Below are positions 1 through 64,000 of a stretch of 64,000 nucleotides of DNA, one piece after another. Within the stretch, counting starts at the first letter, position 1. Every line of letters starts with the position of its first letter. The stretch is from Gammaproteobacteria bacterium. GTDB taxonomy: Bacteria; Pseudomonadota; Gammaproteobacteria; SZUA-140. The position numbers and the translations under genes were made by a program. The notes beneath the pieces are model-generated. The model did no database searches and was not told the DNA's origin. It saw nothing but the letters and a program-made list of their open reading frames with translations. Location of the stretch: contig JADJQS010000008.1 in assembly GCA_016712635.1 (NCBI GenBank), positions 139,268 to 203,267 of the forward strand. Direction: 5' to 3'.

Positions 1-313
1 GTATCAGCAGGCGCTTGACCTCGGTCTCAAGCCGTTCGTCCTCCTGCCGGACCCGTTTCAGCTCTTCCTGCGCCAGCGCGCGCACGGCGGGATCCTTGTC
101 TCCGAGCATCTCCTCCGTCGCGGCGATCTCGGCGCGGTTGTCGCGGTAGGCGTCGAAGGCGGAGATGAGCGGGCCGAGCTGGGCGAATTCCCTGGACAGC
201 TCGCGGAAACGCTGCGTCTGGGCGATGGTGCCGGCGTCTGACAGCAGCGCCTGCAGTTCCTGCAGGCGCTCGGCCAGTGAGTCCAGCTTGCGCTCGATGG
301 ACGGCGTCAACAC
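1..313 (-). CDS. prfA: peptide chain release factor 1, N-terminal part (gene continues beyond the window start); GTG/TTG start immediately after the hemA stop
   Basis: Minus-strand translation of 1-310 reads TPSIERKLDSLAERLQELQALLSDAG..., which matches the PrfA N-terminus. hemA-prfA order is conserved. Confidence 0.8.
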   Translation of the reverse strand, partial: MLTPSIERKLDSLAERLQELQALLSDAGTIAQTQRFRELSREFAQLGPLISAFDAYRDNRAEIAATEEMLGDKDPAVRALAQEELKRVRQEDERLETEVKRLLI

Positions 314-316
314 GGA

Positions 317-1606
317 TTACTCGTCCGGATCCTTCAGGTCGAGCAGCTCGCGCGCGGCGCGCAGCAGGTCGTTGCGCCCCTCGAAGCCGGCACGGCGCAT
401 CTGCGCCGTCAGGTCGTGCGCGAGCTTGTTGGTCAGCGCGTAGGCGAGGAGCGCGAGGACCTTGTCGGGATCGGCGCCGCTGCGCAGCATGCGGCGGGCC
501 TTTTCCAGTTCTCCCTCGCGCAACGCCTCGGCATGATCGCGGTATGCGCGGATGGCGGTGACGGCGTCGAGCGAGCGCAGCCAGCCCATGAAGCGCAGGG
601 TCTGCGCATCGATGATGTCCTCCGCCTGCAGCGCGGCCTGCTGGCGCGAACGCAGGCCCTCGTCGATGATCTCCTTGAGGTCGTCCACGGTGTAGAGGTA
701 GACGTCGTTGAGCGAGCCCACCTCGGGCTCGATGTCGCGCGGCACGGCGATGTCGACCATCAGCATGGGCCGGTGCCGGCGCGCCTTGACCGCGCGCTCC
801 ACCGCGCCCTTGCCGAGGATGGGCAGCTGGCTCGCGGTAGAGGAGATCACGATGTCGGCTTCGGCGAGGTAGGCCGGGATCTCGGCCAGCGTGATGGCCA
901 GCCCGTTGACGGCTTTCACCAGGTTCTCGGCGCGCGCCAGCGTGCGGTTGGCGATGATCAGGCGCTGGATGCCGTTTTCGCGCAGATGGCGCGCGGCCAG
1001 CTCGATGGTGTCGCCGGCGCCGATGAGCAGCGCGGTGTGTCCCGCGAGCGAGCTGAAGATCTGCCTGGCGAGGCTCACGGCCGCGAACGCCACCGATACC
1101 GGGCTCGCCCCGATCGCGGTATCGGTGCGGATCTGCTTGGCGACGGAGAAGGTGTGCTCGAACAGCTTGTTGAGGAGCTTGCCTACGGTCCCGGCCTGTT
1201 TGGCCGCTAAATAGGCATCCTTGATCTGTCCAAGGATCTGGGGTTCGCCCAGGATCATGGAGTCCAGCCCGCTCGCCACCCGCAGCAGGTGCCTTACCGC
1301 GCCCTGGTCGGGATGAGTGTAGAGATAGGGTTCGATCTCCTCCGGGCGCAGCTTGTGGTACTCGCGGAACCAGTCGATGACGATGCGGCCGTCCGGCTGG
1401 TCGAGGCAGCATACCAGCTCGGTGCGGTTGCAGGTGGACAGTATGGCCGCCTCGCTGATGTGGACGTTCGATGTGAGGTCGCGCAGGATCGTCGGCAGCC
1501 GGTCGGGCGGGAACGCCACGCGCTCCCGCACCGGCAGAGGAGCCGTCTTATGATTGAGGCCGATGGCGACTAACGGCATGGATGTCCGCCCGGCGTATCC
1601 GTGCAC
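317..1606 (-). CDS. hemA: glutamyl-tRNA reductase
   Basis: The 429-aa ORF has HemA features (MPLVAIGLNHKTAPL..., CNRTE active-site region, NAD-binding GAGD). The true start is probably the M at about 1579. Confidence 0.9.
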   Translation of the reverse strand: MHGYAGRTSMPLVAIGLNHKTAPLPVRERVAFPPDRLPTILRDLTSNVHISEAAILSTCNRTELVCCLDQPDGRIVIDWFREYHKLRPEEIEPYLYTHPDQGAVRHLLRVASGLDSMILGEPQILGQIKDAYLAAKQAGTVGKLLNKLFEHTFSVAKQIRTDTAIGASPVSVAFAAVSLARQIFSSLAGHTALLIGAGDTIELAARHLRENGIQRLIIANRTLARAENLVKAVNGLAITLAEIPAYLAEADIVISSTASQLPILGKGAVERAVKARRHRPMLMVDIAVPRDIEPEVGSLNDVYLYTVDDLKEIIDEGLRSRQQAALQAEDIIDAQTLRFMGWLRSLDAVTAIRAYRDHAEALREGELEKARRMLRSGADPDKVLALLAYALTNKLAHDLTAQMRRAGFEGRNDLLRAARELLDLKDPDE

Positions 1607-1750
1607 GCCAGCAATGTCTTGGTTCGGGTTTGATGAGCAGGGACAATTTTAACTGATTTTCTTGAGATAAAAGGCTATTATTGTGCTGTCAGACTGTCCC
1701 CGGAAGCGCCTGATCAAGCCTTCCCGCTTTTGTCCACGAAGGACCGGCAT

Positions 1751-3487
1751 ATGCGAAGCTCACCTTTAACTGTTCTGGCGGGAGTCCTCTGTGCGGGGCT
1801 TTCCGCCTGTTCCACTATGGGCGTGCACGAACAGGGGGCCGCATTCGCGCCGGCGTCCGCGGCGGGGGAAACCGCGCACGGAGCCGCTCCGGATTTCCCC
1901 TCCATAGAGCTCAGCGGCGAGCTATTGTATCAGATCCTCGAGGCCGAGATCGCGTTGCAGCGCCGCCACTACGACGTCGCCGGGGCGCGTTATCTCGAAT
2001 TGACTGAGGCGACACGCGATCCGCGCTTTGCAGAAATGGCGACGAAGATCGCCATCTTCTCCCGCGATGACGCCCACGCCCTTCAGGCCGCGCGGCTCTG
2101 GACGGAGCTCGATCCCGCCCAGATCGAGGCGCATCAGATGGTGGTCGTCGCCTCCATCAGGACGGGCGAGGTGGATGCCGCCCTGCCGCACATAGAATTT
2201 CTGCTGGAACCGCGCGAAGGGTTCGAAGATGGATTCAATCTCATCGCCAGCCTGCTGAGCCGCGATGAGGACGTTGCCGCCGCATTACAGCTTCTGGAGC
2301 GGTACATCGCCGGGCACGACGACAACCGGATGGCGTATTTCAATTACGCCCAGTTCGCGGTCCGCATGGGGCAGCTGGCCAAGGCGGAGGAGGCGATTGA
2401 CCGCTGTCTCGCGCTGGAGCCAGGCGCGGTCGACGCCATCGCCCTTCGCGTCAGGGTGCTGCAGCAGCAGAGACGTGAAGCGGAGGCGCTCAACTTCATG
2501 GCGGAGTCGGCGCGGCGGTTTCCCGAGGATACGCGGCTCGGCCTGATGTACGCCCGCATGCTGGTCGACGCCAAACGGCTGGAAGAGGCGACCGCGCAGT
2601 ATGAGCTGGTGCTCGGCCGGATGGGGCCCGACACGGACGTCCTGCTGGCTCTCGGGATGATCAACCTGCAGCTCAACCGCCTCGGCGATGCGGAGAAATA
2701 CCTGCTCCAGGCCGCGCAGGACAAAGGCGCAGGCAACGATGCACTGTTCTATCTGGGCCTGCTCGAGGAAGGTCGCAACAACGCCGCCGCCGCCATCGGA
2801 CACTATGCCGCCGTGGCGGGCAGCAGCCTGTATCCCGAGGCGCGGATACGCATCGTGGTTCTGCTCGCCGGTGAAGGGCGCATGGACGAGGCGCGCGAAC
2901 AGCTGAACACCCTGCGTATGCAGTTCCCCGACCAGCAGAAACGCCTCTACCAGGTCGAGGGCGAGATTCTGCGCGGCGCCGGCCGGAGCGAGGAGGCGAT
3001 GAAGGTCCTCAGCGCGGCGCTTGATTCCAGCCCGGGCGATTTTGACCTGCTCTACCAGCGCGCCATCACGGCGGACTCCCTGGGCCAGATGGACGTCTTC
3101 GAAGACGACCTGCGCGCCATTATCGAGCGCGATCCCGACAACGTCGACGCCCTCAATACGCTCGGCTATACGCTCGCTGACCGCACCGACCGCTACGAAG
3201 AGGCCTACGTGTACATCCAGCGCGCACTCGCCCGGAGCCCGCAGAACAACGCGATCCTGGACAGCATGGGCTGGGTGCTGTATCGCCTGGGCAATCACAA
3301 GGAGGCCATCAAGTACCTGCGCCGTTCGCTGGAGATCAAGCAGGATCACGAGGTCGCCGCGCATCTGGGCGAGGTGCTGTGGGTCTCCGGCGCGCGCGAG
3401 GAGGCGATCAACGTGTGGGAACAGGCGCTGGAGCTGTTCCCGGACGACAAGCTGCTGCTGGATGTCATGAAACGATTCGGCCAGTGA
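1751..3487 (+). CDS. TPR-repeat lipoprotein (signal peptide + lipobox LSAC)
   Basis: Long ORF rich in TPR-like helices (YLELTEATRDPRFAEMATKIAIF...). N-terminus is MRSSPLTVLAGVLCAGLSACS. It lies upstream of lolB as in Pseudomonas-type gene order. Confidence 0.75.
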   Translation: MRSSPLTVLAGVLCAGLSACSTMGVHEQGAAFAPASAAGETAHGAAPDFPSIELSGELLYQILEAEIALQRRHYDVAGARYLELTEATRDPRFAEMATKIAIFSRDDAHALQAARLWTELDPAQIEAHQMVVVASIRTGEVDAALPHIEFLLEPREGFEDGFNLIASLLSRDEDVAAALQLLERYIAGHDDNRMAYFNYAQFAVRMGQLAKAEEAIDRCLALEPGAVDAIALRVRVLQQQRREAEALNFMAESARRFPEDTRLGLMYARMLVDAKRLEEATAQYELVLGRMGPDTDVLLALGMINLQLNRLGDAEKYLLQAAQDKGAGNDALFYLGLLEEGRNNAAAAIGHYAAVAGSSLYPEARIRIVVLLAGEGRMDEAREQLNTLRMQFPDQQKRLYQVEGEILRGAGRSEEAMKVLSAALDSSPGDFDLLYQRAITADSLGQMDVFEDDLRAIIERDPDNVDALNTLGYTLADRTDRYEEAYVYIQRALARSPQNNAILDSMGWVLYRLGNHKEAIKYLRRSLEIKQDHEVAAHLGEVLWVSGAREEAINVWEQALELFPDDKLLLDVMKRFGQ

Positions 3488-3556
3488 GCGCGCGGACAGA
3501 CTCCATGGCCGCCGTGGATTGAGCTTCCGCCCGATGCCTTTCGTGCCCCGTATGCG

Positions 3557-4186
3557 ATGATCCGTCGCTGCTCCTTCCCGCGAATACTGACGGGAATCCT
3601 GCTTCCCCTGCTCGTCATCTCCTGCGCCTCGGTGCCGGACGGCCCGTCGCTGCCGCACGGGGAGACCGACACCGCCTGGTCCGCGCGCCGCGCGGCCCTG
3701 CAGGGGATGCAGTCCTGGGATTTCAGCGGCCGCATCTCGGTGAGCGGCCCGGATGGTTCCTGGAACGCGCGTATCCGCTGGGCCCAGCGGGGTGATGCCT
3801 ACGACATCGATTTCATGTCGCTGTTCGGGCAGAGGGTGGCGCGGATGGAGAGCAGCGGGGGCGCCGTGGCACTGCAGCTGCCGAACGAGGAACCGCTGCG
3901 CGCCGCGACCGCCGGAGAACTGCTGGCGGCGAGCTTTGGCTGGTCTGCGCCGGTTGACGCACTGCGTTACTGGGTGCTCGGGACTCCGCAGCCGCGGCAT
4001 GAGGCGACGACCCGGCTCGACGGGCGCGGCCGCCTGTCCAGCCTCGAGCAGGAAGGCTGGCGTATCGAGTATCCGCAGTACATCGGCGTCGGGGGGGCGG
4101 CAGGCGACCTGCCCCGCAAGCTCACCCTGGAGGGCGCGTCCCTGAGCATCCGCCTGGTGATCGATGACTGGTATCTCGCGGAGTGA
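3557..4186 (+). CDS. lolB: outer-membrane lipoprotein LolB
   Basis: 209 aa with lipoprotein signal (LLVISCAS). Matches the lolB-ispE-prs synteny. Confidence 0.8.
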   Translation: MIRRCSFPRILTGILLPLLVISCASVPDGPSLPHGETDTAWSARRAALQGMQSWDFSGRISVSGPDGSWNARIRWAQRGDAYDIDFMSLFGQRVARMESSGGAVALQLPNEEPLRAATAGELLAASFGWSAPVDALRYWVLGTPQPRHEATTRLDGRGRLSSLEQEGWRIEYPQYIGVGGAAGDLPRKLTLEGASLSIRLVIDDWYLAE

Positions 4187-4240
4187 GTGAGACTCCGGTC
4201 CTTGTGGCGTATACTGTCGCGGTTTCCGCAGGCCCCGCCG

Positions 4241-5155
4241 ATGAGTTTGACCGACACGCCATCCCGTAATGAAAATCCCGCCCCGCAGCCGGATCCCGGG
4301 CGCGGCTGGCCGGCGCCGGCCAAGATCAACCGCTTCCTGCACATCACCGGCCGCCGCGCCGACGGTTACCACCTGCTGCAGACGGTGTTCCAGTTTCTGG
4401 ACTATTGCGACACCCTTGATTTCGCCCTGCGCGCCGACGGCGTCATCCGCCGTGCCACGCCCGTGCCCGGTATCGATCCCGAGGCCGACCTGGCCGTGCG
4501 TGCTGCACGCCTGCTGCAGCGCCACGCCGGGGTCCCGGACGGGGCCGACATCGGCCTGGTGAAACGCATCCCGCTGGGGGGTGGCCTGGGGGGAGGGAGT
4601 TCGGATGCCGCGACCACACTGTGCGCGCTTAACTGTCTATGGAATCTTGAAATTCCGCTGGATGAGCTGGCCGCCCTGGGATTGAGGCTGGGGGCGGATG
4701 TCCCGGTGTTCGTGCACGGGCAGGCGGCGTGGGCGGAGGGCGTGGGCGAAGTCCTCACCCCGCTGTCGCTGGACGAGCCCTGGTACCTCGTGGTGTCTCC
4801 GGATGCACAGGTATCCACCGCCGAGATCTTTGCCGCGCCGGAATTGACACGCGACAGCGATGCCCTCACAATAGGCGGCTTTCTTTCGGGCGATCATGGG
4901 GTTAATGTGTGCGAGCCGGTCGTGCGTGCGCGCTATCCCGCGGTGGCCGAGGCGCTGGACTGGCTGAGCCGTTACGCGCCCGCCCGCATGAGCGGGACCG
5001 GTGCCTGTGTGTTCGCGCCCTTCGTCGAGCGGCGCGCGGCCGATGATCTGCTGCGGCGTCTGCCTGCGGACTGGCACGCCTTCGTGGCCAGGGGGCGCAA
5101 TCGTTCGCCCCTGCTGGCCAGGGTCGCGTTACACTGTGCGGGGCGTGCGCGGTGA
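4241..5155 (+). CDS. ispE: 4-diphosphocytidyl-2-C-methyl-D-erythritol kinase
   Basis: AKINRFLHITGRRADGYHLLQTVFQ and PLGGGLGGGSSDAATTL (GHMP kinase motif). The start is taken at the internal Met. Confidence 0.9.
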   Translation: MSLTDTPSRNENPAPQPDPGRGWPAPAKINRFLHITGRRADGYHLLQTVFQFLDYCDTLDFALRADGVIRRATPVPGIDPEADLAVRAARLLQRHAGVPDGADIGLVKRIPLGGGLGGGSSDAATTLCALNCLWNLEIPLDELAALGLRLGADVPVFVHGQAAWAEGVGEVLTPLSLDEPWYLVVSPDAQVSTAEIFAAPELTRDSDALTIGGFLSGDHGVNVCEPVVRARYPAVAEALDWLSRYAPARMSGTGACVFAPFVERRAADDLLRRLPADWHAFVARGRNRSPLLARVALHCAGRAR

Positions 5156-5178
5156 TCAGCCCGGGCGGGAGGAATGCA

Positions 5179-5253
5179 TGGGGTGTCGCCAAGCGGTAAG
5201 GCACGGGATTTTGATTCCCGCATACCCAGGTTCGAATCCTGGCACCCCAGCCA
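5179..5253 (+). tRNA. tRNA-Gln (anticodon UUG)
   Basis: TGGGGTGTCGCCAAGCGGTAAGGCACGGGATTTTGATTCCCGCATACCCAGGTTCGAATCCTGGCACCCCAGCCA is near-identical in architecture to E. coli tRNA-Gln. It has a 7-bp acceptor stem and ends in CCA. Confidence 0.9.
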
Positions 5254-5371
5254 ATTATGCCCGGGCGACGCCGCGGGCCGGGATGACACATTTGAACATG
5301 CAGTGTGATACCAGGGGTGCGCAGGCGTGAACTTTACCACTGACAGCGAATCCGGCGGGATCTTCCGGCAG

Positions 5372-6310
5372 ATGGTGGTGTTCAGCGGAACAGCACATCG
5401 CCTGCTGGCGCAGAGCATCGTCGCCCGCCTGAATCTGACGCTCGGCCAGGCCAACGTCGACCGCTTCAGTGACGGCGAGGTCCACATCGATATCGCCGAG
5501 AACGTGCGCGGCAAGGATGTGTTCATAGTGCAGCCGACCAGCGCGCCGACGGATACCCACCTGATGGAGCTGCTGCTGATGGTGGATGCGATACGCCGCT
5601 CCTCGGCCTACCGCATCACGGCGGTGATCCCGTATTTCGGCTATTCGCGCCAGGACCGGCGTCCGCGTTCGGCGCGCGTTCCGATCAGCGCCCGCGTGGT
5701 GGCGGACATGATCACCAACGTCGGCACCGACCGCGTCCTGACAGTGGACCTGCACGCCGACCAGATCCAGGGATTCTTCGACATCCCGGTGGACAATGTG
5801 TACGCCTCGCCGGTGCTGCTGACCGACATCTGGCGCAGCAAGTATCCGCGCGTGATCGTGGTGTCGCCGGACGTCGGCGGGGTGGTGCGCGCGCGCGCGA
5901 TGGCGAAGCAGCTCGGCGGCGCCGACCTGGCGATCGTCGACAAGCGCCGTCCCGGTCCGAACATCGCCAAGGTAATGAACATCATCGGCGACGTACGCGA
6001 CCGCACCTGCGTCATGCTCGACGACATGGTGGACACGGCGGGCACCCTGTGCGAGGCGTCGCGCGTACTGAAGGAGGAGGGCGCCGCCAAGGTGGTCGCC
6101 TACTGTACGCATCCGGTGCTGTCGGGAGCGGCCGTGGAGCGCGTCAACACTTCCGTGCTCGACGAGCTGGTGGTGACGGACACCATCCCGCTGTCGGCGG
6201 ACGCGGTGCTGTCTCCCAGGATCCGCCAGCTGTCGGTGGCGGACATGCTGGCCGAGACCATGCGCCGCATCAATGCGGAGGAGTCGGTCAGCTCGATCTA
6301 CATGGATTGA
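5372..6310 (+). CDS. prs: ribose-phosphate pyrophosphokinase
   Basis: [54 protein letters not shown]...[10 protein letters not shown] aligns with E. coli Prs. Confidence 0.92.
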
Positions 6311-6413
6311 CCGGCGGTCCGCGGCCGCGGGGCGCGGGGTTCTACGGGGTTTTTTGGGTCGGTTCCGGCTGGTCGCGGCCGGTGCCGGTGTTGGGTAACT
6401 GAGGAGAAATATC

Positions 6414-7094
6414 ATGAACGTGAGTTTTGAACTGAATGCGCAAGTCCGTCACGACAGCGGGAAGGGAGCGAGCCGCCGCCTGCGCCGTGAAGGCAAGGTG
6501 CCCGCCATCATGTACGGCAGCGGGCAGCAGCCCGTGAGTCTTGTGCTGGACCATGACGCGGTGCGGCACAGCCTGGAGAACGAGGCCTTTTACTCGCACA
6601 TCCTCACCGTCAACGTCGACGGCCAGGCGGTGCAGGCGGTGCTCAAGGATCTCCAGCGCCACAGCTACCGTCCGATCATCATGCACATGGATCTCCAGCG
6701 CATCAGCGAGACCGAGGAACTGCGCATGCATGTTCCGCTGCACTTCATCGGCGAGGCATCAGCCCCCGGCGTCAAGCTGGGAGGCGGTATCGTTTCGCAC
6801 CTGGTGACGGACGTCGAGGTTACGTGTCTGCCCAGGCATCTGCCGGAATACCTCGAGGTGGACGTCAGCAGCCTGCAGCTGAACGAGACCCTGCATCTTT
6901 CCGACATCAAGCTGCCCGAGGGCGTCAGGATCATCGCGCTGACGCACGGGGCCGAGCATGACCTGCCGGTGGTGTCGATCCATGTCCCGCGCGCGGCCGT
7001 CGAGGCCGAAGCCGCACCTGCAGCGGAGGCCGTGGCGGCCCCGGCCGCAGGCGAGGCCAAGCAGGAAGGCGAGGCGAAGGGCGGCAAGGGCTAA
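6414..7094 (+). CDS. rplY: 50S ribosomal protein L25 / general stress protein Ctc
   Basis: [35 protein letters not shown]. The acidic/Ala-rich C-terminal extension is typical of Ctc-type L25. Confidence 0.9.
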
Positions 7095-7127
7095 AAGGGC
7101 TAAGACACGAGCGCCGGGGCGGCCTTC

Positions 7128-7733
7128 TTGTCGGCGCCGATCGAAGTCATCGCCGGCCTGGGAAACCCGGGCGGCGACTATCAGGATACGCGCCACAATG
7201 CGGGTTTCTGGTTGCTCGACGATCTTGCGCGGCAACTCGGTGTCGAGTTCAGGGCGGAGCGCCGTTTCCATGCGGAGACGGCGCGCGCCGATCTGGACGG
7301 ACACCCCTGCCACTTGCTCAAGCCCGTCACCTTCATGAACCGCAGTGGCCAGGCGGTCGCCGCGCTCGCGCGTTATTACCGCGTTCCACTCGAGAGGATC
7401 CTGGTGGTGCACGACGAGATCGACCTGCCGCCGGGGATTGCGCGGCTCAAGCGCGGCGGCGGGCACGGTGGGCACAACGGGCTGCGCGACATAATCGAGG
7501 TGTTCGGCGGCGCGGCGGATTTCCTGCGCCTGCGCCTGGGGGTGGGGCGGCCGGCCAGCAGCGACGACGTGGTGAACTATGTGCTGCACGCACCCTCGGT
7601 TACGGACCGCGCCCTGATACGCACGGCGATCGACGATGCCATCGCGGTGCTGCCGCTAGTCGTGTCCGGTGAGGCCGGGCGCGCCATGAACCGGCTCCAC
7701 CGCCGCAGGGACGACAACGCAAAGCCGGAATAG
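7128..7733 (+). CDS. pth: peptidyl-tRNA hydrolase
   Basis: IAGLGNPGGDYQDTRHNAGFWLLDDLA. Matches the prs-rplY-pth-ychF synteny. Confidence 0.9.
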   Translation: MSAPIEVIAGLGNPGGDYQDTRHNAGFWLLDDLARQLGVEFRAERRFHAETARADLDGHPCHLLKPVTFMNRSGQAVAALARYYRVPLERILVVHDEIDLPPGIARLKRGGGHGGHNGLRDIIEVFGGAADFLRLRLGVGRPASSDDVVNYVLHAPSVTDRALIRTAIDDAIAVLPLVVSGEAGRAMNRLHRRRDDNAKPE

Positions 7734-7754
7734 CAACGGCAGGAGCTTTCGAAT

Positions 7755-8843
7755 ATGGGATTCAAATGCGGCATCGTCGGACTGCCCAACGTGGGCAAGT
7801 CGACGCTGTTCAATGCGCTGACCAAGGCCGGCATCGACGCGAGCAACTATCCGTTCTGCACCATCGAGCCGAACGTGGGCGTGGTCCCGATGCCGGACCC
7901 GCGCCTGGCGGCGCTCGCCGCCATCGTCAGGCCGCAGCGCGTGCTGCCGACCACCATGGAGTTCGTCGACATCGCGGGTCTGGTGGCCGGCGCCTCCAAG
8001 GGAGAGGGGCTCGGCAACAAGTTCCTGGCGCATATCCGCGAGACCCAGGCCATCGCCCATGTGGTGCGCTGCTTCGAGAACGACGACATCGTGCACGTCG
8101 CGGGCCGGATTGATCCGCTGGCGGACATCGAGACGATCGATACGGAACTGGCCCTGGCGGATATGGAGACTGTGGAGCGCGCACTTGAGCGTATCGCGCG
8201 CCAGACCCGCAGCGGGGACAAGGAGGCCCTGGCGCGGCAGGCCTTGCTGGAGAAACTGCGCGCGCATCTCGATACTGCGGCACCGGTGCGATCCCTGGGA
8301 CTGGGCGACCAGCTGGACAAACTGCAGGATCTGCACCTGTTGACAGCCAAGCCGACGATGTACATCGCCAACGTGGCGGAGAACGGCTTCGAGAATAATC
8401 CGTTGCTCGACCGCGTGCGCGCCTTCGCCGCGGCGGAAGGCGCCGAGGTGGTGCCGGTGTGCGCGGCGATCGAATCCGAGATCGCGGAACTGCCGGATGA
8501 GGAAAAGGCGGAGTTCCTCGCCGACCTGCATCTGGACGAGCCCGGCCTCAACCGGGTGATCCGGGCCGGTTACCGCCTGCTGAAGCTGCAGACCTATTTC
8601 ACCGCCGGTGAGAAAGAGGTGCGCGCCTGGACCATTCCGGTCGGCGCCACCGGCCCGGAGGCGGCCGGGGTGATTCACACGGATTTCCAGAAGGGTTTCA
8701 TCCGCGCCGAGGTCATCGCCTATGCCGATTTCATCGCCTGCAATGGCGAGCAGGGCGCGAAGGAGGCGGGCAAGTGGCGCCTGGAAGGCAAGGAGTACAT
8801 CGTCCAGGACGGCGATGTCATCCACTTCCGGTTTAACGTCTAG
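7755..8843 (+). CDS. ychF: redox-regulated ATPase YchF (Obg family GTPase)
   Basis: [23 protein letters not shown] and a C-terminal TGS domain. Confidence 0.93.
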
Positions 8844-8973
8844 GCGAGGAGGCTGTCGGACGGTAATCTAAAAAAGAAAAGTCGACGACCCGGCCGTTTC
8901 GTACTTGTCGCGCTGCGAGCGAATTCGGTATGATTATCTGCCGCTTTCCTCTCTATCCTTCGCACTGCATTCC

Positions 8974-9050
8974 GGCTATGTAGCTCAGTCGGTTAGAGCA
9001 CAGCATTCATAATGCTGGTGTCCCTGGTTCGAGTCCAGGCATAGCCACCA
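8974..9050 (+). tRNA. tRNA-Met (elongator, anticodon CAU)
   Basis: GGCTATGTAGCTCAGTCGGTTAGAGCACAGCATTCATAATGCTG...GCATAGCCACCA closely matches E. coli metT-type tRNA. Confidence 0.9.
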
Positions 9051-9510
9051 TCTTTCCATCCGAATAATGGCTCATGGCATCGGGCGCATGCTGCCGTTTG
9101 AGAATCAGGTTCTCAGGCGGCGCCATGAGCCCATGCGGATAGCGCCTTCTCATGTCCGCGCGACGCGCTTCCAGCCTGTGGTTTCAGATGTTCATCGCAG
9201 TAGCTCCCGGGGAAACGACGTTGTCGGCTTACAGTAAATTCGCTTTGTTCACGGAGGAATGCCTGGCATTTCACAACGATGTTCCGGTGGGGCGTGGTGC
9301 TGGTGGTGCTAGAGGTACACCGCTGATCGCCACGCCACCCTGTGTTCAAACGTCCGGGTCTCAATGCCTCATACATAGCGCGATTGACAGGCGCGGATCG
9401 TGAATGTGGCTTCTTATTGATATCTAAAAAAATTGATCCGATGTGCAAAATTCATTGATATTTAAGAAACTAACAATGTGCAAAAATTATGGAGAAATTA
9501 AGGAAAAACT

Positions 9511-9540
9511 TTGACTGCAATCACCAATTGTGATTAAACT
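9511..9540 (+). promoter_or_regulatory. putative sigma70-type promoter (TTGACT-17-TAAACT) with an operator-like inverted repeat AATCAC-N5-GTGATT (9519-9535) in the spacer; upstream direct repeats aATGTGCAAAAtt at 9441-9453 and 9475-9488
   Basis: AT-rich 300-bp leader between tRNA-Met and the first secreted-protein gene. The motifs were read directly from the sequence. Confidence 0.3.
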
Positions 9541-9722
9541 TGCCCTGAGTGTCTGGTCGGAAGGCGGTTCTGAGCGATTCCCCGGATGGAAGGTTGTGTA
9601 GCCCAGTGTTGCGCATGCACTCGGTTTCTCAGGGAGGTTTCTCATTAAGGACAATATAAGACACTGTTATATATATAATTTATAACAGTTTCTGCTCATA
9701 ATATATTCATTGGGAGAGACAA

Positions 9723-10745
9723 ATGAAGAAACTAACTTCTCTGTCCTTGGCGCCAGCCGCGATTTTCATCAGCGGCGCTGCCATGGCGGCACCGATCGGT
9801 GGCTACGACGCGTGGACGGTTAACGCGGGTACCATCACGGCGACCTGCCCGGCGGGCCATACGTGTTCCAACCTGGATGCCACCGGCAACGGCATTCTGC
9901 AGCAAAAGATGGTGGACAACGCTGACACCACCGTTTCCTACTTCCGTACCATCGTAGTCGACGAAGGCACCACCGCGACGGACCTGGCCTCGGTACAGGC
10001 CCTGGGTTTCCGCGTTGAAGGCCAGATCGGCATCGACGGCGGCGGCGGCAACAACTACACCAACCGCAGCGTGATCAAGGGCGGCTCGATCCTGGGCAAC
10101 GACCAGATGTCGACCATGGCCGAAGTCAACAGCGGCGCCCTGCAGGCGGGCAGCCTGGCCCCTGTCGTATTGGACCAAGAGCAGGGCCTGGGCTCGACTG
10201 CCCGTCGCATGGACTGGCATTTCCATGAGAACGGCGTGCACTACCTCGAGTTGAACGCCTACTCCTCCGGCGGTGTTGCCGGCGGCGGCACGGGCAACGA
10301 GGGCGCCATCACGGTGCGTCGTTCAGGCAACCTGACCCTCGGCGGCACCCTGACGCTGGATCCGAGCATCACTGAAGGTTCCCAGACCTTGGCCTATGCG
10401 GCCGGCAACTCCGTCACGGCGGTGTGGCTGACGCAGGCGGCCTCGGGCGTCGGTTCCTTCACGAACCGGACCCTCGGTCTGCAGCGCTATACCGTGGTGA
10501 CGGGCGCAGGCGGTCCCAAGACCAACGTCGGCGGCACCTCGATCGACGCGAGCAACAGGGATGGCGCGGGTAACTTCGCGATCACCCTGAATGCCACCGG
10601 CTCCGAGATCAGCGGTACGCAGTTCGGCTGGAACAATGCCCTGTTCGGTAACACGCCCCAGGAGTACTTCACCAACTCGCTCAACAGCGCGTTGGCAGCT
10701 CCCCCGGCGCCGGGTACCTACACCAATGACTTCGTCATTCCCTAA
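9723..10745 (+). CDS. secreted Gly/Thr/Asn-rich protein, paralog A (Sec signal MKKLTSLSLAPAAIFISGAAMA)
   Basis: Good RBS (GGGAGAGAcaaATG). N-terminal conserved module W-V-N-AGTIT-C...C-LDATG-GILQQ...VSYFRTIVVDEG is shared with the downstream paralog. No recognisable family. Confidence 0.7.
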   Translation: MKKLTSLSLAPAAIFISGAAMAAPIGGYDAWTVNAGTITATCPAGHTCSNLDATGNGILQQKMVDNADTTVSYFRTIVVDEGTTATDLASVQALGFRVEGQIGIDGGGGNNYTNRSVIKGGSILGNDQMSTMAEVNSGALQAGSLAPVVLDQEQGLGSTARRMDWHFHENGVHYLELNAYSSGGVAGGGTGNEGAITVRRSGNLTLGGTLTLDPSITEGSQTLAYAAGNSVTAVWLTQAASGVGSFTNRTLGLQRYTVVTGAGGPKTNVGGTSIDASNRDGAGNFAITLNATGSEISGTQFGWNNALFGNTPQEYFTNSLNSALAAPPAPGTYTNDFVIP

Positions 10746-10769
10746 CGACGCCTAGACAGGAGAGTAATC

Positions 10770-11699
10770 ATGAATCGCAAATATATAGCTTTGGCGATGG
10801 CGTCCGCGGGAGGGTTGCTGATTTCGGGTTCAGCCCTGGCGGGTTCCGCCGCAGCACACAATGCACCATTGAGCTTTGACCAGTACTCGGTCACCAACGG
10901 CACCATCACCGATACCTCGGTTGAGTGCGCCTCCACGTGGACCTGCGTGTCCCTGGATGCCACCAGCCCCGGTTTGCTGATGCAGCAGGTCACCGATCCG
11001 GGTAACGGCGTCTCCTTCATCCGCACCATCGTGGTGGAAGAGAACGCGAACGGCACGACGGCTGCGGGCCTGACGTTCTGGCAGGAAGCCCAGACGTATG
11101 CCAGCGGTGTCCTCAACAACAACATTGCCTTGACACAGGGAATTGTGGATGGCGGCATGGACTTCCGCGTCGACATTTACGAGCAGGCCTTCCGTACGGA
11201 CGGGGATATCTCCATCCCGACCAGCGGCGGCGGCGGCGCGGAGATGTACATGAACCAGACGATCGCCACGGCCGGTCAGACCTTCCAGCAGGATGGCGTG
11301 AACGGCAACGCGCGTCAGCGCATCGACCAGGTCCAGGGCACCAACCCGGGCAAGTTCACCTATGCCTCCATCGACGGCGCGGCGTTCATGCCGACCGTGG
11401 GCGGTACGCTGGGTGGCACGGTGATGCCGGCGCTGGCCTATGCCTCGACGGACGGCATCAGCGTGGTGTGGATCGGTGCGGATCAGCCGGGTAACTACGC
11501 GGCCTCGCTGCGTCAGTTCGGTTACCAGGAATTCCGCAACTGGGGTTCGATCGCGGTGACCGCTCCGGGCACCAACGTCGCGGCCGGCTCCTCGAGCTAC
11601 ATGGCGCAGGGCCCTCTGGGCCAGTTCACCGCCAACGGCTCGTGGGACTGGGATGCGGCGCTGTGGGATCTGGGCGCTGCGCCCTCCGGCCCGCCCTGA
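10770..11699 (+). CDS. secreted Gly/Thr-rich protein, paralog B (signal MNRKYIALAMASAGGLLISGSALA)
   Basis: RBS AGGAGAG. Shares YSVTNGTITDT...SLDATSPGLLMQQVTDPGNGVSFIRTIVVEE and a ...SVVWIG segment with paralog A. Confidence 0.7.
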   Translation: MNRKYIALAMASAGGLLISGSALAGSAAAHNAPLSFDQYSVTNGTITDTSVECASTWTCVSLDATSPGLLMQQVTDPGNGVSFIRTIVVEENANGTTAAGLTFWQEAQTYASGVLNNNIALTQGIVDGGMDFRVDIYEQAFRTDGDISIPTSGGGGAEMYMNQTIATAGQTFQQDGVNGNARQRIDQVQGTNPGKFTYASIDGAAFMPTVGGTLGGTVMPALAYASTDGISVVWIGADQPGNYAASLRQFGYQEFRNWGSIAVTAPGTNVAAGSSSYMAQGPLGQFTANGSWDWDAALWDLGAAPSGPP

Positions 11700-11787
11700 T
11701 CGTAGTTTTGTAGCAGTACGGGTCGCAGTCTGACCCAGGATATATCATCCCAAAGATATATCCGCGTTAGTGGTAGCAACGTCAGTT

Positions 11788-11815
11788 AGGGGGGGCATTG
11801 CCCCCCCTTTTTTTG
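11788..11815 (+). terminator. rho-independent terminator (AGGGGGGGcattgCCCCCCCTTTTTTT)
   Basis: Perfect G7/C7 stem followed by a T-run, directly after the paralog B stop. Confidence 0.8.
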
Positions 11816-12015
11816 TTTCCGGTTTCCTGCGACTTACCGAAATCCTCCAGATGCACCGGGCTGAAACGGGGTGCGATCCTCCATTCTGCGCATCGAGGTA
11901 ATGGGGAGGATAAGTATCTATCCCGTCAGGACCGGCGCGTGCAATACCGTTCGAAGCGGCCTGGATGACGGCTTCTCCGGCTCATGTGAGCGATACGACT
12001 GGCTCGCGGGTTGAT

Positions 12016-12297
12016 TTACAGACGCAGCAGATTCAGTATGCGCAAGCCGCCGCCTTCAATGACCTCGTAGGATACTTCCACCATATCGTTGACCGAGAGA
12101 GGGATCAGTGATTCCCGGGATGCGATGAAACGGATCGGCGCTTGCGACTCGGCGTCAAGGATGACGAAGGTGTTGCCGGCCCGGTCGATGGACACGATGT
12201 TGCCCATATGCATATTCTCGCCCAGGCTGTCGCAGGCGTTCGCCGGACCTGAAGCAAGCAGGACGGCGGATAACAGTGCAGCAGTTGAATATTTCAT
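12016..12297 (-). CDS. small periplasmic protein (signal peptide), possibly CusF-like / stress-response β-barrel
   Basis: MKYSTAALLSAVLLASGPANA signal. Strong SD (GGAGGA) 7 nt upstream of the ATG. Contains an MHM motif. Divergent from a BaeSR-like two-component system. Confidence 0.6.
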   Translation of the reverse strand: MKYSTAALLSAVLLASGPANACDSLGENMHMGNIVSIDRAGNTFVILDAESQAPIRFIASRESLIPLSVNDMVEVSYEVIEGGGLRILNLLRL

Positions 12298-12507
12298 GAC
12301 TTGATCCTCCATGGGTTGGCCCGGTCTGCCCCAGATTAACCCCATGGAGCATCATTCGCCAAGCCGCTGCGCCATCTCTATGGCGTTCCAGGTGGCGGTT
12401 CAATAAACTGATGCCATGTACGTGAAATCGCACGCCGCGTGTCTGCATCTGGCGCCGTATCGGCGTGCGCACCTCATTGGATACCCGCGCCTTTCCTGCA
12501 AGCGTGT

Positions 12508-13956
12508 ATGAATCTGTCGATACGGCATAAGATCTTCCTGATATTGCTGTTATCGATCGGTCTCGTGGTGACGAGCATGACGGTGCTGATGACCTGGTCG
12601 CTGGAGCAGGTATTCGTACGCTTCATCGATGGTCAACAGCAGACGAGGATTCAAGGCATCGCGCAGCGCATCGAGAGGGAATACATCGAGGGTAGCGGCT
12701 GGGAGCGTCTCGATGAGAATCAGCTTCTGTGGGCGCAAATGCTGCTCGGGAACATCGATAATACGGTACAGCACCGTCCCGAGCTGTTCACGCCATCATC
12801 CACAGGGCACGCCGAGATCGTCCGGGACCGTGATCTGCTGCTGGCCCAAATCAAGCTTACCGAAGGCGGCTTTCTGCAGGCGGACCGCCGGGTCATGCTG
12901 CTCGACGCGGACAAATCGATCATCTACGGCGAGCCCGAGCTGGCGGACCTGCTTACCCTGCGTCCGATCACCGTCGACAAGCGCACCGTCGGCTACCTCG
13001 GAGTACTGCCCGGACCGTCGCTGGCGGACCTGAGCGCAGCCCATATACTCGACCAGCAGACCGACGCCTTCGCGTTCATTGCGCTGACGGTGATGCTGGT
13101 ATCCGCGCTGCTGGCCTACGCGTTTGCGGACCGCCTGATACAGCCATTGCGCGCCATTACCGAAGGTTCGCACGCCCTGGCGGCCGGGCATTACGATTCA
13201 CGCGTCCCGGTCCGGGGTTCGGATGAGCTGGGCCGGCTCGCACGGGATTTCAACAGCCTCGCCGAGGCGTTGCAGCACAACGAAGGGATACGCCGCCAAT
13301 GGGTTGCGGACATCTCGCACGAAATACGCACGCCGCTGGCTGTATTGCGCGGGGAACTCGAGGCCCTGCAGGACGGCGTGCGGTCACTGGATAGCAAGGC
13401 GGTCAATTCCCTGCATGGGGAAATCCTGCGCCTTAATCGCCTGGTGGACGATCTTTACGAGCTGTCCATGACCGATCTCGGCGCCTTGCAGTACCGCAAG
13501 ACCTTGGTGGATCCCGTCGCCATCCTGCTCGACGACCTCAAGTCGCACACCGAAGAGTTCCGCGCCGTCAATATCGATGTCACGCTGGAGAACCGGCTTG
13601 CCGAGGCAATATCCCTCAGCGCGGACCCGGACAGGCTGGAACAGCTGTTCTACAACCTGCTGGGCAATACGCTGCGCTATACGGACGCCGGTGGCCGCCT
13701 GCTGATCCGGGTGAGCCGGGACGAGCAGCAACTGATCCTGGATTTCATGGATTCCGCGCCGGGTGTTCCGGAGGAGGATATGCCGCGCCTGTTCGACCGG
13801 CTTTACCGCGTCGAGTCCTCCCGCAGCCGTGCCTTCGGCGGTGCGGGACTCGGGCTGGCCATTTGTCGTAATATCGTGCATGCCCATGGCGGGACCATCT
13901 CCGCGCAGACTTCCAGCCTGGGCGGACTGTGGGTGCGTGTCACGCTGCCTCTGTAG
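12508..13956 (+). CDS. two-component sensor histidine kinase, BaeS-like
   Basis: N-terminal TM region, HAMP, and an H-box VADISHEIRTPLAVLRGELEALQDGVR that closely resembles BaeS. HATPase motifs are present (GAGLGLAICRNIV). Confidence 0.85.
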   Translation: MNLSIRHKIFLILLLSIGLVVTSMTVLMTWSLEQVFVRFIDGQQQTRIQGIAQRIEREYIEGSGWERLDENQLLWAQMLLGNIDNTVQHRPELFTPSSTGHAEIVRDRDLLLAQIKLTEGGFLQADRRVMLLDADKSIIYGEPELADLLTLRPITVDKRTVGYLGVLPGPSLADLSAAHILDQQTDAFAFIALTVMLVSALLAYAFADRLIQPLRAITEGSHALAAGHYDSRVPVRGSDELGRLARDFNSLAEALQHNEGIRRQWVADISHEIRTPLAVLRGELEALQDGVRSLDSKAVNSLHGEILRLNRLVDDLYELSMTDLGALQYRKTLVDPVAILLDDLKSHTEEFRAVNIDVTLENRLAEAISLSADPDRLEQLFYNLLGNTLRYTDAGGRLLIRVSRDEQQLILDFMDSAPGVPEEDMPRLFDRLYRVESSRSRAFGGAGLGLAICRNIVHAHGGTISAQTSSLGGLWVRVTLPL

Positions 13957-13968
13957 GAAAGGATCGAA

Positions 13969-14715
13969 ATGAATGACGTGAGCTCTCAACGGATACTGGT
14001 GGTCGAGGACGAGGACAAGCTGCTTCAGCTGCTGCAGGACTATCTCGCCGACGCCGGGTTCACCCCGTCCGGGCTCAGGGACGGCAAGAAGGTGATCCCG
14101 TGGGTGCGCGAGCACAAGCCGGATCTCATCCTGCTGGACATCATGCTTCCCGGCCAGGACGGCCTGGAGATCTGCCGGGCGATACGCTCCTTCAGCCAGG
14201 TGCCGATCATCTTCATCACCGCGCGGGTGGAGGAGATCGACCGCCTGCTGGGACTGGAACTGGGCGGGGACGACTATATCTGCAAGCCGTTCAGCCCGCG
14301 CGAAGCCATCGCGCGCATCAAGGCGGTACTGCGGCGGCTGGCGGCCGCGGAGCATCCCGCCGCCTCTTCCGGAAATATATTGTCGCTGGACCTGAACAGC
14401 CACCGTGTCTGGGCGGGAGAGCGCAGCGTGGTGCTCACCACGGTCGAGTTCAAGCTGCTGGAGACCCTCCATCGCGAACCGGGCCGGATATATTCCCGCG
14501 CGTACCTGATGGATCGCATCTACCAGGACAGCCGAATCGTTTCCGACCGCACGATCGACAGCCATATCAAAAAGCTGCGGAAAAAACTCGCAGCCCTGAT
14601 CCCCGACATGGAGATCATCCACTCGGTGTACGGCGCGGGATATCGTTACGAGCCCGTAGCTTCCGCGGGGGATACATCCACAAATCACAAGGATACAGCC
14701 GAGGTTTCACGATAG
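13969..14715 (+). CDS. OmpR-family response regulator, BaeR-like
   Basis: RILVVEDEDKLL...LILLDIMLPGQDGLEICRAIR...ICKPFSPREAIARIKAVLRR plus a winged-helix C-terminus. Confidence 0.88.
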   Translation: MNDVSSQRILVVEDEDKLLQLLQDYLADAGFTPSGLRDGKKVIPWVREHKPDLILLDIMLPGQDGLEICRAIRSFSQVPIIFITARVEEIDRLLGLELGGDDYICKPFSPREAIARIKAVLRRLAAAEHPAASSGNILSLDLNSHRVWAGERSVVLTTVEFKLLETLHREPGRIYSRAYLMDRIYQDSRIVSDRTIDSHIKKLRKKLAALIPDMEIIHSVYGAGYRYEPVASAGDTSTNHKDTAEVSR

Positions 14716-14889
14716 TTACCGATTCTTTCCCGAATTCATGCGCAGTCCGCCCGCATCCTTGCACTGGTCACGGCGGACGCCATTCGACCTGCGACTCACG
14801 ACGAGTCATCGTCAATCCCTCTGAGGGCAGCTCACCGATTGTCCGCCTGAACATCCCAGCAACCGCGTCAGTAGAGCGGGGATCAGGCC

Positions 14890-15516
14890 ATGATCGATTA
14901 CAACCGGCGGCTTCTGTTCGTCCATATCGCCAGGACCGGCGGCACGAGCATCGAAACCGTGTTCGCCGGCATCGACTGGTGCCATATCGATCTGCCGACG
15001 AAGCACCTGTCCGCCGCGCAGGCGCGCGCCTGCTACGGTGAGGAAATCTGGAACAGCTTCACCAAGTTCACCGTGGTGAGAAATCCCTGGGACAGGCTGG
15101 TGTCCATGCGGGCGGCGGGATCATGGTGCTTCGATGAGCGGTGCGCCCGGGGCTGTGACATGAAGGCATTCCTGGAGCAGCTCAGGCCGCATCCGAACGA
15201 GAGGTATCAATCGCTTTTCTATCACGAGGTGATTGATGAAAAACTGGACCACGTGCTCCGCCATGAATCCCTGCAGCAGGATCTGTCGCGCATGTTGATG
15301 GGCCGGGGGCTCGCGCCCGTCGTCCTGCCGCATGTGGAGGCCACGCGCAGGGAACACTACAGCCGCTATTACACGCCGGAGTCGGCGAAGATGGTCAGGA
15401 CGATGTTCAGGACGGACATCGACGACTACGGTTACCGCTTTGAGCTGGCCACTTTCGCGCGGGACGCCGCCAGCGGTCCCCTGTCACGGTATCCCGGCAT
15501 GCTCTCGGGCGCCTGA
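14890..15516 (+). CDS. sulfotransferase family protein
   Basis: LLFVHIARTGGTSIE (PAPS-binding 5'PSB-like motif) and RNPWDRLVSM (3'PB motif), characteristic of the sulfotransferase family 2/3. Confidence 0.65.
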   Translation: MIDYNRRLLFVHIARTGGTSIETVFAGIDWCHIDLPTKHLSAAQARACYGEEIWNSFTKFTVVRNPWDRLVSMRAAGSWCFDERCARGCDMKAFLEQLRPHPNERYQSLFYHEVIDEKLDHVLRHESLQQDLSRMLMGRGLAPVVLPHVEATRREHYSRYYTPESAKMVRTMFRTDIDDYGYRFELATFARDAASGPLSRYPGMLSGA

Positions 15517-15582
15517 CCGCGCCTCTCACCGTCGATCTCCCTCAGAATCATTTACAGGCAACGGTGCGCAATTTAGCAAGGG

Positions 15583-16566
<984 letters not shown>

Positions 16567-16684
16567 TCATTCTACTCCGCCGTTTCTTGACAGCCTATAG
16601 GTCGGGTGATAGTTTGCCAATAAAAACGAGACCTTGGCGATATCCGCCGAGCGTTTCCCAGACCTCCCGATGTGTGCGCATGGC

Positions 16685-17146
16685 ATGTTCGCAACGATGA
16701 TCAGGATTGCCGGTTTCGCCGTCCTCGCGGCGATTGGCCTGGCGGGCTGTGCCACTGCGCCGATGCAGGAGATGAGTGACGCCCGCCAGTCGGTGCAGGC
16801 CGCGCACGAGGCCGGCGCCCGCGACTACGCCTCCCACAACCTCCGCATCGCCGCCGAATACCTGGAAGAGGCCGAACGCGAACTCGAGCTGCGCTATTTC
16901 AGCCGCGCGCGGCACGACGCCGTGGTGGCCAGGAGCGAGGCGCAGAAGGCGCGCAACGTCACCCTCGCCATCCGTGAGGCCGAGGGCGAGATCGACCGAT
17001 CCGGCGCCTCAGAGGACGTGGTGCGGCAGGCCACCGACCTGCTGCTCGACGCGATGCAGGCGGCTGTCGAGGGCAAGGACAAGAAGGCCATCCGCCTCGC
17101 CGACGAGGCCAGGACCCTGCTGCAACAGCCTGCTGCCGCGCCCTGA
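16685..17146 (+). CDS. DUF4398-like lipoprotein
   Basis: Signal + lipobox (AIGLAGCATAP) and a coiled Ala/Glu-rich body. The start was chosen at the internal Met before the signal peptide. Confidence 0.6.
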   Translation: MFATMIRIAGFAVLAAIGLAGCATAPMQEMSDARQSVQAAHEAGARDYASHNLRIAAEYLEEAERELELRYFSRARHDAVVARSEAQKARNVTLAIREAEGEIDRSGASEDVVRQATDLLLDAMQAAVEGKDKKAIRLADEARTLLQQPAAAP

Positions 17147-17154
17147 TCTCGCGG

Positions 17155-17718
17155 ATGAAGCGCATCGAGCGGATCTTTGAAGGGGCGCTGTGGAACAGCC
17201 GCTACATCGTGCTGCTGGCGGTGATCTCCAGCCTGCTGGCCGGCGTCGCGATGTTCTACATGGCCACCATCGACGCCGTCTTCATGCTGGCGCACCTGGG
17301 CGACTACGCCTCGCCCGCGCTCGAGGACGACGCGCGCAGCGAGCTGCGCGGCGCCGCCATCACCCATGTGGTCGAGATCGTGGACGGTTACCTGCTGGCG
17401 ACGGTGATGCTGATCTTCGCGCTCGGCCTGTACGAGCTGTTCATCAGCAAGATCGACCAGGCGACGCACGCGGAGAATTCCTCCAACGTGCTGCTGATCG
17501 ACAGCCTGGACGACCTCAAGGCCCGCCTCGCCAAGGTGATCCTGATGATCCTCATCGTGAAGTACTTCGAGCATGCGATCGCGATGGAATTCGAGTCCCC
17601 GCTCGACCTGCTCTATCTGGCCGGCGGCATCACCCTGATCGGCCTTGCCCTGTATCTGACGCACGCCGGCGAACACAAGGACGGGGCGTCCGCGGACCGG
17701 TCCGGCGCCGCGCACTAG
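17155..17718 (+). CDS. YqhA-family (UPF0114) inner-membrane protein
   Basis: MKRIERIFEGALWNSRYIVLLAVISSLLAG... has the same architecture as E. coli YqhA. Confidence 0.8.
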   Translation: MKRIERIFEGALWNSRYIVLLAVISSLLAGVAMFYMATIDAVFMLAHLGDYASPALEDDARSELRGAAITHVVEIVDGYLLATVMLIFALGLYELFISKIDQATHAENSSNVLLIDSLDDLKARLAKVILMILIVKYFEHAIAMEFESPLDLLYLAGGITLIGLALYLTHAGEHKDGASADRSGAAH

Positions 17719-17728
17719 GCGCCGCGGC

Positions 17729-19126
17729 CTAGTCGATACGACCGTCGCGCGCCGCCTTCAGCACCAGCGCGTCGAACTCCTCCGCCGACAGCAGCCCGCG
17801 TTCCGCCACCAACTCGCGCACCGGGCGTCCGCTCTGCTCCGAGGCCTTGGCCACCTCGGCCGCAGCCGCGTAGCCGATGCGCGTATTGAGCAGCGTGGCG
17901 AGGCCGACGCTGGCGTGGAGGAATTCCCGGCAGCGCTCGCGGTCCACGCGCAATCCCTTCAGGTTGCGTTCCGTCGCGGCTCTGATCGCGTTCGTCAGCC
18001 AGTCCATCGCGTCGAACAGGGCCGAGCCCAGCGCCGGCATCATCACGTTCAGTTCGAGCTGGCCGGCCTGCGTCATCGCCGCCACCGCGGCATCCTGGCC
18101 CAGGACCTGGTAGCACACCTGGTTCAGCATCTCGAACATCACCGGATTGACCTTGCCGGGCATGATGCTCGAGCCGGGCTGCACCGCCGGCAGCACGATC
18201 TCGCCCAGGCCGGTGCGCGGGCCGGAGGCGAGCAGGCGCATGTCGTTGGCGATGCGCGTCAGCTCCAGCGCGAGGTCACGGATGGCGGAGGACAGCTGCT
18301 GCACGTCGTACATCGACTGCATCTGCGCGGCGAGGTCGGCTGCCGGGCGGATGGGCTCGCCGGTCAGGCGCGCCAGTTCGGCGGCGACGTTGGCGACATA
18401 ACCGGGCGCGGTATTGAGGCCGGTGCCGGCGGCGCTGCCCCCGAGACCGATCTCGCACAGCAGCGGGCGCACGGCCTCGATCCGGCCTGCGCAGCGGCGC
18501 AGCGTCCACGCGTAGGCGGCGAATTCGCGTCCCAGCGTGGTCGGTACCGCATCCTGCAGGTGGGTGCGGCCGCTCTTGACGGTATCTCCTTCGCGCGCCG
18601 CAATTGCAGCATATTCGTCCGCCATCGCGCGCACCGCCGCGCACAGGCGCGGCAGCTTGGCGAGCGCCGCGAGACGGATGGCGGTCGGGATGGTGTCATT
18701 GGTGCTCTGGCCCATGTTGACGTGGTCGTTGGGGTGCACCGGCCGGTATTCGCCGCGCTTGCCGCCGAGCGCGACGCTGGCCAGGTTCGCGATCACCTCG
18801 TTGCTGTTCATGTTGTGGCTGGTGCCGGCGCCGGCCTGGAAGCGGTCGACGACGAACTGGTCGATAAACTCGCCGGCCAGGATGCGGTCGGCGGCGGTGA
18901 TGATCGCCGCGGCGAGTGTGTCGTCGAGCCAGCCCGCCTGCCGGTTGGCGGCCGCCGCGGCGCGCTTGATGCGTACGTGGGCGAGCACGAAGTCGCGGTC
19001 CGGGCGCCTGCCGCTGATCGGAAAGTTGTCCACCGCACGCTGGGTCTGGATGCCGTACCAGGCGCCGTCGTGGACCCGGATCTCGCCCAGGCTGTCTTTT
19101 TCGTTGCGAAACGTGCCGCTGCTCAT
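17729..19126 (-). CDS. aspA: aspartate ammonia-lyase (class II fumarase/aspartase family)
   Basis: GSSIMPGKVNPVMFEMLNQVCYQVLG signature. C-terminal ...ERGLLSAEEFDAL and the QTQRA N-terminal motif fit AspA better than FumC. The ORF-track start at 19306 is probably an over-extension; the start is taken at MSSGTFRNEKDS. Confidence 0.8.
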   Translation of the reverse strand: MSSGTFRNEKDSLGEIRVHDGAWYGIQTQRAVDNFPISGRRPDRDFVLAHVRIKRAAAAANRQAGWLDDTLAAAIITAADRILAGEFIDQFVVDRFQAGAGTSHNMNSNEVIANLASVALGGKRGEYRPVHPNDHVNMGQSTNDTIPTAIRLAALAKLPRLCAAVRAMADEYAAIAAREGDTVKSGRTHLQDAVPTTLGREFAAYAWTLRRCAGRIEAVRPLLCEIGLGGSAAGTGLNTAPGYVANVAAELARLTGEPIRPAADLAAQMQSMYDVQQLSSAIRDLALELTRIANDMRLLASGPRTGLGEIVLPAVQPGSSIMPGKVNPVMFEMLNQVCYQVLGQDAAVAAMTQAGQLELNVMMPALGSALFDAMDWLTNAIRAATERNLKGLRVDRERCREFLHASVGLATLLNTRIGYAAAAEVAKASEQSGRPVRELVAERGLLSAEEFDALVLKAARDGRID

Positions 19127-19277
19127 GCTGTCGCCTTCTGCCGGATGATATGGGAATGAGACGGGCGCGGACGCTGGCCGCGCCGCCGCGTATACTGGCG
19201 GTGCAATGGGGCAGATATTACGTGACGGCCGCATGCATGAAAAGCCGTTTCCCGCGCGGCGCGCGCAGGTTCCCGCC

Positions 19278-19562
19278 ATGACACAGACGACCATGGTTCC
19301 ATGCATCCGCTGCCAGGTTTCCGGGCGCGTGCAGGGCGTGTACTACCGCGCCGCGACCCGGCGCCAGGCGCAGGCGCTCGGACTGACCGGCTGGGTGCGC
19401 AACCTGCCCGACGGCCGCGTCGAGCTGGTCGCGATGGGGGATGAGCGCCGCTTGCACGAGCTGCGCGACTGGCTGTGGCAGGGCCCGCCGCGCGCCGAGG
19501 TCGTCGCCGTGGAGTGCGCGCGCGCGGAGCATCCGCCGCTGCCGCAGTTCGAGGTCAGGTGA
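19278..19562 (+). CDS. acyP: acylphosphatase
   Basis: VQGVYYRAATRRQAQALGLTGWVRNLPDGRVELVAMG matches the acylphosphatase signature. Confidence 0.85.
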   Translation: MTQTTMVPCIRCQVSGRVQGVYYRAATRRQAQALGLTGWVRNLPDGRVELVAMGDERRLHELRDWLWQGPPRAEVVAVECARAEHPPLPQFEVR

Positions 19563-19583
19563 GACGGTGACGGGAAAGAAATG

Positions 19584-19666
19584 GGGACAGATTTATTACC
19601 CTCGGACGGGGACAGATTTATAAATCTGTCCCCTATACCGCTTCCGGGGAAAATAAATCTGTCCCC
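19584..19666. repeat. REP-like palindromic element cluster (half unit, full unit GGGGACAGATTTATAAATCTGTCCCC at 19608-19633, half unit)
   Basis: A perfect 26-bp palindrome with flanking half-sites. Member of the dispersed family (see findings). Confidence 0.85.
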
Positions 19667-19678
19667 ATTTTTAGATGA

Positions 19679-22114
19679 TTACTTGATGCACACCGTGCGT
19701 ACGGTGTGCAGGTCGGTGATGCCCTGGAGCACCTTCTCGATACCGTCCTGCTTCAGGGTGCGCATTCCCTCCTGCAGGCCCAGCGCCAGCATCTCCGAGA
19801 CCTGGGCGTGATCCAGGATCTGCTTCTTGAGGGCGTTGGTCGCGTAGAGCAGCTCGTGGATGCCGAGCCGGCCTTTGTACCCTGTGTCGTCGCAGGTCTT
19901 GCAGCCCTTGGGGTGGTAAAGCGTGAACTTGCCGTTCGTGGTGAACTTCTCCCGCCATTCCTTCAGCACAGTGTCGTATAACGCCTGTTTCTCGTCCTCC
20001 GGCGCTGTGGGCGCAACCAGCTCGTAGCAGTATTCCGCGACCATTTCCCGGATTTCCTCCTCCGTCGGCTCGAACGGTACCTTGCAGGCGACGCACAGGC
20101 GCTTGGCGAGGCGCTGGGCCAGGATGCCGATCAGGGCGTCGGCGAAGTTGAACGGATCCATGCCCATGTCGAGCAGGCGGGTGACTGTCTCCGGCGCCGT
20201 GTTGGTGTGCAGGGTGGACAGCACCAGGTGGCCGGTGAGCGAGGCCTCGATGCCGATGCTGGTGGTCTCCTTGTCGCGCATCTCGCCGACCATGATGATG
20301 TCGGGGTCGGCGCGCAGGAAGGAGCGCATCGCCGCCGCGAAGTTGAAGCCGATCTTCGGCTTCACTTCCACCTGGCGCAGGCCGCGCTGGGTGATTTCGA
20401 CCGGGTCCTCCGCGGTCCAGATCTTCACGTCGGGTGTATTCAGGTATCCGAGCACGGAGTGCAGCGTGGTCGTCTTGCCCGAGCCCGTCGGGCCGCACAC
20501 GAAGATCAGGCCGTAGGGTTTGGAGATCATGCGCTTCAGGGCGGTCATGTTGCGCTCCGACAGCCCGATCTTCTCCAGCGGCACCGGCTCGCCGCTCGCC
20601 AGGATGCGCATGACCACGTCTTCCATGTCGGCCGCCGTCGGGATGGTGGCGACGCGCAGCTCGATCTTCAGCATGCCGAATTTCTTGAAGTCGATCTTGC
20701 CGTCCTGCGGCTTGCGTTTCTCCGAGATGTCGAGTTCGGCCATGATCTTGATGCGCGCGACCACCGCGCTGCGCATCTTGGCCGGGATCTCGTAGTAGTT
20801 CTTCAGGTCGCCGTCCTTGCGGATGCGCACGATGGTCTTCTTCTTGCCCGGATAGGGTTCGATGTGGATATCGGATGCGCCCTGCTGGTAGGCATCGATG
20901 ATGATCTTGTTGACCAGCTTGACGATGACGTTGTCCTGCACCGAGGTCTCGCCGTATTCCTCCTCCTTGCCGTCCTTTTCGGTGTCGTCATACCCGAGGG
21001 TGAAGTCGTCGAGCGACTCGCTTTCGATGGCGGACATCGAGTACAGCGTCGTGATGGTGTGCTCGATCTCCTCCTTCGAGGCCATCACCGGCTCGACATA
21101 CAGGTTGGAATGGAAGCGCACGGCGTCGAGCGCCTCGCGGTCCATCGGGTTTTCCAGCGCGATGACCAGCTTGTTGTTGAAGTAGTGCACCGGCACGATG
21201 CCGTGCTTGCGCACCAGGTCCTCGGGGATGTACTTGATCGCCTCCGGGTTGATCTTGAACTTGCCCAGGTCGATGAACGGGATGCCGAGCTTTTCGGACA
21301 GGGCCTGCATGATCTCGCCCATGTTGATGGTGCCGAGCTCCATCAGCACCTGGCCGATCTGCATGTTCTTGCCCTGGGTGCGGTACAGCTTCTGCGCCTC
21401 CAGGGCGTCGTCGAGATTCTGCTGCGTGATGAACTTTTCCTTCACCAGGATTTCGCCGAGGCGTAGCTTGGGGGCCGCCTTGTGGTGGCGGAGCACCTCC
21501 TCCAGCGCCTCGGTGGTCTCGACGTTCTTCAGCGCGGCGGCGTGCACCTCGGCCGAATCATCCACTAACGGCACCTCCACCGCCTCCGCCACCTCCGCCG
21601 CGGCGTCGGCCGGCGCCTCCGCGGGCGTCAGGCGATACTGCTCCGTCGAGGTGTGCGGCACGAAGGCGTGGCAATAGCGCTGGTTCGGCAGCATGGGGTA
21701 CAGGTAGAGCCCGCCGGCATCGCTGCGGTATCCGAGGGTGACGTCCGACAGCGTGCTGCCATCCTTCAGCTCGATCCGGTACTGGAGGATGCGCGAGCCC
21801 TGGTTGGCGGGTTGCGCGGCCTTTTCCGGCGCGAGCTGCTCCGGCGCCCACGCGCGCGGTTGCGGGAGCTGGAAATACCTGAACCTGGTGAAGGCGATGT
21901 CCTGGGTCGCCCCGCCGTCGACGGCGACGGAGATGGATTTTTCGTCGCGCTGGAACTTCTGCAAAGTCCCGGAGAGGGTGGTGCCGTCATGCAGGACCAG
22001 CTCGATCTGCTCCCCGGCCTTGAGGGCATTCTTGATATCGATCTCCGCCAGCGGTGGCGGCAGGATCGGAAGGATATGGCTGGGCTTGAGCTTCTGTGCC
22101 GGGGACGATGACAT
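19679..22114 (-). CDS. GspE/PilB/MshE-family secretion ATPase with c-di-GMP-binding MshEN-type N-domain and an additional roughly 220-aa N-terminal extension
   Basis: C-terminal Walker A (GPTGSGKTT), Asp/His boxes and tetracysteine region (CVACK...CKTCDDTGYKGR). The T2SSE_N region has two MshEN-type motifs (RLGEILVKEKFITQQNLDDALEAQ; QIGQVLMELGTINMGEIMQALSEK). The extra N-terminus carries two related modules (IELVLHDGTTLSG...; IELKDGSTLSD...). The true start is uncertain. Confidence 0.8.
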   Translation of the reverse strand: MSSSPAQKLKPSHILPILPPPLAEIDIKNALKAGEQIELVLHDGTTLSGTLQKFQRDEKSISVAVDGGATQDIAFTRFRYFQLPQPRAWAPEQLAPEKAAQPANQGSRILQYRIELKDGSTLSDVTLGYRSDAGGLYLYPMLPNQRYCHAFVPHTSTEQYRLTPAEAPADAAAEVAEAVEVPLVDDSAEVHAAALKNVETTEALEEVLRHHKAAPKLRLGEILVKEKFITQQNLDDALEAQKLYRTQGKNMQIGQVLMELGTINMGEIMQALSEKLGIPFIDLGKFKINPEAIKYIPEDLVRKHGIVPVHYFNNKLVIALENPMDREALDAVRFHSNLYVEPVMASKEEIEHTITTLYSMSAIESESLDDFTLGYDDTEKDGKEEEYGETSVQDNVIVKLVNKIIIDAYQQGASDIHIEPYPGKKKTIVRIRKDGDLKNYYEIPAKMRSAVVARIKIMAELDISEKRKPQDGKIDFKKFGMLKIELRVATIPTAADMEDVVMRILASGEPVPLEKIGLSERNMTALKRMISKPYGLIFVCGPTGSGKTTTLHSVLGYLNTPDVKIWTAEDPVEITQRGLRQVEVKPKIGFNFAAAMRSFLRADPDIIMVGEMRDKETTSIGIEASLTGHLVLSTLHTNTAPETVTRLLDMGMDPFNFADALIGILAQRLAKRLCVACKVPFEPTEEEIREMVAEYCYELVAPTAPEDEKQALYDTVLKEWREKFTTNGKFTLYHPKGCKTCDDTGYKGRLGIHELLYATNALKKQILDHAQVSEMLALGLQEGMRTLKQDGIEKVLQGITDLHTVRTVCIK

Positions 22115-22260
22115 GGCTTGTTCCTGAGTTTTCCCTTCATTATCAAGGGTCTGTGAGCGAATGGCCGGCGCACCGGCGTGCCGGCGCGGCCGGATGGCCG
22201 TTCCCTTCCAGGCCCCTGAGGCCGGGCAGCTATGCCCGGATTTTCAGACCCTTAGGCTAT

Positions 22261-23124
22261 TTATCGGACAAAGCGCAAACGCATTGAGAGGTCGGTCGCA
22301 AAAACATCCTTGGTCAGTGCGCCGATGGAGATGCGATCCACCCCGGTCAGGGCGATCGCGCGGATATTGTCGAGCGTAATGCCGCCCGAGGCCTCGAGCA
22401 GGGCCTGTCCCTGGTGGCGGTCAACGGCCTCGCGCAGGGTATCGAGGTCGAAATTGTCCAGCAGCACGATGTCGGCCCCGGCCGCGATGGCCTCGGCCGC
22501 GCCGTCGAGGTCCTCCACCTCGGTCTCGACCGGCAGGCCGGTGCCGAGCGCGCGGGCGGCCTCGATCGCCCGCGTGATCGAACCGCTGGTCGCGATGTGG
22601 TTCTCCTTGATCAGGATGCCGTCGTAGAGCCCGAGGCGATGGTTGGCGCCGCCGCCGCAGCGCACGGCGTATTTCTGCGCGCGGCGCAGCCCCGGCAGTG
22701 TCTTGCGCGTGTCGAGCAGGACCACCGGAAGGTCCCCTATGCGCGTGCGGTAGGCCGCGGTCCGGGTCGCCGTGCCGGACAGCGTCTGCAGGAAGTTGAG
22801 CGCGGTGCGCTCGCCGGTGAGCAGCGTGCGCGCCGGCCCGTGCAGGCGGCACAGCGTCTGTCCCGCGGAGATCGCTGCGCCGTCCGCCAGCGTCCACTCC
22901 ACCGTCACACCGCCGCCGAGCTGTGCGAATACCGCCTCGAACCAGGCCTGGCCGCACAGCACGGCCGACTCGCGGCTGATCACCGCGCCCTCGGCGCGCA
23001 ACTCCGCCGGCACCAGGCGCGCCGTCACGTCGCCGCCGCCGACGTCCTCGGCCAGCGCGCGCGCGACATCCTCGCGCACGATGGAAGCCTCCGGCCCCGC
23101 CATTGTCCGGGAGTCTGTCTTCAT
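22261..23124 (-). CDS. nadC: nicotinate-nucleotide pyrophosphorylase (carboxylating)
   Basis: LLTGERTALNFLQTLSGTAT...LLDTRKTLPGLR...ENHI matches the QPRTase family. Confidence 0.9.
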   Translation of the reverse strand: MKTDSRTMAGPEASIVREDVARALAEDVGGGDVTARLVPAELRAEGAVISRESAVLCGQAWFEAVFAQLGGGVTVEWTLADGAAISAGQTLCRLHGPARTLLTGERTALNFLQTLSGTATRTAAYRTRIGDLPVVLLDTRKTLPGLRRAQKYAVRCGGGANHRLGLYDGILIKENHIATSGSITRAIEAARALGTGLPVETEVEDLDGAAEAIAAGADIVLLDNFDLDTLREAVDRHQGQALLEASGGITLDNIRAIALTGVDRISIGALTKDVFATDLSMRLRFVR

Positions 23125-23311
23125 ATCCCTGTTTCCTCGCCGCGCTGCGTCGTCGGATACGGCCGATTGTCACATATCCGGCGGCCGGATGAATTCCATT
23201 TTACATGCCCTCCGGATCGCGTCACCGCCGCCCCGGATCGCCATGGCATCCATGGGCGCAAATGCGGATAATTGGGGCACGACCCCAAACGGCACGGCAA
23301 GGAGAGAAGGC

Positions 23312-24100
23312 ATGAAACCGCTCTGGATCGGCACGCTCTTGTTCACCCTCGCGCTCGGCGCGGCAAACGCCGCCGTCGTCACGAAGGAGATCGACTACAC
23401 GGTCGACGGCACCACCCTGAAGGGCTATCTGACCTATGACGACGCCGTCAAGGGCGCGCGCCCCGGTGTCCTGGTCGTCCACGAATGGTGGGGCATGAAC
23501 GACTATGCCCGCAAGCGCGCGCGCATGCTGGCGGAGCTCGGTTACACCGCCTTCGCCCTGGACATGTACGGCGACGGCAAGCACGCCCATCACCCCGATG
23601 AGGCCGGCAAGTTTTCCAGCGAGGTCATGAAAAACCAGGAGCTGGCGCGGGCGCGTTTCAACGCCGCGCTGGAGGTCCTGCGCAAGGTAAAGACCGTCGA
23701 TCCGCAGCGCGTCGCCGCCATCGGCTACTGCTTCGGCGGCGCGGTGGCGCTGCAGATGGCCCGCTACGGCACGGATCTCGCGGGCGTGGTCAGCTTCCAC
23801 GGCAGCCTCGCCCCGGTCAGCCCGGCCGAGCCCGGCGCCATCAGGGCGAAACTCCTGGTCCTGACCGGCGGCGACGATCCCTTCGTCCCGGCGGAGCAGG
23901 TGGAGCAGTTCAGGCAGGAGATGGACACCGCGAAGGCGGATTACCGGGTGATCGTCTATCCCGGCGCCAGGCACAGCTTCACCAGCGTCGAGGCGGACAA
24001 GTACGGCAAGGAATTCAACCTGCCGCTGGCCTACGACAAGGCGGCCGACGCGGCCTCCTGGAAGGAGATGCAGGACTTTTTCGATCAGGTCCTCAAGTGA
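23312..24100 (+). CDS. dienelactone hydrolase family protein (secreted)
   Basis: RBS AAGGAGAGAAGG. Signal peptide MKPLWIGTLLFTLALGAANA. Motifs VLVVHEWWG and GYCFGG are DLH-fold. Confidence 0.8.
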   Translation: MKPLWIGTLLFTLALGAANAAVVTKEIDYTVDGTTLKGYLTYDDAVKGARPGVLVVHEWWGMNDYARKRARMLAELGYTAFALDMYGDGKHAHHPDEAGKFSSEVMKNQELARARFNAALEVLRKVKTVDPQRVAAIGYCFGGAVALQMARYGTDLAGVVSFHGSLAPVSPAEPGAIRAKLLVLTGGDDPFVPAEQVEQFRQEMDTAKADYRVIVYPGARHSFTSVEADKYGKEFNLPLAYDKAADAASWKEMQDFFDQVLK

Positions 24101-24465
24101 GCTCAGATCTCGCCCTGTCCGCTCTCCCGTAGCCCGGATGGAGCGTAGCGGAATCCGGGGGTCTCAGGATTCCCCGGATTCCGGCGCTTCGCGCGTGCAT
24201 CCGGGCTACATGGTGCGCTTGAATGTCCCGCGCAATGGCCCTATATCAGTCGGGGAATAACAAGGCGGACGGCCCGGGCAATACCGCGCCGCCGCCGGGG
24301 ATCCGGAAGACACGGATATTCGATCAATTCCGGGGGCCTCTGATTAAGTATTGACCGTCATTCCCGCGGAAGCGGGAATCCAGGAAGGTAATACTGGATG
24401 CCCGCCTGCGCGGGCATGACGAATTAATCGATTCTCCCCGTTGCCATAGACCGGAGTGCATTGCC

Positions 24466-27069
<2,604 letters not shown>

Positions 27070-27104
27070 ATGATAAGCTGCTTGCTATTAGATAGGGTTC
27101 TACA

Positions 27105-27302
27105 ATGTTGGAAATCTTCAGCGACATAAAAAGCCATTTCGACAGCTTGCAAGATCGCCTTGATGTATTTGGGAAATATGGAGTTCAGGTTGAGGGGTGG
27201 TTGAAAGGAGAGCTCCTGTTTAAGCTAAGTAAAATGAAGGACGAAGGCCTTATATTCGATTTCGATCGAGAAGTGTTAATTATGGGGACTAAGAAAAGAT
27301 AG
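27105..27302 (+). CDS. hypothetical protein (low-GC islet; possibly the 5' fragment of a disrupted gene)
   Basis: 65-aa ORF in an AT-rich segment. A second open frame (27330-27620) without an ATG start follows, so the gene may be decayed. Confidence 0.3.
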   Translation: MLEIFSDIKSHFDSLQDRLDVFGKYGVQVEGWLKGELLFKLSKMKDEGLIFDFDREVLIMGTKKR

Positions 27303-27720
27303 ATCTGAGGATAACAACTAACGATAGGGCTCAGCATTGGGTAGAGTTAAAGAATTAGACCAGTAAACAAAAAAGGAAGGTCTTATGACCCAAAATTCTA
27401 CTTTGGTGATAAACACGTAGGCATTTTTAATGATGTCGAAAAACTTAAATCTATATCGGAACCAAAATGGTTGGTGATATTAATAACGCCCAATACGACT
27501 AATGAAAAATGGGAAGAAGGAGTTCGGATTTTTGAGATTAAATACAATATCAATATTGAATCACATCAATCGCCTTCAATGTTCCAGGAGAATTATTTCT
27601 TAGGGTTGATTAGCATAAAATAAACTGCGGAAGAAAAGCCAATGTAACGGTGTAAAGTCTTGCGCCGCTACAATTTCTTACTATAAGACTTAGCGTCGTT
27701 ATTTTAAGGGGGGCAATCCA

Positions 27721-28098
27721 ATGCGATATAGTTATTGGGTTACTAATAAGCATCTTCTGATATGCGCAGCATTCATCTTTACAATTCTTGTCGTATCATC
27801 CCAAGTCGTTGCAGGTAAATTATATAGCCCCGCTGAATTACGTAGCATGGTAAAAAGCGGTAATTATCCACCTCAAGGAAAGGTTACGGATACTGAGACC
27901 CAAGCAATGAGCTTTCGTGCTTGTACGGAGCAAATCAATCAGATTATAGGCTCCATAACGCCAGAATATCCTGTAGAAATAATTGTCGATACGCAGATCA
28001 TGAAAATGATAAAAGCGTGGACTAATGACGGAGCGATTACACTTACATGTAGCGGACCTGATGAAAAATTTACTTTCACCACGGCACCGTATAAATGA
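27721..28098 (+). CDS. hypothetical secreted/membrane-anchored protein (low GC)
   Basis: 125 aa with an N-terminal hydrophobic segment (LLICAAFIFTILVVSSQVVA). AT-rich codon usage is distinct from the host. Confidence 0.5.
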   Translation: MRYSYWVTNKHLLICAAFIFTILVVSSQVVAGKLYSPAELRSMVKSGNYPPQGKVTDTETQAMSFRACTEQINQIIGSITPEYPVEIIVDTQIMKMIKAWTNDGAITLTCSGPDEKFTFTTAPYK

Positions 28099-28204
28099 GC
28101 AAACAGAATAACATCATCAAAAGGGTCAGTACCCTTTGTTGATCGAGCTTTGATTCCCTTGATCCGTTCCTTGGCTCGAATGTCAGGCGCCGAGTGAGGC
28201 CAGA

Positions 28205-28408
28205 TTGGACATATCCTTATTACTCTGGGGTCTGCTGTTCAGCTCGATCGGGCTCGGCTTCTTCATCTATGGCAGGAAGCAGAAGGCGGTCGTTCCGCTG
28301 GTGTGCGGGCTGGCCCTCATGATCTATCCGTACTTCGTCTCCAGCACGTTTCCGCTCGTCTCGATCGGGGCCGTGCTCATGGCCATTCCGTATTTCGTCA
28401 GGATATAG
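28205..28408 (+). CDS. small hydrophobic membrane protein (67 aa, two TM helices)
   Basis: MDISLLLWGLLFSSIGLGFFIYGRK...ALMIYPYFVSS...LMAIPYFVRI shows an internal repeat of two TM hairpins. Confidence 0.45.
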   Translation: MDISLLLWGLLFSSIGLGFFIYGRKQKAVVPLVCGLALMIYPYFVSSTFPLVSIGAVLMAIPYFVRI

Positions 28409-28474
28409 GTCAAGATCAATGGGATCTTCTGGCGAAAGCAGTCAAAGAGCTGGTGGCTTCCTGGAGGCAGAGAA

Positions 28475-28763
28475 ATGAGCAAAGCGTACACTGAAATATC
28501 TGCCGGCCTGAAGGAGGCGATCTCCCACGCCAAGGGAAAGAAAACCAGGACTCAGGATGCATCGCCATGAACCTATCGACGTCAAGGCCATTCGCGAGAA
28601 GACCGGGATGAGCCAGCAGCGGTTCTGCGCAACCTTTGGGATTTCGCTTGGTACCCTGCGTCATTGGGAGCAGGGCTTGCGTGCCCCGAGAGGTGCGGCG
28701 CGGGTGTTGCTCAAGGTGGTTGCTAGTAACCCGAAGGTGGTAATGAAGGCAATTGGCGAATAG
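28475..28763 (+). pseudogene. HigA/NadS-like HTH antitoxin, frameshifted (N-terminal 31 codons in one frame, HTH body in +1 frame)
   Basis: MSKAYTEISAGLKEAISHAKGKK... aligns with the intact paralog at 29275 (EILEGIREIRRGEHG). The HTH (KAIREKTGMSQQRFCATFGISLGTLRHWEQGLRAPRGAARVLLKV) continues in the next frame. The break maps to an A4 run near 28533-28536. Confidence 0.6.
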
Positions 28764-28952
28764 CCGGGAATAAATGAGGGAGAATTATTTTTTCTGCCCC
28801 GGTTATTTCCGGATAAGACATTGGCTTTATTGATTTCAAGGTGACCGCTGTGTAATTTCTTTCGCGAAAAGAGATTTTGTTCCTGCTGTCAGCCACAGGG
28901 AGGTGGCCGCCATGATGTACAGCTCTGTTGCTTCGCTTGACGTTATACGTCA

Positions 28953-29282
28953 ATGACGTATAACATGCCGTTGTTCACCTTTATCGAAACGAAACTGTTT
29001 TCACGGCTGGCAAGCGATTATCTGTCGGATGAGGAATACGCCTTGCTGCAGGGTACGCTGGCCGCGAACCCGGAGACTGGAAATCTGGTGCCGGGTTCAG
29101 GCGGTGTGCGCAAGCTGCGCTGGGCGCAGCCGGGCCGGGGCAAGCGGGGCGGGGTGCGTGTCATCTACTATGTCAGGTCGAGTGCAGGCATGATCTGGAT
29201 GCTGACGATCTACGCGAAGAACGAGGCGCAGAATATTCCTGCGCACATCCTGCGCGAGATCCGGGAGGAGATCGATGGCTAA
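28953..29282 (+). CDS. type II toxin, RelE/ParE superfamily (HigB-like, toxin-first arrangement)
   Basis: 109 aa with KLRWAQPGRGKRGGVRVIYYV...MIWMLTIYAKNE, typical of HigB-like killer proteins. It overlaps the downstream HTH antitoxin gene by 8 bp. Confidence 0.7.
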   Translation: MTYNMPLFTFIETKLFSRLASDYLSDEEYALLQGTLAANPETGNLVPGSGGVRKLRWAQPGRGKRGGVRVIYYVRSSAGMIWMLTIYAKNEAQNIPAHILREIREEIDG

Positions 29283-29547
29283 GGCGAAGCGCAACGTCGG
29301 CGTGGAGATTCTCGAAGGCATCCGCGAGATCAGGCGCGGGGAGCATGGCCGCGTCATCAACCTGCCGTCCATCGCCGCCATTCGCGAAGGCACCGGCCTG
29401 TCCCAGTCCCGCTTTGCCGAATTGCTGGGTGTTTCCGTGCGCACGCTGCAGGAATGGGAACAGGGGCGCCGGGCGCCGACCGGCGCGGCGCGCACGCTGC
29501 TGATGATCGCGCACAGGAATCCGCGCGCCTTGCTGGATGTGTCTTGA
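29275..29547 (+). CDS. HigA/NadS-like HTH antitoxin
   Basis: IREGTGLSQSRFAELLGVSVRTLQEWEQGRRAPTGAARTLLMI is an XRE-type HTH with the W-E-Q-G-R motif. Confidence 0.75.
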   Translation: MAKAKRNVGVEILEGIREIRRGEHGRVINLPSIAAIREGTGLSQSRFAELLGVSVRTLQEWEQGRRAPTGAARTLLMIAHRNPRALLDVS

Positions 29548-29705
29548 AATGAGAGCCGGACAATCGGGCAGACCACGTCTTCAGGATTCGGAAGGATGGA
29601 GAAAGTGGGTTGGTACCTTTCTCTGCCAGCGGCAGTGTGGTCCGCTCCAAGGGATCAAAAAGCCACGTTGCAAAGCGGGTCGTCAAGCATCAGAAGGACA
29701 TGCAA

Positions 29706-30162
29706 ATTGGAAATATGGATAGACGCAGATGCATGCCCGGTTGTCGTAAAGGAGATTTTATTCCGGGCGGCAGAACGGACAAAAACCAGGGTAACGCTGG
29801 TTGCAAATCAGGATATTAAAATCCCGCCTTCAAGGTATGTTACCTGCCTGCGCGTGATGCCGGGTTTTGATGTTGCCGACAATGAGATTGTTAAGAGGGT
29901 AAATGACGGCGATCTGGTCATCACAAGTGACATACCCCTGGCGGATCTGGTTTTGACTAAAGGTGGTTGTGCCTTAAGCCCGCGGGGTGAGTTATTCACC
30001 CATGAAAATATCAAATCCAGGCTTAATATAAGAGACTTTATGGATACTCTGCGCAGCAGCGGTATACGCACAGGCGGGCCATCCACCCTGAGTCAAAGCG
30101 ATCGCAAGGCGTTCGCGGACCATCTCGATAAGTGGCTTTTCAATAAGCAGATAAATCTGTAA
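29706..30162 (+). CDS. YaiI/YqgE-like DUF188 (UPF0178) family protein
   Basis: [34 protein letters not shown]...[10 protein letters not shown]...[16 protein letters not shown] closely parallels E. coli YaiI. A TTG start is inferred because the ORF-track start at 29596 adds a non-homologous leader. Confidence 0.7.
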
Positions 30163-30260
30163 GTATTAGCTGCGGATCACCTGGTCCGGGGATAATCGGG
30201 TACAACCCCATTAAATCAACGTTGATGCAGGTATAGAATTGAGTTTCGGACGATGGAGGT

Positions 30261-30494
30261 ATGGATATGGCCGCTACTCTGAAGGAATTGGAACAGCTGG
30301 CTCGGGCCCTGGAGGCCGAGGAGCGGGCGAAACTGGCCGAGGCTCTGCTCGAGTCGCTGCACTCTCCGCTCTCGGACATCGAGGCGGCCTGGGCGCGGGA
30401 GATCGAAGACCGCGTCGCCGCTTTTGACCGTGGTGAAATGAAGAGTTACGCGGCTGAGGATGTGTTTGCGGAAGCGCGGCGCACATCGCGGTGA
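30261..30494 (+). CDS. addiction-module antitoxin (putative addiction module component, Phd/ParD-like, TIGR02574-type)
   Basis: 77 aa. LKELEQLARALEAEERAKLAEALLESL...IEAAWAREIEDRVAAFDRGEM is characteristic of this antitoxin family. It overlaps the toxin by 4 bp. Confidence 0.7.
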   Translation: MDMAATLKELEQLARALEAEERAKLAEALLESLHSPLSDIEAAWAREIEDRVAAFDRGEMKSYAAEDVFAEARRTSR

Positions 30495-30793
30495 AACACG
30501 CCAGGTTTGTTGCCGCCGCCCGGCGTGAGTTCCTGGCACAGGTAATCTACTACAACGAAGAAGAATCCGGACTTGGTGCCCGCTTTACGGCTGCGGTCGA
30601 AGAGGCTGTTATCCGGGCCCTTGCCTTCCCGCTCGCCGGGTCACCTGCGACCCGGAGCACGCGGCGAGTCTTTGTCAAAGACTTCCCCTTTGCGGTCGTA
30701 TATCGACCCCATGCCGACGGCATTACGGTGTTCGCGCTCGCGCATCACTCGCGCCAGCCGGGTTACTGGAAATTACGTGTTCAGGAGCGCTAG
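30491..30793 (+). CDS. type II toxin, RelE/ParE family
   Basis: 100 aa, GTG start overlapping the antitoxin stop. ...RVFVKDFPFAVVYRPHADGITVFALAHHSRQPGYW is a RelE/ParE fold signature. Confidence 0.7.
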   Translation: MKHARFVAAARREFLAQVIYYNEEESGLGARFTAAVEEAVIRALAFPLAGSPATRSTRRVFVKDFPFAVVYRPHADGITVFALAHHSRQPGYWKLRVQER

Positions 30794-30838
30794 ACAGTTG
30801 GCAGACAGGACGGGTGGTATTGTCACACAAGGAAAATC

Positions 30839-31438
30839 ATGGCGCTGTTCCTGAGTCTGTGGATCAAGCTGTTCTTCGTGCTGACGCCGTTCTTCGGACT
30901 CACGATGTTCCTCAGCATGACGGAAGGGTATGACGAGCACCGTCGGCGCAAACTCGCCCTGGCGGTGTCCGCGGCGGTGGCGATGCTGTGCCTGATCCTG
31001 TTTTTCGCCGGCCGGCAGATCTTTTCGCTGTTCGGCATCACGCTGGATTCTTTCCGCATCGGTGCCGGCGTGCTGCTGATGCTGTCGGGTATCGCGCTGG
31101 TGCAGGGCAGGGCGGGCGCGGCCGATGCCGCCCGCGAGGGCGATGTCGCGGTGGTGCCGCTGGCGATGCCGATCATCGTCGGTCCGGCCACCACGGGCAC
31201 GCTGCTCGTCATGGGGGCCGAGCTGAACACGGTGGCGGCCAAGGCCGTCGGCAGCCTGGCGCTGTTCGCCGCCGTGCTGTGCATGGCGGCGGTACTGCTC
31301 GCGGGTTCGTTTTTTCAGCGCCTGATGGGCGTCAGGGGTATCGCGGTCCTCAGCAAGCTGACCGGACTGATCCTGGCGGCACTGGCCGCGCAGATGATCA
31401 TGACGGGGATCCAGGGATTCATCGGCGTTCAGCCGTGA
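30839..31438 (+). CDS. MarC-family (UPF0056) integral membrane protein
   Basis: 199 aa, 6 TM. LFFVLTPFFGLTMFLSMTEG...MPIIVGPATTGTLLVMG matches MarC/YhgN family motifs. Confidence 0.8.
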   Translation: MALFLSLWIKLFFVLTPFFGLTMFLSMTEGYDEHRRRKLALAVSAAVAMLCLILFFAGRQIFSLFGITLDSFRIGAGVLLMLSGIALVQGRAGAADAAREGDVAVVPLAMPIIVGPATTGTLLVMGAELNTVAAKAVGSLALFAAVLCMAAVLLAGSFFQRLMGVRGIAVLSKLTGLILAALAAQMIMTGIQGFIGVQP

Positions 31439-31474
31439 CATCACCTCGAATCAAGCATCCAGGATAAAACGGCT

Positions 31475-31891
31475 TTATTGCCCCGTCGACTCGGGCAGCG
31501 AAAAATCCAGCGCCGCGACGATCCGGTTCAGGCGCCCCTGCTCGCCGCCGCCCAGCATCAGCTCCGCGTTGGCGGCGCCCGCGTTGCGGATCGAGAGTTC
31601 GATTTTCTCGATGAACAGCCGGCTGCACTCCGCGACCTTATCCTTGAGCAGTGCCAGCAGTAACGGGATATCCTCCGGCTTCTTCACCCACGCCTCGATG
31701 AAAAGGCCCTCCTTGACCTTGATCTTTGCGTTGGAGGCGTGTTTTCCCAGCAGGACATTGAAGATGGAGCACCAGTCCCCGGGGGCCTGGTGCGATAACC
31801 TGAAAAAGAGATCGATATAGGGTTCCTTCCTGATCCTTGGCGGCCGTTTGTCATCGATGCCGACGATCTGAATGTCACTGATACCCTCCAT
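31475..31891 (-). CDS. hypothetical protein
   Basis: 138-aa ORF with no recognised motif and moderate GC. It does not overlap any identified gene in this window. Confidence 0.4.
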   Translation of the reverse strand: MEGISDIQIVGIDDKRPPRIRKEPYIDLFFRLSHQAPGDWCSIFNVLLGKHASNAKIKVKEGLFIEAWVKKPEDIPLLLALLKDKVAECSRLFIEKIELSIRNAGAANAELMLGGGEQGRLNRIVAALDFSLPESTGQ

Positions 31892-32246
31892 TGCCTTGCC
31901 TCCATCGTGCGCCTGTGTGAATCAGGCCATCATCGTGCCGGATCGGCACCCATGCCATCGGGAAAACAACGAACAGTCGTGGAGAGGGGCGGGGTAGAGC
32001 CGGAGTGTCCATCGCCCCCATGTTAGCGGCCGCTGCGATGGGTTCAGCAGCGCTGTTTGCCGATATTCCGGGCCCGCCCAAAAGGCTCTTGCAGATGATA
32101 AGCATTGTTGCGTGGATCCCAAATCGGAGAATCCGGACAGGGGAATGTGCTTTCGCTATAATCCGACGAGCCTTGGCCGGAACATTCAAGGCGTCAGTAC
32201 CCGTTTTTCTTCTGCGTTGATCAATCAAATCGAACCCGGGATCCAG

Positions 32247-32588
32247 ATGAGCACCTTGCCCAAATGTCCGCAATGCAGTTCCGAATACACCTATGAAGAC
32301 GCGGGCATGTATATCTGCCCCGAATGCGCCCATGAATGGTCGCCGCAGGCCGCGGCGGAGGCGGTGGATGAGAAGCGCGTCGTGCGCGATGCCTACGGCA
32401 ACGAACTGAAGGACGGCGACTCGGTGACGGTGATCAAGGACCTGAAGGTGAAGGGATCCTCCGCCGTGGTCAAGGTCGGCACCAAGGTGAAGAACATCCG
32501 CCTCGTCGACGGCGACCACGACATCGACTGCCGCATCGACGGCGTCGGCGCGATGGGCCTGAAGTCGGAGTTCGTGAAGAAGGCCTAG
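32247..32588 (+). CDS. phnA: PhnA/YjdC zinc-ribbon protein
   Basis: [31 protein letters not shown]...[42 protein letters not shown] is the canonical PhnA. The ORF-track N-terminal extension is ignored. Confidence 0.88.
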
Positions 32589-32605
32589 GCTCCATTTATG
32601 TGTTA

Positions 32606-32630
32606 GGGGACAGATTTTAAATCTGTCCCC
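32606..32630. repeat. REP-like palindrome GGGGACAGATTTTAAATCTGTCCCC
   Basis: Perfect palindrome 18 bp after the phnA stop. Confidence 0.85.
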
Positions 32631-32942
32631 TTGTAGTCGTGTCCCCCTGTGGTCACGAATGATCTGGAGCGGAATTCAAGCGCGTAGGCATTGTGGGCAA
32701 GCGTTTGTTCGTGTTCCTGTCGGTCATGCTCCCGGTGGGGTGCTCTGCCCAGGCCGCTGAACAGGCATCCGGGCAAAGGCTCGATGAGGTCGCCGAACGC
32801 GGCGCAGCCGTGGCAGATCGACATCGCATATAGGGAACTGCCCGATGGCGCAGGCTCGACTACCCGGCCCGCGATGCGAAGCCGGTCGCCGCCATACACA
32901 AATCGCCGCTAACTGTTGTACCCGCGAGCCTGTGTTATCTGT

Positions 32943-32980
32943 GAAAAAAAAGCCCCTGCCACCGGGCGGTGACAGGGGCT
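32943..32980 (-). terminator. rho-independent terminator of cbbM (minus strand: AGCCCCTGTCACCgcccGGTGGCAGGGGCTTTTTTTT)
   Basis: GC-rich 12-bp stem followed by T8, 20 bp after the cbbM stop. This makes cbbM monocistronic. Confidence 0.8.
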
Positions 32981-33002
32981 CTGTTGCGGATGGACCCGCC
33001 GC

Positions 33003-34295
33003 CTACTTGAACTTCGCCAGCTTGTCGCGCCAGCCCGGGAAGAGCATGTCGGCGTCTTTCGGGAACGAGTAGAAGGCGCGCGCGAATTCGCGGTGCTCCT
33101 TGGCGTACTCGACCGGGTTGGCGCCGGCCTTCCAGCACTCATAGGACTGCCGCAGCGAGATGGCGCCGGCGGCCGGGCTGTCGATGTGGCCGTAGGAGCC
33201 GCCGCCGGCGGTGTTGACCAGGTTGCCGTGGCCGAGGTTCTGGAAGAAGCCCGGCAGGCGCAGCGCGTTCATGCCGCCGGAGATGATCGGCGTCGTGGGT
33301 TTCATTCCGTACCACTTCTGCAGGTACACCGGGCCGCGGCTCTCGTCGCGCTCGATCATGTAGGCAATGATCTTGTCGTCGCCTTCGCCTTCCATCTTGC
33401 CGTAGCCCATGGTGCCGACGTGGATGCCGGAGGCGCCCTGCAGACGGCTCATCTTTGCCAGTACGAACGCGGTGTAGCCGCGCTTGGACGAGGGCGAGGT
33501 GACGGCGCCGTGGCCGGCGCGGTGGTAGTGCAGGTACTGGTCGGGGTACTGGCGACGCGCTGTCGTCACCATGCCGGGGCCGCCGACATAGCCGTCCACC
33601 AGGAAGGCCAGCTTGTCCGCGTCGGAGCCGAAGGTCTCCAGCGCGAAGTCGGCGCGGGCGCACATCTCGTAGTGGTCGTCGGCCGTGATGTTGAGGGAGA
33701 ACAGCTTGGCCTCGCCGGTCTTGTCCTGCGCACGCTTCAGCGAATCGTAGACCAGCGGCAGCGTCTTCTTCAGAGGAGAGAACACCTGGTTGCCCTGCGG
33801 CTCGTCGTTCTTGATGAAGTCGCCGCCGAGCCAGAACTCGTACGCAGCCTTCGCGAAGGGCTCGGGACGCAGGCCCAGCTTGGGCTTGATGATGGTGCCG
33901 GAGATGTAACCGCCGTCCTTGATCGGGCGGCCGAGGATGCGCCACAGGTCGGAGATGTCCTTGGACGGGCCGTCGAACAGCTGGATCGCGCGCGGCGGCA
34001 CGTGGAAGTCGATCATTCTGCCGTATTCGATGTCGCCCATGCCCTGGTTGTTGCCGATGGTCAGGGTCAGGAAGGACACCATCATCATGCGGCCGTCGGT
34101 GACGTTGCGGTCGAACAGGTCCAGCGGATAGGCGATGCGCATGTCCTCGTTCTGCTCGTCGATGTAGTAGACGAGCGCGTCGACGCCCTTGGTGAAATCG
34201 TCGGTCGTGCTGACTTCCACGTTGGTGCCGGTGGACGATTCGGCGGCGAAATGCGCGGCGGCCTCCAGATAGCCATGGCCGGCCTTCGGCTTCAT
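33003..34295 (-). CDS. cbbM: ribulose-1,5-bisphosphate carboxylase/oxygenase, form II large subunit
   Basis: Near-collinear with Rhodospirillum rubrum CbbM ([28 protein letters not shown]...[14 protein letters not shown]...[13 protein letters not shown]...). The conserved N-terminus continues upstream but out of frame (see finding). Confidence 0.93.
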
Positions 34296-34659
34296 CTTGT
34301 AGGCGACCAGGATATGATTACCCTCGTTGATCAGGTCTTGTTCTTTGAGGGCAAGGTTTGCGTAACGTTTGGACTGGATCCATCTGATTCTCCCAATGAC
34401 GATAAATGACCGACAAAATGTGCGATTATAGGCGATCGGGAAAATCCAAGGAAGTCTGTATGGTTATTTATACTTACTCCAGGTCCGGATATGGCAACTG
34501 GGGTATGCGCTAGCTGATTGATTTACAACGTACTCTTCATGCAGTTCGCCCCGAGCATAGGGGATGAATGAGCCGGATTGCGGGTACGTTAGCGCCGGAC
34601 AGGGCGTGAGATGCCGACCGTGCGTACACGCTGATTCAAATCGTAAGGAGCAGTGTGAG

Positions 34660-34984
34660 CAGTCTGCCTGAATGCCCGCAGTGCAATTCCGGATACTCCT
34701 AATTAAGACTCGGGCAAATACATCTGCCCAGAATGTGCCCATGAATGTGGCCGCGGGGGGCGGTGAATGACAAGGGCGTGCGCGTGCCGCGGCAACAGCT
34801 GAAGGACGGCGACTCGGTGACAGTGATCAAGGTCCTGAAGGTGAAGGGCACGTCCACCGTGGACAAGGTCGGCACCAGGGAGAAGAACATCCGCCTCGTC
34901 GACGGCGATCACGACATCGACTGCCGCATCGACGGCATCGGCGGTATGGGCCTGATGTCGGAGTTCGTGAAGAAGGCCTGGCCG
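34660..34984 (+). pseudogene. decayed duplicate of phnA (internal stops/deletion in the 5' half; 3' 190 bp about 90% identical to intact phnA)
   Basis: Translation gives ...[95 protein letters not shown]. The nucleotide stretch was compared by eye with 32400-32588. Confidence 0.75.
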
Positions 34985-34985
34985 T

Positions 34986-35087
34986 AATATATTTGGGGTC
35001 AGAGTAAAAACCCCTTCCGGAGCTGCGTGGCTGAAGCCAGGCGCCGGGCTGGTGGGTGGCGAAGGTTTTTACTCTGACCCCAAATAT
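34986..35087. repeat. MITE-like hairpin element: perfect 24-bp terminal inverted repeats (ATATTTGGGGTCAGAGTAAAAACC ... GGTTTTTACTCTGACCCCAAATAT) around a 51-bp core
   Basis: Read directly from the sequence. It sits exactly at the junction between the phnA pseudogene and the dsrE-like gene. Confidence 0.8.
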
Positions 35088-35114
35088 GATTGGTAGATAC
35101 CCTGTGAGGCAGCC

Positions 35115-35435
35115 ATGAAACTCGGCGTCATCATCGAGACGAACGAACCCGAAACGGCCTGGAACGGCGTGCGCTTCTGCAACGCAGCGCTGAAGAAGGG
35201 TCATTCCGTGAAGCTGTTCCTGATGAGCGCAGGCGTCGAGATCGAGAATATCCGGGGCGGCAAGTACGACATTGTGCTCCAGCTCGAGGAGTTCTCCGTC
35301 AACGGCGGCAAAGTGCTCGCCTGCGGCACCTGCATGAAATCGCGCAACCAGTCCGAATCGGATGTCTGCCCGACCTCGACCATGAACGACTGCGTGGAAA
35401 TGGCGGAGTGGGCGGACAAGGTAGTGACGTTCTGA
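35115..35435 (+). CDS. DsrE/DsrF-like sulfur-relay family protein (cytoplasmic)
   Basis: 106 aa. MKLGVIIETNEPETAWNGVRFCNAALKKGHSVKLFLMSAGV...ACGTCMKSR has the DsrE/TusD fold with conserved Cys. Confidence 0.75.
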   Translation: MKLGVIIETNEPETAWNGVRFCNAALKKGHSVKLFLMSAGVEIENIRGGKYDIVLQLEEFSVNGGKVLACGTCMKSRNQSESDVCPTSTMNDCVEMAEWADKVVTF

Positions 35436-35630
35436 GCTGCCCCGGGCATGGCCTGAGACATGTCCCCGTGATGCTCACTGTTCAGCCTCCGGATAAGCCA
35501 TGACGTTTCCATGGATTCTGTTCCGCAGCGCGATGTTGCGCCGCCCGGCGCGCGGTATGGCAGGTTTTCCGGGCGGTCGATGATGCCTGTATAATCTGCC
35601 TCCGGTTCCTGTTATCACACGAGAGGCCGC

Positions 35631-36383
35631 ATGATCGAGCTGTTGTCCGACCCGAATGCCTGGATCGCCTTTATTACGCTGACCGCCCTCGAGCTCGTGC
35701 TCGGGATCGACAACATCATCTTCATCTCGATCCTGGTCGACAAGCTGCCGGAGGCGCAGCGCGCGCTGGCACGCCGTCTCGGGCTGTTCTTCGCGATGTT
35801 CACGCGCATCGGCCTGCTGTTCCTGCTGGCGTGGATCGTCGGCCTGACGGCCCCGCTGTTCACCGCGCTTGAGGAGGAGATCTCCGGGCGCGACCTCATC
35901 CTGATCACCGGCGGCCTCTTCCTGCTGTGGAAGAGCACGATGGAGATCCACCAGTTGCTGGAGGGCGAGCCGGGCCATTCTTCCTCGGCGGTGCGCGCCA
36001 CGTTCACGTCCGTCATCGTACAGATCGCGATCATCGACATCGTGTTCTCGCTCGATTCCATCATCACCGCCGTGGGCATGGTCGATCACGTCGAGATCAT
36101 GGTCGCGGCGGTGGTTGCCTCGGTCGCCCTGATGATGTTCTTTGCCGGCCCCATCAGCCGCGTCGTCTCAGCGCATCCGACCATCAAGGTGCTGGCGCTC
36201 GCCTTCCTGTTCGTCATCGGCGTAGTGCTGGTTGCCGACGGTTTCGACCACCACATCCCGAAGGGCTACGTCTACTTCGCCATGGCCTTCGCGGTCGCGG
36301 TCGAGATCATCAACCTGCGCATGCGCAAGCGCGCCGCCAGGCCGGTCGAACTGCGCGAACCCTACACGCGGGACGGTGAATGA
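35631..36383 (+). CDS. TerC-family integral membrane protein
   Basis: ALELVLGIDNIIFISILV...IAIIDIVFSLDSIITAVGM are TerC/Alx family motifs. Confidence 0.85.
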   Translation: MIELLSDPNAWIAFITLTALELVLGIDNIIFISILVDKLPEAQRALARRLGLFFAMFTRIGLLFLLAWIVGLTAPLFTALEEEISGRDLILITGGLFLLWKSTMEIHQLLEGEPGHSSSAVRATFTSVIVQIAIIDIVFSLDSIITAVGMVDHVEIMVAAVVASVALMMFFAGPISRVVSAHPTIKVLALAFLFVIGVVLVADGFDHHIPKGYVYFAMAFAVAVEIINLRMRKRAARPVELREPYTRDGE

Positions 36384-36438
36384 GGCGGGCGTGAGACATC
36401 CGCCGCCGGGAATGCGTCCGACATCGAGATAAGCACGG

Positions 36439-36726
36439 ATGATGCGCCTGCTGCCGTTGATTCTGGCGCTGGTCTTTCCGGCGGCGGCCGTTCCGGCCCC
36501 CGTCTGTCATATCCACCCTCCGGCATCGGAGAGTGATGCCGCTCCGCCGGCCATCGTCGGACCGTACGGCTCGATCAATGCGTGCGAACAGGCAAACGCC
36601 CTGCTCTACTCAGGACAGGGCCGCTGCCATTGCGCATTCGACGGCGCGGGCTGGCAGGACCGGCCGATGCTGCCGGAACTGCCGCAGGACCCGGCGCAGG
36701 CCCCGTTTTTTGACCGGAATAATTGA
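36439..36726 (+). CDS. small secreted Cys-containing hypothetical protein
   Basis: MMRLLPLILALVFPAAAVPAPV signal, 95 aa. No family was recognised. Confidence 0.4.
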   Translation: MMRLLPLILALVFPAAAVPAPVCHIHPPASESDAAPPAIVGPYGSINACEQANALLYSGQGRCHCAFDGAGWQDRPMLPELPQDPAQAPFFDRNN

Positions 36727-37059
36727 GATCGGAAGGCGAGTACGGCCCGGTCAAGTTGCTGTGGCGTGGCGTGTCTCCGGTGGAGCCGGGCCAGGCAGCC
36801 GGAACAGGAATGGCAGTTGCTGCGGGCCTTCATCGGTTATTTCGACCGGCACACCGGCGAGCAGATCCAGACCGTCACCATCACAGAACTCTTATGCCGC
36901 CGTCACCCGGGGACCAGGCCGAGGTGCCCTGCGACATTATGTCGCAGGCGTACACAGACCCGGGCCGAATATACTGGCCGTGACTGTCGAGACCGGGGCC
37001 AGGCACCGTCCCCGCGTCCCGGACTTCGCTGCAATGACTCAACAAGGAAGGAGATATTC

Positions 37060-37479
37060 ATGAAACTGATTTCCCGATGGGCGCTGCTGCTCGCCCTGCT
37101 GGCCGCGGCAGCCGTTTCCCCTGTCATGGCGGGAGACACGGACCCGCTGTTCATCAATCTGACGACCGATGACCCGCACCGTGCCGAGATGGCCATCTCT
37201 TTCGGCAAGAATCAGTTCGAGCGCGGCCATCCCCTGACGATCTTCCTGAATGACAAGGGCGTGCATATCGGATCCAGGGCCGACGCCGCCAAGTTCGCCA
37301 GCCATCAGAAGGTGCTGGGAGAGCTGATCGGCAAGGGCACCGTGGTGCTGATCTGTCCCATGTGCATGAAGCATTACGGCGTGGATGAGGGCGATCTGCT
37401 GCCGGGATTGAAGGTCAGCAATCCCGAGCTCAGCGGCGCCGCGCTGTTCGAGGACGACGCCCGGACACTCACCTGGTAG
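37060..37479 (+). CDS. DsrE/DsrF-like family protein with Sec signal peptide (periplasmic)
   Basis: RBS GGAAGGAGAtattcATG. MKLISRWALLLALLAAAAVSPVMA signal. ...LTIFLNDKGVHIG...VVLICPMCMKHYG is a DsrE-like core. Confidence 0.7.
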   Translation: MKLISRWALLLALLAAAAVSPVMAGDTDPLFINLTTDDPHRAEMAISFGKNQFERGHPLTIFLNDKGVHIGSRADAAKFASHQKVLGELIGKGTVVLICPMCMKHYGVDEGDLLPGLKVSNPELSGAALFEDDARTLTW

Positions 37480-37711
37480 AGGGTGCCGGGGTCATTCCCC
37501 GGCGTGTACCGCGGGACCGGATAGTTGACCGGAGGCCTCGGTTTTTTCTGCATCACTGCCTGTCACCCGAATCGTTTTAACACCCGCCTGCGCCAGGCTC
37601 CCTGGCCTTGCCATGAGGTGGATACCTCCGGGTCCGCTGGACTATGCTTTATATGCGCCCGTCCGCGAGCGGCTTTTGTGGCGCAACTACCTGTCCAGTG
37701 GAGATCCGAGC

Positions 37712-38656
37712 ATGAAAACAACAAAGCGATTCCGGGTGGTGTTGGCAGTGCTGGTTATCGGAGCGGTATTCCTCGGCATGTCGGCCTGCGGTGGCGACGA
37801 CGACGGCCTGGGTGAAACGAATACGGAGACAAGGACCGCGACGCTGGGCAACGACATGAAAAATATCCCGCTCGTCGCGAATCAGCAGACGGAGATCAGT
37901 TTCACCTACCTGATCCCCGGGGCGATCACGTCCAAGGGCGATTACACGATCAATTTCACCGAGACGCTCAAGAACGTCTCCCTGAGTTCCGCGCCGATCG
38001 CGAAGAATACCAACAGGCTGGAGACGCTCAGGATGCTGGCCGCGGTGCTGATCAAGGACGCCTTTGCGCAGGAGGAGTCGCAGGTCACCGTGTTCGTCTC
38101 CTACCCGGACGATCCGGACGTCTGTTCCAGCCCCAATGTATTCGGGCCGTATACCATCCTCGGCGCGATCGGCACCGCGTTGACGAGCAACACCCAGACG
38201 GCCGCCCCGACGGATGCCGTGATCAATATCTCGAACCTGGGCAGTGTCGAGGTGTGCGTGGTGACCACGCCGCCCATCAACGCGTTCCTGACGGTGACGG
38301 GCGTGGCTGTCGACCTGGAGGACTGTGCCGCGCCGACTGTCACCATCGCCAACACCGACTGGTCCGGGACGTACACCTGCGACAATTTCGGCGCGGGAGA
38401 CGAAGGGGGCGACGTCGACCTGACGATCACCCGGAACCAGGACGGCAGCTATCACTACACGGACGGATCGGCGGAATACGACGGCCACCTGTGCGGGAAC
38501 AAATTCAAATTCAGCGGCGGCGTCGCCAGTTCCTACACGGAGAGCGGCACGCTGGTATTCAGCAGCAATACGGCGGCGACGAAGACCTCCACCTGGAACA
38601 GCATCCCGCCCGGATTCAGCGGCGGCAACTGTTCCGATACGCTGGAACGCCAGTAG
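37712..38656 (+). CDS. hypothetical lipoprotein (LGMSACGG lipobox), Thr/Cys-rich
   Basis: MKTTKRFRVVLAVLVIGAVFLGMSACGG, about 315 aa. No recognised domain. Confidence 0.55.
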   Translation: MKTTKRFRVVLAVLVIGAVFLGMSACGGDDDGLGETNTETRTATLGNDMKNIPLVANQQTEISFTYLIPGAITSKGDYTINFTETLKNVSLSSAPIAKNTNRLETLRMLAAVLIKDAFAQEESQVTVFVSYPDDPDVCSSPNVFGPYTILGAIGTALTSNTQTAAPTDAVINISNLGSVEVCVVTTPPINAFLTVTGVAVDLEDCAAPTVTIANTDWSGTYTCDNFGAGDEGGDVDLTITRNQDGSYHYTDGSAEYDGHLCGNKFKFSGGVASSYTESGTLVFSSNTAATKTSTWNSIPPGFSGGNCSDTLERQ

Positions 38657-38679
38657 GGAGTCGGTTCCGAAGCGGCGCC

Positions 38680-38943
38680 TCAGGCAGCATCGTCCCCGGG
38701 TTCTACGGCGGGGGCCGTGCGGCCATGCAGGTGCCGGATCGCCTGCACGCTGGCGAAGGTCGAGACGCAGTAGGGCACGAGGAAGGTCAGCCCGATCTTG
38801 ACCCATTCCGTCAGCGTGACCGACCCGGACAGCAGCTTGTCGCCGTGGTTGATCAGGGCGAGGATGCAGCCGACGAAGGCCGCGACCTTCAGAGCACGCG
38901 CGGCGACCGAGCGTTGCAGTGCGATGTCGAACCAGTCGCGCAT
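38680..38943 (-). CDS. small hydrophobic membrane protein (hypothetical)
   Basis: 87 aa with two predicted TM segments. It ends immediately before a REP cluster. Confidence 0.4.
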   Translation of the reverse strand: MRDWFDIALQRSVAARALKVAAFVGCILALINHGDKLLSGSVTLTEWVKIGLTFLVPYCVSTFASVQAIRHLHGRTAPAVEPGDDAA

Positions 38944-38950
38944 AATGAAT

Positions 38951-39034
38951 GGGGACAGATTTCGGTGGTATCGGGGACAGATTTAAAATCTGTCCCCGTA
39001 TTGCCGCAAGGGGACGGATTTGAAATCCGTCCCC
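38951..39034. repeat. REP-like cluster (half unit; GGGGACAGATTTAAAATCTGTCCCC at 38973-38997; variant GGGGACGGATTTGAAATCCGTCCCC at 39010-39034)
   Basis: The palindromes were read directly. The variant unit carries paired compensatory changes. Confidence 0.85.
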
Positions 39035-39043
39035 ATTCCTTTC

Positions 39044-40345
39044 CTAGAACTTCCAGGCGTAACTGGCCGCGAGCTCCCACTCGTCCATGCGCAGCGTGAT
39101 GGTCTGGCCGGGGTCGAGCGGATTCGCGCCGCTGACCTCCTTCTCCGGCGCGTACATGGCGGCGAAGCTCCATTCGCCGGCATCGCCGAGACGCCGGGTG
39201 AATCCGGCGGTGAGATGCTGCTCCATCACGCCGGGCGCAAGGATGTTGAACAGCACTTCGCTGTCCGGGATCGGCTGGTCGCAGCGGCTGTAGCCGACGC
39301 GCCAGGTCCAGTCCTCGTCGCGCACCCACTGGTAGCCGAGTTTGAACACCGTGACGTCTTCCCAGCCGAAGCCGGCACCGCCGTCGTTGCCGAGCTGCGC
39401 GGTCTGCAGGTTCGGCAGCATCGGCGCGCCGACCGACTCGATGTCGCTGTACCAGATGCGCTGCACGTCGAGCAGCAGCATCGTGGCCGGGCTGGTCTCC
39501 CAGGCCAGGCCGAGAGCCATGGTCGCCGGGATATTGAAGCCGCCCTGCTCGGCGAACAGGCCGCGGTACTGGTCGAACTCGTCCATCCGCATCTCGGTCT
39601 GGTAGGCGGCGCCGAGCGTGAGCCCGGTCTGCACCTCGCTGGTGATTCCGATGCGGGCGCCGTAGCCGATCGAGGTGTCGTGGCCGTTGTCGGTCAGATT
39701 GTCCGGATCGCTGGAGAAGCCTTGCGCGCCGAAGGCGGCGAGGCCGGTGGCCTCGAAGCGCTGGTAGGCGAGGATCGGGCTGACGCCCCAGGCGGTCGAG
39801 TCGTTGAGCCGCTGAGCGTAGCTGACGTTGACGAAGAGCTGCGCGAGGTCGACGCCGGTCCCGGCCTCTCCGCCGAAGAAGCCGCCGAAGTACGTCCCGG
39901 CGCCGCCGCCGGCGCTGTCCGGCCAGTCGGTGTTCATGCCGCCGTTCGCATAGACGCTGACCCCGAGTGCACGGTCGTCGTCGAGCATGCGGTTCCAGCC
40001 AAAGTGCGGGATCAGGAAATATTCGCTGTCGCTGTCCACCGTTTCCGGCGTCAGGCCGAAGCTGTTCGGTGCACCCGAGGGCGCGCCACTCACGGTATAC
40101 GAGCGGTGCGGGCTGAACAGCGCCACGCCGGCATCGATCCGGTTGCCGACATTGACCATGCCGGCCGGATTGGCGGCCGCGGCCAGGCTGTCCTGCGCCA
40201 GCGCGGTGCCCGCGCCGGCCAGTCCCTTTTCCTTCACGCTGTACGCGTGCGAGAAATAACCGTTGGTGGCCGCGGCGTCGCCCGCGGCGAACAGCGCGGT
40301 GAACGCGCCCGCCAGGGCGAGATTCCTGTTCTTGTGCATGTGCAT
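39044..40345 (-). CDS. FadL/TodX/OmpP1-family outer-membrane transporter of hydrophobic compounds
   Basis: Signal peptide, β-barrel-like alternating pattern, and C-terminal ...ELAASYAWKF (aromatic terminal residue). NPA/Gly-rich loops are typical of FadL. Confidence 0.7.
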   Translation of the reverse strand: MHMHKNRNLALAGAFTALFAAGDAAATNGYFSHAYSVKEKGLAGAGTALAQDSLAAAANPAGMVNVGNRIDAGVALFSPHRSYTVSGAPSGAPNSFGLTPETVDSDSEYFLIPHFGWNRMLDDDRALGVSVYANGGMNTDWPDSAGGGAGTYFGGFFGGEAGTGVDLAQLFVNVSYAQRLNDSTAWGVSPILAYQRFEATGLAAFGAQGFSSDPDNLTDNGHDTSIGYGARIGITSEVQTGLTLGAAYQTEMRMDEFDQYRGLFAEQGGFNIPATMALGLAWETSPATMLLLDVQRIWYSDIESVGAPMLPNLQTAQLGNDGGAGFGWEDVTVFKLGYQWVRDEDWTWRVGYSRCDQPIPDSEVLFNILAPGVMEQHLTAGFTRRLGDAGEWSFAAMYAPEKEVSGANPLDPGQTITLRMDEWELAASYAWKF

Positions 40346-40684
40346 CCCCTCGGTGTGTTGTTATGGTGGCGACCGGCTGCTCTCACGGCGTCCGGGTAAA
40401 GGTCCGGAGTATAACCTCTGGCGGCGGCACGGCCCTATCCCCCTCAGGCGGCGCTCCCCGGCCCATTAGTTGACCGGAACTGTAAGGTATTCGGCCGGCG
40501 CCTGACGGGTCAGGCGCGGCAGCATCGACTTCGGGCGGTTTCTGCGCCCAGGTTTTAATTGCCAATCCGGGGCGGGGTCTGGGCTGGCGGCTCCGGAGGG
40601 TGCGAATCCGATATAATCGGGAGTCCCGGCGGGTCGCGTTTCCGGTCGATCCCCGGGTTCCCAAGTGAAACTGTCGGAGCGGGG

Positions 40685-41152
40685 ATGGATTTGAACGAAG
40701 TGTTTCCCAGCGGTTACCTGCACTATCTGGCGGGCGGACTGCTGATCGGCGGCGGGACGGCCCTGTTGTTCATCGGCGCCGGACTGATCGGCGGCATGAG
40801 CGGCATTTACTCGTCGGTCTGGTCCTGGTTTTCGCGCGCGCCCCATTTCCAGCAGGAGCGCATCCGGGGCAGCCGCGACTGGCGGCTGGTCTACTCGATC
40901 GGGCTGATCCTGGGGGCATTCCTCTGGCTCATTACCGGCGGTACGGCCTGGAGCACGGGCATCGGCGCGTGGCAACTGCTGCTCGGCGGGTTCGTCGCCG
41001 GATTCGGCGCGCGGCTCTCGAACGGCTGTACCTCCGGCCATGGCATCTGCGGTGTGGCCGCGCTGCAGCCGCCGTCCCTGCTGGCGGTGATCATCTTCAT
41101 GGCGACCGCGATCGCGACCGCGAACATTATGCGCGCGATGGGTGGCGCATGA
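40685..41152 (+). CDS. YeeE/YedE-family (DUF395) sulfur-compound transporter, half 1
   Basis: ...GGFVAGFGARLSNGCTSGHGICG matches the YeeE/YedE conserved Cys motif. Translationally coupled to half 2 (ATGA overlap). Confidence 0.75.
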   Translation: MDLNEVFPSGYLHYLAGGLLIGGGTALLFIGAGLIGGMSGIYSSVWSWFSRAPHFQQERIRGSRDWRLVYSIGLILGAFLWLITGGTAWSTGIGAWQLLLGGFVAGFGARLSNGCTSGHGICGVAALQPPSLLAVIIFMATAIATANIMRAMGGA

Positions 41153-41610
41153 GCGGGGGATGCACAAACCTGAAGTCCTATGGTTGCCTGTTCGTGCTCG
41201 CCGGCGGCCTGATGGCGGGTTATGGGCTCAGCCTGTCGGGCATGGTGCGGCCCGAGGTCGTGCTGAGTTTTCTGCGCTTCGAGGATATGGGATTGCTATT
41301 GGTGCTGGCCGGGGCCTCCGGGACGGCGTTGCTGGCCTATCAGGTGGCGCCGCGCGTCATGCGCCAGCCGCTGGCCGCCCCGGTCTTCAGCGTATACTCA
41401 TCGGTACTGAACGGGCGCACGCTCGGCGGCGCGGCCATCTTCGGCGTCGGCTGGGGCATCTGCGGCGTATGCCCGGGGCCCGCGATGGCCGGTCTCGGTG
41501 CGGGCGACGGGTCCCTGCTGTTCTCGCTGCTGGGCATGCTGGCGGGCGCCTATGTGCAGGGCCGCTATTTCGGCGAGGTGCCGCTGGAGGCTGCGCGAAA
41601 CCGGAGTTGA
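41149..41610 (+). CDS. YeeE/YedE-family (DUF395) sulfur-compound transporter, half 2
   Basis: MSGGCTNLKSYGC... and ...FGVGWGICGVCPGP. Paired two-gene arrangement. Confidence 0.75.
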   Translation: MSGGCTNLKSYGCLFVLAGGLMAGYGLSLSGMVRPEVVLSFLRFEDMGLLLVLAGASGTALLAYQVAPRVMRQPLAAPVFSVYSSVLNGRTLGGAAIFGVGWGICGVCPGPAMAGLGAGDGSLLFSLLGMLAGAYVQGRYFGEVPLEAARNRS

Positions 41611-41635
41611 ACAGCTGACGGGCGCGGAGGTAAAT

Positions 41636-41722
41636 GGGGACAGATTTACCTGCATGGGGACTACCTGCTGCTTGGGGACAGATTTGAAATCTGTCCCCGT
41701 CTGCCCGTGATAAATCTGTCCC
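41636..41722. repeat. REP-like cluster (half; GGGGACAGATTTGAAATCTGTCCCC at 41674-41698; half)
   Basis: Lies directly upstream of the hrpB start. Confidence 0.85.
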
Positions 41723-41734
41723 GGCATCCCCGCC

Positions 41735-44245
41735 ATGACCCCCCTCCCCATCGACGAAGTCCTTCCCGATCTCCGCGCGGCGCTGGCGCATCACCGCGCG
41801 GTGGTGCTGCAGGCGCCGCCGGGTGCGGGCAAGACCACCGGCGTGCCGCCGGCGCTGCTCGACGAGCCCTGGCTCGCGGGCGGGACCATCCTGATGCTGG
41901 AGCCGCGCCGGCTCGCGGCGCGCGCGGCGGCGGCGCGCATGGCAAAGCTGCGCGGCGAGGACATCGGCGGCACGGTCGGCTACCACATCCGCTTCGAGAG
42001 CCGGACGTCCAGGCGCACGCGCATCAAGGTGGTGACCGAAGGCATCCTCACCCGCCACCTGCAGACCGACCCCGGACTGAAGGACGTCGGGCTCGTAATC
42101 TTCGACGAATTCCATGAGCGCCACCTGCACGCGGACCTCGCGCTCGCGCTGTGCCTCGACGCCCAGCGCGGCCTGCGCGAGGACCTGAAGATCCTCGTCA
42201 TGTCGGCGACGCTGGATGGCGAGGCGGTGTCGCGCCTGCTCGGCGGTGCGCCCATGGTCACCAGCCGCGGGCGCAGTTTCCCGGTGGACCTGCGCTATCT
42301 GCCGCGCGATCCGGCCGGACCGCTGCCGTCCGTCGTGGCCGATGCGATCGCGGGCGCGCTGGCGCGCGACGAGGGTGATGTGCTCGCCTTCCTGCCCGGT
42401 GCGTGGGAGATCCGCCGCGCGCAGGGACTGCTGGAGCAGCGGCTGAACGGGACCGCGGAGGTGTTTCCGCTCTACGGTGACCTGCCATGGGAGGCGCAGG
42501 ACCGCGCCATCCAGCCGGCCGTCGGGCGGCGGCGCGTGGTGCTGGCGACGCCGATCGCCGAGACCAGCCTGACCATCGAGGGCATCCGCATCGTGGTGGA
42601 TTCCGGCTTCGCGCGCGCGCCGCAATACGATCCCGCGACGGGACTGTCGCGCCTGACCACGCATCGCATCTCGCGCGCCTCGGCTGACCAGCGCACCGGG
42701 CGCGCCGGCCGCCTGGCGCCGGGCGTGTGCTACCGCCTGTGGGGCGAGGCGACGCAGCGCGGCCTGCTGGCGCACTCGCTGCCGGAGATCCGCACTGCCG
42801 ACCTCGCGCCGCTCGCGCTGGAGCTTGCGGCCTGGGGCGTGCGCGACGCGAACGCGCTCGACTGGCTCGACCCGCCGCCCGCCGCCGCGTTCGATCAGGC
42901 GCGCACGCTGCTGACGGAACTCGACGCGCTGGACGGCGCCGGCCTGATCACCGGGGCGGGCCGCGCGATGGTGCGCCTGCCGCTGCATCCGCGCCTCGCG
43001 CACATGCTGTTCGCGGCCGAGCGGCTCGGCCTCGGCGCGCTGGCCTGCGCGGTCGCGGCGCTGCTCTCCGAACGCGACATCTTCACCGGCGAGGCACGGC
43101 GTGCGGCCGACTTTGCGCAGCGCCTCGATGCCTTGCGTGCATTCCAGCGCGGCGGGCGCCAGGCCGCGCTCGCGAGCGGGGCGGACGCCGGCGGCTGCGC
43201 GCGCGTCACGCAGGCCGCGCAGCAGTACCGGCGCCTGCTGTCCGCCGCCCAGGATGAGAACGCCGATGCCGCCCGGGCGGGCCTGCTGCTCGCGCTTGCC
43301 TACCCCGACCGCGTCGGCCTGCAGCGGGCGCCGGGCGACAACCGCTACCTGCTGGCCTCCGGCCGCGGTGCGCGCCTGCACGAGTCCGAGATGCGGCTGC
43401 GCCAGCCGTGCCTCGTCGCGGCGAGCCTCGACGCGGGCGAGATCGAAGGACTGATCCATCTGGCCGCGCCGCTCGATGTCGGCGTGCTGCGGGAGCACTT
43501 CGGCGCGCACATCCGCAGGGAAGACGTCGTGCGCTGGGACGCCCAGCAGCAGGCCGTGATCGCGCGCCGCGAGGAACGCTTCGGCGCGCTCGTGCTCGAG
43601 GCGCGGCCGCTGCAGCGGGAGGCGGACGCGGAACAGGTGCGCGCGGCGATGCTGGACGGCATCCGTCGCCTCGGCCTCGACGCGCTGCCCTGGACGCGCG
43701 AGGCGCGCGAGTGGCAGGCGCGCGTGCTGTCGCTGCGCGCATGGCTGCCGGACGAGGCGTGGCCGGACCTGTCCGATGCGGCGCTGCTCGCGACGCTCGG
43801 GGAGTGGCTCGGTCCGTACCTGGACGGCGTCACGCGCCGCGAGCATCTGGCGCGGCTCGACCTGTCGTCCATCCTGAAGGCCCGGCTCGACTGGGACGCC
43901 GCCCGGCGTCTCGAGGAGGGCGCGCCCACGCATATCGCGGTGCCGAGCGGTTCGCGCCTGCGTCTCGAGTACGCCGCCGGCGAACCGCCGGTGCTGCGCG
44001 TCAAGCTGCAGGAGATGTTCGGCTGCGCCGACACGCCGCGCGTCGCCTTCGGCCGCGTGCCGGTCACCCTGCACCTGCTCTCGCCCGCGCAGCGCCCGAT
44101 CCAGGTCACGCAGGACCTGCGCGGCTTCTGGGAGCGCACCTACGCGGAGGTGAGGAAGGAGCTGAAGGGCCGCTACCCCAAGCACCCCTGGCCCGACGAT
44201 CCCTGGAGCGCCACGCCCACCGCGCGCGCCAGGCCCCGCAAGTGA
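41735..44245 (+). CDS. hrpB: ATP-dependent RNA helicase HrpB (DEAH-box)
   Basis: 836 aa. LQAPPGAGKTT, DEFHER and HrpB-C domain order. The N-terminus MTPLPIDEVLPDLRAAL is HrpB-like. Confidence 0.9.
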   Translation: MTPLPIDEVLPDLRAALAHHRAVVLQAPPGAGKTTGVPPALLDEPWLAGGTILMLEPRRLAARAAAARMAKLRGEDIGGTVGYHIRFESRTSRRTRIKVVTEGILTRHLQTDPGLKDVGLVIFDEFHERHLHADLALALCLDAQRGLREDLKILVMSATLDGEAVSRLLGGAPMVTSRGRSFPVDLRYLPRDPAGPLPSVVADAIAGALARDEGDVLAFLPGAWEIRRAQGLLEQRLNGTAEVFPLYGDLPWEAQDRAIQPAVGRRRVVLATPIAETSLTIEGIRIVVDSGFARAPQYDPATGLSRLTTHRISRASADQRTGRAGRLAPGVCYRLWGEATQRGLLAHSLPEIRTADLAPLALELAAWGVRDANALDWLDPPPAAAFDQARTLLTELDALDGAGLITGAGRAMVRLPLHPRLAHMLFAAERLGLGALACAVAALLSERDIFTGEARRAADFAQRLDALRAFQRGGRQAALASGADAGGCARVTQAAQQYRRLLSAAQDENADAARAGLLLALAYPDRVGLQRAPGDNRYLLASGRGARLHESEMRLRQPCLVAASLDAGEIEGLIHLAAPLDVGVLREHFGAHIRREDVVRWDAQQQAVIARREERFGALVLEARPLQREADAEQVRAAMLDGIRRLGLDALPWTREAREWQARVLSLRAWLPDEAWPDLSDAALLATLGEWLGPYLDGVTRREHLARLDLSSILKARLDWDAARRLEEGAPTHIAVPSGSRLRLEYAAGEPPVLRVKLQEMFGCADTPRVAFGRVPVTLHLLSPAQRPIQVTQDLRGFWERTYAEVRKELKGRYPKHPWPDDPWSATPTARARPRK

Positions 44246-44458
44246 CCGGGCAGGAACGCGGGGATGGATCGTTTGCCGATGACTGCTCATGGTTCGATGG
44301 GTCTGACAGCGGTGATCCCGGCAAGATTTACACGGCATGAGCACGCGCTATACAATTTTGCATCGCTGTACCATCCACACAGATGCCGCGAATGATCGCG
44401 GTAAATCCCATCCGCCTGCCCGGTTACGCACCCTTGCGGGCAAGGATCCAGGATCTTC

Positions 44459-46249
44459 ATGCATCAGAAGCATCTGCAGATAGCCGCGCAGTTCCATCAG
44501 GCGGGCGAGCTCGAAAAGGCCGAGGCACTCTATCTCCAGATACTGCAGCAGTCGCCGCGCGACCCGGATGTCATGCAACTGCTCAGCCTGGTGGCGAGCC
44601 AGACCGGGCGGCACGGGCTCGCGGCTGAATATATAGAGCAGGCGATTGCAATAACGGGCGGAACCCCGGCGTCCTGCTTTCATCTCGCACAATCCTTCGA
44701 GGCGCTGGGTCGGCTCGATGATGCCGTGTCGGCGTACCGCCGGTCCCTCGCGCTGAAGCCGGACTTCATCGAAGCCTTGTCCAGGCTCGCCTGGCTGCAG
44801 GGAAGCCGGTCGGAAGACAGTCGTGAACTCCTTGGGCGCGGCCTGGCCGCGCATCAGGCCGGGCAGCGCGTGCAGGCGCTCCGGTATATCGGACAGGCCA
44901 TCGAGACGGCGGGCGGGGCTCCCGCATCCCGCTATCACCTCGCCCGTGCCCTGGAATCGCTGGATCAGGTCGAGGAGGCCCTGTCATCGTATCGCATGGC
45001 TCTCGCGTCAGACCCGGGCCTTGCAGAGGCATTGTTCAGGCTCGCACTGCTGCTGGGGAAACAGGCGCGGGAAGGCCGCGAACTGCTCGAGTGCTACACG
45101 AATCTTGCACGACACTTCCTGGCGCAGGGAAAGCTGGCGGCGGCCGAGGTTTTTTGCCGGGAGGTGCTCGACAGGGACGGGAGCAATGCGGGCGCAACGG
45201 CGACCCTGGAGGCGATCTTCAGTAAGCTCGGCTTGTACGATGACGGGCATGGATCGAAGCCGGATCCCCGGGCAGGCGACGCGGCCGGCCCCCGCTACCT
45301 GCTGGTAAAAAGCTGGGGCAGCGGATTCTGGAGTGACGTCAGCTCCGTGCTTGGCGCATTGCTGCTCGCCGAGGTCACCGGACGGACTCCGGTTGTCCAC
45401 TGGGGAAGCAACAGCCTGTTCAGGGACGACAGCGGCCGGGATGCCTTCGGGTTGTACTTCAGCCCCGTTTCCCGCTGCACCCTCGACGATCTGGTGCAAC
45501 TCGGCGGCGCGGATGTCTTTCCGCCGAAATGGAACCAGGCGAACCTGTCCCGGGAAGACCTGTCCCGGTGGGTGGGCGCGTACTCCCGCCTGTCGCCCAT
45601 GTACTACGTGAATCGGAAGGAGACGATCGTCGTCTGCGATTTCTACGTCAACGTCGCAGACGTGGTGCCATGGATACCCGTCCGGCATCCGATGCACGGC
45701 CGCAGCGTCCCCGACGTGTTTCGCTGGCTGATACAGAAGTATGTGGTCCCGCGCCAGCACATCGTCGAGCAGGCGGATGCGTTCTGTCGCGCGCACCTGG
45801 CCGGGCGCCCCTTTGTCGCGATACATCTGCGCGGCTCGGACAAGATCCGGGAGTTCGGGGAGCTGGAGGCCATCAATGAGTCACTGATCCGGCAACTTGA
45901 CGCGATCGACCCCGGCTGGCCGATCTTCGTGTTGACGGATGACGAGCACTGGTTGCGGGCCCTGAGGGAGCGATTCGGTGAGCGGGTGGTGGCGACATCC
46001 TGCACGCGCTCCGGCACGACGCAGGGCGTGCACTTCGCCGCCGAGGGAAATGATCGGGTGAGGGTCGGAACGGAGGTCATGGTCGACTCCCTTATCGCTC
46101 TGCGCGCCACGCGGTTCATCGGCGCCGGGGCGTCCAATGTGTCGGGGTTTATCTCCCTGATGAAGGACTGGGCCGCAGCCGACTGCATGATGTCGAGCCT
46201 TCCCGTGATATTGCAGCGCAATCTGTACATCTATTCCTATTTTGAATGA
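44459..46249 (+). CDS. TPR-repeat protein fused to a C-terminal putative glycosyltransferase-like domain (GT23/O-FucT-like HxRGSD motif)
   Basis: N-terminal ~250 aa are TPR repeats (AEALYLQILQQSPRDPDVMQLL...). The C-terminal ~330 aa contain VAIHLRGSDK, reminiscent of the fucosyltransferase-superfamily HxRxGD. The domain call is tentative. Confidence 0.55.
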   Translation: MHQKHLQIAAQFHQAGELEKAEALYLQILQQSPRDPDVMQLLSLVASQTGRHGLAAEYIEQAIAITGGTPASCFHLAQSFEALGRLDDAVSAYRRSLALKPDFIEALSRLAWLQGSRSEDSRELLGRGLAAHQAGQRVQALRYIGQAIETAGGAPASRYHLARALESLDQVEEALSSYRMALASDPGLAEALFRLALLLGKQAREGRELLECYTNLARHFLAQGKLAAAEVFCREVLDRDGSNAGATATLEAIFSKLGLYDDGHGSKPDPRAGDAAGPRYLLVKSWGSGFWSDVSSVLGALLLAEVTGRTPVVHWGSNSLFRDDSGRDAFGLYFSPVSRCTLDDLVQLGGADVFPPKWNQANLSREDLSRWVGAYSRLSPMYYVNRKETIVVCDFYVNVADVVPWIPVRHPMHGRSVPDVFRWLIQKYVVPRQHIVEQADAFCRAHLAGRPFVAIHLRGSDKIREFGELEAINESLIRQLDAIDPGWPIFVLTDDEHWLRALRERFGERVVATSCTRSGTTQGVHFAAEGNDRVRVGTEVMVDSLIALRATRFIGAGASNVSGFISLMKDWAAADCMMSSLPVILQRNLYIYSYFE

Positions 46250-46439
46250 CCCGCCCGGCGCTTCGGGCTGCGACATGGCCTGCCGCCGGCCGTGTGTAAA
46301 CCGCGCATCCCGTGTATACCCTTCTCCCGCGCCCGAAAATAAATCTGTCCCGGGTTTTGTAGTACAGTTTAGGGGCGTCCCGGCGTGGCAGGGGCGCGGA
46401 AGGGATGCTTTGATCACAACCGGTTCAGGGGGCGGCATC

Positions 46440-47634
46440 ATGTACGGACGTTCGCGCGCGGCGGGTATCGCGCTTTGCATGGCGGCCATCGGCGCGCTCG
46501 CGGGTTGCGCGAGCGGTCATCCTGCGTTCCACGGGGCGCATTCGATGGCCGGCCACGCGGCGAAGCCGGCGGATTCCGGCCAGCCCGCCGCGGAGGTCCC
46601 GGTCCTGGACCTCAGTCACCTGTCCGCGCTGCAGGACATCCTCCCAGCGCTCGCGGACAGGCGCGTGGTCTATGTCGGCGAGACCCACGACCGCTACGCG
46701 CATCACCTGACCCAGCTCGAGATCATCAAGGCCATGCACGCGTCGAATCCTCGCCTCGCGATCGGCATGGAGATGTTCCAGCAGCCGTTCCAGGGTTACC
46801 TGAACGATTACATCGCCGGCGTGCTGAGCGAGAGCGAGATGCTGGTCGCGACGGAATACTTCCGGCGCTGGCGCTACGACTACCGCCTCTACGCCCCGAT
46901 CCTGCGCTACGCGCGCGACAACGGGCTGCCGGTGGTGGCCCTGAACGTGGCGGGCGACCTGGTCGAGAAGGTGCGCGCGCAGGGCATCGACGGGCTGGAC
47001 GCGGCGGATCGCGCCCGCCTGCCGGCGGACATCGAGCGCGGGAACGCGGAGTACGAGGCGCGCCTGCGGGCCATCTATGAACTGCATCCGCACACCGAGG
47101 GGCGCGGCTTCGAGCGCTTCCTCGACGGCCAGCTGGTGTGGGACGAAGGGATGGCCGAGCGGGCGGCGCGCTATCTGGAGGAGCATCCCGGTCACGCGAT
47201 GGTGGTGCTGGCAGGCAGCGGCCACCTCGCCTACGGCGACGGCATCCCGCGGCGCCTCGAGCGCCGCGTGCCGGTGCAGGGTGCAATCGTATTGAACGGC
47301 TGGGAGGGAGAGATCGCGCCCGGGGTGGCGGATTACCTGCTCATGCCGGCGGAGCGGACCCCTGCCCGCCGCGGGCCGCATCGGCGCGCTGCTCGCCCCG
47401 GACGGCGACGGCCTGAAGGTGGACTCCTGCACCGCGGACAGCGCCTGCGCCGCGGCCGGCATCGAACGTGGCGACCGCCTGCTCACGATCGACGAGGTGC
47501 CGGTTGCGGATCTCGCCGACGTGAACGCCGTGATGTGGGACCGCAAGCCGGACGAGACGGTCACGCTGTCGCTGCGGCGCGAACGCTGGTTCGCCCCGGC
47601 GGAGGAGAGGACGGTCGAGTTGAAATTGCGTTGA
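46440..47634 (+). CDS. ChaN-family (Tiki/TraB-like) lipoprotein with C-terminal PDZ domain; apparent +1 frameshift in a C4 run (47359-47362)
   Basis: Lipobox ALAGCAS. The ChaN-like body runs in frame 0 to ...ADYLLMPAER. The PDZ domain (DGDGLKVDSCTADSACAAAGIERGDRLLTIDEVPV...) continues in frame +1. Removing one C gives a seamless protein. Confidence 0.6.
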
Positions 47635-47674
47635 GCGCGGCCCGCCTGCAGGCGCGGGACGGGGCCTTGCGCGC

Positions 47675-47964
47675 TCAGGGCTTGGGGAGCAGGAACTCCA
47701 CGCCGATCCGGTAGTGCTCGTTGGCCTTGCGCACCCAGCGTACCTTGGCGTCGCGCGGCTCCGCCCAGTCGTCGTATCCTTCCAGGCGCAGCGTCTGGTT
47801 CAGGCTGAGCGGTTCCTCCAGCGACAGGCCGGCGCCGTTTCCGCTGACGTCGAGCAGGGTGCCCTTCTTGCCGCCGCCCGCCGCGTTCGCGGTGGTGTAG
47901 GTGATGTCCATGTTGATGCTGATGCGGAGATTCTTCCGCAGCTCGATGTGTTCGATCTGCACGG
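47675..47964 (-). CDS. PilZ-domain protein (c-di-GMP receptor)
   Basis: RxxxR (LRKNLR) and DxSxxG (DVSGNGAG) motifs. GTG start with a GGGGGAAG SD was chosen. The ORF-track extension to 48016 would run into a REP palindrome. Confidence 0.6.
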
Positions 47965-47999
47965 CACTTCCCCCCTGGCGGACTATATAGATCTGACTT

Positions 48000-48024
48000 G
48001 GGGCAGATTTATACATCTGTCCCC
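48000..48024. repeat. REP-like palindrome GGGGCAGATTTATACATCTGTCCCC (degenerate)
   Basis: Read from the sequence. It lies upstream of the pilZ-domain gene. Confidence 0.75.
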
Positions 48025-48146
48025 TTATTATGGGTTCAGCATAGCATCATCGGGGGGCGGGGGAGAAGCCGGGAGAGGCGGGGTGTAAGGCGTGAGGGGT
48101 GAGGAGGGAAGGTTAAAAGCCTTGTTTCCGCGGTAAGTCATTAGCC

Positions 48147-48172
48147 GGGGACAGATTTACAAATCTGTCCCC
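48147..48172. repeat. REP-like palindrome GGGGACAGATTTACAAATCTGTCCCC
   Basis: Perfect 26-bp palindrome 29 bp downstream of the acnA stop. Confidence 0.85.
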
Positions 48173-48200
48173 TTTGTGTCGTGTCTTGTCGCCTCGCCCC

Positions 48201-50999
<2,799 letters not shown>

Positions 51000-51204
51000 G
51001 ATGTGCGTGTAATTTGGCGTGTCCCTGATTATTGTTTTGATGTCATTCCCGCGTCAGCGGTAATCCGGCATGTGCTGAATCAGCACCACTGGATTCCGGG
51101 TCTCCGCTGCACTGCGCCCGGAATGACGGATTGATCCGGCCGCCTCGGATGCGCGGGCCGCGCGGGCGCAGCAGAGGGCGATTATAACCGATGGCGGCGG
51201 ATTT

Positions 51205-52047
51205 TCAGCGATTTTCACCCGCGCTGATGCGCAGCAGCACGCGGTCGAGCAGGCGCTGGGGCAGCAGGCGGCGCGCCCAGGCGAACAGCCGGGTCGGCAC
51301 GGTGACGTGGTAGCGCGCGCGCGGGCGCGGGCTCTCCAGCGCGGCGATCAGCCGGTCCAGCACCGCCTCCGGCGGCAGCGTGAAGGGCGCGGCGGGCCCG
51401 GGTTTGGAGAGGCGCCGCTCCATGCCCTCGTAGCGCGCGCGGTGGACGCTGCGCGCGGGGTCGATGTGGCGGTAAAACGCCGCGCGCGCGTTGGCGCGGA
51501 AGCGGCTCGCGATCGGCCCCGGCTCGATCAGCACCACGTGGATGCCGCTCCCCGCCAGTTCGAGGCGCAGCGTGTCGGTCAGGCCTTCGAGCGCGAACTT
51601 GCTGGCGTTGTAGGCGCCGCGGTAGGGCAGGGCGACCAGGCCGAGCAGCGAGCTGTTGTTGACGATGCGGCCGTGGCCCTGCGCGCGCATCACCGGGATG
51701 ACGCGGTTGATGAGCTCCAGCGTGCCGAACAGGTTGGTCTCGAACTGCGCGCGGATCGCCGCGCGGCTGAGGTCCTCGACCGCGCCCGGCTGGCCGTAGG
51801 CGGCATTGTTGAACAGCGCGTCGAGCGTGCCTCCGGTGGCGGTGAGCACCGCGTCCACCGCGGCATGGATCGAGGCCGGATCGTCGAGGTCCAGCCGCAG
51901 GCTCTCGAATCCTTCGTCCGCCAGCCGTGCCACATCCTCAGGCTTGCGCGCCGTCGCGAACACGCGGTAACCGCGCGCCTTCAGCCCGCGCGCCGCACAC
52001 TCGCCGATGCCGGAGGAGCAGCCGGTGATGAGGATGGATTGGGGCAT
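51205..52047 (-). CDS. SDR-family short-chain dehydrogenase/reductase
   Basis: ILITGCSSGIGECAA (TGxxxGIG), NNAA, and the YNASK catalytic motif. Confidence 0.85.
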   Translation of the reverse strand: MPQSILITGCSSGIGECAARGLKARGYRVFATARKPEDVARLADEGFESLRLDLDDPASIHAAVDAVLTATGGTLDALFNNAAYGQPGAVEDLSRAAIRAQFETNLFGTLELINRVIPVMRAQGHGRIVNNSSLLGLVALPYRGAYNASKFALEGLTDTLRLELAGSGIHVVLIEPGPIASRFRANARAAFYRHIDPARSVHRARYEGMERRLSKPGPAAPFTLPPEAVLDRLIAALESPRPRARYHVTVPTRLFAWARRLLPQRLLDRVLLRISAGENR

Positions 52048-52059
52048 GCGATGCTTCAT

Positions 52060-52173
52060 GTCAGAGGTGAGGCGTCAGGCGTGAGGTGTGTGGCGGGAAA
52101 CACAACGCTTGCAACGATGTTGATGATAGATATTACTTTCCTCACTCCTCACTCCTCACTCCTCAATCCTCAC
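52060..52173. repeat. inverted tandem-heptamer arrays: GTGAGGN x5 (52060-52094) and TCCTCAC x5 (52139-52173), 44-bp spacer
   Basis: Read directly. The arms are reverse complements. They lie between the DUF1614-like gene stop and the SDR gene start. Confidence 0.8.
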
Positions 52174-52844
52174 GCCAGGAGAACCGCCACGATCCCCGTC
52201 AGGAAAATCCCGTCGAACGTGCCCGCGCCGCCGATGGAGGCGACCGGCACGCCCATGCGGCGGATGTTGCCGAGGCGCAGCAGGTCGGCACCGATGAGCA
52301 CGCCCAGCGTGCCGCAGATGTAGGCCAGCGGCGCGCTCTGCTCGCTGTTGATCAGCAGCGCGACGATCGCGGCCGTGAGCGGGGCGATGAAGATCGGCAT
52401 GCCGATTCCGATGCCGGCGACCGGGCGGCTGAAGGCGTGGCACACCGCGGTGACCAGCGCGGTCGCGATCAGCACCTGATGCACCGGCAGGGGATGGTGG
52501 TTCATCAGGTAGAACGAGAACATCACCGGGATCAGGCCGCCGCCGACGTTGATCGCGATCATGGTGCGGCCCTTGAATTCCTTCATCGCCCGCTGCAGCA
52601 GGCCGCGCAGCCGCTCCGGCACCTGCTCCAGCGAGGCGGCCTCGGCGCGCACGCTGAACAGCGGCAGGTTGATCGCGCTGCCGAACAGCGAGCTGAACAG
52701 CAGCAGGATCGCGGAGTGCTGCGACAGGCCGAGCTTCTCGAACGCGATGGTGAGCGCGCCAACCTGCACGAAGGCGACCAGGAAGGCGATCAGCAGGATG
52801 AAGCCGAACAGATAGGGCGGCGAGAACGGGGATTTCATGCCCAT
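52170..52844 (-). CDS. polytopic membrane protein, DUF1614-like (tentative)
   Basis: 224 aa, about 6 TM. Family assignment is from memory of DUF1614-type sequences and is low confidence. It is flanked on both sides by heptamer inverted-repeat arrays. Confidence 0.5.
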   Translation of the reverse strand: MGMKSPFSPPYLFGFILLIAFLVAFVQVGALTIAFEKLGLSQHSAILLLFSSLFGSAINLPLFSVRAEAASLEQVPERLRGLLQRAMKEFKGRTMIAINVGGGLIPVMFSFYLMNHHPLPVHQVLIATALVTAVCHAFSRPVAGIGIGMPIFIAPLTAAIVALLINSEQSAPLAYICGTLGVLIGADLLRLGNIRRMGVPVASIGGAGTFDGIFLTGIVAVLLA

Positions 52845-52853
52845 GGCGGTGGA

Positions 52854-53043
52854 AAGGATAGGACTAAGGACTTAGGACTGAGGACTGAGTAAAAACCCAA
52901 AATACAAATTCTATGGGTGGGCATGGGTATTTACCCACGTGAACCGCGACGTTTATTTTCGCGTGGGCGCGAACTTCGCGCTCACCCCGCGATTCACAGG
53001 TTTTGATTTTCACTCAGTCCTCAGTCCTTAGTCCTAAGTCCTG
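52854..53043. repeat. inverted tandem-heptamer arrays: AGGACTN x4-5 (52854-52891) and NAGTCCT x4 (53013-53043), ~120-bp spacer
   Basis: Read directly. The arrays are reverse complements of each other. The distal array supplies the last ~8 codons of the upstream ABC transporter ORF. Confidence 0.8.
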
Positions 53044-54816
53044 TGTTATGCGCTCGCGCTGGCGCTGCTCCTGCTGCAGCGCCCACATCCTGGCGTACAC
53101 CCCGGCGCCGGCGAGCAGCTCGCGGTGCGTGCCCTGCTCGACCAGACGGCCTTGTTCCATCACCAGGATGCGGTCTGCGTCGACGATGGTCGACAGGCGG
53201 TGCGCGATGACCAGCGTGGTGTGGTCGGCCGCGACCTCGCGCAGCGCGCGCAGGATCGCCTGCTCGGATTCCGAGTCGAGCGCCGAGGTGGCCTCGTCGA
53301 ACACCAGGATGCGCGGCTGCTTGAGGATGGCGCGTGCGATCGCGATGCGCTGTTTTTCGCCGCCGGAGACCTTGAGCCCGCGCTCGCCGACGACGGTGTC
53401 GAAGCCGTCGGGCAGGTTTGCGATGAAGCGAGTCAGGTGCGCCATCTCCGCCGCGCGCTCGATCTCCGCGCGGTCCGCCTCGGGGCGCGCGTAGGCGATG
53501 TTGTAATAGATGGTGTCGTTGAACAGCACCGTGTCCTGCGGCACGATGGCGATGGCCGCGCGCAGGCTCTGCTGGGAGATGTCGCGGATGTCGGCGCCGT
53601 CGATGCGGATCGCGCCCCGGTCGACGTCGTAGAAGCGGAACAGCAGGCGGACCAGGGTGGACTTGCCGCCGCCGCTCGGGCCCACCACCGCCACCTTCTG
53701 CCCGGGCGTGATCTCGAAGCTGATATCGTCGAGGATGCGGCGGCGGTCGTTGTAGGCGAAGCCGACGCGGTCGAAGACGACATGGCCGCGCCCCGCGGGC
53801 AGCGCGGGCGCGGCATGCCTGTCGTTCACGTCACGCTGCTCGGCAAGCAGCCGGAACATGCGCTCCATGTCCGCCAGCGAATGCTTGATCTCGCGATACA
53901 CGAAGCCGAGGAAGTTCATCGGGATGAACATCTGCATCATGTAGACGTTGATCATGACGAGGTCGCCCAGCGTCATGCCGCCGTTGGCGACGCCGCGCCC
54001 GGCCAGCAGCAGCATCCCGGTCATGCCGAAGGTGATGATGGCGCCCTGGCCGATGTTGAGCGAGGCGAGCGAGGTCTGGCTCCTGATCGCGGCGCCCTCC
54101 CAGTCGCGCAGGTTGGCGTCGTAGCGGCGCGCCTCGTAGTCCTCGTTGCCGAAGTACTTCACGGTCTCGTAGTTGAGCAGGCTGTCGATCGCCCGGGTGT
54201 TGGCCTTCGAGTCCATCTCGTTCATCTCGCGCCGGAACTTCATGCGCCATTCGGTCACCAGCAGCGTGAAGGCGATGTAGATGACGGCGCAGCCGAGCGG
54301 GATGAGGGCGAACCAGGCGTCGTAACTGATCAGCAATATGACCGCGATCAGGCCGATCTCGATCAGCGTCGGCAGGATGTTGAACACCATGAAATTGAGC
54401 AGGAAGCTGATGCCGCGGCTGCCGCGTTCGATGTCGCGTGACACGCCGCCGGTCTGGCGGTCGAGGTGGAAGCGCAGCGACAGCGAGTGCAGGTGGCGGA
54501 ACACCTGCAGCGCGATGCGGCGGATCGAGCTCTGGGTGACCTTGGCGAAGATGGCGTCGCGCAATTCGCCGAACACCACACCGGCGAGGCGCACCGCGCC
54601 GTAGCCGAGGATCAGCCCGAGCGGGACGAGGATGACCGGCTGCAGGCTGGCGTCGAGGGCATCGACGATGTGCTTGAGCACCAGCGGGACGCCGACGTTG
54701 GCGACCTTGGCCAGGACCAGGCAGAACAGGGCGAGCAGCACCCGCGGCTTGTGTTCCCACAGGAAGGGGAGCAGGGTCTTCAGGGTGTGCCAGTCGTTGC
54801 GCTCGGGCGGGGTCAT
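53014..54816 (-). CDS. ABC transporter permease/ATP-binding protein, Atm1/ABCB7-like exporter
   Basis: TMD with ...LNYETVKYFGNEDYEARRYD (Atm1-type). NBD has GPSGGGKST, LSGGEKQRIAIAR, and ILVFDEATSALD. Confidence 0.85.
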   Translation of the reverse strand: MTPPERNDWHTLKTLLPFLWEHKPRVLLALFCLVLAKVANVGVPLVLKHIVDALDASLQPVILVPLGLILGYGAVRLAGVVFGELRDAIFAKVTQSSIRRIALQVFRHLHSLSLRFHLDRQTGGVSRDIERGSRGISFLLNFMVFNILPTLIEIGLIAVILLISYDAWFALIPLGCAVIYIAFTLLVTEWRMKFRREMNEMDSKANTRAIDSLLNYETVKYFGNEDYEARRYDANLRDWEGAAIRSQTSLASLNIGQGAIITFGMTGMLLLAGRGVANGGMTLGDLVMINVYMMQMFIPMNFLGFVYREIKHSLADMERMFRLLAEQRDVNDRHAAPALPAGRGHVVFDRVGFAYNDRRRILDDISFEITPGQKVAVVGPSGGGKSTLVRLLFRFYDVDRGAIRIDGADIRDISQQSLRAAIAIVPQDTVLFNDTIYYNIAYARPEADRAEIERAAEMAHLTRFIANLPDGFDTVVGERGLKVSGGEKQRIAIARAILKQPRILVFDEATSALDSESEQAILRALREVAADHTTLVIAHRLSTIVDADRILVMEQGRLVEQGTHRELLAGAGVYARMWALQQEQRQRERITQDLGLRTED

Positions 54817-54947
54817 GACACGCCCAGCTTACCGGGGGGTTGCCGCACAGGCAATGAAGGTCCGCCCGCCCGTTTATGCCCTCGGCTTGAATTTTCCCGG
54901 GAAAAGCCCCATCGTCTGGTGTGGTTTGTAACAGAAGGGGTACGCGA

Positions 54948-55274
54948 ATGCCGATTTACGAATATTCCTGCGGCGCCTGCGGGCACGCACTGGAAGCGAT
55001 GCAGAAGATGAACGACCCGGCGCTGACCGACTGTCCCGCCTGCGGCAAGCCGGCGCTGAAGAAGCAGATATCCGCCGCGGGCTTCGTGCTCAAGGGCGGC
55101 GGCTGGTACGCCACCGATTTCCGCGACAAGGGCAAGAAGAAGGACGACACCCAGAAAGACGACACCCAGAAAGACGACGCCAAGAAAGACTCCAAGTCTG
55201 CCGCTGCGGGCGATGCCCCCGCGCCGGCCGCCGCCGGGTGTGGCTCGGGCGCCTGCGACGCCTGCGCGGACTGA
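54948..55274 (+). CDS. FmdB-family zinc-ribbon protein
   Basis: MPIYEYSCGACGH...CPACG CxxC pairs and an acidic/Lys-rich tail. Conserved partner of DUF502 upstream of aspS. Confidence 0.8.
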   Translation: MPIYEYSCGACGHALEAMQKMNDPALTDCPACGKPALKKQISAAGFVLKGGGWYATDFRDKGKKKDDTQKDDTQKDDAKKDSKSAAAGDAPAPAAAGCGSGACDACAD

Positions 55275-55286
55275 CCCGGCCGCCGC

Positions 55287-55910
55287 ATGGCATTGTTTCG
55301 CAAGTATCTCATTGCCGGGCTCATCGTCTGGGTGCCGGTGGTCGCGACCCTGTTCGTCATCAAGGTGGTCGTCGACCTGCTCGACCAGGTGCTGCTGATC
55401 CTGCCGGGGCGCTTCCACCCCGACACGCTGCTGGGATTCCACCTCCCCGGCCTCGGGGTGCTGCTCTCGATCTTCGTCGTGCTCGCGACCGGCGTGGTCG
55501 TCGCCAACCTGTTCGGGCGCCAGCTGGTGGCGGCCTGGGAGGCGCTGATGGCGCGCATTCCGCTGGTACGCACCATCTATTCGAGCGTGAAGCAGCTCAC
55601 CGAATCGGTGTTTACCACCACGGGGATGTCCTTCCGCAAGGTGCTGCTGATCCAGTTCCCGGGTCCGGGCATGTGGACGCTCGCCTTCTATACCGGCGAA
55701 CTGTCGGGCGAGGTGAGCGAGCGCCTGGAGCAGGAGCTGATCAACGTGTATGTCCCCACCGTCCCGATACCGACCACCGGCTATTTCATCATGATGTCGC
55801 GCGCCGACGTCATCGAAATCGACATGTCGGTGGACGACGCCCTCAAGATGATGCTCACACTGGGCGTGATCATCCCGGAGTGGAAGAAGCGGGAGCTGAC
55901 CGGTAGCTGA
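55287..55910 (+). CDS. DUF502 family membrane protein
   Basis: MALFRKYLIAGLIVWVPVVATLFV...IPLVRTIYSSVKQL is typical of DUF502. Confidence 0.75.
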   Translation: MALFRKYLIAGLIVWVPVVATLFVIKVVVDLLDQVLLILPGRFHPDTLLGFHLPGLGVLLSIFVVLATGVVVANLFGRQLVAAWEALMARIPLVRTIYSSVKQLTESVFTTTGMSFRKVLLIQFPGPGMWTLAFYTGELSGEVSERLEQELINVYVPTVPIPTTGYFIMMSRADVIEIDMSVDDALKMMLTLGVIIPEWKKRELTGS

Positions 55911-55930
55911 CGGAGGCGGTTTCCCCAACA

Positions 55931-56061
55931 GGGGGACAGATTTCAAATCTGTCCCCGAACACCGTTGTCCCCGACCGCCGACGGATGAGCTTGAGATAAA
56001 TCGGGGACAGACTTCAAGTCTGTCCCTTTCCGTCATGGGGACGGATTTGAAATCCGTCCCC
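55931..56061. repeat. REP-like cluster of three full palindromes (55931-55956 GGGGGACAGATTTCAAATCTGTCCCC; 56003-56026 GGGGACAGACTTCAAGTCTGTCCC; 56037-56061 GGGGACGGATTTGAAATCCGTCCCC)
   Basis: Lies in the 5' leader of aspS. Two units are compensatory variants. Confidence 0.85.
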
Positions 56062-56149
56062 GAATATGCGGAAAGTGATAGAATACCCCGCTCAACCGGC
56101 CGCGGCCGGTTCGTGCTTCGTTTCCGACATCCAACTTTCAACTGAATCT

Positions 56150-57925
56150 ATGCGCACCCACTACTGCGGTCACGTCACCGAGGCCCTGGTCGACCAGGAG
56201 GTTGAACTCTGCGGCTGGATGCACCGCCGGCGCGACCACGGCGGCGTGATCTTCGTCGACCTGCGCGACCGCGAGGGCCGGGTGCAGGTGGTGTTCGATC
56301 CGACGGTGCCCGACAGCTTCCTGGTCGCGGAGAAGGTGCGCAGCGAATTCGTGCTGCGCGTCAAGGGTCGCGTGCGGCCGCGCCCGCCCGGCACCGTGAA
56401 CCCCGACCTGCCGACCGGCCGGGTCGAGGTGCTGTGCCGCGAACTGGAGATCCTGAACCCGGCGGAGACGCCGCCGTTCGTGCTCGACGAGGACAGCGAG
56501 GTGAACGAGGACGTGCGCCTGCGCTACCGCTACCTCGACCTGCGCCGGCCGCTCATGCTGCGCAACCTCACGCTGCGTTTCCAGGTGGCGCGCACGCTGC
56601 GCCGCCACCTCGAGGACCAGGGTTTCATGGAGATCGAGACCCCGATCCTGACCAAGTCCACGCCGGAGGGCGCGCGCGACTTCCTGGTGCCGAGCCGCAA
56701 CAGCCCGGGCGAATTCTATGCCCTGCCGCAGTCGCCGCAGCTGTTCAAGCAACTGCTGATGGTGGCGGGCATGGACCGCTATTACCAGATCGTGCGCTGC
56801 TTCCGCGACGAGGACCTGCGCGCCGACCGCCAGCCCGAATTCACCCAGCTCGACATCGAGACCTCGTTCCTCGACGACGAGCAGTTGATGACGCTGATGG
56901 AGCGCATGATCCGCGAACTGTTCGCGGAAGTGCTCGAGGTGGCGCTGCCCGACCCGTTCCCGCGCATGACCCACGCCGAGGCGGTGGCGCGCTTCGGCAT
57001 CGACCGCCCGGACCTGCGCATCCCGCTCGAGCTGACCGAGGTCACCGACCTGATGAAGGCGGTCGATTTCAAGGTATTTGCCGGCCCGGCCAACGACCCG
57101 CACGGCCGCATCGCCGCGCTGCGCCTGCCGCGCGGCGGCGAACTGACGCGCAAGGAGATCGACGACTACACCCAGTTCGTCGCCATCTACGGCGCGCGGG
57201 GGCTGGCCTACATCAAGGTCAACCAGCGCGCCGGCGGCCGCGACGGCCTGCAGTCGCCGATCCTCAAGTTCCTGCCCGACGACGTCATCGCGGCGATCCT
57301 CGAGCGCACCGGGGCGGAGGACGGCGACCTGATCTTCTTCGGCGCCGACAAGGCCAAGGTCGTCAACGAATCGCTCGCCGCGCTGCGCGTGAAACTCGGT
57401 CATGACCGCGGCCTGGTCGCGCACGGCTGGCGCCCGCTGTGGGTGGTCGATTTCCCGATGTTCGAGTGGGACGACAAGGGCAACCGCTGGGCCGCGCTGC
57501 ACCACCCGTTCACGCGGCCGCGCGTCCGGGACGCCGCCGAGCTGGAGGCCAGCCCGGGCCAGGCCACCTCGTTCGCCTACGACATGGTGCTGAACGGCAC
57601 CGAGGTCGGCGGCGGCTCGATCCGCATCCACCGCAGCGAGATCCAGTCGGCGGTGTTCCGCCTGCTCGGCATCAGCGACGAGCAGGCCGAGGCCAAGTTC
57701 GGCTTCCTGCTGCGCGCCCTCAAGTTCGGCTGCCCGCCGCACGGCGGCATCGCCTTCGGCCTCGACCGCCTGGTGATGCTGATGACGGGCTCGCCGTCGA
57801 TCCGCGACGTGATCCCCTTCCCCAAGACGCAGACCGGCGCCTGCCTGATGACCGATGCGCCATCGCCGGTCGACGAGGAGCAGTTGCGCGAACTCGGCCT
57901 CCGCATCCGCAAGGCGGCGCCGTAG
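56150..57925 (+). CDS. aspS: aspartate--tRNA ligase
   Basis: [43 protein letters not shown] plus class II motifs ([18 protein letters not shown]; GGGSIRIH). Confidence 0.95.
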
Positions 57926-58154
57926 CGGGATGCGCGGCGCAAGCCGCGGTGACGCAACGGGTTTTTATCCCGTGACCGTGTCATTGCGGCGCTGCTTTGT
58001 TAACATGGATGCCAGCCGCCTCTTGATATTCAGACTGACCGCAGCAAAGTTGTTCCAAACAGGCATGTAGCCCGGATGGCGCGCAGCACCTCCATCCGGG
58101 CTACGATTCTGATCCGACCTGCGATTTTGATTGATTGAGTGAGGTTGTAGCGCC

Positions 58155-59252
58155 ATGACCGCGAACGCCGCCGTCGTTCCGACCGCACCGGACGTCACCG
58201 GTGAGGAGTGGGAGGCCCGCATCCGCGCCGCCAAGGCCGCGCTGGGCGAGCGCCTGCTCATCCTCGGCCACCACTACCAGCGCGAGGAGGTCTACCGCCA
58301 CGCCGATGTGAGCGGCGACTCGCTCAAGCTGTCGCGCCAGGCGGCGGCCTCGCGCGCCGAATTCATCGTGTTCTGCGGTGTGCACTTCATGGCGGAGGTG
58401 GCCGACATCCTGACCCGGCCGGAACAGCGCGTCATCCTGCCCGACCTCAGCGCCGGCTGTTCCATGGCCGACATGGCGAACCTCGCCAAGGTCGAGCGCG
58501 CCTGGCGCGAGCTGGCCACCGTGCTCGCGCCGGACGAGACCGTGACGCCGGTCACCTACATCAATTCCGCCGCCGACCTCAAGGCCTTCTGCGGCCGCCA
58601 CGGCGGCATCGTCTGCACCTCGTCGAACGCCGGCCGCATCCTCGAGTGGTCGTTCGCGCGGCGCGCGAAGGTGCTGTTCTTCCCCGACCAGCACCTCGGC
58701 CGCAACACCGGCCACCGCATGGGTATCCCGCTCGACGAGATGGTGGTATGGGACTTCAACCAGCCGCTCGGCGGCCTGACGCCGGAGCAGATCCGGAATG
58801 CGCGCATCATCCTGTGGAAGGGCTTCTGTTCGGTGCACCAGATGTTCCGCCCCGAGCACGTCGACCGCTTCCTCGCGCAGTACCCGGAGGCGAAGGTCAT
58901 CTCGCACCCGGAATGCTCGTTCGAGGTGTGCCAGAAGTCGGACTTCGTCGGCTCGACCGAGTACATCATCCGGACCGTCGCCGATTCGGCGCCCGGCACG
59001 CGCTGGCTGGTCGGCACCGAGCTCAACATGGTGCAGCGCCTGCACGAGCGCCACCGCCACGAGGGCAAGTCCGTGCACTTCATGTCGCCGACGATCTGCA
59101 TGTGCTCGACCATGTTCCGCATCGACCCGCCGCATCTGTGCCGGGCGCTGGAGGCGCTGGTCGAGGGTCGCGTGATCAACCAGATCTCGGTGCCGGCGGA
59201 CGAGGCCGCCGAGGCGCGGCTGGCGCTGGAGCGGATGCTGGACCTGCCGTAG
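58155..59252 (+). CDS. nadA: quinolinate synthase A
   Basis: CGVHFMAE, CSMADMA and HPECS cysteine motifs. The overlapping 424-aa minus-strand ORF is spurious. Confidence 0.9.
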   Translation: MTANAAVVPTAPDVTGEEWEARIRAAKAALGERLLILGHHYQREEVYRHADVSGDSLKLSRQAAASRAEFIVFCGVHFMAEVADILTRPEQRVILPDLSAGCSMADMANLAKVERAWRELATVLAPDETVTPVTYINSAADLKAFCGRHGGIVCTSSNAGRILEWSFARRAKVLFFPDQHLGRNTGHRMGIPLDEMVVWDFNQPLGGLTPEQIRNARIILWKGFCSVHQMFRPEHVDRFLAQYPEAKVISHPECSFEVCQKSDFVGSTEYIIRTVADSAPGTRWLVGTELNMVQRLHERHRHEGKSVHFMSPTICMCSTMFRIDPPHLCRALEALVEGRVINQISVPADEAAEARLALERMLDLP

Positions 59253-59320
59253 GGGGACAGATTTCAAATCTGTCCCCTTCTCCTTTCGGTAAGGTATGGG
59301 GACAGACTTAAGTCTGTCCC
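59251..59320. repeat. REP-like cluster (GGGGGACAGATTTCAAATCTGTCCCC 59251-59276; GGGGACAGACTTAAGTCTGTCCCC 59297-59320)
   Basis: Starts at the nadA stop codon. Confidence 0.85.
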
Positions 59321-59328
59321 CATGTCCT

Positions 59329-59949
59329 ATGACGGTCATCTTCCTCCACGGCATCTGGATGACCGGCCCCGACATGGCGGTGCTGCGCCGCCGCGTGCGC
59401 GCCTGCGGTTTCCCGGTCCGGCAGTTTTCCTATCCGAGCGTACGCATCCCCCCGCGCGAGAACGCCGCGCGCCTGCAGCGCTGGCTCGCGGGCGTCGAGG
59501 CCGACACGGTGCATTTCGTCGCGCACAGCCTGGGCGGGCTGGTGCTGCGCTGGCTGCTGCACGATTTCCCCGCCCAGCGGCCCGGCCGCGTCGTCACCCT
59601 CGGCACGCCGCACGCCGGCAGCCGGGTCGCGGCGGCCTGCGTCCGGCGGCCGGTGCTGCGCCGGGTGCTGGGCGCGAGCGTGGAGCGGGGCCTGCTCGGC
59701 GACCTCCCGCCCTGGGACGGCACGCGCGAGCTCGGCGTCATCGCCGGTACGCGCGAATTCGGCATCGGGCGCTTCGTCACCCGCCTGGCGCCGCCCCACG
59801 ACGGCACGGTGGAGGTCGGCGAGACCTGCCTCGACGGCATGACGGATTTCGTCACCGTCCGCGCCACGCATCTGGGGCTGCTCTATTCCGCGGCGGCCGC
59901 GCGGCAGGTGTGCGCCTTCCTCGCCGGCGGGCGTTTCCAGGGTGGGTAG
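59329..59949 (+). CDS. alpha/beta-hydrolase fold protein (lipase/esterase-like, GHSLGG nucleophile elbow)
   Basis: MTVIFLHGIWMTG...VHFVAHSLGGLV. Confidence 0.7.
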   Translation: MTVIFLHGIWMTGPDMAVLRRRVRACGFPVRQFSYPSVRIPPRENAARLQRWLAGVEADTVHFVAHSLGGLVLRWLLHDFPAQRPGRVVTLGTPHAGSRVAAACVRRPVLRRVLGASVERGLLGDLPPWDGTRELGVIAGTREFGIGRFVTRLAPPHDGTVEVGETCLDGMTDFVTVRATHLGLLYSAAAARQVCAFLAGGRFQGG

Positions 59950-59993
59950 GGGACGGATTTGTCGGATAAGGGGACAGACTTAAGTCTGTCCCC
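59949..59993. repeat. REP-like cluster (half unit + GGGGACAGACTTAAGTCTGTCCCC 59970-59993)
   Basis: Read from the sequence. Confidence 0.8.
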
Positions 59994-60100
59994 TTGCTTA
60001 TGCTTATATATATGGATGGCGAGTTACAAGCGGCGGAAAAATCGCTACACTGCAACCAATTCCGCTCCGTACCCGTCCCCACGGGGATGACACTCATTTT

Positions 60101-60619
60101 ATGGCACGCATACTCGGCATAGACCCAGGTTCGCGCGTGACCGGTTTCGGCGTGATCGAGACCGGCGGCCGCAAGCCCGTGTACATCGCGAGCGGCTGCG
60201 TCCGCAGCGACGACGACGACCTGGCGCGGCGCCTGAAGACCATCTTCGAGGGCCTGTGCGCGGTCATCGCCGAGCACCGACCGGACGAGGCGGTGATCGA
60301 GAACGTGTTCGTCAAGCGCAACATCGAGTCCGCCCTGAAGCTGGGCCAGGCGCGCGGGGCCGCGATCACCGCCCTCGCGATCCACGGGCTGAGCGTCCAC
60401 GCCTACAGTCCGGCCCAGATCAAGCTCGCCGTCGCCGGCAAGGGCAACGCCGCCAAGGAGCAGATCCAGCACATGGTGCGCGCGCTGCTCAGCCTCCCCG
60501 CGGCGCCGCAGGCCGACGCCGCCGACGCGCTTGCCTGCGCGCTGTGCCACTGCCACACCGGCGCAACGCTCGCGCACATCGCGCGCGCCGGCGCGCTGGC
60601 GCGGGAACAGCGGCTGTGA
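60101..60619 (+). CDS. ruvC: crossover junction endodeoxyribonuclease RuvC
   Basis: MARILGIDPGSRVTGFGVIE...ENVFV matches RuvC catalytic motifs. Confidence 0.93.
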   Translation: MARILGIDPGSRVTGFGVIETGGRKPVYIASGCVRSDDDDLARRLKTIFEGLCAVIAEHRPDEAVIENVFVKRNIESALKLGQARGAAITALAIHGLSVHAYSPAQIKLAVAGKGNAAKEQIQHMVRALLSLPAAPQADAADALACALCHCHTGATLAHIARAGALAREQRL

Positions 60620-61215
60620 TCGGGCGCCTGCGCGGCACGCTGGTCCAGCGCCAGGCCCCGTTCCTGCTGCTCGACGTGAACGGCGTCGGCTACGAGCTCG
60701 AGGCCACCATGAGCACCTTCAGCGACCTGCCCGCGCCGGGCGCCGAGTGCGTGGTCTACACCCACCTGATCGTGCGCGACGACGCCCACCTGCTGTACGG
60801 TTTCGCCGACCTCGCCGAGCGCGCGCTGTTCCGCGAGCTGATCAAGGTCAACGGCGTCGGCGCGCGCATGGCAATGAACGTGCTGTCCGCCATGCCGGTC
60901 GGAGAGTTCGCGCGCAGCATCCACGAGGGCGACACCGCCGCGCTGACCCGGGTGCCGGGCATCGGCAGGAAGTCGGCCGAGCGCCTGATCGTCGAGATGC
61001 GCGACCGCCTCGGCGAAGATCACCCCGCCGGCGCGCCGGCGCTTGCCGCCGCCCGCCCCGGCGCGCCGGCCGATCCGGTGCACGACGCGGTGAGCGCGCT
61101 CGCCGCGCTCGGCTACAAGCCGCACGAGGCGAGCCGCATGGTGCGGGGCATCGACGCCACGGGCAAGAACAGCGAGGAGATCATCCGCTCCGCGCTGCAG
61201 GCGGCGGTGAGATAG
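60616..61215 (+). CDS. ruvA: Holliday junction DNA helicase RuvA
   Basis: GTG start overlapping the ruvC stop. IGRLRGTLV...LLDVNGVGYEL...KVNGVGARMAMNVLS (HhH motifs). Confidence 0.9.
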   Translation: MIGRLRGTLVQRQAPFLLLDVNGVGYELEATMSTFSDLPAPGAECVVYTHLIVRDDAHLLYGFADLAERALFRELIKVNGVGARMAMNVLSAMPVGEFARSIHEGDTAALTRVPGIGRKSAERLIVEMRDRLGEDHPAGAPALAAARPGAPADPVHDAVSALAALGYKPHEASRMVRGIDATGKNSEEIIRSALQAAVR

Positions 61216-61218
61216 CGC

Positions 61219-62259
61219 ATGATCGAGACCGACCGCATCATCATGGCGGAGGGCCTCCGCGGCGAGGACGTGGTGGATCGCGCGGTGCGCCCGGCCCGGC
61301 TCGCCGACTACGTCGGGCAACTGGCCGTGCGCGAGCAGATGGAGATCTTCATCCGCGCCGCCGGGGCGCGCAACGAGGCGCTCGATCACACCCTGATCTT
61401 CGGGCCGCCCGGCCTCGGCAAGACCACGCTCGCCCACATCATCGCCAACGAGCTCGGCGTGAACCTGCGCCACACCTCGGGTCCGGTGCTGGAGCGCGCC
61501 GGCGACCTCGCCGCGCTGCTCACCAACCTGGAGCCGAAGGACGTCCTGTTCATCGACGAGATCCACCGCCTGAGCCCGGTCATCGAGGAGGTGCTCTATC
61601 CGGCGATGGAGGACTACCAGCTCGACATCATGATCGGCGAGGGCCCGGCGGCGCGCTCCATCAAGCTCGACCTGCCGCCCTTCACGCTGGTCGGGGCGAC
61701 CACGCGCGCCGGCCTGCTCACCTCGCCGCTGCGCGACCGCTTCGGCATCGTGCAGCGGCTGGAGTTTTACACGGTGGAGCAGCTGACCGCCATCGTGACG
61801 CGCGCGGCCGGCATCCTCGGGGTGCCGATCGACGCGGCGGGGGCGGGCGAGATCGCGCGCCGCTCGCGCGGCACCCCGCGCATCGCCAACCGCCTGCTGC
61901 GGCGGGTGCGCGACTACGCCGAGGTGCGCCAGGACGGGCGCGTCACCGGCGCGGTCGCCGACCAGGCCCTGCGCATGCTCGACGTGGACGCCGGCGGCCT
62001 CGATGCCATGGACCGCCGCCTGCTGCTGACCATCATCGAGAAGTTCGAAGGCGGCCCGGTCGGCGTGGACAGCCTGGCGGCCGCAATCGGCGAGGAGCGC
62101 GGCACCATCGAGGACGTGATCGAGCCGTTCCTGATCCAGGAGGGCTACCTCATGCGCACCGCGCGCGGCCGCATGGTGATGCGCGGCACCTATCAGTACC
62201 TCGGGCTGACCCCGCCGGACCGGGCGGCGCCGGCACCGGACCTGTTCGGGGTGCAATGA
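61219..62259 (+). CDS. ruvB: Holliday junction DNA helicase RuvB
   Basis: [20 protein letters not shown], and the C-terminal winged helix. Confidence 0.95.
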
Positions 62260-62358
62260 CGGGTTTTCCGCGGTTTTTCCGCGCCACGCGCGGAAAATGC
62301 GCCGCAATCTCCATGACATGACGTCCGATTTCCTCTAATATTCCCGACTTTGTGACAC

Positions 62359-62817
62359 GTGACGATGGCGCGATCGCCCATGTTTTACTGGCCGGTGCGG
62401 GTGTATTACGAGGATACCGACAGCGGCGGCGTGGTTTACTACGCCAATTACCTGAAATATATGGAGCGTGCGCGCACGGAATGGCTGCGGAACCTGGGCA
62501 TCGAACAGGATGTCCTGGCCAGGAGCGAGGGAATCATCTTCGCGGTGCGCTCGCTGGCGATCGACTACCTGCGCCCGGCCCGTTTCAACGAGCAGCTGTA
62601 TGCCGGCGCCGAGGTGCGCGCGCGCCGCGCGGCGAGCCTCGAGTTCGCGCAGCGCGTGGTGCGCGCCGACAGCCGGCCGGCCGCGGAGGCGGTGCGGGAG
62701 GGCGGCGCGGAGGAACTGTGCACGGCGCGTGTGCAGATCGTGTGCGTGGACGCGGCGGGGCTGCGGCCGCGGCGCATACCGGAATACCTGATGGCGGAGA
62801 CACTGAGTGAAGGTTGA
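62359..62817 (+). CDS. ybgC: tol-pal system-associated acyl-CoA thioesterase
   Basis: WPVRVYYEDTDSGGVVYYANYLKYMERARTEW is a 4HBT hot-dog fold. Position is upstream of tolQ. Confidence 0.88.
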   Translation: MTMARSPMFYWPVRVYYEDTDSGGVVYYANYLKYMERARTEWLRNLGIEQDVLARSEGIIFAVRSLAIDYLRPARFNEQLYAGAEVRARRAASLEFAQRVVRADSRPAAEAVREGGAEELCTARVQIVCVDAAGLRPRRIPEYLMAETLSEG

Positions 62818-63525
62818 CTTGTCGTTGTTCCACCTGGTGACGAACGCCAGCTTCCTGGTGCAGATGATCATGCTGCTCCTGCTGCTGGCCTCGGTCGCGT
62901 CCTGGACCCTGATCTTCCGCAAGTGGCGCGAGCTGAAGACCGCGCGCCTGACCATGGACCAGTTCGAGGACCGCTTCTGGTCGGGCGGCGACATCGCCGA
63001 GCTGCACCAGAAGATCTCCGCGCGCAAGCAGGTGATCCAGGGCGCCGAGCAGCTCTTCAACGTCGGCTTCACCAGCTACCTGCACATCCTGAAGAAGAAG
63101 GGCGCGAGCACGGCCGAGGTGCTGGACGGCACGCGCCGCGCGATGCGCGTGGCGCTCAACCGCGAGGCGGACAAGCTCGAGACCCACCTGCCGTTCCTCG
63201 CCACCGTCGGTTCGATCAGTCCCTTCGTCGGCCTGTTCGGCACGGTGTGGGGCATCATGAATTCCTTCCGCGCGCTCGGCAACGTGAGCCAGGCGACGCT
63301 GGCGATGGTCGCCCCCGGCATCGCCGAGGCGCTGATCGCCACCGCCATGGGCCTGTTCGCGGCCATCCCGGCCGTCATCGCCTATAACCGCTACGTTCAC
63401 GAGGTGGAGCGGATGATCAACCGCTACGACAACTTCCTCGAGGAATTCACCGCCATCCTGCAGCGCCAGACGCCGAGCGGCCTCGGCGGCGGCAGGTCCG
63501 CGGTCGTCACGGAGGAGGCCGACTG

Positions 63526-63526
<1 letters not shown>
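62807..63526 (+). CDS. tolQ: Tol-Pal system protein TolQ
   Basis: GTG start. ...LLLLLASVASWTLIF... and the MotA/TolQ/ExbB C-terminal motif. Confidence 0.9.
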
Positions 63527-63957
<431 letters not shown>

Positions 63958-63961
63958 CCCG

Positions 63962-64000
63962 ATGAAGCGACCGAATCTGCTGGCGGAGATCGCGTCCGGC
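63962..64000 (+). CDS. tolA: TolA, N-terminal fragment (continues beyond the window)
   Basis: MKRPNLLAEIASG begins right after tolR. Position is consistent with the ybgC-tolQRA operon. Confidence 0.5.
   Translation, partial: MKRPNLLAEIASG

Follow-up and report, generated by a model that had tools for sequence, protein, structure and literature searches.

The closest described counterparts of the gene discussed here are the form II RuBisCO large chains (CbbM) of Gallionella (PDB 5C2C/5C2G) and Rhodospirillum rubrum (5RUB/9RUB). The window, by which the whole analysed stretch of 64,000 nucleotides is meant, carries a cbbM gene whose product is like them over its full length, in its domains and in its motifs, but in which, in the deposited sequence, a shift of frame separates the first two codons from all that follow. 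Other known systems resemble the locus in part. Young frameshift pseudogenes of accessory genes share with it a single lesion in an intact, strain-variable gene, which can be deleted by way of flanking repeats; they differ in that the window cbbM has neither a second lesion nor relaxed selection, and its lesion is known from this assembly alone. The residual indels of R9-era Nanopore assemblies are similar as well, since the window lesion is a one-base change of length in a short C run within an otherwise perfect gene; here, however, the run goes only from 1 to 2 bases, no second case is present in the 64 kb, and the classic Nanopore signature, consisting of many errors in long homopolymers, is absent locally in the window. 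Frameshifting of the prfB/RF2 type, finally, is comparable because an early +1 shift would restore the conserved protein, while the window site lacks a slippery codon, an in-frame stop or rare codon, a Shine-Dalgarno-like stimulator at 3-nt spacing, and conservation.

The elements at the 5' end of the gene, and the reading frame which follows them, are the following.

34381–34383, minus strand: ancestral cbbM start ATG, conserved in the close relatives L081, L083, L084 and L091; it now heads a 21-codon out-of-frame ORF
34376–34377, minus strand: site of the lesion, with CC (GATCCAG) in place of the single C found in all relatives (GATCAG); the surplus base, one of these two, corresponds to the single gapped column of a five-way alignment
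34296–34376, minus strand: ancestral CbbM codons 3–29, in frame with the remaining gene, without a canonical start, identical to database protein P0001
33003–34295, minus strand: remaining cbbM ORF, from the internal Met30 to the stop codon, 430 aa, with the form II RuBisCO large-chain domains

Read from the window sequence, the minus strand from 34383 to 34371 is ATGGATCCAGTCC; starting slightly upstream, from 34394 to 34371, the 5' end of the gene is GGGAGA-atcag-ATG GAT CCA GTC C... Codons 3–459 (34376–33003) are not read in the frame of the ATG at 34383, from which an ORF of 21 residues extends to a TAA at 34320–34318. An earlier note on this DNA had placed one extra base after codon 2, and it was correct: the minus strand reads ATG GAT C[C]AG TCC. 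The same note had described the frame upstream of the 430-aa ORF as open but devoid of a start codon, and the ATG at 34381–34383 as lying in a different frame. Both descriptions are borne out: upstream of 34295 the N-terminal extension contains no stop codon and no ATG, GTG or TTG, while the frame of the ATG is closed by the TAA just mentioned.

All 27 of the upstream codons agree with the N-terminus of the family, and each of 81 more distant orthologs, from a set of 80 species-representative genomes retrieved with the repaired protein (counts cover the recovered 5' ends), begins with either MDQSxRY or MA(H/L)DQS; because of this double agreement, the match of the upstream frame is not due to chance. 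When one C of 34377–34376 is deleted in silico, a 1380-nt ORF is obtained, encoding 459 aa from MDQSKRY... to a terminal AKFK. As the note had proposed, removal of one C brings back the conserved N-terminus, and the repaired product is identical over its full length to P0001. In the deposited sequence the frame that begins at the conserved MDQS start is broken; the removal of a single base makes it intact.

The public annotation deals with the lesion in a different manner. The note had set the annotated start at MKPKAG: this holds for the 430-aa ORF, which does start at 34295, and fails for the public record, which starts at an upstream ATC.

34386–34388, minus strand: ATC taken as the start in GenBank, giving a product of 461 aa, MRWIQSKRY... 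(MBK8163767.1, here P0002)

The protein MBK8163767.1 is numbered between the PhnA and DsrE proteins. Its ATC (34388–34386) directly abuts the Shine-Dalgarno sequence and, for this reason, is regarded as an annotation work-around and not as a credible start. The NCBI pipeline avoided a pseudogene call by starting the coding sequence at an in-frame ATC, which accounts for the artificial N-terminus MRWI.

The gene was compared with four independent contigs from close relatives, with 94–99% DNA identity and an upstream region in common with the window.

L081, Logan SRR31776074: 99% DNA identity over 2.47 kb
L083, ENA ERZ795105: 94% DNA identity
L084, Logan SRR12009705: 94% DNA identity
L091, CAUJHU01, GCA_963204755.1: 95% DNA identity in cbbM

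All four carry ATGGATCAGTCC, with a single C, and the alignment of the five 5' regions, window included, contains exactly one gapped column. The extra base is present in none of the 4 contigs and in none of the 81 orthologs; an alignment with orthologous cbbM 5' regions, which the note had suggested, thus finds it absent from all relatives compared. At the protein level, the database contains, besides P0001, relatives at 99%, 97% and 94%, and all of these begin with MDQSKRY. In the positional index, which does not include this MAG, exact look-ups of the 430-aa ORF, P0002, ClpB and TerC gave no match. The MRWIQ form makes up a singleton protein cluster, and when the first 130 aa of the truncated ORF were used to look for fragments starting with MKPKAG, nothing identical was returned, the best match being at 92%. 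The extra C is therefore unique to this contig. Scans of metagenome DNA with both alleles of the cbbM 5' end gave 0 matches for either, and are uninformative. Codon 2 is GAC in 26 of the 81 orthologs and in none of the close relatives; one may conjecture that GATCCAG is a consensus merge of GAT-CAG and GAC-CAG alleles.

Apart from the extra base, cbbM is intact and shows no decay. Signals for its expression, and for the end of its transcription, are found at the expected places.

34389–34394, minus strand: Shine-Dalgarno sequence GGGAGA, separated from the downstream ATG at 34383 by five bases and unchanged in close relatives
34425–34430, minus strand: TATAAT, a perfect -10-like box within the conserved CCTATAAT motif of the cbbM upstream region; promoter predicted from conservation only
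32949–32982, minus strand: strong intrinsic terminator located 20 nt past the cbbM stop codon, with a stem of 15 bp and a T run after it

The CCTATAAT box, the 5'-UTR, the Shine-Dalgarno sequence and the ATG are all conserved in the five-way alignment, the gapped column excepted; a consensus scan found no -35 matching the TATAAT box. Substitutions in the repaired ORF are overwhelmingly synonymous. With respect to L081, 12 synonymous and 0 nonsynonymous differences are counted; with respect to L083/L084 the counts are 46 and 5 (pN/pS 0.033), and the 29 N-terminal codons contribute to them 2 synonymous changes and 0 nonsynonymous ones. Neither relaxed selection nor further lesions in cbbM were found in the substitution counts against L081 and L083 or in the expression signals.

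Domains PF02788 and PF00016 are found in P0001/P0002. Over its entire length the repaired product can be aligned with 5C2C (residues 1–457, E=1.3e-275), and also with the form II structures 6IUS, 4LF1, 9RUB and 5RUB. The lysine of IIKPKLG and the motif of the carbamylated lysine are present in the window ORF and invariant in an alignment of 31 sequences; HRAGHG is likewise among the invariant motifs of the family contained in the repaired product. The catalytic roles of these active-site motifs are presumably those of the R. rubrum enzyme. Judged by its sequence, this is a form II RuBisCO gene of the ordinary kind, and it looks functional.

As to its origin, the extra C is probably a residual consensus or polishing error, of the kind left in a low-coverage, strain-heterogeneous, Nanopore-based MAG. 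The real organism would then read ATG GAT CAG TCC..., encoding a 459-aa MDQSKRY... protein identical to P0001. Exact look-ups of the window proteins ClpB, MarC, PhnA, DsrE, TerC, FadL and HrpB lead to MBK8163756, 764, 766, 768, 769, 774 and 777, respectively, and the series MBK8163756–777 lies entirely on one 212,746-bp contig labelled "MAG: Gammaproteobacteria bacterium". MBK numbers lower and higher than those of this block are assigned to JADJAS01 and JADJWH01, and both JADJAS and JADJWH are entries of Supplementary Data 3 of Singleton et al. 2021 (PMC8012365). L092 (JADJWH), in the same source, is assigned to o__SZUA-140, Thioalkalispiraceae in MiDAS. From its position in the accession block, and from its taxonomy, the MAG of the window appears to belong to the same Nanopore series. 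The pipeline as described in PMC8012365 starts from a CANU assembly of Nanopore reads, which is then polished with Racon, twice with medaka and once more with Racon, this time using Illumina reads. In sampled rows of its table, coverage is about 6–70x for Illumina and about 9–44x for Nanopore (mostly near 10–25x or below), with 0.2–7% polymorphic sites; the row for JADJQS, a candidate source by its taxonomy and, besides JADJWH, the only SZUA-140 MAG in the part of the table covered, gives Illumina 11.5x, Nanopore 13.2x, a strain heterogeneity of 40 and 2.3% polymorphic sites.

A base rate for such errors can be appreciated from several assemblies of one Rhodocyclaceae species, which have identical CbbM. 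When L087 (JADKHB01), a contig from a sister MAG, is compared with L085 and L086, 7 indel events are found against only 4–10 substitutions, over 14.9 kb.

L087, sites 883, 8784, 8935, 11535–11541 and 14884: indels relative to L085 and L086

They are single-base changes in short runs of G or C (GGGG to GGG, CCC to CC, CCC to CCCC), along with a scrambled patch in cbbQ. L086, a 3.2-Mb contig from another assembly, differs from L085 and L088 by a 1-bp insertion of its own at 18383, and GAPDH is called in it with a length of 288 aa, as against 332 aa in the others. At the indels of L087 and L086, calls for a hydrolase, an IS1595 transposase, cbbQ, PRK and GAPDH are either shortened or missing. No indels are seen among L088, L089 and L090, which are from the same species. 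Lesions of the window type are, demonstrably, present in sister assemblies.

Some features of the window speak against an artefact. The lesion does not fall in a long homopolymer; comparisons with L091, over about 10 kb, and with L093, over about 14 kb of genes, reveal no further uncompensated coding indel, the remaining ones being either multiples of three or locally compensated; and about 45 window genes cover the whole length of their Pfam profiles. The local error rate is thus low, and one real mutation is therefore not much less likely than one error. Other candidates for broken genes in the window did not stand. What was suspected to be a second split gene, at 16613–17718, consists of a DUF4398 gene and an unrelated UPF0114 gene, and the half-length Sulf_transp match at 40559–41152 is part of a two-gene YeeE/YedE arrangement, which is also present in L091, L092 and L093. 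On balance, the evidence tilts towards an assembly error, because the extra C is absent in the four relatives and the MAG apparently comes from a low-coverage Nanopore series with residual indels.

The genomic setting of cbbM bears mostly on the opposite reading, that of a genuine mutation. The gene is enclosed between two copies of phnA.

32247–32588, plus strand: phnA/yjdM, intact, 113 aa (MBK8163766.1); contains one flanking direct repeat (32293–32602)
34632–34995, plus strand: phnA pseudogene; contains the second flanking direct repeat (34702–34995); its TAATTAAG lesion is common to L081

The direct repeats are 85–89% identical, lie about 2.4 kb apart and flank cbbM on both sides. L081 independently spans pseudo-phnA, cbbM and phnA, and the phnA-cbbM-phnA architecture is for this reason to be regarded as real. 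Collinear sequences with 90–96% identity, L093 and L094, feature the order DUF188-MarC-ORF138-PhnA-DsrE-TerC and contain no cbbM; their single phnA aligns to both copies of the window. The syntenic relative L092 also has a single phnA and no cbbM, while in L091 and L083/L084 a single intact phnA is found beside cbbM, with differing downstream neighbours. As far as gene content indicates, cbbM is a strain-variable cassette in the clade; it looks as if it had been either gained by Campbell-type integration through phnA, or lost by loop-out between the repeats. Among the Pfam-annotated ORFs of the 64 kb there is no cbbQ, cbbO, PRK, LysR-type regulator (cbbR) or other Calvin-cycle gene. The window cbbM stands alone, in contrast to the loci of L082 and L085, where cbbQ, cbbO, PRK and others adjoin it; full cbb clusters hold closely related cbbM genes in L082 and in L085–L089.

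Within the phnA pseudogene, a patch of 50 bp (34748–34797) is scrambled: in a comparison with L081 (the 99% strain), L091, L093 and the intact phnA of the window itself, 16 nt are missing in 4–6 events, and the flanks are identical. The patch is located about 370 nt upstream of the cbbM lesion, and resembles the patch seen in L087, which would agree with an error at the lesion. It may be explained either by additional decay of the pseudogene or by local garbling of the consensus.

A genuine inactivation is plausible in this setting, because cbbM is stand-alone, strain-variable, flanked by phnA repeats and absent from related genomes. The C may have been duplicated after codon 2 very recently, in the dominant strain, which would leave a null or strongly hypomorphic allele; this is possible, and we hold it to be distinctly less probable than an error. 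Ribosomes would start at the ATG at 34383 and make a peptide of 21 residues, up to the TAA at 34320–34318. Re-initiation at the ATG at 34295, 22 nt downstream of the TAA, would yield a trickle of truncated RuBisCO at most, and its product would be devoid of residues 1–29 and perhaps of part of a beta-strand, as a predicted model hints. Such an allele would be the first step of cbbM loss in a lineage where the gene is an accessory cassette. Consistent with it, the base does stand in the deposited consensus, in a window which otherwise appears well polished, and polymorphic sites are reported for the source MAG series (0.2–7% in the sampled rows of PMC8012365). The isolation of cbbM, unlike the L082 and L085 loci with their cbb neighbours, goes in the same direction, as does its absence from L092, L093 and L094: together with the flanking phnA repeats, this absence indicates that cbbM is dispensable and prone to deletion. 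Against a real lesion, the 0 nonsynonymous versus 12 synonymous differences from L081, with expression signals intact, imply that any inactivation must be extremely young. The lesion, moreover, is in no second assembly, as seen from the 430-aa product not being on record, the MRWIQ singleton and the lack of identical fragments; and exactly such errors are shown by the assembly technology and by the sister MAG. Were the base real, it would show a sulfur-oxidiser lineage of activated sludge just beginning to lose a cbbM cassette that is dispensable and flanked by repeats; this would be mildly interesting for population genomics, with no new biology.

It is much harder to accept that the extra base is real and that near-native RuBisCO is nevertheless rescued, either by initiation at the in-frame ATC at 34379–34377 or by a +1 shift at GAT-CCA-G; we consider this highly improbable. 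The product of the first route would be (M)QSKRY..., which has one residue fewer than the native protein. The ATC at 34379 is at a workable distance, 10 nt after the GGAG core of the Shine-Dalgarno sequence, and the lack of decay in cbbM would agree with a protein still being made. ATC, on the other hand, initiates in bacteria at roughly 0.1–1% of the efficiency of ATG, and a strong ATG merely 4 nt upstream would out-compete it. The second route would require a shift at a site which is conserved in no relative, so that nothing about it is "programmed". GAT-CCA-G allows no slippery re-pairing, since pairing is impossible both for GAU to AUC and for CCA to CAG, and CC is far too short for transcriptional slippage. 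In prfB a slow codon or a stop codon is located at the shift site; here the next 0-frame stop is 19 codons away. A programmed frameshift was accordingly rejected, given an unconserved site, no +1 re-pairing at GAU-CCA-G and no pause codon. If rescue were true, the choice of start codon would throttle the expression of a stand-alone cbbM cassette.

The option, raised in the earlier note, that translation naturally begins at the internal Met30 (ATG 34295), with the upstream similarity as a relic, can be discarded: this codon is the first canonical in-frame start, and its Met is invariant in the family, but the N-terminus lies about 29 residues further upstream in every ortholog and in every solved form II structure, the 29 upstream codons change only synonymously among close relatives, no Shine-Dalgarno sequence precedes 34295, and a start at this point would cut one beta-strand, at residues 23–32 (predicted model, pLDDT 71–87 in its N-terminal part). 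The AlphaFold model was built on a shallow alignment of 31 sequences and is poor (mean pLDDT 54.9); its assignment of the N-terminal strand alone was used, with caution.

With a residual assembly error as the favoured origin, the main value of the observation is that of a data-quality note: the nr protein MBK8163767.1 has MRWI in place of MD, and needs to be repaired or flagged when autotrophy is inferred from the MAG, or when RuBisCOs are aligned. Whether artefact or knock-out, the lesion is a trivial one in an ordinary gene of a known kind, and does not represent new biology.

A few additional features of the window and its relatives may be reported. Sulfur-related genes are found near cbbM: two DsrE-like genes, at 35115–35435 and 36766–37479, and a YeeE/YedE pair at 40559–41618. 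From clpB to dsrE (27–35.5 kb), the window is a variable region, whose content differs in L083/L084, L091, L092 and L093. Here a RelE-like toxin and an HTH/MqsA-like antitoxin form a pair, adjoining a DUF188 gene of low GC content (0.47–0.49); the coordinates are 28941–29547 and 29596–30162. In L093 (825–3617), and in L094 too, clpB appears to be interrupted: a 629-aa clpB call is followed by a DUF433/DUF5615 toxin-antitoxin-like pair and by a 61-aa ClpB_D2-small fragment, the latter duplicating window 26880–27070. Finally, some plus-strand ORFs have coding-like GC3 and match no Pfam family. Two of them, of 340 and 309 aa, are adjacent and in the same frame (9723–10745 and 10770–11699); another, of 347 aa, is located at 37613–38656 and is conserved in L093 and L095 (315-aa call).

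Follow-up and report, generated by a model that had tools for sequence, protein, structure and literature searches.

Introduction

To our knowledge, tandem heptamer arrays arranged as inverted pairs have been described once, in Xanthomonas. Among other heptameric repeats, the cyanobacterial STRR are intergenic tandem heptamers without an inverted partner, and the heptamers of Nostoc are said to be notable for their G-quadruplex property. In Haemophilus influenzae, the 7-bp repeats of the hmw adhesin genes lie between the promoter and the start of these surface-protein genes and set their expression level.

The Xanthomonas repeats are convergent inverted pairs of heptameric SSRs of the unit GGGAATC or GGGNATC, found in X. 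campestris and X. axonopodis (Rehm et al. 2015, PMC4692102). An array has at least 2 units, perfect or heterogeneous, and usually about 4, and the copies are many and dispersed over the genome. About 40% of the arrays form convergent pairs, G- or purine-rich arm first, capable of a stem-loop. Intergenic positions account for 89-93%; most lie between ORFs of one direction and few between divergent ORFs. Related genomes differ in unit number but keep an array single or paired, no association with genes of a given function was seen, and the G-quadruplex property was stressed (PMC4692102). The TAACTGA repeats of Beggiatoaceae and cyanobacteria are intergenic too and lie just upstream of start codons, the BOGUAY sets being direct in 169 cases and indirect in 1 (MacGregor 2015, PMC4679880). 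Among 'long SSRs', 7-nt units predominate (Mrazek 2007). In many bacteria, heptameric repeats are the most over-represented of the long SSRs. Finally, REP, BIME and REPIN elements are extragenic palindromes with RAYT (Y1 transposase) partners (PMC3333891).

Results

Heptamer arrays in the window

The window is the whole 64-kb stretch of DNA that was analysed, which comes from an uncultured sulfur-oxidising gammaproteobacterium. Three hairpins with heptamer arms, called elements A, B and C, were found in it; the relevant features are the following, with arm sequences written on the gene strand.

48082..48109, minus strand: 3' arm of element C, CCCTCCTCACCCCTCACGCCTTACACC
48147..48172, no strand assigned: REP-like palindrome GGGGACAGATTTACAAATCTGTCCCC, inside the element C loop
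48190..48207, minus strand: short 5' arm of element C, in the spacer from the aconitase gene to the PilZ gene, GGCGTGAGGGGCGAGGCG
48201..50999, minus strand: aconitase gene
51205..52059, minus strand: short-chain dehydrogenase (SDR) gene
52060..52094, minus strand: degenerate 3' arm of element B, CCACACA CCTCACG CCTGACG CCTCACC TCTGAC
52095..52138, minus strand: loop of element B, 44 nt
52139..52177, minus strand: 5' arm of element B, in the spacer from the DUF1614 gene to the SDR gene, GGC GTGAGGA TTGAGGA GTGAGGA GTGAGGA GTGAGGA
52170..52844, minus strand: DUF1614 membrane-protein gene
52860..52901, minus strand: 3' arm of element A, TTTGGGTTTTTACT CAGTCCT CAGTCCT AAGTCCT TAGTCCT
52902..53000, minus strand: 99-nt loop of element A, AT-richer and containing small hairpins
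53001..53042, minus strand: 5' arm of element A, in the spacer from the ABC exporter gene to the DUF1614 gene, AGGACTT AGGACTA AGGACTG AGGACTG then AGTGAAAATCAAAA
53014..54816, minus strand: ABC exporter gene (ABC_membrane and ABC_tran domains)

The earlier note had described two inverted pairs of heptamer arrays on either side of the DUF1614 gene. The arrays are present where they were placed and are non-random, but the arm at 52060-52094 is badly degenerate. The TCCTCAC array of five units at 52139-52173 was recovered by TRF with period 7, 5.0 copies, 92% matches and a score of 63, and the AGGACTN array was recovered at 52860-52889 (4.3 copies) together with its inverse partner at 53013-53042, with a score of 46 each. 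In contrast, the arm that had been read as five GTGAGGN units consists of GTCAGAG GTGAGGC GTCAGGC GTGAGGT GTGTGGC, of which two are exact. A lag-7 scan at 19/21 matches detected in the 64 kb only the TCCTCAC array and the two AGGACTN arms, and no arrays of period 5, 6, 8 or 9 were detected in the window at equal stringency. The three arrays of the window compare with none in 200 Markov-1 simulations. Hence, by TRF (4.3-5.0 copies), by the lag-7 scan and by simulation, these are tandem arrays of a 7-nt unit, as are those of Xanthomonas.

Two further parts of that description had to be revised. The heptamers of the two pairs were said to be unrelated, whereas AGGACTG and AGGAGTG are one base apart in register; AGGAGTG is equivalent to GTGAGGA, and the pattern AGGAsTN matches both types. 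Three tandem AGGAsTN units with at most two mismatches gave 7 matches in the window versus 0 in 100 shuffles. It was also misleading to speak of one flanked gene, since a third heptamer hairpin, element C, lies 3' of the aconitase stop at about 48082-48207, 4 kb away. The main arrays of the window, AGGACTN and GTGAGGA, have only GG runs as read from the sequence and thus no G3 tract, so that the quadruplex property of the Xanthomonas arrays does not apply to them; element C carries GGGG runs. No relevant Rfam match was obtained at E up to 1 between 47.5 and 53.5 kb, the whole window giving two tRNAs only, and a literature search with the exact array strings returned irrelevant primer matches only.

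Predicted stems and their position at gene ends

Each pair had been credited with an imperfect stem of about 35 bp, which is less than the upstream pair can form and more than is supported for the downstream one. The arms of element A (52860-52901 and 53001-53042) are 42 nt each, 88% complementary and 99 nt apart, and the predicted RNA fold reaches -102.8 kcal/mol (z = -11.8). For element B, the arms can be matched without gaps over 21 nt at best, at 76%, and the fold is no better than shuffles (z = -1.3, with 25 of 200 shuffles as good). Element C folds at -51.2 kcal/mol (z = -4.8) over 48070-48206. An apparent 'inner conserved sequence' beside the AGGACTN arms turned out to be merely a partial unit that continues the stem.

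All three elements of the window lie in spacers between co-directional genes, with the stop codon of the upstream gene inside or beside the purine-rich arm and the next start codon 0-20 nt after the pyrimidine-rich 3' arm; that is, they are convergent inverted pairs with the purine-rich arm first. In element A, the 5' arm contains the last 10 codons of the ABC exporter gene and its TGA stop (53014-53016), in such a way that the ORF end ...ITQDLGLRTED* falls inside the arm, as the earlier note had read it. This repeat-encoded tail is not conserved, one sister genome stopping before the array, and a stop is met within the array in all three frames. On the other side, about 15-20 nt without a Shine-Dalgarno (SD) sequence separate the 3' arm from the ATG of the DUF1614 gene, at 52844 or at 52838; gene calls in relatives start at the latter, the second ATG, which gives 222 aa, and an exact-protein look-up of the window protein found none on record. 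In element B, the DUF1614 stop TGA (52170-52172) was correctly placed inside the last TCCTCAC unit, which is the first unit on the gene strand, and the 3' arm runs directly up to the SDR start codon (52057-52059). The 5' arm of element C likewise contains the aconitase stop TGA (48201-48203) in its first unit. A stop in the first GTGAKGN unit was found for the DUF1614 and aconitase genes of the window and of the sister genomes L085 and L088, and for the DUF1614 gene of L053.

The statement that the arrays are not standard terminators was borne out. The 3' arms are followed by TCCTTTCCACC or CTGACATG, and a terminator scan detected REP-like palindromes only and nothing at the arms; with no U-tract, the elements are not canonical intrinsic terminators. 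A scan for promoter-like sites found none, the loops included. The REP-like palindrome, GGGGACAGATTT..AAATCTGTCCCC, so called by sequence and position only, was found right after stop codons of the window at least 11 times. It belongs to a second hairpin family, which shares the gene-end niche with the heptamer elements.

Elements in sister genomes

The comparison was extended to sister genomes with about 90% protein identity to the window, the clade sequence surveyed amounting to about 125 kb. The density of heptamer elements is 3 in 64 kb for the window and 3-4 in 20 kb for each of L085 and L088. L085 has four in 20.7 kb, at the nadA-DUF7379, ABC-DUF1614, DUF1614-SDR and aconitase-PilZ junctions, and L088 has three; all the L085 and L088 elements follow the intergenic, co-directional placement of the Xanthomonas arrays, as do 3/3 of the window. 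As copies are present at the same and at other gene junctions in sister genomes, the elements appear to form a dispersed class that is not specific to DUF1614. The two hairpin families alternate at orthologous sites: the nadA-DUF7379 spacer has a REP-like palindrome in the window, in L081 and in L088 but a heptamer hairpin in L085, and the DUF1614-SDR spacer of L081 has two REPs in place of the heptamer element.

Regarding array length, the ABC-DUF1614 arrays have 3 to 5 units across four genomes. The proposal that the arrays are slippage-prone tracts, which was to be checked by unit number, was corroborated by two near-identical assemblies: L085 and L086 differ by 1 mismatch and one 21-nt gap in 2677 nt, and the orthologous GTGATGG units number 3 in one versus 6 in the other. 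Unit number thus varies between related genomes with site and type kept. In L087 the flanks are 99.86% identical, yet the spacer as a whole has been exchanged for one with AGGACTN units.

The element A loop sequence is not kept in sister genomes, where other palindromes are found instead, and the element B loop shows partial homology to its counterpart in L088; more generally, loops at orthologous sites are partly homologous though the arms differ. The arms of L081 and L088 look decayed. In four orthologous elements, the complementarity of an arm to its own partner was not above its cross-genome complementarity, and therefore gives no compensatory-change signal for a selected stem. G3 tracts among the sister arrays were seen only in the L085 variant GGGTGAT (3-6 copies, 4-nt loops).

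Orientation in metagenome loci

A metagenome scan yielded 120 loci with GC contents of 0.33-0.71, in which elements were found at many unrelated gene ends. The polarity was strict, with 31 arrays (23 distinct pairs) having the purine-rich arm first versus 1 in the opposite order. The pairs lay in 9 co-directional, 7 convergent and 2 divergent contexts. In addition, for 43 intergenic single arrays the median distances to the left and right ORFs were 14 and 54 nt; the left ORF was on the array's strand in 34 of the 43, with 22 convergent and 3 divergent contexts. The idea that a stop codon in every unit makes the array a three-frame stop cassette was rejected, given that AGGAsTC, which has no stop, is no rarer per metagenome locus than the units ending in G or T (C/G/T/A = 36/36/35/13).

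Discussion

Comparison with known repeat systems

The architecture, placement and unit-number variation of the Xanthomonas type are all seen here, with another unit and in a different host, an uncultured sulfur oxidiser. Unlike in the Xanthomonas report, alternation with REPs at orthologous sites and swaps between near-identical strains were also observed. The G3 tract is a property of the Xanthomonas heptamer rather than of the architecture. The architecture and the position rules hold with different, non-quadruplex units, both in this organism and in many metagenome contigs; it is consequently hairpin and gene-end placement, not G-quadruplex capacity, that we argue to be the common denominator.

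As with REPs, the heptamer elements are extragenic, multi-copy hairpins at gene 3' ends, after stops of co-directional or convergent genes, with a genome-specific consensus and rapid gain and loss. However, a REP is an imperfect palindrome of 20-40 nt and a REPIN consists of two, whereas a heptamer arm is a tandem array without internal dyad symmetry whose copy number moves in 7-nt steps, and no RAYT gene was seen in the sequence surveyed. With the TAACTGA repeats, STRR and long SSRs they share intergenic heptamers, a patchy distribution that includes sulfur-oxidising gammaproteobacteria and slippage-type variation, but the window arrays are inverted and at stop codons, while TAACTGA sets are almost all direct and before starts. 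Phase-variable heptanucleotide SSRs have the 7-nt unit and the variation between close strains in common with the window arrays, which differ in being inverted pairs at the ends of housekeeping genes. A stem-loop directly after the stop is also found in a terminator, which unlike these elements has a U-tract; and inverted terminal arms with a variable core recall a MITE, except that here the arms are tandem repeats and there is neither a conserved core nor a target duplication.

Weighing of the explanations

On the reading that goes back to the earlier note, the arrays would serve the DUF1614 gene in particular, as a locus-specific device for regulation or phase variation. Arrays do lie on both flanks of this gene in the window, arrays of various heptamers adjoin DUF1614 in L005, L053, L073 and L222, and the unit number is polymorphic. 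Nevertheless, hairpins of the same kind are present at the aconitase-PilZ and nadA-DUF7379 junctions, and REPs take their place; the upstream element is absent from relatives at 85%, 79% and 74% identity, and both elements are absent from most of the 80 GTDB loci listed, which do not include the closest relatives, these having been retrieved by a protein search. In the GTDB loci listed, 4 of 13 arrays adjoin the gene versus about 2 of 14 spacers per locus, which is not significant, and the species P0005 has identical arrays in ten contigs from several samples. Classical coding-frame phase variation is excluded because the arrays lie beyond the conserved protein parts, the ABC tail stopping in all frames; they are outside promoters as well, and although their unit number varies between strains (L085 versus L086), they do not occupy the switch position of a contingency locus. 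The elements are not a dedicated DUF1614 regulator, and a device of this sort is very improbable. Even less credible is that the arrays act as G-quadruplex-forming repeats: the G3 tracts and 4-nt loops of the L085 variant and the GGGG runs of element C would agree with it, but AGGACTN and GTGAGGA have only GG runs, and orthologous elements alternate between G3-containing and G3-free units with the inverted-repeat architecture kept.

A mobile or homogenised repeat family, REP/REPIN+RAYT-like or MITE-like, whose genome-specific hairpin a dedicated enzyme or gene conversion would spread to permissive gene-end sites, is unlikely but has several points in its favour. At three loci of L085 both arms are built of GTGATGG, whereas GTGAGGN is found at the two orthologous loci of the window, L088 and L081; the nadA site of L085 is filled in that genome only; GTGATGG is replaced by AGGACTN between strains with 99.86% identical flanks, the AGGACTN type at the swapped site being found also in an 85%-identity relative; and the strict polarity (23 pairs versus 1) is what is expected of a family defined by its ends. 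Against it, copies that share arms have unrelated loops, and the loops of the metagenome pairs are arbitrary; copy-and-paste mobility was rejected on the three L085 GTGATGG elements, which share arms plus about 9 nt but not loops. Neither was a target-site duplication seen, including at the L085-specific nadA site, nor a transposase or Y1/RAYT domain among the 57 window ORFs scanned, and the Xanthomonas repeats are not associated with mobile elements (PMC4692102). The partly homologous loops of orthologous elements with differing arms fit in-place arm change better than insertion. Somewhat less probable still is that the heptamers are bound in trans, by a protein or, at the SD-like AGGAG, by the ribosome, and that the hairpins control translation; the stem base could join the upstream stop to the downstream start, or could mask and unmask SD-like repeats. 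The units do contain the SD core AGGAG or AGGA, with an anti-SD-like 3' arm, DUF1614 lacks an SD in 4/4 genomes with its ATG 11-20 nt after the 3' arm, and in L053 nine GTGAGGA units supply both the DUF1614 stop and an in-frame GTG start for SDR with AGGAG 7 nt upstream; also, binding of a post-transcriptional regulator has been proposed for the TAACTGA heptamers (PMC4679880). However, 7 of 18 pairs and half of the single arrays are flanked by convergent genes and so have no initiation site to act on, non-SD-like heptamers are used at the DUF1614 junction elsewhere (CCTTGAA, TTAAGAG) and in Xanthomonas (GGGAATC), the SD-like arm of the window is paired and 110-180 nt from the start codon, and no candidate factor was found.

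Proposed role at gene ends

The explanation we favour, with moderate confidence, is that the three window hairpins belong to a dispersed extragenic class with heptamer stems, of the Xanthomonas kind, that would have a role at RNA 3' ends or between cistrons. Array length would change through replication slippage, and heptamer elements and the REP-like palindrome would compete for the same sites; whole spacers are replaced between near-identical strains. The elements would be co-transcribed with the upstream gene, and their RNA may fold into long stem-loops acting as REPs do, as a barrier at the 3' end or between cistrons that might protect the upstream mRNA, damp read-through or offer an RNase III site, with slippage tuning the stem length. 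The elements are probably 3'-end or intercistronic RNA stem-loops. Across 13 elements, sense and antisense folds were equally good, so that G-U asymmetry gives no pointer to RNA rather than DNA. Slippage alone, its neutral by-products persisting nowhere but at gene ends, would account for much of what is seen. The presence of arrays of different units at the DUF1614 junction in several separate lineages is not predicted by a non-specific model.

More speculatively, and with little expectation of being right, heptamer-armed hairpins may be a distinct and widespread gene-end class with its own biogenesis and a specific function in events coupled to termination at the stop codon. A trans-acting enzyme, a binding factor or hairpin-templated expansion could provide that biogenesis. 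Any such mechanism would need to keep the unit genome-specific (GTGATGG at three loci versus GTGAGGN in the sisters), to impose a 5' purine-rich arm on both strands (23:1) and to target certain junctions repeatedly, such as the end of DUF1614.

What the present case adds to the gene-end hairpins of the Xanthomonas kind is the interchange with REPs at orthologous sites and the turnover between strains of more than 99.8% identity, and the strain pairs and defined junctions are concrete material for testing hairpin function. The N-terminal 3-9 residues of SDR vary between strains because spacer turnover reaches the start region; repeat-encoded protein tails and variable N-termini annotated at such junctions are to be read with caution, as by-products of spacer turnover.

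The heptamer arrays around the DUF1614 gene

The four genes surrounding the heptamer pairs are all carried on the minus strand, and a total of three arrays were detected near them by Tandem Repeats Finder:

53014-54816, minus, ABC exporter gene
53013-53042, inverse of the AGGACTG-type array, Tandem Repeats Finder score 46
52860-52889, AGGACTG-type array x4.3, Tandem Repeats Finder score 46
52170-52844, minus, DUF1614 membrane protein gene (Pfam E = 7e-55)
52139-52173, TCCTCAC array x5.0, Tandem Repeats Finder score 63
51205-52059, minus, short-chain dehydrogenase (SDR) gene
48201-50999, minus, aconitase gene

In a lag-7 scan of the 64 kb at 19/21 matches just these three period-7 arrays were detected, the lag scan of the same window revealed none of period 5, 6, 8 or 9, and 0 of 200 Markov-1 simulations contained any such array. 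The pattern AGGAsTN x3 with up to two mismatches gave seven matches in the window vs. none in 100 shuffles. The tandem heptamers in inverted pairs are non-random.

The pair upstream of the DUF1614 gene is an inverted repeat with 42-nt arms that are 88% complementary and 99 nt apart, with a predicted fold of the gene-strand RNA of -102.8 kcal/mol (z = -11.8), and the ABC ORF continues through its distal arm, ending ...ITQDLGLRTED*. The downstream pair is asymmetric, with a clean array at the DUF1614 stop codon, which lies inside the last unit, and a degenerate arm at 52060-52094; its fold was no better than those of shuffles (z = -1.3). The earlier note, which had described this gene as flanked by two inverted pairs, was largely right regarding the arrays: TCCTCAC x5, the upstream AGGACTN arrays facing their inverse, the stop codon in the last unit and the distal arm encoding ...LGLRTED were all recovered. 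The GTGAGGN x5 that it placed at 52060-52094 corresponds to the degenerate arm, and its statement that the heptamers are unrelated was wrong, as AGGAsTN matches both pairs and the units are thus one base apart in register (AGGACTG vs. AGGAGTG). Its view that these are not standard terminators agrees with the absence of a U-tract; neither a U-tract, a promoter-like site nor a matching Rfam family was found for the heptamer elements.

Turnover in sister genomes

The orthologues from the GTDB scan had at most 73% protein identity among the matches listed, all in Gammaproteobacteria or Chromatiales-like MAGs, and a protein search provided relatives at 85-92% identity, whose contigs retain the order ABC - DUF1614 - SDR - aconitase - PilZ. 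GCA_016716465.1 and GCA_020845975.1, assemblies of uncultured Gammaproteobacteria, are the closest, with DUF1614 proteins ~90% identical.

Inverted AGGACTN-like arms were present in the ABC-DUF1614 spacer of all four lineages at the 90% level (the window and the sister lineages L081, L085 and L088), which vary in unit number and purity: the window has four units and L085 five, and the arms of L081 and L088 are decayed. The loops are unrelated between the four. The DUF1614-SDR spacer contains GTGAGGA/CCTCAC arms in the window and L088, GTGATGG units in L085 (x3) and L086 (x6), which encode an identical protein, an AGGACTN hairpin in place of GTGATGG in L087, whose protein is identical to that of L085, and two copies of the palindrome GGGGACnGATTTnAAATCnGTCCCC without heptamers in L081-L084.

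Over 2677 nt, L085 and L086 are separated by a single mismatch and one 21-nt gap, a slippage-type polymorphism that supports the slippage-prone tracts suggested in the earlier note. Substitution by another hairpin element is seen in L087, whose flanks are 99.86% identical to those of L085. The replaced segment starts with the final two codons of DUF1614 and extends to roughly SDR codon 8, and therefore the SDR N-terminus is altered. Accordingly, where spacer replacement intrudes on the start region, the first 3-9 SDR residues (MKHRMPQ, MTHRTPR, MKSPSPP, MKARDIPDR or MSR, each preceding SILITGCSSGIG) are wholly different among strains with flanks >99.8% identical.

52030-52059 in the window, 10812-10846 in L085, 896-912 in L087: SDR variable start region

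Among more distant relatives, L218 (85%) is without the upstream element and carries a downstream AGGACTN hairpin, L221/L222 (76%) have a long hairpin of another unit, (TTAAGAG)7..., directly after the stop, and no heptamer elements were found in L219 (79%) or L223 (74%).

A third hairpin and the REP-like palindromes

A relaxed lag-scan threshold revealed an additional array at 48082-48109. Read on the gene strand, the end of the aconitase ORF is GCG TGA GGGGCGAGGCG, and ~90 nt further on lies CCCTCCTCACCCCTCACGCC; together they form a GTGAGGN-type hairpin before PilZ (fold z = -4.8) whose loop encloses a 26-nt palindrome. This hairpin is kept in all four lineages; its unit is GTGATGG in L085 and GTGAGGN in the other three. 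A fourth GTGATGG hairpin of L085 occupies the nadA/DUF7379 junction, a site taken up by the palindrome GGGGACAG in the window, L081 and L088. The reading as a device around one gene is not supported, the same kind of hairpin being found at both these junctions. Their density is 3 per 64 kb in the window and 3-4 per 20 kb in the sisters.

The spacer separating the aconitase hairpin from PilZ contains a block of ~45 nt, GGCTTCTCCCCCGCCnCnCGATGATGCTAnGCTGAnCCCATAATAA (window 48025-48070, minus), that is near-invariant in four genomes despite a divergent remaining spacer; it could serve PilZ as a promoter or 5'-UTR element.

The palindrome seen at nadA/DUF7379 represents the REP-like family of the source genome, GGGGACAGATTTnnAAATCTGTCCCC, which has at least 11 copies in the 64-kb window, mostly directly after stop codons:

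19608, 32606, 38973, 41674, 48000, 48147, 55932, 56003, 59253, 59299, 59971: REP-like palindrome, each ~24-26 nt

This family is also present in the sister genomes, and a given orthologous site may hold either one of its copies or a heptamer hairpin. The latter form a second, dispersed family that shares the REP niche and has a fast turnover.

Wider distribution

The 80 GTDB loci listed (1.15 Mb) contained 13 arrays, including several in Thiohalophilus. Four arrays lie next to DUF1614, a gene that owns ~2 of 14 spacers per locus; the enrichment is suggestive, not significant. L053 carries (GTGAGGA)9 precisely at the DUF1614 stop, and CCTTGAA arrays flank the gene on both sides in L073 (Thiohalomonadaceae MAG). 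In L053 (marine MAG, 60% protein identity) the array (778-844) fills the entire DUF1614-SDR junction without an inverted partner; one unit supplies the TGA stop and a later one an in-frame GTG start with AGGAG 7 nt upstream, so that the junction reads as a tandemly amplified stop/Shine-Dalgarno/start. Long arrays or hairpins of quite different units (TTAAGAG/CGCTTAA, CCTTGAA/TTCAAAG x19, CTAGGGG, CTCAGAA) were observed in other lineages:

L222, 2946-3243
L073, 3954-4292, 8989-9038, 9772-9845, 10752-10783
L032, 479-639, 13791-13827

Of these, L032 is available in culture (Thiohalophilus thiocyanatoxydans DSM 16326) and could be used experimentally.

A metagenome scan with AGGAsTN x3 matched at least 120 contigs (GC 0.33-0.71). 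Among the matches listed, 31 arrays, forming 23 distinct pairs, had the purine-rich arm first and its inverted partner downstream vs. one in the opposite order, 84 were single and 18 lay at contig ends; ORFs around pairs were co-directional in nine cases, convergent in seven and divergent in two. When 43 of the listed single arrays were oriented by their purine-rich strand, the median ORF distance was 14 nt left vs. 54 nt right, the left ORF being nearer in 33 and on the array's strand in 34, with flanking genes convergent in 22 cases and divergent in three. Therefore, the arrays obey rules of position and polarity, as gene 3'-end elements on the coding strand just past the stop. The presence of AGGAGTT/AGGAGTG arrays and an inverted pair on a human-gut metagenome contig (L140, 13.5 kb, 53% GC; 222-328, 2106-2125, 12475-12522) extends this hairpin class beyond environmental Gammaproteobacteria.

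Relation to known repeats and possible mechanism

Xanthomonas genomes contain ~185 GGGAATC heptamer arrays each, with 70-75 cases of a convergently oriented pair; intergenic sites account for 89-93%, the flanking ORFs being mostly co-directional and rarely divergent, with the C-rich strand just upstream of the following ORF. Species differ in unit count and retain the single or paired type (Rehm et al. 2015, PMC4692102). Those arrays are transcribed, with no known function (PMC4692102). The rules of pairing, placement and unit number all hold here with another unit sequence, and transcription is predicted. As the window arrays, unlike GGGAATC, have no G3 tracts, a G-quadruplex property is not transferable; orthologous elements alternate G3-containing (GGGTGAT) and G3-free units with a constant inverted architecture. 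The heptamers TAACTGA of Beggiatoaceae (PMC4679880) and STRR of cyanobacteria are related, but are direct rather than inverted and precede start codons. REP/REPIN elements have niche and dynamics in common with the heptamer hairpins but a different anatomy, and the copies lack a common core, which argues against MITEs. The hairpins are a novel instance of a described kind of bacterial repeat, functionally unexplained.

The elements would be co-transcribed with the upstream gene and their transcripts would form long stems, which may act as REP stem-loops do (exonuclease barrier, partial terminator or insulator, or double-strand-specific cleavage site), with stem length altered through slippage. 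Tests for a selected RNA stem revealed neither a sense/antisense fold asymmetry nor an excess complementarity of arms to their own partner; therefore, a largely neutral origin, tolerated at gene ends only, is possible. A simple model does not account for the near-absolute polarity, the parallel GTGAGGN-to-GTGATGG shift at several loci of one lineage, or the recurrence of arrays of differing units at the DUF1614 junction. A three-frame stop-cassette role for the arrays was rejected.

Other features of the window

The source is marked as a sulfur-oxidising autotroph by genes for the large subunit of RuBisCO, DsrE-family proteins and sulfur transport (33003-34295, 35115-35435, 36766-37479, 40559-41152). 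A low-GC islet (27100-29300, down to 27% GC) with small ORFs only directly follows clpB (24466-27069); judging by translations alone, ORFs 28557-28763 (HTH-type) and 28953-29282 look like a toxin-antitoxin pair. Just downstream of tRNA-Met (8974-9050), an AT-rich stretch (9371-9759, GC ~0.20) with the 11-nt repeat AAAAATTAAGG at 9482-9508 may be an integration scar; the ORFs that follow it (9723-11699) had no Pfam match. Within the Zn_ribbon_8 gene (54921-55274), the 15-nt tandem repeat AGAAAGACGACACCC x3.5 (55138-55190, TRF score 85) encodes an in-frame pentapeptide repeat.
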